Assembly: GCF_006345805.1 (NCBI RefSeq)
Contig: NC_043000.1
Span: 59,210,001 to 59,274,000 of the forward strand
DNA from: Octopus sinensis
Taxonomy: Eukaryota
Direction: 5' to 3'
Length of the DNA stretch: 64,000 bases
Shown: one piece after another, positions 1 through 64,000 of the stretch
How the letters are laid out: each line of letters begins with the position of its first letter
Numbering within the stretch: the stretch's first letter is position 1
Made by a program: the position numbers and the translations under genes
Notes under the pieces: model-generated
What the model was told of the DNA's origin: nothing
Database searches by the model: none
Seen by the model: the letters and a program-made list of their open reading frames with translations, nothing else

Positions 1-1440
1 TTTTCTTCCGAACTGCACAATTCACAAAATCATTTGAATATGTTCACATTTTTCAAGGATTTTCTATTCGGTGCGGAATGCAGTACGACGTTATTTCAAT
101 GTTCAAACAGAACTGGATAATTTAGTTACATTTCTGTTTCCGACATTTCTAAACGAGTAGGTATGGTTGTAGAATTGGTGTTTAAATTTACCTTCCATCA
201 TACCGACATAAAATTTATACTCAGAAACTGAGTTTTTGCTTGATATGGCCTGTGCAATCTTAGATAATTGCTTCAGCATTGCTTGACTAATTAAGAGGAC
301 ATAAATTAGTGTTTCTGCACGAACAATCTACCTCTGTTCGATTTATTGGGTTGTTCGCAATTTTTTCATATTAATGGTGCAGCCGAAGCTTAATTTTAAG
401 TTGTTTCTTTTAAATAATCTCCTGTAATGACAGTTGGCAAGGAATACTTGGTAATTAATGCTAAGATTTTTTGTATGTTATTTTACTATATGTATTTGTA
501 TCTTAATGACTGTTAGCTTCTAGTGAGTTAAATAGGGTGAAGCTACATCAGAAGTTTATTTATTAGATGATAAACCGGAAATTTTCTCAAGATTTTTGAA
601 GACTATGAATGGATTGCTGGAAATCATGTTAATGTATGTGAGATTTATGTCTGATTTAATTATATATTTTATACTTATCAATGATTAGACTGAAAATGAC
701 ATTAAGAAATTAACCGTTTTCAAATTAATGAATATTGTTACCTTAAGACCGGAATTATTGAAAGTGTTGGTGAATTCTTTCAAAATTTACCTAAAGAATA
801 GTTTTTAGCATATATGAAATAAGACCAATCCATATAGAAAAGCCTATATCAGTGACAGTGCATGAATTTTTAGAGAATGTAGGATATCTACATTCCTATA
901 AGATCACATATTTCTGCGCTATCACACAAACCTCTTGTCTGTTGTTATTTTTCTTTTACCCATACGAAATTGTCGTCGAAAAGCAGGACTTTCCTAGCTG
1001 GTATTACTGCAAACTATGGCATGCATGATAACTTCAATATCAATAATTGTTTATATTGTTACATCTTACTGAATTCTTGGGATGTAACGATATTGAAACA
1101 GAGGGATAACTTTCAGCAATAATGATTTAGATAAATTTGCTCTGATTTGTATTGATGTTTTAAAATCACCTAATGATAGAGTAGGTATTGTTCTATCGAC
1201 AGACGTTAGTCGTTTTGGTAAGTGTTATTATTAATTTGACTACAGATTCATATATACGCATCAAGTATTTTTAGTTTTTTCGTGATTACACCCCACAATC
1301 AACAATATATAGCTTATTTGTAAAGCGCATCAGAAATTCATTCTTTTCATTTAATTTCTTTTTCATTTGATCATGGTCACGCCTCGTTTGATTTTTAAGC
1401 AAAGTAAACTTTATTTAAACATATCTAAAATGTATTTATG
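1..1440 (+). pseudogene. Decayed Mononegavirales-like L (RdRp) EVE, copy L1: N-terminal region to motif A
   Basis: Colinear degenerate motifs: LFDLLGCSQFFHINGAAEA (~330-390, at the GHP-motif position); INAKIFCMLF (~455, cf. measles HAIFCGII); HTKLSSKSRTF (961-993, cf. KEREL..GRxF); RGITFSNNDLDK...VLSTDVSRF (1100-1216, cf. motif A ITDLSKF). Many stops and frameshifts. Confidence 0.5.
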
Positions 1441-2197
1441 GAGCCTATACGTACATAGTTGTTATATGTATGTGTATGCATGTGTGTCTGTGTGTGTGTG
1501 TATGAGTGCGAGAGAGAGCGCATATAAGTGAATGTATGTGTACATGTCGTAGGCATGCGTTTCGTCAATAAACATCGATGAAAAAAAGCCCAAAATTAGA
1601 GCTTTCCGAACGAAGTCCATCGAGATAATTGTTCAATACCGAGTCAAAGATATTCTCTTGTGACTCTCGGTGTCTAAAATGCAGTGAACCACTGAGTACC
1701 TTTAGAAATGTCCACTCAACGAGACTATTTTTCACTTAATGTGATATAGCATAATTATACAAATAATTTAAATCCCGTATGCAAAGTAATACTTTTGAAA
1801 ATGTGGTGCTTGTTGAATTATATTGTTAAGGTATTTGCTTGAAAAGAAATGCAATTATCTATTTCCATAATTTAACCAAAATCTGAAAGTAAAAGTGAGA
1901 TAGTCTCACTTTCCATCAACGACAGTTTTTGCCTTCAGTATAGTTCACAGGTTTCATAAAAATTTAATATCAAAACCCTGCATCACCTGCTGGAAGCCTT
2001 AAAATATTCTTTTTAATTCTAAGACCAAATATCTTCAGCGATCTTAGAACTACATTACTTTGAAACTTCCTTCTCTCCGCACGAATAATTCAACTTCAAC
2101 ATTTCTATGGCATCGCTAAATAAACTATATATCAATATCACATATTTTCATATTTCTTCATTATACTTTCCTTTTGAATTATAAAACTACGAAAATG

Positions 2198-2364
2198 CTT
2201 TGTTTTCTCAATTTCCTTCCAATTTTAGTAAATTAAGTTCCTTTTTACTGTGTACTATGTATGATGTTTATTATAATTTATTTGTTTTTAAATCTATTCA
2301 GACATGTCTTTTTTTCTGTTTAATCCAACTCTTGTTTCCAGGCTACAATCATATATAGTATGTC
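2198..2364. repeat. ~165-bp direct duplication, copy 1 (copy 2 at 4646-4812)
   Basis: Near-identical tgttttctcaatttccttcc...atatagtatgtc at both positions. Confidence 0.85.
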
Positions 2365-2397
2365 ACGGATAATATTATTATGATGTTTCGTCGGTGT

Positions 2398-2922
2398 TGT
2401 TATGGTAGCTGGCTGAATTAATGAATGAAAGTATGTTTCTTGGCTGCGTGAAGTAACTGAACAACGCTCGCGAATATTTAACGGAAAAATTTATTGTCGC
2501 ACGTAAAGATAAACTGCATTGGCCATTACAGTTACAACAGCAATAACTACAGATTGGGTGAGGGATATGCTCTGAGATTTCCAGAACGCTGTTGGTATGG
2601 CGATATGTAGGTTGTCCAACGTATCTGAAATCAACTGCACTATGTTCGTGGCGACGGATGTTCTTTGTCATTTGTGCGAGCTGTCTGTCTTGGTCGTCTT
2701 CCTGAGCCGTCTGGCTGTAAAAATGTGGGCCGAACGGTTTTTAATGGGGTGACCGGAAACCAAATTCTAAAATGTTCGAGAAAAACTTGTTTACGACATC
2801 CCTTCACGCTGATTGGTCGGTTAATAGACCGATCACGTGAAACTATGGTGGTTTGTTCGTGATGCCTGTCTGCGTATCTATTTTGACTTCTTCGCAGTAG
2901 AATATTAAACTTCTCTATAACA
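2398..2922 (-). mobile_element. Probable solo LTR
   Basis: TGTTAT...ATAACA termini; a related copy lies in the opposite orientation at ~47340-47855 (shared cacgtgatyggtctattaaycgacc core). Confidence 0.5.
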
Positions 2923-4645
2923 TTACATTTAATTCAGGCATGTATTGAGTTCAATGAATAGTAATGAGCCCAATGAATAGTAATAGTAGCTATACTAACT
3001 ATTGTTTTTGTTTAGTTCAACATTTGCCTTGCTCAAGCAGACATGTGAATGTTACTTTAGCGTGCGGTCTACCGCAGTATCCAAAGCCTACACTATGAAA
3101 TGACTTGATCTTGGTTAGGATTAGGGTTAGAGCCAAAATTAGGGTTTGGGTCTAGGGCTTAGGGCGTATGTTTAAAAGCATTTAAAACATCTTGTCTACC
3201 TGTCTATCGGAGACTGCATTGTCCATTGTTTTCTTTCTTTTTTCTGGACGATAAGAAGTAATTTGATGGAAATGTGAATGCCATTTCCGACAGATCGATC
3301 TACCGTCTTCAATATTGATTTCTAACATCGACTCAAGGTCGATGTTAGAAAGATGAAAGCAAAGTTACCCTCGTTGAGATTTGAACTCAGAATGTTAAAA
3401 GACATGACTAAATGTCACAAAGTATTGCATCGGACACTCTGCCGATTTTGCCTATTCACCTTCCTCTAAATTAACTCACGATGACGCCGAATGCATTGTT
3501 TGCAACCTTTGCTGTAACTTTGGCGAGATCTAGTCCTTAGAGGACTTGTGAAACTCTTTGCGTTGTGTTTTTGAGCAAAACACTTCATCTCATGTTGCCT
3601 CAGTCCACTCAGATGTAAAAAATGAGTAATCCTGCGACGGCCCAACATTTCACTCGGGGATGAATATATACTTCACAGAATCCAAAAAACCAGCCTTATG
3701 AGCTTATGGCTCAGAAGAAACTTTTGATTCCGTTTTTTGATACCGTTTTTAGCATCTACATTTAGCATCCCGTTTTTAGCTTTTCTAAGGACTTGAAGAT
3801 TTGTATTAAATCTAACTGCATGCTCATTATAACTAATTTAACAATAAACTTATAGTAAGCTTAATTCAAGTTTTCTAATACTCTTTCAAACCTTATCCTT
3901 TCTAATCTTTCTGTAACTGAAGTTGTTTGTTTTCACTTAACCTTACCATTAATTTCTCTTTCTGTATCTCTTGTAGTATTGTCATCACTTTTTAGAATCT
4001 TGTTTGATTTTTGTCTTTTTGTCAAATAACTTTAAACGACAATTTAAATTTTGCAGAAGTCAAAACTTCCATTGTTAGCGGTTCAGCACCCCACTCAACA
4101 TCTCAAAAGTCCCAGGTTGAAAAACGTAATTTACCAACAGATTACATTTTTTCAATACCTTCATATGTTTAGTTATGGATGAAATGACGCCTTCCCTCAT
4201 TTCTGCCGTAACATCAAAGATATGTGTTGGAGCAAACAAGGTGCTAATGGCGGCATCCTACACAAAGCATCTGTCTCTAGTTCAAGGACAAAGAGTAAGT
4301 GCATCAGACCGTTTCCCATAACCCATCACTACATTCATTTAATGTGGCAGTCAAAGCGACATGCACAAAGACCTCCGAAATCAAAATGTTTATCTCAACC
4401 ACACCTGAACCCCACACATACATTAGCGCCGATTCCGTGAGCTACGTAAGGCGTCGATGTCATCCCAATCTCCAGAAAATTTGGCAATCAAAGAAAGTAG
4501 GCAACACTTTGATCATTGATCAGATTAATCAAAAAGAGAATCGAAAATGTGTTTTTCTTGGAAAAGGTGTCCTCCTGGGCATCCCTTGATACTTCAGTAA
4601 GGCACTCCACCTCACTGAAAGATCAGTTGATTCTTGATTTTTTTG

Positions 4646-4812
4646 TTTTGTTTTCTCAATTTCCTTCCATTTTAGTAAATTACGTTCCTTTATACTGTGT
4701 ACTATGTATGATGTTTATTATAATTAATTTGTTTTTAAATCTATTCAGATATGTCTTTTTTTCTGTTTAATCCAACTCTTGTATTCAGGCTACAACCATA
4801 TATAGTATGTCC
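4646..4812. repeat. ~165-bp direct duplication, copy 2
   Basis: Matches 2198-2364. Confidence 0.85.
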
Positions 4813-4821
4813 ATTAAAGAA

Positions 4822-6335
4822 GGGGAAATATACAGTTCTATATTTAAGAGATGAGGAATTACGTACATTATTTACATTTGACGGATTTGTTGTTAACAAC
4901 AACAAAAACACTGGAAAATACGAAAACTAAAAGAAGCAGCACATATGCTAGGACACAACAACGTTCTAAGCAGACCGAGTGCAGATATGAATAGCATATG
5001 GGAAACGGTATTAAGGAAGGATAGGAAAATATTAGATTTATAAGCCCTAAAATTCACTCATCTCTTAAATATAGAACTGTATCATTTAATCTTAAATATC
5101 GAACTGTATTATCTAATCGGTACGGAGCCGACATTAGACTTCAGTGGAGATATATAGAGAAACTCCATCAAAAACTAGCTCGTCTTTCAAACCATCTAAC
5201 TTTCCTGTGTAGATGTAGAGACTCAAAGCTAATACCCACTGGCTTGAAAATAATGACACCAGTCGATTCATATCAAGCTAGAAGAGTAGCGGAAAGAGCA
5301 GGACATGCCCTCGTCCGTGAGAGGATCCATTACAACCGTTGGAAAAAAAGCATCAACTAAATAACAAAATCAAGAGAGGTTATCATCATAACTTAGGAAA
5401 GTTGTACATGAAAGAATTTGAAATGGCGAAGACACGCCATATTAAGAAGTTTATGAAACTCAAAGGTCAAAGAATGAAGACTGAAGTCCGTCACCCACCT
5501 GTGAAAGCAGTAATTAATGTAAGTAGCCGACATCTAGAGAGTTTTGATGAAGCAGTACTAAAGAAAGGTCTCAACTTCGCCACAACCATCAAACGCATTC
5601 CATACTTGGACATAATAGCCCCTATTGAAGAGACAGTCGTAAAGATACCAAAAGCTCCGGGAGATGAACTAAGGTGGAAAGTGAGACAGGTACTAGAAAA
5701 AGTGAAACCTCTCAAACCAAACATCACTAAGGAAGAAAGGTTCGCTATCAAAGGACTACAGAGTGACAATTCCATCATAATACTTCCAGCAGACAAGGGA
5801 AATGCTACAGTGGTGATTAACAAGTCTGATTACTCTGAAAAATTGGCAAGTCTCATAAGTGATGGTAGCTACTGCAAAGAAAAGAAAGACCCAATTCTGA
5901 AAACAAAGAGGAAGTTGTCACAGATCTTAATCAAGAACAAGGATCACTTAACTCCAATAAAGTACAGACAACTGACTCAACATTACAGTAAACTACCACA
6001 CATGTATGGTCTCCCTAAGATTCACAAGAATTGTATTCCATTAAGACCTATAGTGAGCTGTAGAGGTTCAGCATGTCATCCACTGAGCCGCTTCCATGTG
6101 GATATAATCAGTCCATTAGCAGGAAAGTCAACATCGTTCGTGAAGAATTCCATCCATTTCCCTGAATTGATCAACGATAACAACAATAATAATAATACCT
6201 TAGGAATGAGAACCCAGGCTCAAAATTCCTCCCAAGACACCTGATGAAGGCTGGAGAGTATATCAGCCAAAACGTTGTGTTAACAACAAACAAGATGAGG
6301 ACAAATATCCGTCAAATGTAAATAATGTAAATAAT
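4822..6335 (+). mobile_element. Truncated Penelope-like retroelement (N-terminal and pre-RT part, ORF 5339-6244) with inverted pseudo-LTR pieces
   Basis: ORF motifs LKKGLNFA, PADKGNATVV, YGLPKIHK..PLRPIVS. 4827-4900 is the inverse of sequence at ~5055-5082 and 6305-6330. Hammerhead-like motif at 6241. Confidence 0.85.
6235..6282 (+). ncRNA. Degenerate hammerhead ribozyme motif in Penelope pLTR
   Basis: acac CTGATGA aggctg-gagagtatat-cagcc AAAA cgt tgtgt; the conserved GAAA appears as AAAA. Confidence 0.55.
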
Positions 6336-7079
6336 ATAGGGGAAATATAGTTTTGATTTATTGTAGCTTTCTGGTTAATTCTCCTCAAGCGTCTAGTTAA
6401 TTCCCCTCAGTCGTTATCACTAAGTATTAAACATGCTACTATTTTTACAGTTGTCATTGCATGTCTGATCTTTCTGTTTATGTATAGGGATGTAGGTAAT
6501 TTCCTTGGTGCATCTTTCTAATTTCTTGTTGTTTAATAACTCAATTGTATTGCCATTTCGTAACGATGGGGGCCGATTATTTATCAGTGTGAGCTGTGTT
6601 GACGTAAAGTAATTGCGTTCGACTTGACACACCGGTGATTTCAGTCGTTTGCACGCGCTTCGTATTTGATTGTGTACCTGAAACAAGAGGGAAAATATAA
6701 TTAACTATTTCATTATACAATCAGAGAAGCATGTAAATATATTAATTGGAAGATAACGGGATTTTATGAAATTTTAATTTCTTAAGTCTATTTCTCTTTT
6801 TTTTTGAAAGTCGTCAACAAATGCTGCTAGGTTTTGCTTTTCTTCCCTACAATCTAAAAAGAGACCTTTTATGTATGTTATTCATCCCATTATTCTTCAT
6901 CTAAGAAAGATTGAAAAGGTTTGAAAAGGTTTTGTGCACGTCATTCAGTATTTCACCGATCAACCTACTCTTATGCAAGACCCCCCCCACCACCACAAAC
7001 AACAAACAAAGAACAGCAAAAAAACAAAAACAAAAACAAAGAAAAAACAAGACAAAACAAACTTTTCCTTCTTGCTTGT

Positions 7080-7790
7080 GTTAATATTTTTACGTATGTT
7101 GGTAGCCACATAAACATTCTTATATCTGACTGTTCAACTAATGGAACGATAACTGTATTTCCGACTGTTCTAATAATTAGATTAGTTCAAAGCTCATCAA
7201 AAATAATAGAAAAAAACATAAATTTGATCTTCAAAGGGAGACGAGTGTAATAGAAAATCTGTATTGTTCAATTCTTTTTTCTATAGCTTTTATATTGATT
7301 TGTAATACAGGTCTCGATGCTAGTCTGACGTGGGGCTACTTTTCGGTAATTTTTCCATCACATTCATCTCACTTCGAGTGATTTCCGACGGTTTTGATGG
7401 TTTGATTCGTGCAAAACATAAAAACTACAGGAAAAACAAATTTCACCGTCAAAGTAAAAATTAAAGTTTGTTCAAGAAAACCAAGAAGTAAAGGTTTTAG
7501 ATTTAAAATAAAATCAAAATCGGATTTTACAATTTTATTTCTATGATTCTCATAAGTGTGTTGGCGCATTTACCTCTCCTGACGGCTGCTGCCTAATTTA
7601 AAAGTATTTAAAGTTACCGCCTTGTTCCATGTATTTCTATATACTGCGTTCCTGTCAAATGATATTACAGCCTTCTAAAAAGAATCATATTTAGATGGCT
7701 CCACAACCATGATACAAACAGACCACTACTCCATCTAAAAGTGTGTTCTTATTTTGTATTGACCAGTTTAGAGTTACATGTTAAACAATA
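7080..7790 (-). pseudogene. Decayed paramyxo-like matrix (M) EVE, copy M1
   Basis: KAVISF...TWNKAVT (cf. EKLVFY...PWRKVLT), KPLLLGFLEQTLIFTLTVKF (ORF 7369-7569, cf. PRRMLEF...FNLLVTL), IEKRIEQYRFSITL (cf. CKMKIEKMGLVFAL), in colinear order. Confidence 0.45.
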
Positions 7791-7791
7791 T

Positions 7792-7954
7792 CGGCGTAGG
7801 AGTGGCTGTGTGGTAAGAAGCTTGCTTTTCAGCCACATGATTCCGGGTTCATTCCCACTGCGTGGCACCGTGTGCAAGTGTCTTTTACTATAGCCTCAGG
7901 CCGACCAAAGCCTTGTGAGTGGATTTGGTAGACGGAAACTGAAAGAAGTCCGTC

Positions 7955-7956
<2 letters not shown>
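7792..7956 (+). mobile_element. tRNA-derived SINE head (family A)
   Basis: A box tggctgtgtgg, B box ggttcattcc; same family as 8380, 29212 and 39153. Confidence 0.85.
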
Positions 7957-7997
<41 letters not shown>

Positions 7998-8379
7998 CAA
8001 ATTGAGATAGGGGTTGTAAATGCAACCCTCCATGGGATAACATATATCCAATAAAATGAGACATACTTATCTACATAGCCGAAACAGCTGTAAGATGTAA
8101 TCTATACTTATATTTATATTTACTTATATTTATATTCTCTTTTTTATATATATTCTACTTATTATACAACATTACTCTTTTATGTACATTCCTTTATGTA
8201 CACTGATTTGTTCTGCTTTTTTATGTTTAACCCTACAGTCTCTTATGTGGTGGTTTAATAAAGTATGTGATTGAGTATTATCTGGTAATTGATATTTGAT
8301 TTAGATGTATTTCTCCATTTTCTTATCTTGTATGTATGTATATATATATATATATATTATATATATATATATATACGAC

Positions 8380-8790
8380 AGGCGCAGGAGTGGCTGTGTG
8401 GTAAGTAGCTTGCTAAACAACCACATGGTTCCGGGTCCAGTCCCACTGCGTGGCATCTTGGGCAAGTGTCTTCTGCTATAGCCCCGGGCCGACCAATGCC
8501 TTGTGAGTGGATTTGGTAGACGGAAACTGAAAGAAGCCTGTCGTATATATGTGTATATATATATATATGTATGTGTGTGTATATGTGTGTCTGTGTTTGT
8601 CCCCCTAGCATTGCTTGACAACCGATGCTGGTGTGTTTACGTCCCCGTAACTTAGCGGTTCGGCAAAAGAGACTGATAGAATAAGTACTGGGCTTACAAA
8701 GAATAAGTCCTGGGGTCGACTAAAGGTGGTGCTCCAGAATGGCCGCAGTCAAATGACTGAAACAAGTAAAAGAGTAAAAGAGAGAGAATA
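8380..8790 (+). mobile_element. Full-length tRNA-derived SINE (family A)
   Basis: Pol III A/B boxes, internal (TA/TG)n, tail ...gtcaaatgactgaaacaagtaaaagagtaaaag. Confidence 0.9.
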
Positions 8791-8792
8791 TT

Positions 8793-8883
<91 letters not shown>

Positions 8884-8888
<5 letters not shown>

Positions 8889-9263
8889 CATAAATGAGGG
8901 CAAAGGAAAAAATTTCTAATGCCAAATATGCCGAAAAATTGGACATATTGTCCATTAACCATATAATTTTTTCACAATACGCACGCTACTCGAAAATCGG
9001 TCCAATATGGTAATAATGGAATTTTTTAGAAATTTCTGTCGACCTTTTTTCGAGTAGCGTGCGTATTGTGAAAAAATTATATGGTTAATGGACAATATGT
9101 CCAATTTTTCGGCATATTTGGCATTAGAAATTTTTTCCTTTGCCCTCATTTATGAATTGTTTATAAATTTAACCGTTAAAGGTATTTTTTAATATGCTGG
9201 CCATTGATAAAATTTTTTTCGAGAAAATATTTTTTTTCGAAAAGAATTTTATCCTCACATTTG

Positions 9264-9265
<2 letters not shown>
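8884..9265. mobile_element. Inverted-repeat element inserted in (TA)n; related copy at 58583-58942
   Basis: 8884-8995 is the reverse complement of 9048-9158; flanked by TA tracts. Confidence 0.75.
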
Positions 9266-9296
<31 letters not shown>

Positions 9297-9480
9297 CAAT
9301 TAAGGGTTTAGCAACGAATTGCCTTACCGCACACCGAATTTAGAAATAGCAGTCAAAGAGATTATAGCTATTTCTTCTACTAAAAGGGGGATCTCAGTAA
9401 AAACACAGCATTTGAAAGGCAAACACAAACAGGTAAGAGAGAATGAATTAACGGCAATCTATCATACAGTTTTAAGTCAC

Positions 9481-9571
9481 CTACGGACGTACGTTTCGAG
9501 ATCAAGTCTTAGGAAAGCATAAGAATTAGATAATTCTACCTTACCCATACTTCTTCTCTCATCAGCGCAGG
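9481..9571 (-). ncRNA. Type I hammerhead ribozyme
   Basis: Minus strand reads cctgcg CTGATGA gag...ctc GAAA cgtacg TC cgtagg: stem I cctgcg/cgtagg, palindromic stem III. Confidence 0.75.
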
Positions 9572-10164
9572 ATACAAACAATCATGAATGATTGTATATT
9601 GAATTTTGAGATACTAGAAGGCACCAACTCAACTCAGTATCAGAGCGAGCTAGAAGCCACAGCTAGTATCACCAAATTCAAAGTGTGAATGAAAGTTTGT
9701 GTCACCAGTCCCTTCCCACCCGCGTGTAGCCAAGACAAATGCTGTGTTTTCACTGAGATCCCCCTTTTAGTAGAAGAAATAGCTATAATCTCTTTGACTG
9801 CTATTTCTAAATTCGGTGTGCGGTAAGGCAATTCGTTGCTAAACCCTTAATTGCTTAGTATTACTTAAATTTTCCTCGAATGAGGCTTTTACATGCCGAA
9901 GACTACTTGGTGTAATTGATAATTATTCTAAATTAATTAATTTCACCCTTCATTGTTACTGATAACCATATTCATCCCAGTAAATGACCACAGCACTTTG
10001 TCTTGGCTACACGCGGGTGGGAAGGGACTGGTGACACAAACTTTCATTCACACTTTGAATTTGGTGATACTAGCTGTGGCTTCTAGCTCGCTCTGATACT
10101 GAGTTGAGTTGGTGCCTTCTAGTATCTCAAAATTCAATATACAATCATTCATGATTGTTTGTAT

Positions 10165-10256
10165 CCTGCGTTGATGAGAGAAGAAGTATGGGTAAGGTAG
10201 AATTATCTAATTCTTATGCTTTCCTAAGACTTGATCTCGAAACGTACGTCCGTAGG
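10165..10256 (+). ncRNA. Type I hammerhead ribozyme copy (TTGATGA variant)
   Basis: cctgcg TTGATGA gag...ctc GAAA cgtacg TC cgtagg; inverse of 9481-9571. Confidence 0.65.
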
Positions 10257-10544
10257 TGACTTAAAACTGTATGATAGATTGCCGTTAATTCATTCTCTCT
10301 TACCTGTTTGTGTTTGCCTTTCAAATGCTGTGTTTTTACTGAGATCCCCCTTTTAGTAGAAGAAATAGCTATAATCTCTTTGACTGCTATTTCTAAATCC
10401 GGTGTGCGGTAAGGCAATTCGTTGCTAAACCCTTAATTGCTTAGTATTACTTAAATTTTCCTCGCATGAGGCTTTTACATGCCGAAGACTACTTGGTGTA
10501 ATTGATAATTATTCCAAATTAATTAATTTCACCCTTCATTGTTA

Positions 10545-10624
<80 letters not shown>

Positions 10625-10628
<4 letters not shown>

Positions 10629-10820
10629 TGTGTGCCTGTGTTTATCCTCCCAACTTCGATGCTGGTGTGTATATGTCCCTGTAACTTAGCGGTTCGGCAG
10701 AAGAACCGATAGAATAAGTACTAGGCTTACAAAGAATAGATCCTGGGGTCGATTTGTCCGACTAAAAGGCAGTGCTCCAGCATGGCCGCAGTCAAATGAT
10801 TGAAACGAATAAAAGAATAG
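10625..10820 (+). mobile_element. SINE family A 3' part
   Basis: gtaacttagcggttcggc...agtcaaatga tail. Confidence 0.8.
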
Positions 10821-12040
10821 ACAAACTGACCTTGTCCACAACATTCACTGAGAAAGCTTACGTTACGTACATGAACGCTTTGTCATACCAGACCGAATAA
10901 AAACTATAGAATGGAAGGAGACATGATCACGCAATGTGGTAAATGTAGACGTGACTGGGTTATGTGAGTATGAATATTTGAAAAGATGTATTTGCGTGAG
11001 ATAAAATTTTGCTGTGATAAGCGTGTTTAGACATGAATTTAGCAAGTGCTTGTCGATAATTAAGAGTCTTAGTAGACAGCTCTGCACTTCAAACACTTAG
11101 TACCACGTACAGCATCAAGCTTTGGCACCATTGTAACAAATCAGCGACTGTCATGTTAATGTACACAAATGGGATCGTTACCTTTTGACCGACAGATTTA
11201 AAAAATAATTTTTTGTAACTAAACACTTTCAAACTTCGGACACTGGTAGAATGTGTCATATAAAACATCTTTTACTCTTAGCATTTTTGAGAAAAACTTA
11301 TATTTACGAAGTTATTTCACCTTAAAGTTGTCCTATTTCGGTAATTTCAATCAATCAATGACGTGTATTCAGCTGAATAAAATTACTGTCGTTGTTTGTC
11401 AACAACTATCGGCGGTGTATTTTGCGTTTGTCACTGTTATTTATGACATCGTTCATGCGTTTGTACTGGTTTTAGCTTTAAGGTTTTAGGGTTAGAGTGA
11501 GTGTGATAGGGTTAGGGTTAGGGTTGTCATAAATAATAGTGACAAACGAAATATACACCGCCGGAAGTTCTCGTTGACAAACAACAGCAGTAATTTTATT
11601 CAGCAGAATACACGTCATTGATTGGTTGATATTACCGAAATAGGACAACTTTAACGTGAAATGACTTCGTAAATACGTTTTTCTCAAAAATGCTAAGAGT
11701 AAAAAATGTTTTATATGACATATTCTACCAGTGTCCGAAGTTTGAAAGTGTTCAGTTACAAAAAATTATTTTTTAAATCTGTCGGTCAAAAAGTAAAGAT
11801 CCCACAAATGATGCAAAAAAAAAAAGGGGAAAAAACTGCGTGAATTTGGCTCATTTATCATATTATTTCCACTAATCACAAGGATTATATTGAGTCATAT
11901 ATGGATATAGTTGAGACTGCCATTTTCACTTTCAATAGAACAGATACTTTTCGCACATCCAAGTGTGTTTTTTTCAGTCCTTTCAAGTTCAATAAATAGC
12001 CTGATTGGCTTTAAAAAAACCGCCAAAGCTAGCGGTTTTC
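10820..12040 (-). pseudogene. Possible decayed paramyxo-like nucleoprotein (N) EVE, copy N1, split by the 11171-11803 MITE
   Basis: INMTVADLL...V*SAE...RQALAKF (cf. FNMILGTIL...AVTAPDTA...RRWIKY) and FIRSGMT (cf. YIRNTGLT). Weak matches. Confidence 0.3.
11171..11803. mobile_element. Palindromic MITE with ~280-bp inverted arms and a (TTAGGG)n-like core
   Basis: gggatc...gatccc termini; 6-bp TSD acaaat (11165-70 and 11804-09). Confidence 0.9.
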
Positions 12041-12158
12041 TGCTAGCTACTTGATAATATTTTCACATTGATATTTTCAGTCACGTATTTTACTGAACGC
12101 CCCATGTTGAAATTGCAAAATTGCAATGTTATATTTGTGTAAAAATGAAATCAAATCT

Positions 12159-12202
<44 letters not shown>

Positions 12203-12457
12203 AATATTGCAAACAATGATATGAAATGGACGTGTGTGTGTGTGAAAGAGAGAGAGAGTGAGTGAGTGGAGGGGTGTGATGTCATGTATACATACATAAA
12301 TAGGGTAATGTTTTAGAGAGAGATAGATAGATAGATACAGAGAGAGAGTGCCACTTATACATCACTCGCCCTGTCACACACGCACACATACAGAAAAGAT
12401 GTATACATATGTATTTATGTATGTATGTATACATGACAACACATCTCTTCACTCACT

Positions 12458-12499
<42 letters not shown>

Positions 12500-12916
12500 T
12501 TCTCTCTCACGCACACACATACATAAATGTATACAAACGTACCTACAAAAACACGTGTGCGTATGAGACTAACTAGAAATACATAGAGCTGAACACGCTG
12601 CGCAAAAAGTAAATAGATAAAAAAAATGTACGGAAATTAACGAAGTGTGCGGGTTCAAACGAAACAATGCGGCGAATGAAACTTTAAATGAAAACATTGA
12701 AATGAATATATATTAAATTACTATAAATGAAAATAAAGGCAATAGAGAGTGAGAGAGATTTGCAAATGAAAACTGAAATTTCGCCTTCAACTAATGAATG
12801 CAACGAATGCAGTGAATGCAAAGAATATGTAAATTAGTGAAAAACTTGTAGTTCAAATATTCAATAAAGTTCAGAAATCGAAATTGCATTTCTTGAAACA
12901 TGAATTTATAAAATAA

Positions 12917-13130
12917 TTTCCAGACAGTCAAGCCTTTAATAATTGCTTTCTTTTAGTAACTGTTACATACCTAATTAATAAGGAGCTTTTTCTATTATAA
13001 TATATTGATAGATATAGATAGACATGAATTAAAAAAAAAAATTCCAGACGGTCAAGCCTTTAGTAATTGCTTTTTTTTAGTAACTGTTACATATCTAATT
13101 AATAAGCAGCTTTCTCCATTATAATATAGA
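12917..13130. repeat. Tandem duplication, two ~120-bp units
   Basis: ttccagacrgtcaagccttta...attataatata occurs twice. Confidence 0.8.
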
Positions 13131-13548
13131 GAGACGCAGTGAATTGGTCTTTATGTCTAACTGCAACGCCATGAAAAGAATTCTTTCATACACACTTCCC
13201 ATTCTTTCTCTCTCGCAAAGATATGTTTAGAGACAACAAAGAGCATTCTTTTCAGACCATACATTTTAATATCTTCCCTTTCTTTGAGTTTAAATATACT
13301 AGGATATAAATGTGTAGCGAATTGTTTCCTAGATTCTTAGCCAAGATTCGAAACTTAGCATAGATTTTTTACCGAGTTCCTTTCTATTGTTCTCGGCATT
13401 TGCTTTAAGAAACTTATTAGAGTCACCGGTTAACTTGCAATCATTTCAAGTCATATATGGAACGGAAAATCTTTTGTTTAGCCTGATCCAATTTAGTTAT
13501 AAAAAAAAAAAATAGAGAACCCAATTTCGGTTCTACCCCTTTCACTTG

Positions 13549-13714
13549 GCCCCTGGTCAAAAGGACCACTCAACAAGGCCTCAAGGTACCAACAACTCGG
13601 GCAGTCTCCTGGGACACCATGTGTTAGGGGCCCTGATAAAGACATGGAAATTTCCACGACTGTCAGCTTGTACACGCCGAAATTCAGCTTGCCCGCAACT
13701 CTAGGGCCAGCCCT
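13549..13714. mobile_element. hAT-like MITE (same family as 20917-21081)
   Basis: Shared ggaaatttccacga..gtcagcttgtacacgccgaa core; ends gccagccctg. Confidence 0.75.
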
Positions 13715-14545
13715 GTTTGTCACCGCGGGACTATACAACTTTCACCTTCTTGTCTAAATTCTTTTATTCTTTCTCTCTCTTTCTTCCATCCATCTTCTAG
13801 TAGTCATTCATTGATGAGCTTGATGAACTTAACTACCTACAAAATGGGTAACAGAATTGCAAATAGTCATTGTTCAACAACTCGAAGAATTTGTATCGAT
13901 AACAATAAAGGTCAAAACTCCTAAATATTCTTCTTACTCTCATATATTTTACGCTTGGTGACTTCCGACTTTAGAATTACATCCTTCTCAACATACCAAC
14001 TATTGCATTACCGTGAAGATCAACTCAGTCTTCTACAATGATTGGAGATGAGAATTAAGGGTTCTGCGACAAAGGTGCATTTTAATAAACTCTATTAAAA
14101 ATTCATTTGATAAAAAAGAAAAACTATATTTCCAGTTTTTAATTATATATTCTTTTAATATGAATAAATTCTTCCTCTAGAACAACTTTTGTTTAATTTA
14201 ATTTCTTATTTGAATTAGGTATGGGCTCCGCGACTTTAGGAAAATCGTATGAATGTTCCCCGACAGATTTAGCTTGAGCGGCATTGCCGTAGAGCGTAAT
14301 TCGGGAGATTTGGTTGCTATTTCTTGCAGGCTCAATGACGACGTAGAAGCACCTTGTTAACTCCATGGTGTTCATTTTTTTCCTTACTAGAAACAAATCA
14401 CGATATTTTTGGAAGACGAGTGGAAATATGATGAGATATTTATATATTTCTCTGGATTATTGAAGTCATTTACGAAAGGATATACTATGAAGCAGGAATC
14501 TAGACCGGTCATCAATACTTGAGTAGTCTACCTTATTGCGTTACC

Positions 14546-15544
14546 AGGACCGGCTCAAGGTACCGGCAACTCAAGCAGTCATCCGGGGAGCGAAATTTTT
14601 TCCCCACGAGAGTTCCGGACCCCAGTAATGAACTCATTTGCATACAGCCAATCAGAGCTCGCCTTCACCTTGTTGTCAAGTTAACAAACACAATCTATAT
14701 TCAAGACGAAGAACGGTGTTGAAAGTCGATCGACCGCCAGGTTATGCCTGATTTTAGAAGGAGACAAGTAATTAGATAGATTTGCATTTATACCTATTAT
14801 CGGATTTTGTTAGGACCCCATATGGTAAAGATGTGGATAGGAAAAATGTGGGTAGCTGGTGATGTGCTAGCAACCTTCTCCCCTTACTGTTTTACAAAGT
14901 AAACAACAATGCAAATAGCTATGCAGAGGCAGCCATGATTGAAAGAAGAACAAGAACAACAAGCATCATTAAAAGAGAAAAGAAGTATTGTCATTCCTTA
15001 ACCAAGTGACCTTATCTCATCGCCTGACTGGGTGAAAATGATCAAACTTTAAACCTCTATAATTTTTTAAAAACATTTTTCTGGTAAAAATGAAATAATT
15101 CCAGCAATTGAGTTTGGGCAAGTGTATTATTGTGACAACGTCGGAGTAACCAGTGAACATCAAAAGATCAACAATAAGAAGGAAGAAATATTATTTACAT
15201 AAATTTATTCGTTTGCTTGACAGGTAGTTAGAGACAGTAGTACTTGTAGCGATTGCGAAATTTTTTTTCGATAGTGACAAAAAGTTTGCTGTTTGCCATT
15301 AGAGCGGAAAAGAATAAGGAATGCACGGTGCTGACTAGAAAGGAAGAAAGGATAAAGGTAGCTCTGCCATGATTGGCTGTATGCAAATGAGTTCATTCCT
15401 GGGGCTCGGAACTCTCGTGGGGAAAAAAATTTTGCATCCGGGACGCCATATGCTAGGGGGCGCCAAGGAGGGCGTAACAAAGACAAGGAAATTTCCACAA
15501 CCATCAGCTTGCCCGGGGCGCCAGCAACCCGATGGCCGGCCCTG
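14546..15544. mobile_element. ~1-kb non-autonomous hAT-like element
   Basis: caggaccggc...gccggccctg TIRs; inverted subterminal arms 14595-14658 and 15361-15430; degenerate 8-bp TSD (tgcgttac/aacgttcc). Confidence 0.7.
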
Positions 15545-16410
15545 AACGTTCCTCACTGCTATTCGTAATATTAGGAAGGCGTACTTGCAGAAGCAGTAAT
15601 CTATTGGACTAACGCAATAATTATTGTGTTTCTTAGAGTTCAAATCATTACAAGACCTTTTTAATTTTCCTTTTTAATCACCCAGGGTCGATAAAATAGG
15701 TGCTAAACATTCAGTCGGAGTATTCTAGAGATGACGGTGTCGGGCTGGCTGTAAGGATACTTGTCAGTCGGTATTAAGTTTAGCCGCGTGTTGTCCCATA
15801 ATAAATCAATTACGAACATTGCTGAAATAACATTTCAGACTATCAAAGTAAATTACAATACATCTCTTATTATAAACGGCAGATTTTATCTGCCTCCCTT
15901 TGTAACTTATAGAAATCTACAATATAGGATTTCTTCAATTACAATTTACCTAGCATTTTTAAGAGTAGAATGCATCGGGTCATGCCAGGTCCAGTTTTTA
16001 AAATTTAAACTCCAATTAAGCAAAATTTACAGAAAACTCACATTCTGGTGTGTATGTCAAATGCTTTTCTTAATGTGGTTTACACCACACGCACACGCAC
16101 ACACACAGTGTGCAACGAATAAAATGAAAGTAAATAGCGACAGAGTGATTTGAGGAAGACTAAACTGAAAGTATTTAAACCACTACTCAAAAAATAAAAA
16201 AAACACAGCAAACAGAAACAAATAAATACATAACGATTTACTCCTCACACAATTTCTTCAATTAGAGTTTACCTAAGATTTTTCAAAGTACTCCATTCGG
16301 TCATGCCATAATATATTTCTTTCAATTTCACCCCCAATTAAGACAAAATTCGAGAAAACTCAATATTTTAACATTTCACTCCGAAAGCATTGATGTACAT
16401 GTGTGCGTGC

Positions 16411-16451
<41 letters not shown>

Positions 16452-16699
16452 ATGGGTTGTGCGACACAGAAAGTGTGGTGTGTAAGTGAAGTGCTTTTGT
16501 TAGTGTGTGTAAAGAGACAGACAGAGTGAAAGACAGAAATAACTGAACTTTTTTTATTCACTTTTTGTAGTGAGTGACTGAGAGAGAAAAGAGAGAGAGA
16601 CGTTATGTATGTATATATGTATGCATGGCTTCAGTGACACACACACACAAAAACACATACCTACGTACACCTAAAGCACGCACACACACACACACAAGC

Positions 16700-17539
16700 G
16701 GAGCGCGAACTTCAAAATTTTGGTAGTATTAATTTGCGAGCGTACTTCTAAGCGCGCGTAATTGAAAGTTTTCACTATGATATCATCACGTGCGAAAAAA
16801 TTCGAAGGGTTTTGAACAATTGAGATACACATGTCACGCCTGTATTGAAACCATTGCTAAGCTGCCGTAATTGCTTAATTAAGACTTTGTTTAAATTGAA
16901 AGGGGCAAATATGTGACGAGGTTGAAAAAAAATACCCCAGAAAAAAAATGTACTGCTGGTATTTATATAATTCACTACTATTTTGCTACAATGTCATGAA
17001 AAAGAAAAAAAATTAGGTATGTAAATCGAATTCGCCACCCCCTTTTCCCCGTTCGCGTTTGTGTAAAAAAAATTATTATTTAAGTTTTAAAAATTATTTA
17101 CTTTGTTCAAAAAATATTAATATTAATTAATTTTCAAGAATTATTTAATTTTATTCTGTAAAATAGTAATTAATTCATTTATCTGTAAATCCGCGAGGTT
17201 GTTACTCAGGCACCTAGAATGGTAACCTTCAACTAACACTATCTCCTCCGAGACCCTGCGGCGCAAGTTGACCAAAATTGAGAGTATGGTAGAAGAAGGG
17301 TTGCTCTTCCTTCCGTAGAACATAAAATTCAAATCGGACCATGTTAACACCAAAAATTTTTTACATCAAAAAGATGCTTTTTTCTATGAAAATCCCTATT
17401 TTTTACGATTTTTTCACTGCTGTGTCGCCACTTTTCGGTGTATTTCGACCAGAAAAATGTTCACAAAATTTTTACTTTTCAAAATTACAATTCCAGCGGG
17501 TCGAAACAAACCCGAGCATCGCCGGGCGATACTGCTAGT
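16700..17539 (+). mobile_element. Non-autonomous Helitron-like element (3' end clear, 5' end approximate)
   Basis: Terminal hairpin cccgagcatcgccggg followed by ctgCTAGt. Confidence 0.6.
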
Positions 17540-17836
17540 ATATTAATATTTATACACCACTGTTTACCAGTTGCATCGCGTAGTGTACAAGAACCGAACT
17601 AGTTGCAATTAAATTACTAACAATAGAGATCAGCTTCGTGTAAGAGGCGAGCATAATGCTTATCTGTCCTAGTTCGAGAATTCCTTTTAAATCGGGGATT
17701 AACTTCAGCTAAAGAAAACTTATCGAAGTAAGAAGTTGTTGCTTGTGCTTTTGAAATGTGCCGCTCTCTGATCTGTTTATGCATGTTAAGCTTATATAAC
17801 AATAAAAACGCGGGAACGTCCTCGAATATTCTATAA

Positions 17837-18201
17837 CTAGCACTATGACCTGGCAACGCCGGGTCATAGTGCTAGTGCATGCATATACAGCTGCATGCGT
17901 GCGCACATACACGCGAGTACTGTCCAAATCTCCGACCAATCACATACAGCTAGCTGGCATTCAATTGGCGTATCAAGTTTCGGGCATTTTGATTGGGTTT
18001 TGGATAGAAAATTCACAAAAAAGTCACTTCTATTGATTTTTTTAATGGCCTTGCGGGGTGACTGGGGGAATGTAAAGATGTGCACGACCACCTTTGGACA
18101 GTTTTGAATGACCATAGAAAGTGCGAGCCCTCTAATGGAAAAAACTGTGGATTTGTATAAAGGACACGCACACAGACATTTTGCCGTTTATATATATAGA
18201 G
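17837..18201 (-). mobile_element. Non-autonomous Helitron nested in the Gypsy 3' LTR
   Basis: Hairpin ctagcactatgacc-tggcaacgcc-gggtcatagtgctag with CTAG end; TC(TA)n start; it splits the LTR homology. Confidence 0.65.
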
Positions 18202-20916
18202 ATATAGGGTGATATTTCTATAATCTGATTAACCAGTTATCAGGGTACTTCGTCCGACTAAAGTGTGACTGGGCCCAGCCATCAAAGCTGAGAGATTCAA
18301 TTATAGGCCTCACTACATGAGTCTCCCACCAGTGAGCTTGGGATAACGTGAACGAAAATAACTCAACTGTAGCAAAAAACTAGTTACAATATAACTACAT
18401 GGCAAAGAATACAAGAGAAATAAATGAAATTGAAAATGCAAACAACCGAAGTGAAAGAAATACAATATTGTTCATATCCAAAGTCTATGTGTACCAAAAT
18501 ATGTTGAAAACAAAACACATGTAATAAGAGAGAATAAATGGGGGAAAGTATTAAAAGCAATTTTCATTGATACACAAATTTTTTTTTTATAGTAAAAATT
18601 AATTGTAATAGATTAATGTAATTTCAGTTGAACAATGTAGCTTTCTACCACTTCTGGTCACTCTGTATTAGGTATGAAAGTATTATGAGAGGTATTGTTT
18701 TCATATTCTGGTTGTGTAAATGTTGAGGGTGTTAAAGAAGACTGATTTTGAGAAGCTACTGATTCAACAAAAACTTTCTTAAACCTGTTTATATTGTTTC
18801 TTGTTTTTCTTGCATGTCGAGGATCATAAATTTATGTTCTGCTTTTAAAATCTGATATGGACCAGAATAAGTTGTGCACAAAAGATGTGAACGGTATCGT
18901 TACGTACGAAAGCGAGAGATTAAGTATATATATTTGACAGAACAAAGTTTTAATCAACTGCGGTCTTGTAACCATCGGAGGTAACTCCGCCATGTAGTTT
19001 CGCAATCGTTGAACATAACTAGTAGAATCATGCAGCCGGATAGTTATTGCAACTACCATATGACCAGGTAGTGTGATTTCAGGGCCCTACAATAACTCTA
19101 TTGGAGAATAACCCAGGTCTTCTTTAGCTGTACGCAACAGGCAGGAATTCTAACCGTCTATCCGAATAGATATATGCACGTAAAGTTGCCTCAAGCTGGC
19201 AATGAAAACGTTCAATATTTCCATAAGAAGCAGGATGATAGACTGTCGCATAAATTATTTCCGTTACTTACAGATTAGTTAATTCAGTGATGGGCCTAGA
19301 TTCAAATTGTCTACCTCTGTCGGTTGTAATCGTAGAAGCAGAGCCAAAACGTGAAATCCATTCAGCCGTTAAGGGTTTTTGCAACAGTCAGAGATGAAAT
19401 ACCTTTAATAAGTATAGCTTCAGACCATCTTGAAAAACGGCCGTTGCAAGTTAACAAATACATCTTGTCCTGTACCGGAGTGTAAAGTACCAACAATATA
19501 TATATGTGAATAGGCTTAAAACGTGTGTCAGGAGTAGGAAATGTCCCTTGAGGTGTCTTAATATGGTGGTGAACTGTAGCTTTTTTGACAAGATATAGTG
19601 TCGTATAGTTACGAATACTCTTCTGCATGTTTGGCCATACAAAACGGATCGAAATTAATTTCCCTGCCTCTGAAATACCAAGGTCAGATAAATTTCGAAG
19701 TACTGAAAACGCTGTTCGCCTATACTTTTCTGATACAGCCTAGAAGATCCAATTGAAACATCGCACCAAATTTGTGTATCATTAGAATGTAGTGGTAATA
19801 CACAAAAGTTTAAAGAAGATGATCCTGAATTTCTGAGTTGCAATAATTCTTCCTTGATTGTTTGTTGATCTGTTGCAATTTCTTCTAAATTAATGGTATC
19901 ACCAGAGTGCAAAATGCCGATATGAACACGAGATAATGTATCTGCTGCAAAATTTTTAGAACCATTGGTATAACGTGTATCCATAATGAATTATGAAATA
20001 TAATCAATGTATCTAAGTCCTGTGGGGAATATTTATCCGTTTTGGATTGTAACGCATAAGGTAATGGTTTACGATCAGTATAAATAATGAAGGTTCTTCG
20101 TTCCAGGAAATGATGAAAACATTGCGTGAAGAAAGAAAGAGGTTGCCAAGAATTCTAGACAAACTGCTGCAGCACCCCAGCGATTTCTACGTTCGATGCA
20201 TTTATCACAAGGGATAAAGATGTGTCTGGTATCGAGTGGGTAATTAAGGTAACTTTAGTTAATTTCTCTTTTATGTAATTAAAAGGCAGTAATTCTGTCA
20301 GAGTTAAGGAGATAGTCTCATTTTCCGTTTACGATTACGTAGTAATTTCGTTAATGGAAATATGGTCTCCGTACAGAGCGAAATGAACAGCCTATAGAAG
20401 TTTAGAAGGCTGAGAAACTATCGCAGCTTCCTGAACGATGTAGGCACATGAGTTTTCACAATCGCACTTAGTTTTTCGTTCAGCGGTCGGAATTCATCAT
20501 TATTGATGATATATCCTAAAAATGTTATGGATGAGACAACAAAATAGCATTGCTGGGGTTAATCACCTCACCAAAATGTGATAACCTACTAAAAAGATGT
20601 TCCAAATGTTGTTCATGCTACTCTTCCGTAGCAAAGTCTAAACCACGAGTAACTTGTCGCAAAATCTTTGAAATGAATTCGCAACGTCCCTAAGACCAAA
20701 AAGCACATTAAGAAATTGGAAGAGCCCCAAAGGGGTAGTTATAGCAGTTTCAGAAACATCACCAGGTTCTATGGGAATCTGATTTTAGCATGAACTAAGT
20801 CAATTTTTATTAAAAAACGGTACAGCCATGTAAAAAAGAAGAGAAATCATAGACGTGTAGATCGGATACTTATTCGGAATAGTTAAGACATTTAATTTTC
20901 TATAGTCTCCACAAGG

Positions 20917-21081
20917 CAGGGCCGGCCTTAGGGTTGCTGACGCCCCGGCAAGCTGAACTTCGGCGTGTACAAGCTGACTATCGTGGAAATTTCCTTGTCT
21001 TTGTCACGCCGTCCTTAGCGCTTCCTAGCGCATGGCACCCCTGGCGACTTCCCGAGTTGCCGGTACCTTGAGCCGGCCCTG
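20917..21081. mobile_element. hAT MITE inserted in Gypsy RT
   Basis: TIR cagggccggc/gccggccctg; perfect 8-bp TSD ccacaagg. Confidence 0.92.
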
Positions 21082-22440
21082 CCACAAGGAGGCCAACTCC
21101 GTAAGTTTTTTGAACTTGAACAATGAAGAAACCCAGCCACTACAAGAAGGTCGAATTATTCCAAATACAAACATGTGGCTGAAATTCATCCTTTGTAATT
21201 TTCAGTTTGTCTGCAGCTAGTAGTCTCAGTTGTACAGAAACAGGAGGACCTTTTGTGACAATGTGATGCATGACTGAGTTAGATAAAAGAGACTAAAAAC
21301 AAAAGAGAATTGGCATTGGTTGATTTCACGCTCATACCTTGTATCGACAAGTCAATCTCAGAGTCATTTAGTTTCTTGTTTTTCAAGTTAACAAGATGAG
21401 CATGATGATACAAAAACTCCAATGATGGAGTAAGGAAGATGTGCTATCTAAAAGTCCACAGATGTGCTATCTAAAAGTCCACATGAATTCCCTTCACAAA
21501 TTAAAATCTAATGCCATGGATTTTTCATCATATGTGGGCATCGGAGAATGAATAACTGTCTGTAGTATAACCACTGTCGGTTTCCGTGATTCACATAAAA
21601 CGTGACTGACCAAGTACTACACACTACACCAGTATGGAAACGATATTTTGAATAAAATACATATAAAATACGCAACTTACTGAAGACTGGGAATTATAGT
21701 GGCATTTAATCCCTGGCTTCGCTGTTTCTCGTAGTTGGTTGGTTGAATAAAGCTAACATGACTGAATACACTTATACGCTTGTGTATCAAACTCATGTTG
21801 TGGTACCTACATAATGCGGTAGCTCTTTTGCAGGGATAAAGCGAACGACTTCGAGAGATCCTGTGAATTAAGAATTTGATAGAGCAGAATAACGAGGCAA
21901 CTGTAGCCGTTCCAGTTTATCGGTAAGAACCCGAAAATTTTTTCCTTCACCTTGCTAATTCAGAAGAAATGGAAGATATAAAACCAGTCGAATAAGTTTC
22001 TGCATTGGTAGAATTCGAAAAAGAAATATCCAAAATCCGTCAGCTAATTTGGCTGAGCTATAGAACTTTGTTATCTTACTGGCCCTAAAACAGCTTGCAC
22101 ATTAGGGAGCAAACGAGACCGAAAGAGTTGTTTTAACATTGACTCTTCTAATAGATTATTTTCCAGTAACTCAACGTCTGTCTTAAGAGTCGTGAAAGTT
22201 TCTTACCCTCAAAAACTTCGCTTTGGAGAAGCTGATGGAAACATCTGTGTTTACACGTAGAAGTATATCGTAAAATGTCCATATAACAAGAAAAACGCGG
22301 GAACTTCGTGGAATATTCTATGTTATGGGGCGTTATTTCTATAATCTGATTGGTCAGTAATCAGGGCACGTGACCTAATTCAAATGTGGATTGGGCCCAA
22401 CTATCAGATATGTAAGGTTTCGACTGTAGGCCTCGCTACA

Positions 22441-24850
22441 ATGGCTTGTAACGGAAAATTTTCGGAACAACTACTTCACAGCTCGATTAATTTTCGCTTT
22501 TTTGTCTGTGACAAAAATATTCAAATTTCAACAAAAATATTGCTAAATAACATACACTTTGGAATCTTCCGGAACGTATTTATAATAAATACGCAAATTA
22601 TCAATTTGAATCACTGTTCATCATGCATATGAGGATTCTTATCGGTTGACAGATATCAGCACAGGTCACCGAACAGTTTGTTCGTTGACATTATGAAGAT
22701 CATCAGCTCTTGTTAGATTCATTTGTCCGATTGCTCTTGACTGATGAGACACAACATGTCGAAACATCGGTGCCCTAGAATTGTTTGCACTAATGAATCA
22801 AGTATGTTATGAACACATATTCGTCGTAATGGAGAAGCTGTTCTGTGACGAACACAAAAGCTATTAGCATATTCATGTTCGAATCTGTCAGAATGTATCA
22901 AGAATAAATATGGAAGTCATTGTGTAATTAAATGCATTTAGCCCTAAATGAAAAAAAGTATGTGGACTTCTAACTTTTTAAGGAATCACGATTTTTTCAA
23001 AGTATGAATAAAAGCCTCCTAACTGTGATCATCATGACGTGTTTTTAAAGGAATTTATCCGCCGGATAGTTCTGATTGAAAAAATATGATCACCTCCAAT
23101 ATTTTTAGTCTCAGATTAGCCTTGATTGACAACATTCGCAGAATAGATGCCAATAGAAAGCCTACAACTGTGGAAATAATTGAAAATTCTTTTTAGATTT
23201 TGCTTTTCGTCGAAAACATGAGGTTGATTGGAGGACTCCACGGTTGATTGGAGGGTTCCACGGTTGATTGGCGTGCAGTCCCAAAGAAATGTTTCCCTGT
23301 TCCTGTTCTTGATAGAAAAAAAGCCACGTCAGCATTATTAATAGAGAAAAGCATTCTACTAGGTATTATTAGAGTGATGTTAAACGGAAGGATTGCTCCG
23401 TCTAGATGGGATAGTCACGATTAGAATGCTTTTGATCTGATTTTATCTCAAATTGGGCTGAAAACCAATCAATAACATTTGTGTTAAAATTTCATCCAAT
23501 AAACTAAAAATATGTTTACATTTCAACAATTAAAACAGGAATGCTATATTATAGCTGGGTTGGGTGTTCGCTAGAAATTTCTTTTAAAGTATAAAAAGAA
23601 AATAGAGACTCAGTTCGTTTCTCAGTAATAGTGAATTACCGTCACTTCTAATTTTTCTTTGGAAACAAAAAGGTACGAAAGTCATAAACCCTCTTCTTGC
23701 AGAGATCATTATATTTCGTCAAATGAAAATAGTATTGCGCTTGAATGGCAAAGAAGGACAAAACTGTAGAGTGTCGGACTAAATTCATTACAGTATATAA
23801 TTCTATTGCTTTCTATCTACCTTTCATTCTTACGAACTCAGTAAAATACTTGTGATTTACTGGTTATTCTGGGGGTAAATTTATTGTTCTAATTCTCTCT
23901 CATATGAAACTTGGCAATGTACCAATATACGAAATTACCACTGCTTCTAGGGCAAGATAAACTGCTTCAGCCATTTCTATATTCCTGCTTGCAGTTTCAT
24001 CCTATCGAAGATGATAATATAAATATTTGTAACATACTGGTTTCAAATTTTGGCACTAAGCCAGCATTTTCGGGGGAGGGACTAAGTCGATTACATCGAT
24101 ACAAGTGCTTATTTTATCGACCTGAAAGGATCAAAGGCAAAGTCGACCTCGGCGGAACTTGAACTCAAAACATAAAGACGGGCGAAATGCCGCTAAGCAT
24201 TTTGCCCGGCGTATTAATGCCAACACTCCACCATAAGTATTTGTAATATATAATAATAAATTAAGGTGGCTAGCAGGCAGAATCCTTACTGCCCGGACAA
24301 AATGATTAGCAGCATTTTTTCCGAATTAACGTTCTGAGTCCAAATTCTGCTGAGTTCGACTTTGCCTTTCATTCTTTTGAGATCAATAGAATAAATACTA
24401 GCTGAACACTGGGATCGATGTAATCGACCTCCACCTCCTCTAAAATGCTGGCCTTCAGCCAAAATATAAACCAATACATTCAATCGATTTAATTGTGTAT
24501 CCAATTAAATATAAACAAATACAGCATTTGTTGATTTCTCTATACACACAATTATTATTTTTCATATAAATAGTCTATAAATGTTGCCCCTTTCTTGTTG
24601 CTTAGCATTATAAGCGTCTGCATATCGTACAGTGGGCTCTTGATTATCATATATTTATCTAAAAATATACAAAATATATAATAGAAATCAATAATAATAA
24701 TTCAGTTTTTGGGATTAATAGATATACCGGTATTATATTTCAGATAATACAAAAAAAAAACAAAAAAACCTAATGAGTATATCTGAAGGTAAACTCGTGG
24801 TATCTATTTGCACATCACGAAATTATACTCCTCTCGTGTCTATAGTCCTT
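22441..24850 (+). pseudogene. Decayed paramyxo-like L EVE, copy L2 part 2: capping (PRNTase) and methyltransferase regions
   Basis: IFGTTTSQ (22458, GxxT); YRLTDIST (22640, cf. HRLRDRST); HIHVRIC (22868, cf. HLHVETDCC); SVGLNS (23770, cf. RIGLNS); FTGYSGG (23856, cf. GEGSG/GDGSGG). Interrupted by SINEs. Confidence 0.6.
24040..24460. mobile_element. Two SINE family B copies in opposite orientation
   Basis: gaaaggatsaaaggcaaagtcgacctcggcggaa core and its reverse complement. Confidence 0.8.
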
Positions 24851-25157
24851 TAGGACATTTTTCATTTCTCCTTTGTGCTACACACTCTTATCTGTCTTGC
24901 TGGCCCACAACTTTTTTTGTTGTTGTATATGTATTATCAGGCTCCCGTGGCTTTTATGGGTCTTTCCACGAGAAACCTTTCGAAGCGCCCCCGCCCCTAT
25001 TAGGAGTTTAAATTGTTACTTATTTTTCGTTGTCATCCTGCTTTTGTACACGAACTTTTTCAAACGGACAAAACCCTTTGTAACTTTCGTCCTGTTTTGT
25101 CCCTTTATGTTTTAATTGATTTTTGTTAGCCCTTGTGGCCAATAAACGAACGAATTA

Positions 25158-25201
<44 letters not shown>

Positions 25202-25599
25202 GTTTTCGTCTGGCCCTAAGTCTTTCTTCTGTTTATTGTTTTGCCCCTCGCCCGTCCACTAACGGTCACGTCTCGAGCCTGTCTAGTTTTGTTATGTTTT
25301 GGTCCCATTCCTGTTAAGTTTCTTGCCGGTGCCTCCAGAGTAGAAGCAATATTTTCGATAATGATCGAAATAGCGTTTGACCTTCTGGCCGATAACCGAG
25401 GAGGAGTTGGTGACCTTTTGTGTTTTCTGTTCGCCTGTGTATTTAGTATATGTTCGTTTGTTTATTTACCACACGTCTTTTTTTTTAAAAAATTATATAT
25501 TTATCGGTATGTCAAATTTTCCGCCCGTTGTCTTTTATTTAATCCTGAAAATATATAATATACATATATACGTACACAAACACACACATATATATATTT

Positions 25600-26350
25600 G
25601 AATGTATCCTTACCTCGCTGTTGAAGAAACACAGCATAATAGCCACAAGTCCTCCCTGAAATAAAATTAAAAAAAAGTGTTTCCAATATTCTTTTATGGA
25701 TGTAATTTTTTTAATAATACGTATATCTTTAATCATTAAAATAATACCTTTCCGAGGATGAATGAACAACTTCTCGTAAAAGTCAAGTGATAAAATTTCT
25801 ATGTGACTTTCAATCACCTCATCCGAGTAATTCTTAGGAGAAATCCTTATTTCCCTCTTTTAGTGTGGTGAAACTGCTTAACAGAATTGAATAAAAAACA
25901 TTCGAGGTCTCCAGTTCACTACTTCAGCCTCTTTTAATTCTGTCTTAAATTCCTTCCCAATTACTCAATCAAGTATTCTGCACGTTCTCAAAGGATGTCA
26001 TAATTAAGGCACCTAAATATATATATTTGATATTTTATATATATATATCTGATATTTTATCGCTTCCTCGGAGTCATATACATCAAAATCAATGTAGGAT
26101 AGTTCTATTAGAGTAATCAGTGCTCTTCCTACACAGTTGTAACAACAGACAGCTACTGCTGCAACATGATCTACAGATCTACAAGGATGCGACACAAACT
26201 ATCACTTGGTTGAAAACGGTAATCGACTTAATTACTATCTTACCAACACAATAATTACCAACACAATAATTATTCACTCCAATGTAACCTGACTGATCGC
26301 ATTTTGCGCGAAACTAGCTGATAGATTCTGACATTCCATCGGTTACAACA
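25600..26350 (-). pseudogene. Decayed L EVE, copy L3 part 2: pre-motif A, motif A, motif B
   Basis: RALITL...DFDVYD (ORF 26013-26195, cf. RRLV...SFDPYD); ELKEAEVVNWRPRMFFIQ (25887-25940, cf. LKEKE...PRMF); ILSLDFYEK and FQGGLV (ORF 25539-25817, cf. LDFEKWN and QGGIEG). Confidence 0.65.
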
Positions 26351-26367
26351 ACAAGGGCTTCAGATCC

Positions 26368-26630
26368 GGTCAACGGAATAGTCTGCTCATGAAATTAACG
26401 TGCAAGTGGCTGAACAATTCACAGATATGTGTACCCTTAACGTAGTTCTCAGGGACATTCAGCGTGAAACTGAATGAGACAAAGCTGGTTCTTTGAAATA
26501 CAGGTACAACACATTTTACCAGCTGGAGCAACTTGAAATAAAGTGTCTTGCTCAAAGACACAACATGTCACCAGGAATCGAACTCACGACCTCACGATTG
26601 TTATCCGGGTACTCTAATCACTAAGTCATT
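26368..26630 (-). mobile_element. tRNA-derived SINE (family C)
   Basis: Minus-strand tgacttagtgattag A box and gagttcgattcc B box. Confidence 0.7.
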
Positions 26631-26923
26631 GCGAAACTAGTAATAGAATAAATAACTAAATGTTTGCTATAGATATAAATTCTGCTTTGAGTACTGAATA
26701 CTATTTCTTTTGTTTGTTAAAGTAACAATATCCATACACTCGCACACGTACGCACACATATAGGGAATGATATAGTCAATTGAGCTGATTCAAGCGGCGA
26801 GCAGGCACTATAGTTAGCAGGTTTGGTAAAAGGTTTAGCAGCATTTCTTCTGGTTTCACGTTCTGAGTTCATATTCCGCCGTGGTCGACTTTGCCGGTAG
26901 CCTTTCGGGGGCGATGAAATAAA

Positions 26924-27442
26924 TACCGCAAATCTTCGAGTATAATCCGCATTTTCCTCCCCACAAATTTAAAGGTCAAAATCCCTAGTGCGTACTATAT
27001 ACGAGGTTAAAAATGAAAAAATATTTTCTAAGCAATGTCCGAGTCTCTATTTGCTGTCCGGCAATGTTTATTCAGACGCATTTTGTGATGTCAGGCGCGA
27101 AAACACCTTAAGCTAAGCCGAAAGCAATGAAGAATCATCTATAACTTGTAGTAAGCAACATTTATTAAAATAAAAGTATTCAGAACACAGAATGATATGT
27201 AGCAGAAACAATTTGCAAACATATTTACATTCCCATATAACAATTAAGAACATCACCATTATTGTATTACGTATGCGCGGAAGTATTTGTTCGACTAGGT
27301 GCTGCTAGCTTAATTACGCACGACTCAAGTTAGAGAGGGGATGCGTATTATACACAAGGTTTAGGTTTTTCAGAGGTACAACCCCCTAAAAATCCCCTGC
27401 GTATTATACTCAAGGGCGAACTATACTCGAGGATTTACGGTA
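26924..27442. mobile_element. pogo/Tigger-like MITE inserted into a SINE
   Basis: TIR taccgcaaatcttcgagtata / tatactcgaggatttacggta; SINE family B continues on both sides (26795-26923 and 27443-27520). Confidence 0.75.
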
Positions 27443-27528
27443 CCAGTTGAGTACTGGGGTCAATTTAATCGACTAACACCCTCCCCACAAAATTTCAGGC
27501 CTTACACCTATAGCAGAAAAGATGATTT

Positions 27529-28504
27529 GAATCAGTTCACTTTCATCGGCAGATCGAGAAATTAACTTTTTCTAACTAAACTTTCAAACTTCGGACACTG
27601 GTAGAATGTGTTATATAAAACATCGTTGCTGAGAAAAGTTTCTATTTACGAACTTATTTCGTGTTAAAGTTGTCGTATTTCGGTAATTTTAACCAATCAA
27701 TGACGCGCATTCAGCTGAATAAAATTACTGCTGTTTGTCAACGACAACTATCGGCGGTGTATATTTCGTTTGTCATTGTTATTTATGACATATTTCATCT
27801 CAATTACGTTTGTATGAATAAACGAGTGTATCGGAAGCACGTTTACTTCATGAAACCACCATAATCGTTCGTGCATTTCTACTGCTTTTTGGTTTTTTCC
27901 CCCCTGTTTTTCAGCTACTATTTTCGGAAAGACTTCCCCCAACCCATTTTCTCGCAAATTATTGTTTTTTTAATTTTTTTTTCCCCAAAAACACAGCTTT
28001 TAGACACGGAGATTCCGGAAAATTGCCAAAAATCAGAATTTTGAAATTTTTTTGGCTCCCTTATCCCCCCCCCCTCCAATTTCTTCATTTTTCACTTTTT
28101 CCGTAACCCTAACCCTATAACCCCATCCCTAACCCTAACCCTAAAATCCAAACCCTAACCCTAACCCTAAAACCATATCCCTAACCCTAAAACCCTAAAG
28201 CTAAAACCAGTATAAACGCACGAACGATATCATAAATAACAGTGACAAACGAAATATAAACCGCCGATTGTTGTTGTTGAAAAACAACAGCAGTAATTTT
28301 ATTCAGCTGAATTCACGTCATTGATTAGTTGAAATTACCGAAATACAACTTTAACACGAAATAACTTCGTAAATAGAAACTTTTCTCAACAACGCTAAGA
28401 GTAAAGGATGTTTTATATGACACATTCTACCAGTGTCCGAAGTTTGAAAGTGTTTAGTTACAAAAAATTAATTTCTCGATCTGCCGATGAAACTGAAAAG
28501 ATCT
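27529..28504. mobile_element. Palindromic MITE with (CCCTAA)n core, relative of 11171-11803
   Basis: Inverted arms tttcaaacttcggacactggtagaatgtg...; taaccc repeats at 28105-28200. Confidence 0.85.
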
Positions 28505-28599
28505 GATTATTTATATCATTAAAGCGGCAACTGGCAGATTCGAACTAGCTGAGTACTGGGGTCGATATAATCGATTAGCCCCTCCTATTTTACTATTTT

Positions 28600-29060
28600 T
28601 ATAATGTTCTTTATTTCCAGACAATAACCAGTAACACTTAATGCAGCATGAATTATTTCTATTTTTAATTTTCCACAGTATCTTTAGTCTCATGCTGCAA
28701 TATATCTTCTTTGTCACTTCCTGGAATTCTTTGTCTTCTGCTATCAAAAGTTCAAAATTGATATTATTCTTATAATTCAAACTATCTGACATAATGAAAT
28801 TTCTAAATTGTTGCTGGCAGATAATTAATAGGAAGAGCGATTTATTGTTGGTTAATTATATCACAAATGAAGTACTTGCTTGAGAATTGACAATTATAAC
28901 TGACAGGAGTTCATGAAAGTATGTATGCGGTTTGTAGATGATAAATAGCAATTGGAGTCCTAACAGCGGTATCATGATGAAAATAGCTTTCAGAGTTCGT
29001 CTGGAATGAAAAGGAAGAAGAAAAAAAGGTATATCGATTTTGTTTTTAGAATAAAGGCAT
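28600..29060 (-). pseudogene. Decayed L EVE, copy L3 part 1: L N-terminus
   Basis: YFHHDTAVRTPIAIYHL...TPVSY (first part 28950-28985; cf. YPEVHLDSPIV...VPHAY and YPDARLSSPI); in-frame ATG at 29060; upstream of and colinear with 25600-26350. Confidence 0.45.
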
Positions 29061-29211
29061 GGTATGAACTGGAAAGATAGTGAATATCATTAACAACTGC
29101 TTTTTAAACTGTGATGTCTTTGCTCTTCACTTTTATTAAACTTTTTATTATTATTTAGAGTGTGACATCTTTAAGCAGATATCCAATGATGCAGAATGTA
29201 TTCTTTTTTTA

Positions 29212-29665
29212 CGTAGGAGTGGCTGTGTGGTAAGTAGTTTGCTTACGAACCACATGGTTCCAGGTTCAGTCCCACTGTGTGTCACCTTGGGCAAGTGTCT
29301 TCTACTATAGTCTCGGGTCGACCAAAGCCTTGTAAGTGGATTTGGTAGATGGAAACTGAAAGAAGTCCGTCGTATATATGTATATATGTATGTACACACA
29401 CACACACACATACATATATATATGTATGTATGTATGTGTGTATGTGTATATGTTTGTGTATCTGTGTTTGTCCCCACAACATCGCTTGACAACCGATGCT
29501 GGTGTGTTTACGTCCCCGTAACTTAGAGGTTCGGCAAAAGAGACCGATAGAATAAGTACTACGCTTACAAAGAATAAGTCCTGGGGTCGATTTGCTCGAC
29601 TAAAGGCGGTGCTCCAGCTTGGCCACAGTCAAATGACTGAAACAAGTAAAAGAGTAAAAAAGTAA
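29212..29665 (+). mobile_element. Full-length SINE family A
   Basis: A/B boxes and conserved tail. Confidence 0.9.
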
Positions 29666-30447
29666 AGGTACAAGGCCTAAAACTGTTGGGGAGGTTGGGC
29701 AGTCGATTAGATCAAGAACTCAACTGGTACTTAATTTATCGATCCCGAAAGGATGAAAGGCAAAGTCGACCTCGGCGGAATTTGAACTCAGAACGTAGCG
29801 GCAGACAAAATACCTATTTCTTTACTACCCACAAGGGGCTAAACATAGAGGGGACAAACAAGGACAGACAAACGGATTAAGTCGATTATATCGACCCAGT
29901 GCGTAACTGGTACTTATTTAATCGACCCCGAAAGGATGAAAGGCAAAGTCGACCTCGGCGGAATTTGAACTCAGAACGTAACGGCAAACGAAATACGGCT
30001 ACGCATTTCGCCCGGCGTGCTAACGTTTCTTATTTTTTTATTGGCCACAAAGGGATAAACATAGAGGGGACAAACAAGGACAGACAAACAGATTAAGTCG
30101 ATTACGTCGGCCTCCAGTGCGTAACTGGTACTTAGTTTATCGACTCCGAAAGGATGAAAGGTAAAGTCGACCCGCGGGAATTTGAACTCAGAACGTAACG
30201 GCAGACGAAATACCCATTTCTTTACTGCCCACAGGAGGCTAAACACAGAGGGGACAAATAAGGAGAGACAAATGGATTAAATCGATTACATCGGCCCCCA
30301 GTGCGTAACTGGTACTTAATTTATCGACCTCGAAAGGGTGAAAGGCAAAGTCGACCTCGGCGGAATTTGAACTCAGAACGTAGCGGCAGACGAAATACTG
30401 CTAAGCATTTCGCCCGGCGTGCTAACGTTTCTGCCAGCTCGCCGCCC
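29666..30447 (-). mobile_element. SINE family B with four tandem ~180-bp core units
   Basis: Repeated aactggtactta..ttatcgac..cgaaaggatgaaaggcaaagtcgacc...gaactcagaacgt; head ggcggcgagctggcag at 30446. Confidence 0.85.
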
Positions 30448-31539
30448 TATATATTTGACATTATATCGTCAAATATTGTCTTACCGAATACTGCTTGACA
30501 ATACTAAAGAAGCTGTAGGTTGAAAGTTTTTGCTGCAATAGTTTAATCATCACTATGGTTGGATCTGGTCTTCCAGCTTGTCAATTGATACCGTAAGCTG
30601 ATCTATTATTTAATTTGCTTAAACCCCGCTCAATAACTCTAGAACAAAGTGGAGACCAGCGGTAATATCGCCTTTAAATTTCACTGTGGATATTTTGGCG
30701 AGATTGGAATCATACATTAAAGGGTTATTGGCAACAATAGGAACTCCGTATCAGTTTTTAATTATTATTGTATAGTTCAAGCGTCGTCATACTTCTGAAA
30801 TCGCAGTACGTAAAGGACTTGAAGATGTGCATAAAATTGAATGGAAGTTATCTTTTTTTTACATATAATAATAAATCCAAACACGTTTAGTTCTTGCGTA
30901 CGTTTGCATTACCGAATACCATATCGTTGAAAAAAAAAAAGAACTGATAAATTCCTTAAAATCATAGCAGGTGTTATGTTTCGTAAATTTCCGTACCCTA
31001 ATAGAGGACAAAGACTTTTAACAATATCAATGTTATTGACTGAGATACACAAGATGAAACTGAAGATATATTAAAGCTGATGAAGGACTTGTAGTAACAC
31101 CTAGTGGTCAAGCAGGAAAGCAAAACGAAAAAGGGATCTAATGAACATTCTCGAATATTCTAGAAGCTTTCAATTAACTTCCCGATGTCGCGGAAGTCAG
31201 GGACTTCTGGTCCATCCCTTATATTTATATATATATATACATTCCAGATTATCTTTGCGATTTCGGCTGGTTATACTCGAGATTGCTCCAATCTGGCCAG
31301 CCCCAAGGAAAAACTAAGCTAAGAGCATTAGATTCCTTGGAAGAAAGCAGCGAATGTATTCGAAAACAAGGACGGGAAAAAACGGAGAATGTTATACAAA
31401 TGCAAATAATAGGACATAACAACACGTGTCTTTCGACTAAGGACGAATATATATATATATATGTATATATATATGTATATATATATATATGTATATATGT
31501 ATATAATATATATATATTATATATATCATATATATATGC

Positions 31540-31588
<49 letters not shown>

Positions 31589-32293
31589 TACACGCGCGCG
31601 CGCACACACACACATACACACACGCACACACTTATATTAAACAGAGTTATTAGTAAAGGATTATCAATCCGGGCAAAATACTTCATAAGTTCTCTGTTAG
31701 TACGCCAGGCTAACAATATTGTTTAGATTAGTAAAGAACTCAAAGTATTCTTATAGTTCATCATCATGCCATATTTTAAATCTGAGGTTGCTCTCCAGTC
31801 AAACTGGTCTTTACACAGTGATATACAAGATACTATTTACTTGTTTAAGCGTTGTACTGGATAAATTGCGAAAATAACTCAAATAGTTCAAATACTAAGA
31901 AATAAGCATACTCAATTTGATTTATACGAAATAATTTACGAACGTGAATGTGTTATTTCCCTTGGCTATATATAAGGATCCCTTTCAGGGGCGAATGGGT
32001 TATTTCCCTTGGATGTTAAAAATAATATATTAGTTATATGTAGTAGATATAAGAATCCCTTCCAGGGGCCCTGTTATCGATTTTTTCAACAATCTAAGTA
32101 TGTCATCAGTTTTCCAGACATGAGTTCTATTCACGTGTCAAGTTTCATCGAAATCGATAACACGATGTAGGAGGAGTTAGATAACAACGCCACAAACAAA
32201 CACACCCACAGATTTCCACATATGTAGTAGATATGAGACAAGGTGTAAATAATGGTCATTACATATTTTTTCTTTATTGGGGTATATATATAT

Positions 32294-32336
<43 letters not shown>

Positions 32337-32411
32337 ATATACATACCTGCCTACCTACCTACCTACCTACCTACCTACATACATACATACATACATACAT
32401 ACATACATACA

Positions 32412-32447
<36 letters not shown>

Positions 32448-32518
32448 GACACGCACATATTGTCTGCACATAAATGAATGAATAAATAAATAAATGTATA
32501 TACGAACACATAATCAAC

Positions 32519-32571
<53 letters not shown>

Positions 32572-32639
32572 GAACACACAGACACACACAGACACACAGA
32601 CACACACACAAACACAAAGATATACACAGGCATACGTAA

Positions 32640-33350
32640 CATTTTCTACAAGTTAATTGGACAATTAACGTACATAACGTAGAAAGCAAACTCCCCTGTT
32701 CTTTTCCTTCGGCAACACCTTCAGCAAATTCATTTCTCAATCAATATTCTCAGAATATATTGTAGCCGGCAAAGGTCACCTTGCAATTAGCTACTTATAG
32801 AAATAAATTAATTTTCTACTGCTATTCATCACACTTTCAACAGAATTGTTAATATGTACAAGAGCAAGCATAGCTGTGTGGTTAAGCAATACACTTCGCA
32901 ACTGAGTGGTTTCGGGTTCAATGTTACTGCACTATACCTAAGTAAGTATCGTTTACTGTAGTCTCGCTGTTGGCCAATACCTTATATGTAGAATTCATTA
33001 GATGGGAACTGTACGGAAGCCTTTGATATATTAATCAAAGTAAACAGTATAATAGATTCATTTCAGCAGATTTTACCGATCGGTTTCGCATTAGGTATTA
33101 ATAACCGGATATTATATAACAGCACGGTTATATGATAACTATGCATGTATACAGATGGCATGTATGGAAAAAAATCCCTGCCATTTCTGAATAACTGTGC
33201 TGTTGTATTGATGTCTGGTTATCTAATATCCAGTGTAAAACAGATTGATAAAATCGACTGAAATGGATCTATAATAATTGATAATATTGCCACTCTTTTG
33301 ACAAATACACGAGCGTATATTCAATTCTGACTTATGGATTTTTAGACGAC
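32640..33350 (-). pseudogene. Decayed paramyxo-like fusion (F) EVE, copy F1
   Basis: ISVDFINL (~33250), NGRDFFPYMPSV (~33170) and VANCK (32780-32794, cf. VIANCK/VVANC), colinear; SINE remnant at 32866-33025 inside. Confidence 0.4.
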
Positions 33351-34284
33351 TATGTATAAATATGTGTGCGCTCGTGTGCGTGTGTGCGTGCATGCGCGTG
33401 CGTATGTGCGTGCGTGTGTGTGAGAGTAATTTATTGATGTAAAACTGGTGTTGTGCGAAAGCGTGTAACCTAGAAATGTGATAAATTGAGATCGATAAAA
33501 TAAGTATCAAACTGAAATAAATATTAGGGTCAATGTGATCGACTAAAACTCTTAAAATGGTGCCCCAGCATGGCGCAGTGTAATAACTGAAACCCATAAA
33601 ACAGTATATGGATTGAATTTCTGTGACGATTTAGCTGCCTGCAACTATTGTTACTAAGAAAGTATGTTTTTCATTCATAAACCTACATTTTGTTAGTAAA
33701 TTTTATTAGTCATATACAAGATTATGAACATTTGCATGCACAATAGCACTTGCATGTCAAATGGTTAAATGATATATGCTGGCACACACCTAGACTGACA
33801 AGCTGTTTCTTTGCTGATCAAACTGACTTCTAGTCAAGGCGCTCAAGTCATGATCATTCCATCTTTTATTTTAGGAAGTAGTGGCGTAGCTTGAGCGTGT
33901 TGTTCTAGACAGCCCTTGAAATTAATTAACGAGTTTCTGGTAATAAAATATTCGATCTGGGTTACTGCCATTCAAAACGGCTTATTTAAGTTACCATATG
34001 TAGCGTTTTGAAAAACACTTAGTACATAAGCAAGCAGATAATACGCAGTAGTAGCATGTATGTAATTCTTTTTTTTTTACATTAAAATACCGATCGATTT
34101 TACCTATGTTATAAATACTTATACTTTTTCTTAAATCGATCCCATAGAAATGAAAAGTGAAGTCAAGGGCGGCGGAAGATTTAGATTTAGAATGTAAAGG
34201 GACATAACTAAATACAATAAAGCCTTTTGCTCAGCGCCTTCCTGACTTTGCTCTCAAACTGTCATGAAGTAAGAAAGTAATAAC

Positions 34285-34425
34285 GGTTTCAAATTTTGGC
34301 ACAAGGCCAGCAATTTCGGGGGAGGTGACAAGTCGATTACATCGATCCCAGCACTCAACTGGTACTTATTTTATCGACCCCGATAGGATGAAAAGCAAAG
34401 TCGGCCTTGGCGGAATTAGATAAGA
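34285..34425 (-). mobile_element. SINE family B fragment
   Basis: ttttggcacaaggccagcaatttc...aaagtcggccttggcggaa. Confidence 0.75.
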
Positions 34426-34499
34426 ATGTAAGAATGAAAATATTAACCTGCTAAAATATAAATTTTGTGATGTACAAATTAAAAAAAACAAAAAAACTC

Positions 34500-35500
34500 A
34501 AGAGATGTACGGGTGTAGGCATAAAAGTTACAATTTACTGAACTTACCTATAATCATGAGGTTCATTTGGATGAGCTTGCAGTTGGTTAAATAGTACTAC
34601 CAGTATGTAGATTAAGAAGAGGACGTTTCCCTAAAATAGAACAACATTAGCTAATTGTAAACATGAAGAGATGAATTCATCTAATCTAACTTCACATACT
34701 GACATTCTTCTACGATTTCTTGGTGTATAAATATTTCTTTAAAGTATGTATAATCGAGTGTCTCGATTTAATTTACTTGTGTATATTTTCAGTGTTGGAC
34801 GGATGAAAGACTTCTACTTGAGTTAACTCAGAATACTCGATGCCACTTTTGATACAGTAAAGCATCTACATTAGTTATTACATATAATTTTTTTGTGTTT
34901 GAAATCAAATACGAATTTCTATCTGAATATTTTCCCGAAAATAATGAGGGAATAATTTATTACTAAAAAAAAAAAGTTTCGATGAACCTAAAGACATCCA
35001 AAAATAGTATGACTATCAGCCAAAAGGTTCGTGGATTTCGTACTGTGTCATTAGTTCCAAATGGCTCTGTCTACCAATCTGTTCACGACAGAAACGACTC
35101 ACAGTAAGAGTTTAATTCCTGCTGTGAGTATAACTCAGAAAGTTCTGAGGCCGACCAAGTTGACTTGCTGTAGACGCATTACATGAAGATAGATTTTCAA
35201 TGATAAGCATACGTCTCAATAATCTTTTGGATTGCGAAGGCAATAAAACCATAAAATAGGCCTTAACCATGATATAGGCGGCACTTTTTCTTCGCTCCAC
35301 TTCATATAAGGAGTCTTGTGCATTATGTAATTATGATAAAAAGTTGACAACAATAAAAATATTTAAAAATACTTTACCTTTGTAAACGGTTTAGACGTAA
35401 AATTAGAAAAGCTCTGGAGTTGATTGGTATTTTGCTGGTATACAAAACCTTCAACCTCCAACACACAGTTTTGACCTTCTCACCCAATCTTCAAATAAAA
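34500..35500 (-). pseudogene. Decayed paramyxo-like matrix (M) EVE, copy M2
   Basis: VLEVEGFVYQ (cf. FITTYGFIFQ); RRKSAAYIMVKAYFMV...SSCNAS (ORF 35112-35300, cf. NDV KKSATNTERMVFSV...SSVNAV); YCESFLS*T (cf. YKVNFVSLT). Confidence 0.5.
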
Positions 35501-36099
35501 ATATCTAACTATGTGTGATAACAGTTATGTTTTCAAATTTGTTATAGAAGATGCCATTTTATCACAATCTTGTGAATCATTTAAGCTTTTTTTTAAAGTA
35601 ATTAACGACGCCAGTTTGGCTGCTAGAAATAAAAGCAGACTAAAAATAATTCAATAAAGATTTTAGCGGTAGATGTCTAAATTAAAATAGCCTCATTCTC
35701 AAGATGTACAACAATTTTGCATTCCTCGCTTTGATCCTTGTAATATTTCCAAAGCAAATTTACATTTACAATTATGTCAGTACTCATTATTCATGAATTT
35801 TTATCATATAAGAAAGTGAAGCATAATCACTAATTGAGAAACTAAATTGACTTCAGTGGTGTAATTAGAGTGCGTACCGCCTGGGGCAGCCCTTGAGTTT
35901 GACACCAATCAGGGCCCCTAAGCCTATACAGTTTTATGCAACAGTCTCTAAAGGGTCGTCCCCCCAAATCGTCGTCTGGGGCTGACAGCTCCTCCCCATC
36001 CCCAGCAACTCTATAGAGAGACTAGAAACGTGAGAATGAAGACATTGTCTGTACTTGAAACAAAGCTTAAACGTAAAAATTAAGAATCTTTACAGCACA

Positions 36100-37620
36100 A
36101 GAAGATAATAAGCAATAACACAAGGGTGGTTTTATCATAGAAAATAATCCCCACTAACGTTTCTCATCAGGTAAGAGGTGAGCGCTGATGCGTAACCGCC
36201 ATCAAGTTAGTACAGAATGCTTTAGATGATGATTTCGCTTCACTGCACTTCTTATTGATTATTTCCTTTTAAGATCATCGACAAAATAAAACAGACTCTA
36301 AAACGTGTCTTAAAATCTCGATGGACAATTTGACAATAATTTAATCATAATCGTTGTCTGGATAAACTTTCTGTTAGCTTTAATCAAATTTCGTCCGATT
36401 TGCATCCTCAGGACTAATTTATGCTCTCACGGGGCCGAAATCAGCCCTGTTGTGAAATCTTGGTGTAGGAAGTCCCTTCTTAGCTTGCATAGTGGGGTAT
36501 TTATTTAAACTAGGTGATGGCCAAAGCACCACTATCATATATTTGTTTCAAAAGTTGTACCATCCTATCCCACCAAAGTATAACCTACTACCTTTCTCTG
36601 TAAGAATGGCAAAAAAAGAAAATATCTTATTTTGTGTTCGTTAGCAACTATAGCTATACTTCCACGGATCTACAACTTCAGATGAAGAAAGCTTATATGA
36701 AATCAGCAACAAATGTTGCAAGTTGAGCTGCTTCGTTTTCAATGCTGTTTTATATTAACAAACAACTAAAGTACAGAGTGTTTAGGATATTGATAAGATA
36801 GGGAGGATCTGGAGTAGTGTGAAGACGTTAATTTAAGCAAGGCCCTTAATAGAATATTTTCTGTATATCACATGCCACTAGAAAGAAATCTGTTAGTAGG
36901 TGAGGCAGGCCGAATCTTATCTCAATTTTCACGTAATTAAGTAGATGAAAGAGCTCTCGTTTTCTGGAGAGAAGTATAATTCTTTGGCATCTTTGCTACT
37001 ATAATTCATATTGAAGTTATTTTCGAATAGAATTTTGTTTAAGACTACATCTAGAAAATAACACACAGTGAGTGTAATCTCAATGAGTTACACCACTAAC
37101 ACCACCACACCACCACCACCACCACCACCACCACCGCCACCGCCACCACCATCATCACCGCAACCGCCAACAACAACGACAACAACACCATCACCCACAA
37201 CAACAACACAAAACATCAGTAGCCTCATGTCGACATCAAGTTACTTACAACAAGGCATAGTAGATTCGGAGTATATAGAATCCATTCGTACCCGTCGGTG
37301 TTATTCATCCAGCATCTGCTCAAATTGAAAGTGTGGAGTAAAAATAATAAATGGATATTAAATTGTGATATTCGTATGTATGTATGTATGTATGTATGTA
37401 TGTATGTATGTATGTATGTATGTATGTATACATTTATGTTTAAATTAAGTTCTTGAGAGAGTTCAAGCCAGTCGCTAACAAAGCGGCAAAGCTTTTTGAG
37501 TTAAGAGCGTTGAATTATTAAGATCGGCAAGAACTAACGCAGTAAATATTTGAGCTAAACTAGATTTCAAAGGCTTTCCGTAGGATTCCAACTGAGTTTA
37601 TTGAGATTTTCTAGAAACTG
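36100..37620 (+). pseudogene. Decayed paramyxo-like nucleoprotein (N) EVE, copy N2
   Basis: CLKISM (cf. CLRIAV); INFLLALIKFRP (cf. ISILSLFVESP); KSATNVAS*AAS...INKQLKYRV (36700, cf. KAVTAPDTAADS...IKYTQQRRV); VGEAG (cf. IVEAG); FSGEKYNSLASL (36960, cf. FAGELSTLESL); LENNTQ (37051, cf. LENSIQ). (CCA)n tract inserted. Confidence 0.65.
37095..37210. repeat. (CCA)n/(CAA)n trinucleotide tract
   Basis: Direct reading. Confidence 0.9.
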
Positions 37621-37979
37621 TAATCACAATCGCAGAAACAGGTGTGGCCTTTAAAAAAATTTTTCTTAACATACACGGCTACTTTTCATAAAATGGACCG
37701 AGATCCTCGATCTAATCGACTCTGTATTTCATTACTATATTTTTTATTGGTATTAGAAGTATGAAAGTAAAATTGAGCTTCAGATAGTTACGAAAACAGA
37801 AGTAAAGAAATCAGGGCAAGAAACTAAAATAGTTAATCCATGCGCTGCTATTTGTGACGCCTTATACACTTGAGTAAAAAAATTAAAACATTGAATTATA
37901 TCATGACTAAAGAAAATATATAATACCTTTCGTTATACAATGTTCCCCGGACTATTGCGTAAATTAAATTCGGAACCAA

Positions 37980-38950
37980 AGGAAAACCTACAAAAGAAAT
38001 AAATAAATAAAACCTTGAACATTTTCATTGGTTAACCTTAAAAACAAGTGCAATGTTAATAGCTGATTAGGTGAAACAAGGACCACTAGCTGAGACCTGG
38101 AACGGTTGAGAACCTGTATTTTGGCTGGACGGACAACTAATGCCTGAAAGAAATTATAGATGGCTAAGTCGGATATTTCATTGATCGCTGGACTATTCAA
38201 CTAGGAGACTTGAGATCACGTGCAAAGTCCATTCATTTTAATTTAAATTTCAGTGTAGTCATTAGCGAGTAATTTTGTGAGTAATTCCTAGAGAATTTCG
38301 TTTATGTTAATTCACCCTAACTTTGAAAGAAACACGTGTTGGTATTTGAATTAATTCTAAACATCGTTCTCATCCCCAAATATTGAATAACTTTGTGCTC
38401 ATATTTGTATTGCATAATTATGATTAGCAGTTTGATTCAAGTTTCTAATAACCTTTGATGCTTTAATTAGGGATCCATCTATATACATATGTGTATTGAT
38501 ATTCAGCGAAAATATATAGATTTCGTGCACCTTGATTTGGGTTTTGAACAGATTTTGACTGTTCCACACCTATCCAAATATGTTGTTGAGTGAGTGAGTG
38601 TGCGTGTGTATATGTGTGTTAGAGTGTGTTTGTTATTTAATACTTAATGTTTACGTTGAGCCTAACATGAACTGTACAATAAATGTACATTATGGTGAAC
38701 TGGTCTTCGCACCGTGCAGCCGAAAGAATCCAAAAATCCATTGAAAAGGTGTATTAAAATGAATTCTTAATTATGATATTAATAACTAAATGACATAAGG
38801 ATCAAATACTATATAAATATAACACGATTTCTGCTTTAAATATGAACTATTCATATTTAACATTTTTCATCAATTTCTTTGAAGGAAAACAGGAAACACG
38901 GACTATTCATTTCCCAAGTGATTTGTGTGTAGAAGGAAGTTGCTCCATTT
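37980..38950 (+). pseudogene. Possible decayed matrix (M) EVE, copy M3
   Basis: SNS*RISFML...CW (cf. EKIVF...PW); VLIFSENI*ISCTL (cf. MLEF...FNL); TINVHYGEL (38676, cf. TFMVHIGNF). Lies between N2 and F2. Confidence 0.35.
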
Positions 38951-39152
38951 GTGAGAAACAAAATTGTACTTAATTGCACTAAGTGCTGTAAAGAAAATAC
39001 CAAAAAAAAAAAAAATTCATTTCATTGGTTTATTTCCTTATTTGAGCAAAATTCACTATAGAAATATATTAGTTAGTTATTACGTTATTAAGGGTGAGAA
39101 GTCTGTATACATGTGTATGTGTACACGTGAATATAAAAGCGTAGATGTGCGT

Positions 39153-39307
39153 AGGTGCAGGCGTGGCTGTGTGGTAAGAAGCTTGCTTCCTAACCACATG
39201 GCTCCAGGTTCAGTCCCATTTAGGTAAGTGTTTTGTACTATGGCCTCGGGCCGACCAAAGCCTTGTGAGTTGATTTGGTCGACGGAAACTTGAAGAAGCC
39301 TGTCGTT
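39153..39307 (+). mobile_element. SINE family A head
   Basis: A/B boxes as at 7792. Confidence 0.85.
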
Positions 39308-39522
39308 TATATATATAGCAAATAAGAAAATGGAGGAGAACAATAGGTGGTTCATCAACTTTTGGACATTAAAATGTTAACTTATTTATTTATTAAACTG
39401 ATAATTATAATAACATACATATAGCATATTATTCTTTACATATAAAATATAAGATATAAAATATAGTAATATATAAGGATACCAGTAATTATTATAAAAA
39501 ACATGAATATAGATTGGTAAAA

Positions 39523-39641
39523 TAACTTACAGCTGTTTCAGCCAATAGATAAAAATACCTCATTCTACCTATATTACTCAAGTGGATTGAGGTAGATGAG
39601 CATGAGGTACTTGTATATATCTCTAGGCTTCGTCAGAGATT
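39523..39641 (-). ncRNA. Type I hammerhead ribozyme with long stem II
   Basis: Minus strand: aatct CTGACGA agcc...ggct GAAA cagctg TA agtt; palindromic stem III. Confidence 0.7.
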
Positions 39642-40091
39642 ATAAAGTACAAATGTTAAGTTATAATAATAAATATAAATATAAAATAAACAAAATACAC
39701 ATATTTTGAATATATATATATATATATTTTTTTCTAGTTTCAGCTCAGAGCTGCGGCCATGCTGATGCACATATATATACATACATATATAGTTATACAT
39801 AACTACTTATATATACTGAAATATACATACACATCTACACCCATAAGCATATATAATATTCAGTTATTACTTATATTATTATTATCATAAATATTAGATG
39901 TATTCTGTTATTCACAATAGATAGTATATAAAATATAGATTATAATATAATATATAAACAGATATTTATGAAAGTTATAAGGATATTAATTTTATAATCA
40001 ATATATCAATATATCATACAGTTATATCAAAATTATTCTGCATACACATGAGTAACGCATATATGCATATGTACACATACATATACGCGCA

Positions 40092-40146
<55 letters not shown>

Positions 40147-40264
40147 TATTTTTTCCATTTAAACATACTAATATGAACATACGTATTATATATTTTTGAA
40201 TGTAAGATAATTCTCAGACTAAGAGAGAAACGTGGTAAACTTTCTTCTCTGTTGTTTATATATA

Positions 40265-40337
<73 letters not shown>

Positions 40338-40340
<3 letters not shown>

Positions 40341-41940
40341 TAGATGACGTACCCGGTAATAGGATCTTATTTTTAGGAAATTCCAATAAGTTATTAATAC
40401 CATGGTGAATAAGTCACTAACGGATTTTCAGGAAAAAATTTGTTAAAAAAAGCTTCTTCTCATGTAAAATTCGTACCCAAAAGTTTTCAGAATTGCCGAT
40501 AAGGCCAGGGGAAAAAAACTTTCAATTTAGTTGTATTTAACACAATTTCACTTACTTATAATCAGATTTTATTAAATTTTCATTAAATAAAAATAATTTC
40601 TGTCTAACAGGTATCACATTGAAAGCTATTAAATTACAAAGTGTTTGTGTTGTTTATAATAAACTTTATTTTACATTTCTTGCCCACAAGAGATTATGTC
40701 AGATCTTTAGCATACTGCTGTATGTCTTCTGAAATCACGATCACAGGAAAAGTTGTTGATAATTCTTATCAACAAACACAAAGCTGATAAATATGCACAA
40801 GTGTTACAAATTAAGTTTAATTACAAATAAACATCAGCTTGGATGACACTTTACTCAACCGACAGAGGAAGGTGACCGATCAAACTGATTATGTAAACAG
40901 AATTCTGATTGGTCGAAAGCGTCTTCTTGTCGCATGTTCTGGTTTTCCGCCTATTCTTGTGGGAATCTTTGATATGGACTATCGAAATTTTATCCCTTTC
41001 ACACTTATACAATGTCAAGCAAACTTAAAAATGTGTCATTACCGTTATTATTAGTATGGGCAGAACTTATGAGTCGTTTACTGCGAAGGAGAAATTAAAT
41101 ATGTTGAATATGCATTTGAACGTGGCAATAGAACTGCCGGAAGACATGTTAATGTTAATAAAGCCAATGTTGGAAATTGGTGTTAACAGTACAACAAACT
41201 TAAATCTGTGCCTAGTAATAAACAGACAAAAATAAAATCATACAATCAAGGTTATTCATATCATTACATTTTTTCAGTCAAGAGTATCCATATTACTATG
41301 TATGTCAATGGTGCTCCATTGCGATAGGTAGAAACTCCAAGCAATGTAAAATCTGGCTCGGATCAGGATTACCAGCATGAACGTCAAACTACAAAAAGTA
41401 ATTAATCATTTAATGGTTTAAGTAAATTTATACGGAATAAGTAAACATTATACCGTCCGGCATAAATAAAAGTCAACTTCATTATATTTAAGCCGTTATT
41501 TAAATGAGTCAACTTCAGGTATGTTTACGTTTTGTACGTCTTTTTTCAATAAAAAAAAATTGTAAAAAATTCTGGAAACGATCTAATCATGTAATTTACG
41601 CACCTCTAAAGTTTATTTTTATTTTTGCCGCATACGTATTTATACAATGTAACCAATGGCAAGCGGTCACTAATGATGTTGCTTCTCTAATAAATGGAGG
41701 GAGAAATGACCAGTGTGCAAAAGGGAAAAATAAAGAAAAATGAATGGGTTATTTCCCCTTGGCCGTTAAAGGAAAATAGATGGATTATATGTGGATCCCT
41801 TCTAGGGGCTCTAGCCGTCCAATTATAATTTTTTTTATTAAACTGCAATAAGTCTAGTAACAAACTAGATGTTGGTTTAACATGTACAAAGTTTCACGAA
41901 GATTCGTTAACGGATGTAGATGGCAACTTGACACAAACAG
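40338..41940. mobile_element. Composite DNA-element remnant with a Brinker/pogo-like HTH fragment
   Basis: 41060-41180 reads SFTAKEKL...ERGNRTAGRH.NVNKANV.NW; right end is similar to 31950-32230. Confidence 0.45.
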
Positions 41941-41949
41941 ACACACACA

Positions 41950-41988
<39 letters not shown>

Positions 41989-41999
41989 AAATGTCGAAC

Positions 42000-42492
42000 G
42001 ATGAAAATGAGTGCTCAACACCACATTGATGGATAGAATTTCTTTAATTGTAAATTAAGGCTACCATTGGTTCCATGTAAAGTAGGGAAATAATATCCTA
42101 GAGTCTTAAAAATCATTTTTTCAAGCTGATCACATGGAGGAAAGGTGTTCGTATCCATCTTGGAAAACATTCTCGTTGAATACATGAAGATTCTCGTGAA
42201 TAAAACAAGGAATCAAGGGAAGCTACTCCAAGATGACATCTTTTGAGTGTATGCATGTATGTATGTATATGTGTGTTTGTGTTTGTGTTTATCCACCCAT
42301 CACCGCTTGACAACCGGGTGCTGGTCTGTTTACGTCAACATGACTTAGCGGTTCGGCAAAAACGACCGGGAGAATATGTACTCGGCTTAAAAAATAAGTC
42401 TTTGGATCGATATGCTCGACTAAAATCCTTCAAGGCGGTGCCCCAACATGGCCACAGTCAAATGACTGAAACAAGAAGGTAAAATATAACAG

Positions 42493-42556
<64 letters not shown>

Positions 42557-43500
42557 CATACAGTCATGTAATGAACAAGCAATGCATTATGTTTATCAGA
42601 TTTTCTATCTCTACTTGAACTCAAAGTTATAGTTACTGAATGGACTTACCCCAGCATAAAATATAGTATCCAATTAATCTTTTTGGTATTTTAAATGTTG
42701 CCGATAGCAAGCGACAAAGATATAAACCTTCAACGAACATACAAAAATAATTTGTGCTTCGGAAGTAACTTGACATAAAATATAAAATTCTGCAACCAAC
42801 CTAAAAATGAAAAACAGATATGACATTTAAATATAAAATAATATCGATTTTTTTTCATGCCGGCTTTACCATTTTTTTCTAATATATACTAAATAATTTT
42901 CTCAGATTTTGATGGCAACATTATTTTCTATAATATTTTACAAATGTCTGAAATTCCTAGGTAGTTTACAGTTCAATGATGAAGTAATATAACCTGAAAA
43001 TTCAATAACATTTTATTGGAAACATACTTTCTTTTTTAACCAAAGATACTTCTATATTCTTAGAAAGGTGTGTCACTTCCTACGTAAACTTCTGAGGTTG
43101 GCTGGGTTGGTGCTTATCAATGGTTTATGTTACATTGAATGGATTAGATGCAAATTTTTCCGGGGTTTTAACTTTTGAACATATCACTGCAGGTTAATGA
43201 CACAATTATTTACATGGCTTGGTGCTCAGAAGCTCGCGTGGCATACATGTGAATCAAGAAAGCCTCATACAGTGGCTAATCTGCTAAAATGCTGTTTTTA
43301 AATGTATATCTGCTCTGACCGACCCATTTTATTAATACATATACTGTATAGGGTATATAACCGAATGCTAAAGCTATATAGTTAACATAGCGAACCCCAA
43401 AATTTATTTGGTAGTAGGTTCATGACAGGCGATTCATTTATGAAGTCAGGGAAAATCATTCTGATAGAATCCATCTATCTCTAAGTCTACATTAGCTTTG
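42000..43500 (+). pseudogene. Decayed paramyxo-like fusion (F) EVE, copy F2 (SINE tail and TA tract inserted at 42245-42555)
   Basis: FDGNI (cf. FGGN); VSLPT*TSEV (43070, cf. IAYPTLSEI); CIGYITEC*SYIVNIANPKIYLVVG (43345, cf. Sendai [27 protein letters not shown]). Confidence 0.55.
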
Positions 43501-43504
43501 TTAA

Positions 43505-44215
<711 letters not shown>

Positions 44216-44242
44216 ATATATATATATATATATATATACGTA

Positions 44243-44644
44243 CTAGGCACGTGCCATGAAGGTAGGCAAGGTGGCAGTGCCTACCTTGAAGAAAAGAAAT
44301 CGATAACAAAAGTTTCCTTTTATGGAAAAATATGTACCTAATTTAATAAAATTTTGAAGATTACTCTGATTACTATGCATAAAATGCAAAATATTTTTTT
44401 TGTAGATTAGGTAGGCATAATTCGTCCCTGCCTTTCAATCTCAGTACTTATGTTACGCATAGTAATGCTGTAGTACACGTGCTGCGCACACTCATACAAC
44501 ACCATTTTCTTTACATGCTATAAAGGCAGAAGTAATTCTGCTTTCAACTCAGTCACACGCCTATGTTTTGCTTATTTTTTTGAGTTTTACTACATAAAAG
44601 TCGCCAACTGCCTACCCTGAGTAATTACTGATGGCACGTGCCTC
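44243..44644. mobile_element. TIR MITE (hAT-like)
   Basis: aggcacgtgccat...atggcacgtgcct termini. Confidence 0.75.
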
Positions 44645-44665
44645 ATACATACATACATACATACA

Positions 44666-44696
<31 letters not shown>

Positions 44697-44898
44697 GTCA
44701 TTATTCAGTTTTATTTCAATATTTCATGCCAATAGAAAAAGAGCCGGTTTCTAACCTAGATTCAAGGCTCCTTCATTGGAATTTCAGCAACATCAATAGG
44801 GTATTTCTGCATGTATGTATATATGTAGATTTGTATGTTTTGTTTTATGTATGTATTCTCATGTATATAGTTGCATGTCTAGACATGCTCATATATAC

Positions 44899-46000
44899 TT
44901 AAATGATAAACTTCTGGAAAGTTTTAAAGATTATTACAATTCCAGTGATGTATGTATATAAAGCGTTCATCAAATACACAGTGGACAGGTAAACAGCTAG
45001 AGAAACGAGTATCATGTTTTGGTTATTGAGCATCGATTCGGTCAACTGTGCCTTTAGTTGTAACAGGTTATTCTTCGACGTACGTCCGTGATCTATTAGG
45101 CCGCTGCTAATCATGGGTATTAATCAGATGAGACAAACTTTTTTCAAATCGGATAATTTGAATATTATTGAGAAGTTATCAATAAAGACTGGGGTTAGAC
45201 AAGTGATATAGGAACAAACATTGCAAATGATACTGGGCGCTGTTCTTGAATAACGAAAGAAATTAAACCAATTTGGTTCCCTTTTAAATGCTTTATGTGA
45301 TTAAGACTATTTAAAGTGGGCACCAGTTCGAGCTTGACTATTCAGTTTAAAAAAGCTTCTGTGCTAATAAATCGAGCACAAACATCGTATTGTAAACTCA
45401 GTAACACAACGATGTATGTAATATTTTGCCGAACTTAGAATTGAACTCTGTATTGCAAGTCAATGAAAAAGTAATTTATTTTACAGTGTTATCATTGCTT
45501 CCAGTGATGAGTTCAAAGATAAAGAAGCAGAAGAAAAAGTTCAGTTATCTAGAAGACGCGATCAATTCCTTTATAGTATTTGCAAGAACTTCTGTCATAC
45601 TTCACATCAAGGATAATGATATGAATATCATATGTGATAGACTGCAAGCTAGTTAGGAGAGGAAGAAATGGAAATTGTTGCTCAGAATATGTATAAATAC
45701 TTGCAACCAATATGATTAATATGATTTGCTCGGATAAAAATGAGTATAAAAATAATCTGTAAGAAATTCGTAGGAAATAGATAAAATACTGGTTTGTAGC
45801 TTACTGTGTTTTTATGAAGCAAAGTATCTTCTGGAGCATTTAGAAACTGGTCGTGATGAACTAAGATAGTCCACAGAATCTGAAAGATTGCTGTGAAGAT
45901 AAATGATACAGTAAGACAGACATGGAGTCGTATTCGATGCTGCATCCTCAGAAGCCTGCGAACAAAATCAATGGCAATATTATTTTAACTGGTAAACGAG
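44899..46000 (-). pseudogene. Possible decayed L EVE, copy L4: end of capping domain and connector
   Basis: IIYLHSN (cf. VLHLHV); YHLSNPSLY (45182-45208, cf. NALSHPKIY); AVYLSTVY...ITGI (ORF 44899-45114, cf. CVLADLY...IRGL). Confidence 0.4.
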
Positions 46001-47339
46001 TAAAACAGAAAGAAGATACATAATAGATACTTAGTTCTCATAGGCCATTTAGCTACTGTAAAATTTATGACTAAATACATTAACATTTACTACGAACAGT
46101 ATGTTTGTGTGTGAAATAAAACTTAGTTGGCACGAAACAAAAGTAATGAAGGTGTGAAAACGTAACCATGAACACGCGCACACATTCCCTTGCGCAATCA
46201 CTTGCAAGAACACACAATTCGTGGTCATGTGTATAACTTTCTATTTATTTATCATTTTAACTTTATTCCCAGAAATTCCACATACATATCTCCACTATTA
46301 ACATTAGTAATTTACTTTGTTTCTTAATCTCCTCTCATACTTTTTGTTCATTTTTTCCCTTTTTTTAAAAATTTCTCTCTTTTTTAAAAAATATATTTTC
46401 CTCCTATTCATCGATTTCACCAGCCTGGAAAGATCATAGGCTCCACCCTGTTTCTTTTTGTTAATTACTTCAACAACTTTTCTGGCCTCCTTTTATAGCT
46501 TATTATTTGTTTAACTCACACTTTTTTTCCAGAGATAAAATAAGCATCATTTATCGACTATATCCTTCATTTAAATTTTTATTTTGTATGTCTACAAGAC
46601 TACATATTACCGACCAGTTATTTAATGATTTTTTTTTCTTTGCAAGTTCTTTGTTTAGTTTATGTACATAAACACTTCATGAACATGGTTTAATCTAGAA
46701 AACTCACTTCAGATCCTCGCAGTATATTTTTTAGAGTAGTCTCAAAATGAATTTCTTATAGCTGGATTGATGTCTTAAAAATATTCTGTCATTGCATAGA
46801 AAAATGATCTATTGTAAAATTGCAGCTGATCTATTGTAAAATTGCAGCTGATCTATTGTAAAATTGCACCAGCTGTATTGTTAGTCCTGATCGAGTTGAC
46901 CTTTAATTAGAGGTGTTTCAATCGTAACTATTCCAACTTCTTGTATATCAAGAACTACATTGTCCAGTGTATCCTTTTTTCTTTAAGATGATTATCGTTT
47001 ATTTCTAGCAGGTTGGGTAACCACGTACAGATTTCCACGTAACCTCGTACCAGTTCCGTGATTTGGTATGGGCAAGTACTGGGAAAATAAAACTGATGAA
47101 ACGAGCGATATGACAGTGACTTTAAACAGTTTTCTTACAACTGCAGTGTCCTGATAAATGTAGTCAAATGAAGTTTTGACTATGAGTTCAGCTCAACGTT
47201 TTGAGCTCGCAAAGCACGGTACTTTTATTAATTTCGACGATGGAATGTATTTACTAACAGTATCTATTTAATTAGTTTAACTATTAAAAATTTAGTATGT
47301 TTGCTTGATACACAGTAAAAAACGAGCGCCTTGGCTATT

Positions 47340-47855
47340 GACAACGTTGTCAACACAACGACCTAGATATGCAAAGAACTCAGTCAATCTTAGCATTGTC
47401 GAAGATTCGAAAACCTAAATGCTAGATATTTGGTCAGACACCACGAGAAAACCATCTCAATTTCGCGTGATTGGTCTATTAATCGACCAGTTAGCGTGAG
47501 GCTGTGGCATGATATAGTTTTCTAGAATGTTCTTCTCATACCCTATAAAAGACCGTTTTGCCGCTAAATTAACCGCAGGGTGTTGAAGGCGGCTGAGCGA
47601 CACGCGTTTCCACTCTTGCCATAGACATTTGCGCAGACATTTCCAAGTTCTCGGACAGACCCAACTGAACGTTCACGCAATGTCTCATAAGTAACTTCTA
47701 CGGACGCGGCGCATTATTTCTCTCTATCCCAGTCAGCAAATATTTATGTTCTTCATTGTAAATAGCCAACACCAAATATCTTTATGACCGGCAATAAATA
47801 TTTTAGCCCTCAAGTGTGCTTAAGTTATTATGCACGCAGCCAACGAAATACAGCG
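47340..47855 (+). mobile_element. Probable solo LTR related to 2398-2922
   Basis: Shared core; TATA-like ctataaaa (47543) and aataaa (47793). Confidence 0.45.
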
Positions 47856-47869
47856 TGGGGCAGAGATGA

Positions 47870-48250
47870 CGGACGTTTTTGAAAAATTCACAGAATCATT
47901 AATTTTAGCTGCAAACAAACTTTATTGACATCAGTGTGTTCGTATTGAATTAGCATTTGTCAAAATTAAGTGAGGAAAACAATATCTAATATGTGGTGTC
48001 CGTTTTCATTGATGCATTTCTGAAGGCGTGCTTGGAAGTTGGCCTCCACTCTCTCCAGCATTGCTCCGTTGATTTGGGTGACTTCTATGCGAATAGCCTG
48101 CTTCAAATCGTCCAATGTACGAACGTGCCTTAAAGTTTCTCTACAAGAAATAATTACACATGGACAAATCAGGGGACGAAGGGGCCAAGGAATGTCAGCA
48201 AACCTAGAAATAAGGCAGTCACCGAAGAGAGGGCTAAGAACGTCCATTGA
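47870..48250 (-). mobile_element. Tc1/mariner transposase C-terminal remnant
   Basis: ORF 47966-48247: DIPWP.R...TLDDLKQAI...NFQARLQKCINENGHH. Confidence 0.85.
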
Positions 48251-49129
48251 TGCGCTACTATATACATTAAATAAGTTAATACTAACGTTCGCAAATTTTA
48301 GTTAGCAGTTCTTTGAATTGAAATCTATTTCCTCGCAATAATTTGCTATTTCGCTGACAAATTTGACACTTTATATCGTTTTCATACTTCAAGTCTAAAA
48401 TTTTGAAATCGCAAAGGACAATATGGCTCAATGTCTTATACTGTTATTTTCATGTTTTGCGATCATATATAGACACTTATATATGCTGAATATTAGTCTA
48501 CACCATAAATACAACTGAAACGTTTTAGAAATGGTTGTATAAAAAAAATTGTAGGACAGAATGCTCACTATCAAATGAAATTTTATTTCTTTTTCCCATA
48601 CTCACGTTTCTGTCTGCCTGTTTATTTCTACCTGTCAGTCTGTTTGTCTCTCTGTCTCTATCTGTTTTCTCTCTCTCTCTCTCTTTCTATCTCACTCCCC
48701 CTCTCTCTTTCTCTATTTCTCTCCACTTGTCAGTCTGTCTGTCTGCTTCTCTGACTGACTGTCTTTCTCTGTCTCTCTCTTTCGGAATATTCATTCGTTA
48801 TGAAAATCGAAAATTAAAGTCTTTCTATTTTTGATATCTCCATAATTCTACAAGTCGTTAAGTCCGAACTGAAGATTAATTAGTGCATTTATATTCAATA
48901 GGTTGGATCTAGATGTTTTCGATGACAGAAGTTCAGTTTTCGACTTTAGTTTTATTATTTTAATCGTTACTATAATTTTGGATCTTAACTTCTTTACCAC
49001 TTTCCGATTTCATCATAAGCAAACAGGTAAACGAGACTAATTGCCTAAATTGAACGGATTAAACAATTATAGTCAGATTTAACAAAATACAAGAAAGATC
49101 CTGCTAATGTAAATATCCATCCATCCATC

Positions 49130-49785
49130 CATCTTTTCCGCCTGCTATTCTTGGGAGGATCGTAGGGCTAGAGTCCTCAGGCACCTCCTCTATAGGGTCC
49201 TATCAGAAGCAACTGTGATGACACATTCTGGCTGGATTTCCAAGCGTAACCAACTGAAATCATGGATTTATTCAACCATCTCGTTCTTGGTCTATCCTAA
49301 GTTTCCTGCTTATTCTCTCCCCTTGAAGAATCCGTATCGCGATTCTTTCCTCCGACATTCTAAGCATACGCCCGTAGTATCAGAGCTATGATCTCTCAAT
49401 GTGGAGAAATAGCAACTGGGGAGACTTCCTGATCTCCGAGCTATGTACTCTGTCGAGTAACTTTATTCCAGAGATCCTTCAGAGAAACCTCATTCCGACC
49501 GCTTGTATTCGCGATCATACATTTTCCGTCATTATCCAACACCCATGACAATAGGTGAGCGTAGGCAAAAAACCGAACTGAAGATAGCAAATTTGGCTTT
49601 TTCTACCAACGTCTCCTCTTTTGAGGATCGAATGCAGGAGCTGGCGTTTTACCGTGCCAGCATCTGCAATTTTAGCATCCAATTTAGCCTCTTGCCTTCC
49701 ATTACTCGTGAATGCGGCCCCGATGTACTTAAACTTCTCCACTCGTCTCAGTGATGTTCCACTAACAAACAAAATTCCCTGGGAA
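49130..49785 (-). mobile_element. RTE-like LINE 3' fragment
   Basis: VEKFKYIG...LTYCHGCW (ORF 49515-49772); (GGAT)n tail at ~49115-49132. Confidence 0.7.
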
Positions 49786-50787
49786 GACTTTTCGTGAGTG
49801 TTGATATTTCATGAAAGAAAATGATATAAAATTACTAGTGAGTAAAGATTGACAGCAACGCTGTCATACTGCATTAATGAAGAAGGTTATAAGAATACGC
49901 ACCGAAAGTACAGAAATATGAAGCAAGCTGGAATCAGCAACATGGCACTGATCAAGTTTGTTGCTACACTTGCGAAAACGATGACTCGATGCTTCTGGAA
50001 TACAGGAAATAAAAAATAATATTGAATTACTTGCAATGCTGAAAAGAAACTGGGAGTACATTACAACCCACACGATTCAAATTCAACGCGATCTTAACGC
50101 AACAATATTATATATTATACAAACACAGATGCTATTTATCAAAATGACACCAAACACGTTGCATATTTTCTGTACGGCAGATAGAAAAAACAAGTCAACA
50201 AAATATAACACTAGGAACAGCAAAGCAAACTCCAACAAACACTCCTATAAGTCAGTCAATGGTGTACATACAGTTCAGTGAAATGGAAGTGCATCTTGTG
50301 GTTGGTTCATTAGAAATTCACTTAAAACTGTTGAAAACATCATGATGACGAAGATGACAACGAGAACAACAACAACAATTGCTTATTAAGCCACAAGCTC
50401 GGGAAAAGATTTAATAAAGTACGATGAAAATTAATCAGGAGTTTACAAAGACCTATGGAAGGGACAAAAAATGTTATTCAAAGATGCGAGCGAAAGACGT
50501 TATACAATTAATGTGGGGACAGATGAAAATTTATAAAATACTAGTAATTCTACAAAAGTAAGAAAAAGTATAATAACACGCGATAACTAAAATGGAAAAT
50601 AAAACACGAAAAACATTTTGGGTTCTCACTTCCGCACGGGTGAGAAACCACTGGCTAAATCTGTTTGAAGCACCCAAATATCAGCTGGTTGAAGGTTTTC
50701 ATGCGAAAGGATGGTTCTGTGCTATTCTAGATCTCGCAAAAAAAAAAAAATATTATGAATAATACCAATTCAGTTTGTCCATGTACC

Positions 50788-56713
<5,926 letters not shown>

Positions 56714-57236
56714 ATATCCACGCTAGAAACATTTAAAATATTGTTTTCAAAGTTCGGCACACGACGAGCAATTTCAGGACAGGGGCTTAATGGTTTAAAT
56801 CAAACCCCGCAATCAACTGGTACCAGAGCTGTAACCACTCAATGCCGAGAAGTATCTCCCCTTCTCCCTAGCTCTCCTATGTGACTCTTCTGTCCGGCAT
56901 TCGCCATGGTAGATCGCTAGCCACTATACATTCTTTATTTTCTCTCCTTGTTTCTTTTTATGTTCCTTTCTGTGGAAGAGCGTAGGCTCGAAACGTTAAA
57001 AAACCTTTTCACTTTCCGAGCGTTATACTAATACATCTGTTTGTTGTCTACAGCACCCGTCTTTGTCTTTTGTTTTTTTTTGTGAATTCTTTCCCTATGT
57101 ATATATATATATATAGATGTATATGCATGCATATGTGTATATGCATATATATAGATATATATAGATTTACATGTATATATATAGATCTATATGTATATAT
57201 ATACATATATATGAATAAAACATACATACATATATA

Positions 57237-57334
<98 letters not shown>

Positions 57335-57349
57335 CACACACACACACAC

Positions 57350-57396
<47 letters not shown>

Positions 57397-57535
57397 CAGG
57401 ATTAATCAGCCGAAATTTGCTATGATGATCCGGTTCCTGACTGAAGATTAAAGGCTTCGAATGACCCGTCCGTTTTTTGTGTTCGTCTCTTTGTGTATTT
57501 CACGTTCTTGTCCCTATTTATATATAATTTTTATG

Positions 57536-57605
<70 letters not shown>

Positions 57606-57639
57606 ATATATATAGATATATATAATATATATATATACA

Positions 57640-58470
57640 TCTGTGGTTGGAAAGGTACTTGCCCGCATTTTGTTAGAATGTTTAAATACCTTCATAATCT
57701 GAGTCTTAGTGTGGTTTTCGCTCATCCAGTGGCATAGCTGATTGTATCTTTACTATCAGACAATTGCAAGAAAAGTGCATTGAACAGAGTCTTGCCCTAT
57801 ACCATTGCTTTGTTGATTTGAGCAAGGCATTCGATGCTGTTAATCGAAATGCTCTATGGCTATTCTAATGAGAATAGGTTGCCCCCCCAAAATTTGTAAA
57901 CATGATCAGAGCTGTGCATCAGGATATGAAAGCTAGAGATAATTTTGGTGGTAGGTTCTCTGAATCATTTGCCGTGGAAAATGGAGTAAAGCAAGTAGGC
58001 CTTGATGCACCCACCCTCTTTGCAATATACTTTGGTGTTGTGATGTCACACGCTTTTCAAAACTCTGAGAAGGGTATTTACATAAAATATCGAACAACAG
58101 GGTATGTTTTTAATCTGGTTTTTACTTCACTCAAGGTTTTTACTTCACTCATTAGGGAACCTTTATACGCTGACGATTGCAATCTTGCCAGTCATTCTAA
58201 AACAGGTCTGCAATCTCTTGTATCTGTGATGATTTTGGCTTGACCATCAACTTGAAAAAAAAAATGTAATGCATCAACCTGCGTGTGGTGCTGTTTGTAA
58301 CCCCACTAAAATTTTTAAGGGTAAGTTACTTCAGGTTGTTGATTCATTCATCTACCTTGGAAGCTCTGTACAAAATGATGAATATCTGGATACAGAAATA
58401 CATCTGTGAATTCAAAGGGCAGAAAAAGCATTTGGTGGCTTCGTGACACGCGTTTGGCACCAGCAACATA
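57640..58470 (+). mobile_element. RTE LINE reverse transcriptase fragment
   Basis: CGFR, RQLQEKC.EQ, FVDLSKAFDAVNR, GVKQ, APTLF, LYADD. Confidence 0.9.
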
Positions 58471-58523
58471 TAAATAACAATACAATACAATATATATATA
58501 AGAAATTAAAAAAGGAAAATACG

Positions 58524-58563
<40 letters not shown>

Positions 58564-58582
58564 ATATATATACTTATATATA

Positions 58583-58939
58583 TAACTTACAAAATAAGGG
58601 CAAAAGAAAAATTCTAATGCCAAGTATGCCGAAAAAAAGACAAAATTGTCAATAACCATTATATCGCTGAAGAGGGGAAAATTCTTATGAATTAACCCCG
58701 AAATTGGGACCAATACGGTAATAACGGATTTTTTAGAAATTTCTGTCGTTTGTTTCGAGACGCATAAATTATAATGGTTATTGACAATTTTGTATTTTTT
58801 TCGGCATATTTGGCATTAGAATTTTTCTTTTGCCCTTATTTTGTAAGTTATTTATAAATTTAACCTTTAAAGGTATTTTTTGATATGCTGGCCATTGATA
58901 GAATTTTTTTTCGAAAACAATTTTATCCTACATTAGTTG

Positions 58940-58942
<3 letters not shown>
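58583..58942. mobile_element. Inverted-repeat element related to 8884-9265
   Basis: agggcaaaagaaaaattctaatgccaa arm and its inverse; same 3' tail. Confidence 0.75.
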
Positions 58943-59026
<84 letters not shown>

Positions 59027-59299
59027 TGTGTATATAAATGTATGTATGTATATATATATATATGTATATATATATGTGTATATATGTATATATATATATG
59101 TGTATATATGTATATATATATATATATTTTATATATATATTATTAAGACGACTTATCGGTTGCATACGATTTTTTTTCACTTTAAGTAAATTCCCAGATA
59201 AACGTCTCTAATAGAAAGACGGACGACACCAGAAGCAAAAATAAGGAATATACACGCACAGTTAAATATAGAAGTGTAAAGTATAATCTGTTACATAAA

Positions 59300-61688
59300 T
59301 CTCTATAATAAGTATGGTATTGAATGGAGTAAGTCCTCGTCTGAACTTTTTTAATTACATATACGTGTGTGTGTGTGTGGTGTGTGTGTGTGTGTGTGTG
59401 TATGGTAGAAATCTACGGATGCACACACGCACAAAATGGAGAAAATGAAACAAATATGGACGACTTGTTCCGAAACATCCCCGTGTGGGGAACAGTTCTC
59501 AAAAATAACCCCCAATTGTTTTTCCCACTAAATTCCTTTATCCTCGGAATCTACATAGTTCGAAATTCCCCCTACCCGTCCTAAAACACTTTCCCCAACA
59601 GTTTTGTATATTCGGGATCTACATGATATAACACATATTCGTAGAAAATTTCATTAAAAATATATCCATTTTTCTGAAAGTTATGATCATCCAAATTCGG
59701 GGTGGGGGGCAGAAATCTGTAGTTATGCCAATTTGTCTACAATATCAAGGTCAGATAAAAGAATGTCTCTGTCCAGGGAAAGAGAGATCGCTGCAGAAAG
59801 GGAAGCATGCCAAGAAATGAACAGACTGTGTACTACAAAATTCAGAGCGTCTCAAAGTGATGAACAGAGGTATGCACGACTGACAAGGAATAGGATCTCC
59901 ACTGCAGAACGAAGAATAGTTGCAACAGCTCAGAGAAGCAACTTCAATTATGATCCAGTAGTTCATTATGCAGATGACACTAGAGTTTCCATTGGTGCAA
60001 TGACAACTGAGTGCATACTTTGTAAAGCAAAGAAGTAGTCTGGAGAGACACCTGCACTGTGCTGCACTGGTGGAAAGATTAAACTCCTTGCAATCTCCCA
60101 ACCTCCAGAGCCATTGAAGAAACTGTTGTCATCAACCGACCAAGATTTCAAGCACTTCCAAAACAAAATTAGACACTACAATGCTGTACTACAGATGACA
60201 TCATTTGGAGCCACAAGAGATATAACTGAACCAGGTTTCATGCAAACTTTCAAGGTCCAAGGTCAGATTTATCATCGGATTGGCTCTCTACTACCTCTGT
60301 CAAATGAATCACCAAAATTCCTTCAAATATATTTCATGGGTGATTCTCAACAAGAAGGGCAAGAGAGGTGTAAGAACATTTCCGGCATCAGGATGAATCT
60401 TGTAGTGTCTCTACAAAAGATGCCGCATAACAACAACAACCTAATCAGAAGCTTCAAGACCATTTGAAACAACTCCACCTGACTCCATGGATTACAAAGT
60501 AGTTATCAGATCAGACAAGAAACCATCTGATCAACATAGAGGAAGCTAACAGAGACAGCACACTGACAGACGCAGTCCAACTACAAATGAAAGCTTCCCA
60601 AAATACTACACTCACAACATTCTTCAAGGTTTGTCAAGATGATTAATTTGCTACAAGACTGCTATACAATGAAGTTCCACAATTCTATACCTGGTACCAA
60701 AACAAACGGAAAAGATGTGCACTTGCAGCCCCCACACATCATCCGGGAATCAAGTAATCAGACACACTTGGCAGAGTCTATGTTGTTCATCGCAACTACT
60801 CAGAGTGCTACAATCTAAGGCTTCTATTACACCATATCAAGGGACCCACATCATTTACAGCTTTATGTACAGTTGATAACACAGTATGTCAAACATATCA
60901 CCAGGCTTGCCATCTCAGAAGTCTTCTGGAAGATGATGCATACTGGGATGCCACTCTGACAGAGGCACAAATGTGCAAGTCTCCTATGCAGCTGAGAAAC
61001 CTCTTCCCCATTATAGCAACATGATGGCTAAGAATGTCTTCATTCCAAGGATATCTCTCATCTCAAATGATTTCTCCTTGCAGTTCACGAGACTGCAGTT
61101 TCCTGTCAAACTTTGCAATGTCTATCAACAAAGCACAAGGTCAATCTCAAAAAGTGATGGGACTTCAACCTTGCTTCTCACATGGTCAGTTGTATGTTGG
61201 ATGTTCTAAAGTTGGAGATGAAAAGAGCCTCTTCATTCTCAGTGATAAACATGGCAAGACAGAAAACACAGTATATGAAGAAGCTCTTACATGAATAGTA
61301 GGTCCATGTCATATACGGAAGTGTAAAACCATTGAGTGTTAAAGTATTACTATTACACTTTCACTTTTTGCCTGACATGCATGTGTGTCTAAAAGTGAAA
61401 CGTGATATATTCGCTGTCTGTTTGTGTGTGTGTGTGTGTGTACTCGCCGCATGGCCTTTCATTGTTTATAATCTGTACCTGTTTTTTGGTTACGAAATAA
61501 GTTAGACAAACGTGTGTTTACTTTATAGACATATATGAGTTGGAAACTTTCTTTTCACATTTCACTTAACGTCTGTGTTCCATGTTGGCATGAGTTGCAG
61601 CTACTAGCAGCTGAGACCTGTGTAATCTAGACGGCGTTTTAAATTTCATTATTTTCTTTAACCCGGGCAACGCCCGATATTTCTGCTA

Positions 61689-61690
<2 letters not shown>
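59300..61690 (+). mobile_element. Internally deleted Helitron (Rep/helicase remnants)
   Basis: C..C...CC..GKI; IRHYN..LQMTSFG; FKVQGQIYHRIGSL; GPTSF; LLEDD..W; AMSINKAQGQS; FSHGQLYV; 3' hairpin and CTAG at ~61661-61690. 5' end approximate. Confidence 0.92.
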
Positions 61691-61742
<52 letters not shown>

Positions 61743-62159
61743 CCCACTCCTTTTTTCATATATACCTAAACATATTTATGTATGAACATATATATGTATG
61801 CATATATGTATATAAATATGTGTGCGTACATACACACAGTACATATATATGTACACACACACTCATGCATGCATGCATACATACATACACACATACATAC
61901 ATATACGTGTGTGTGTGTGTGTACAAGCGTCTGTGTGTACATTCATATATGTCTATCACTTACTATTTTTCAGTTTTTCTCTTCTCGTAGCTATCTTTCT
62001 ATGACTCTCAATCTTACTTATTTCATCCAGACTCTCTATCTCATTATTAGTATCTCATATATATTATTTCTTACATATCTGTAGATGGCAACGAATATGT
62101 AATCAACTCTTATGTATCATTTTATTTTTGCCGCATCATATGTAAAAGCGGTCATGGTA

Positions 62160-64000
62160 AATTTGATAGAGAATGAATCCAATTTTTATCAGGATTGCCA
62201 ATCTTAATTTCATCAATCTGGGAGTTGTAATCGAATATATATGAATAGGGAAATTGATTTTTAAATATCACTTAATCCAAAGTATAATGTCACATGCTGT
62301 TGGAAAACCCTTTCGTATATCTTTTCTTTTAGTCTGTTGTGGTAGTGAAACGTATACAATGAAAACATGAAAGTATTCGAATAGGAATTGTAGTAATAAC
62401 GAGCGCAGTTCATTGATTATATTGCTTGAGCTGTTCCTGTTAACCTGTAGTCAATTATTTTTAAGTGCATTGCATTTGTCCTTTGTTAAATCGTAGATTA
62501 CCCAAAACATCTGATCGATGAAGTTAAGTAACATAACATAAATTGTGGAGAGTATTGATCGTTTTATTCCTAACTGTTAGTAGCAAAATATTATAAAATT
62601 CTATTCTTATCAGATGCACTTGATCGTACTATAAACTACTTTGCAATATTTGATTTCAGATGGTCATGGGTAGATAATTTAATTCGTTATGTTTACAGTT
62701 TATCTTCGCAAATTCACAGAACAATGTAACCCTAACCCTAACCCTAATAAAATGTAAAATGCTTGTGAATATGTTACACAATAATCGTGAGGCATAAAAG
62801 CTACAACACAGCGTTTACTATAAAGAAACAGAAGGAATAATATTTCTTCAGAAAAAGAATTAAATGTTGACAAAAGATAAAAACCCGCACAATTCTTTTG
62901 ATCTGAACTCCGTTTATAGTGCATCTAAGGAAATATCTTGGTATATGTTGATTGAAATTAACACTTATGACCTGAAGATTAACTTCAGAAATGATAGAAT
63001 TAATACTCCTAAACCTAAATACCCATATTGACTTTCAAAGTCTCTTAAGTCGAACTTTCATTATTTCCTTCTATTAGATATATAAACCCCATTGAATTTC
63101 ACATTGATATTATTAATAAGAATATTTCAGATTAGATCATGCTTAAGATTGAGAATGTTTCTTCTTTAACCTATGGAATAACATATAAAGTTTTATAAAC
63201 TGGTTCAAATACCTTCTTAATACATCAAATTAACATATTTTCAAGTGGACATTGAGAACTCGTAACGAGAACACGGCTGAATTTTGAACCATAACTCTCA
63301 GATTTTCCCAGTCAAGAACCGCCAACTTAATGTATTTCCATGATAGGAAAAGTGTCATTATAAAAGGTAGTAACGTCTATATGGATCGACCAATCTACCG
63401 TAAGCACCCCACTTCCGACCCCATCACTATGAGTATGGTTAACAGTATTATGGATAGACGTGAAGCAAAGTGAAGGTGGCCTGGCAAGGAGACGAAAATT
63501 CCATACTAAGAGAACAGTAGCTTTGAATAAACGTCTGCATGGGAGACACATCAATTCATAAGCTGCATAGAAGGTAACCCCACAATGAAAGTTGTAAATA
63601 TGACTAAAATTATGACCAGAGATGAGGGTCTCTACAAGTTGCAAAGAAGGTAATCCTTTTAGGAAAGCAATGTCGTAGAATAGAAACTGATACAATGCAC
63701 AAGTAGCTCTTCCGTCTTGACTGAGAACATCACAAGCGCTGGTAAAACGATGAAACGAATCCAATCCATGTAGTAAAGTGGAAGTCACAAGAGTATCCTC
63801 CGGCAAATAATACCGTGCCAAAATCATAACAGCCACAAATACAGAGTAAAATATCTAACTGTAAATGCAAAAATATCACTTATCACGTTAGTGCTTCGTA
63901 ATTTAATGAGATGGTCAGGTGAAGGCACCTGGTGATGTGTGCAAACCTCTAGACTGTTACCAAACGATCACACTATCTTCTTTTCAGAGGTAGAAAACAC
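62160..64000 (-). pseudogene. Decayed paramyxo-like L EVE, copy L5: connector, methyltransferase and C-terminus
   Basis: ORF 63327-63836: ILARYY...LHGL...CDVLS (cf. VLADLY...IRGL...CAVLT), FRLLARPPSLCF (cf. FRRIGLNSSACY), GVGSG-x14-FYN (cf. GEGSG-x15-FYN). Then SMI*SEI (cf. FIHSDI), NSFSEEILF (ORF 62700-62924, cf. NFISTESYL) and **KIGF at ~62180 (cf. terminal WWKxIGY). Confidence 0.7.

Follow-up and report, generated by a model that had tools for sequence, protein, structure and literature searches.

An 11,771-bp locus of the Octopus sinensis genome combines a genuine nest of transposons with intervening DNA that has a slightly better than even chance of being a decayed, partial mononegavirus L fossil. 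The locus lies within the window, which here means the whole 64,000-nucleotide stretch of DNA that was analysed. The transposon inserts sum to 7,950 of the 11,771 bp, leaving 3,821 bp between them. An initial annotation of this DNA had described a single L gene stretched over 11.5 kb, a description that is plausible by eye but finds no statistical or database support. If the viral reading is right, the DNA between the inserts would be an old, partial and non-functional copy of a rhabdovirus-like L gene running approximately from motif F to the methyltransferase (MTase). A host retroelement may have copied viral RNA into DNA that integrated a single time, and the copy may then have decayed neutrally through stops, frameshifts and large internal losses. 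Such a fossil would encode no protein now, and an intact or translatable L is ruled out by stops in every frame.

Five transposon insertions split the target DNA and two further ones sit within the Gypsy element. The nest contains two hAT-type inserts, a Helitron, a minus-strand Gypsy with a Helitron and a MITE of its own, and an inverted repeat pair:

13561 to 13715, strand not applicable: hAT-type MITE, 73% match to 20917-21072, 8-bp flanks agreeing at 5/8
14545 to 15544, strand not applicable: 1-kb non-autonomous hAT-type element, TIRs 9/11, 8-bp flanks 5/8
15863 to 17538, plus strand: non-autonomous Helitron with microsatellites, A|TC start, 3' hairpin, CTAG|T end
17784 to 18317, minus strand: Gypsy 3' LTR, split by a Helitron and aligning in two blocks to 22281-22440, left boundary good to a few bases
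17837 to 18202, minus strand: short Helitron splitting the Gypsy LTR, A|TC...CTAG|T
18318 to 22273, minus strand: Gypsy internal region with decayed pol, Pfam domains in order, coding z 6.1 and 2.7
20917 to 21081, strand not applicable: hAT-type MITE in the Gypsy, TIR 10/11, exact 8/8 TSD
22274 to 22440, minus strand: Gypsy 5' LTR, from the LTR-LTR alignment
24035 to 24476, strand not applicable: inverted pair of interspersed repeats, SINE-like, self-inverted match 68%

The hAT-type elements have short TIRs and an 8-bp TSD that agrees at 8/8 positions in the youngest copy and at 5/8 in the other two; the MITE at 13561-13715 is classed as hAT-type by its 8-bp TSD and CAG-type ends. The ends of the MITE at 20917-21081 are common to the MITE at 13561-13715 and the 1-kb element, which also holds an internal 62-bp inverted repeat (14593-14654 and 15370-15431). 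Both Helitrons have the TC start, 3' hairpin, CTAG end and A/T flanks and show no TSD, and their 5' ends are similar to each other. Where SINEs had been named, an inverted pair of interspersed repeats does occur at 24035-24476, with further copies in the window at 26825-26927, 29701-30475 and 34285-34417; these repeats are SINE-like. The nested anatomy described in the initial annotation (hAT-type elements, a Helitron, and a Gypsy carrying a Helitron and a MITE) is thus confirmed by ends, TIRs, flanks and domains. The inserts share class domain order, ends and target duplications with known Ty3/Gypsy elements, hAT MITEs and non-autonomous Helitrons. Insertion proceeded from the target DNA to the Gypsy and then to the Gypsy-borne Helitron and MITE. 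By itself such nesting is what repeat-rich genomes commonly show and nothing unusual. The octopus genome is also rich in decayed elements.

The internal region of the Gypsy yields, in order, Pfam matches to RT_RNaseH (E 5.4e-7), Integrase_H2C2 (E 1.4e-3) and rve (E 0.088), so that paired LTRs and an RNase H preceding the integrase mark it as Ty3/Gypsy. A purine-rich tract lies just before the 3' LTR, and no TGG-type PBS was found in the element. The flanks, ATGCA and ATGGC, give no clean TSD of the 4-6 bp sought. As had been claimed, the LTR pair is strongly diverged, with 124 of 154 aligned sites identical and a distance of 0.23-0.30. Octopus DNA accumulates roughly 0.0036 substitutions per site in a million years, and the insertion is loosely dated to some 30-40 million years ago, a precise age being rejected; the 95% range of the distance is 0.21-0.42. 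Within that loose range the pair dates the enclosing DNA, whatever its nature, and it would date an EVE if the viral reading is right.

The putative L fossil consists of six pieces, all read on the plus strand:

13130 to 13560, plus strand: piece 1, putative L, motif F look-alike at about 13500-13545, left end uncertain
13724 to 14544, plus strand: piece 2, putative L, RdRp look-alikes for motif A at 13960, B at about 14220 and C at about 14300
15553 to 15862, plus strand: piece 3, putative L, single-copy in the window, no motif or Pfam support
17539 to 17783, plus strand: piece 4, putative L, single-copy, top capping motif A anchor at 17640
22441 to 24035, plus strand: piece 5, putative L, capping look-alikes at 22458, 22628, 22697, 22825-22848, 22965 and 23027, GxGxG at 23747 or 23859
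24477 to 24900, plus strand: piece 6, putative L, no motif, Pfam or NCBIfam support, right end uncertain

The look-alikes of RdRp motifs F, A, B and C stand in L order and rank 1, 1, 28 and 47 among the 3821 plus-strand anchors. The top anchors for F and A, at 13508 and 13960, are 97 codons apart versus 75 in VSV; the minus strand of the pieces yields higher-scoring matches to both motifs than the plus strand. Within piece 5, the six capping-domain look-alikes (anchor ranks 13-312 of 3821) are at most 6 codons off the VSV spacing, with intervals of 55, 23, 43, 47 and 21 codons versus 52, 26, 43, 45 and 27 by hand count. Its two candidate GxGxG sites rank 64 and 30. By eye and without gaps, the stretch from 22452 agrees with rabies virus motif A at 5 of 10 residues (printed alignment, PMC4705655 Fig. 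S1) and the stretch from 23027 with VSV 1293-1306 at 5 of 14 (printed alignment); a hand estimate puts the number of segments equal to the best ones expected by chance at about four.

All of these look-alikes are degenerate and were chosen post hoc. The claimed colinearity of RdRp, capping and MTase motifs survives as look-alikes in L order on the plus strand, but no canonical motif is intact. Catalytic residues (GDN, HR and the zinc cysteines) are not kept in the pieces: motif C has GDL in place of GDN, and the candidate sites for HR and GxGxG are degenerate. The top capping motif A anchor in piece 4 (17640) is at odds with the placement of that motif at 22458 in piece 5. GTTT at 22464, earlier read as the GxxT of capping motif B, is no worse a fit to capping motif A in the printed alignment. 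That two incompatible capping registers both appear to fit is a warning of over-fitting. Two further statements, that L homology resumes directly after the Gypsy LTR and that it reads through the insert at 14546-15544, are by-eye readings that were not confirmed; frames within the inserts aside, neither junction is spanned by a plus-strand ORF of at least 100 aa.

Even if the L reading is right, the pieces are not a whole gene. They amount to about 1,270 codons, and to fit L spacing about 110 codons would have to be missing from motif C to the capping domain and about 140 from the zinc site to GxGxG; the N-terminal part and the C-terminus of L are not seen in them. Self-comparison finds no second copy of the pieces elsewhere in the window, and their base composition is like that of its remainder. 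An A-rich run lies near 24750, and no rhabdovirus-type stop signal resembling TATG(A)7 occurs on the plus strand between 23013 and 33163.

The motif order was evaluated by a blind, frameshift-tolerant chain scored against shuffles and natural tiles. The blind chain is at shuffle level, with scores as high in 49/150, 50/120 and 10-12/60 shuffles and in 25 of the 32 natural tiles. If the start position is taken as given, the complete chain tends towards a positive result, with 3 and 11 of 60 shuffles scoring as high. Among its parts, the RdRp F-A-B-C chain is equalled by 51/120 and 22-30/60 shuffles, and the MTase chain (GxGxG, K-D-K-E) by 20/120. The capping chain with a free start is equalled by only 2-3 of 60 shuffles, yet by 7-9 of 32 natural tiles, and with the start granted by 34 of 60 shuffles. 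Synthetic L fossils reach a median of +10 at 25% decay, versus -2.3 for the pieces, and medians of 3.5 and 0.8 at 35-45% decay; these fossils lack a separate null and contain slightly more G than the pieces, so that they set only approximate limits on the power. There is no plus-strand coding signal in the pieces (hidden-frame z 1.2, versus 2.6 on the minus strand and 6.1 in the Gypsy control), an absence that heavy decay would likewise give. Both strands show a depletion of stop triplets (z -3.0 on the plus strand, z -1.9 on the minus strand), as do controls.

Library searches of the pieces, which used single frames only, returned no L. Across sets of 18, 42 and 114 readings Pfam gave no Mononegavirales family, and it gave no family at all on either strand; NCBIfam gave no Mononegavirales match in 9 readings, and six PDB searches gave no L chain at E up to 10. 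A search of 1.84 billion proteins found two matches, both to repetitive cadherin-like proteins. Word-index protein searches returned L in 0 of 64 candidates (of at most 2,000 aa, so that full-length L fell largely outside) and in 0 of 752. Against phages, blastn of piece 5 gave one chance match (E 0.5), and there were no Rfam matches and no tRNAs. The negative L searches are weak, because the same searches largely miss the known, younger Gypsy: 3 of 27 readings of it match a retroelement domain, its RVT_1 is missed by Pfam, and its integrase ORF matched 0 of 365 candidates.

Several explanations could account for these observations. The pieces may be ordinary non-coding host DNA with piled-up transposons, the L motifs being chance look-alikes drawn from three frames; this explanation carries considerable weight, if well short of an even chance. 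It fits the uniformly negative library searches, a blind chain no better than shuffles, the silent plus strand, a base composition as in the rest of the window and the two incompatible capping registers. It does not readily account for the agreement of some ten look-alikes with L in order and spacing or for the top F and A anchors at expected places, and the negative searches mostly miss the known Gypsy too. A decayed L fossil keeps the slight preference stated above. A narrower proposal is that an MTase-bearing L of a rhabdovirus-like, cytoplasmic lineage integrated once into a cephalopod genome, before the Gypsy insertion of about 30-40 million years ago and probably long before it; our confidence in this falls somewhat short of even.

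It is improbable that the RdRp part and the capping/MTase part derive from two separate viral integrations, joined either by recombination between the LTRs of a pair of Gypsy copies or by insertion at neighbouring sites. The lack of a clean Gypsy TSD, the high LTR distance (0.23-0.30) and the absence of about 110 codons between motif C and the capping domain would agree with such a history, as would a second coding-like stretch at window positions 1-1240. Judged by eye, the region of motifs D-E looks like the bornavirus rows and the capping part like dimarhabdovirus rows, but such hints of lineage are too faint to count. Against this history, the Gypsy is undivided, with an LTR on each side and its domains ordered, and the two parts follow each other without overlap in the correct order and on the correct strand. 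Least probable, and very unlikely, is that the pieces are remains of another old coding sequence, either a transposon or a host pseudogene. Decayed elements abound in the genome and stops are mildly depleted; against this, no Pfam family is found on either strand of the pieces and they have no similar copy in the window.

Comparable fossils are known from bats, where transposons break up L copies; several of these lie in fragments among which transposons have been mapped (PMC4865735, Supp. Fig. 3). The likeness lies in an L-derived, transposon-fragmented genomic fossil. The bat copies were detected by tBLASTn at E < 1e-20 and one retains a 1,718-codon ORF (PMC4865735), whereas the octopus pieces are undetectable by search. 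Rhabdovirus-derived integrations in Aedes mosquitoes (PMC6379468) are likewise non-retroviral RNA-virus sequences in a repeat-rich invertebrate genome; those are recognisable by clear similarity in sequence, while the octopus candidate is far more decayed and has a cephalopod host. Mononegavirales L in VSV numbering has the order RdRp F-A-B-C, capping A-E, zinc site and GxGxG (PMC6636387), which the look-alikes mirror; the octopus pieces differ from it in their missing catalytic residues and two large spacing deficits. The MTase part, if real, sets the octopus fossil apart from Bornaviridae and Nyamiviridae, both of which have no MTase, and would rule out a bornavirus or nyamivirus origin.

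In the literature searched, no report of an endogenous mononegavirus-type L in cephalopods was found, and the fossil, if real, is possibly the first reported in a cephalopod. Mononegaviruses would then have entered the germ line of the octopus lineage tens of millions of years ago, and the nested LTR pair would provide an internal clock for a virus lineage without a known living relative. It would also imply that such fossils can sit beneath the reach of standard single-frame searches. If the stretch at 1-1240 is an L-like fossil as well, the locus would be a cluster of ancient viral remains.

The window is AT-rich (G+C about 36%), with abundant microsatellites and interspersed repeats, and its SINE-like repeats are presumably of the kind typical of Octopus genomes. 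The initial annotation proposed that a nest of transposons stretches one viral L gene, encoding the polymerase, capping and methyltransferase (MTase) protein, over about 11.5 kb of the plus strand. Self-comparison and junction checks bore out the insertion anatomy: inserts make up 7,950 of 11,771 bp, and the remaining 3,821 bp are split into six pieces (13130-13560, 13724-14544, 15553-15862, 17539-17783, 22441-24035 and 24477-24900). The inserts are as follows.

13561-13715: MITE of 155 bp, ends common to the 14545-15544 and 20917-21081 elements
14545-15544: 1-kb element, ends common to both MITEs
15863-17538, plus strand: non-autonomous Helitron (TC start, 3' hairpin, CTAG end) between A and T
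about 17784-22440, minus strand: Gypsy element with RNase H, integrase zinc finger and integrase core in Gypsy order
17837-18202, minus strand: non-autonomous Helitron (TC start, 3' hairpin, CTAG end) between A and T
20917-21081: MITE of 165 bp, same ends as the 13561-13715 and 14545-15544 elements
24035-24476: inverted repeat pair, from self-comparison

The three elements with common ends have 8-bp flanks identical at 5/8, 5/8 and 8/8 positions in the order listed (chance of at least five, 0.04), which fits hAT elements differing in age. The Gypsy domains were recognized in Pfam with E values of 5.4e-7 (RNase H), 1.4e-3 (zinc finger) and 0.088 (core). No piece has a second copy within the 64-kb window. 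The transposon nest around the pieces is real and ordinary. Elsewhere, a 124-bp tandem duplication at 12898-13128 adjoins the first piece on its left, a 20-bp unit is repeated 2.5 times inside the fifth (23222-23271), and long-TIR MITE-like elements that are 80-87% alike lie at 11170-11804, 27541-27798 and 28151-28503.

The Gypsy LTRs had been put forward as a clock. The pair is indeed strongly diverged, with 124 of 154 sites identical in local alignment (K2P 0.23) and a distance of 0.30 in global alignment (164 sites, bootstrap range 0.21-0.42). At a rate that we take to be about 0.0036 substitutions per site per million years in octopus, the insertion would be roughly 30-40 million years old. 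Since junction inspection found no clean TSD in the flanks, the LTR pair may be recombinant. The date holds for the DNA that Gypsy entered regardless of its identity.

The case for L rests on motif look-alikes in L order. Those of motifs F and A, at 13508 and 13960, each rank top of 3,821 plus-strand anchors, with a higher maximum on the minus strand in both cases; they lie 97 codons apart versus 75 in VSV. Next come look-alikes of motif B, 86 codons further on (VSV 74; anchor rank 28), and of motif C, after another 28 codons (VSV 35; anchor rank 47). Compared with the capping-domain alignment in Fig. S1 of PMC4705655, six capping look-alikes (22464, 22628, 22697, 22825, 22965 and 23027) are spaced by 55, 23, 43, 47 and 21 codons versus 52, 26, 43, 45 and 27 in VSV by hand count. 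Against that alignment, the stretch from 22452 agrees with the motif A row of rabies at 5 of 10 residues, and that from 23027 is identical to VSV 1293-1306 at 5 of 14 positions, ungapped. Directly upstream of 22452, at the LTR edge, is a Trp codon in another frame. These look-alikes are no proof, because their placements were selected after looking, catalytic residues of L are absent, about four segments of equal score are expected by chance (a hand estimate using BLOSUM62 statistics), and the register of the initial annotation, with GxxT at 22464 and capping motif A at 17640, also fits. Both registers require more than 100 codons to be missing in each of two places.

A frameshift-tolerant chain of key L residues (from PMC6636387, PMC4234470 and PMC13179165) was scored on the pieces and compared with shuffles. 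Placed blindly, the chain stays at shuffle level: a chain of 42 residues was matched or beaten by 49 of 150 shuffles and one of 71 residues by 50 of 120, and under revised numbering the score was reached in 10-12 of 60 shuffles and also in 25 of 32 natural tiles. With the originally proposed start position granted, shuffles scored as high in 3/60 and 11/60 cases for the full chain, 6/60 and 8/60 for the RdRp part, and 34/60 for the capping motifs. Synthetic L fossils gave median scores of 19, 10, 6, 3.5 and 0.8 at 15, 25, 30, 35 and 45% decay, and a canonical L decayed by up to a quarter is therefore disfavoured; a heavily decayed or divergent L may be the source. A hidden-frame coding test gave z of 1.2 (plus) and 2.6 (minus) for the pieces, whereas the interior of the Gypsy scored 6.1 and 2.7.

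Database searches with the pieces were negative. With stops read as X, no Mononegavirales family in Pfam matched 18 long readings, 42 medium-length readings or 114 overlapping 60-residue windows (nine windows had weak unrelated matches). Nine readings had no relevant NCBIfam match, six PDB searches at E up to 10 returned no L chain, and word-index searches gave 0/64 and 0/752 candidates. One frame of 13300-14544 matched two of 1.84 billion proteins, both repetitive and cadherin-like. These negatives are weak because the same searches largely miss the younger Gypsy: a retroelement domain was matched in only 3 of its 27 readings, RT went undetected, and searching with its integrase ORF gave 0 of 365 candidates.

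The motif order speaks for the single L gene; the negative searches, absent catalytic residues and blind chain speak against it. An L fossil from one integration is unproven, and we consider the question nearly balanced, tilting slightly in its favour. A host retroelement would have copied viral RNA into DNA, which would then have integrated and decayed free of selection, as established for non-retroviral EVEs; the putative 3' end showed no gene-end signal. Later insertions split the DNA of the pieces, Gypsy arriving before its own Helitron and MITE. Such a fossil would resemble those described in bats (PMC4865735), also L-derived and fragmented by transposons; rhabdovirus-like integrations are described in Aedes (PMC6379468). 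Titles and abstract openings, in a coverage excluding most subscription papers and bioRxiv supplements, held no report of a cephalopod mononegavirus fossil, and the available text of a marine virome preprint leaves Mononegavirales unmentioned.

Further features lie elsewhere in the window. Single-copy 1-1240 (plus, z 3.4), without a Pfam, NCBIfam or convincing PDB match, has an MTase-like motif order by eye and may be a second L fragment. Single-copy 3750-4600 (minus, z 3.0) has a Cys- and Trp-rich translation and no Pfam match, and a stop-free frame of 175 aa at 63327-63854 (minus) has no convincing Pfam family. The 307-aa ORF at 5025-6244 (plus, z 6.3), also without a Pfam match, resembles, by eye, the N-terminal region of Penelope-like elements. 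Broken helicase-like ORFs at 59658-61294 (plus; helicase family E 5e-4) are probably an autonomous Helitron remnant, the Helitron label being assigned by eye. A perfect 447-bp inverted repeat at 9293-10550, with near-identical direct and inverted copies, either arose by very recent rearrangement or is an artefact of the assembly. The segment 51130-51469 recurs at 55634-55974, and the 472-aa ORF at 51870-53288 (minus) is, judged by its RVT_1 (E 3.5e-6) and weak GIY-YIG (E 0.17) matches, a young Penelope-like element.
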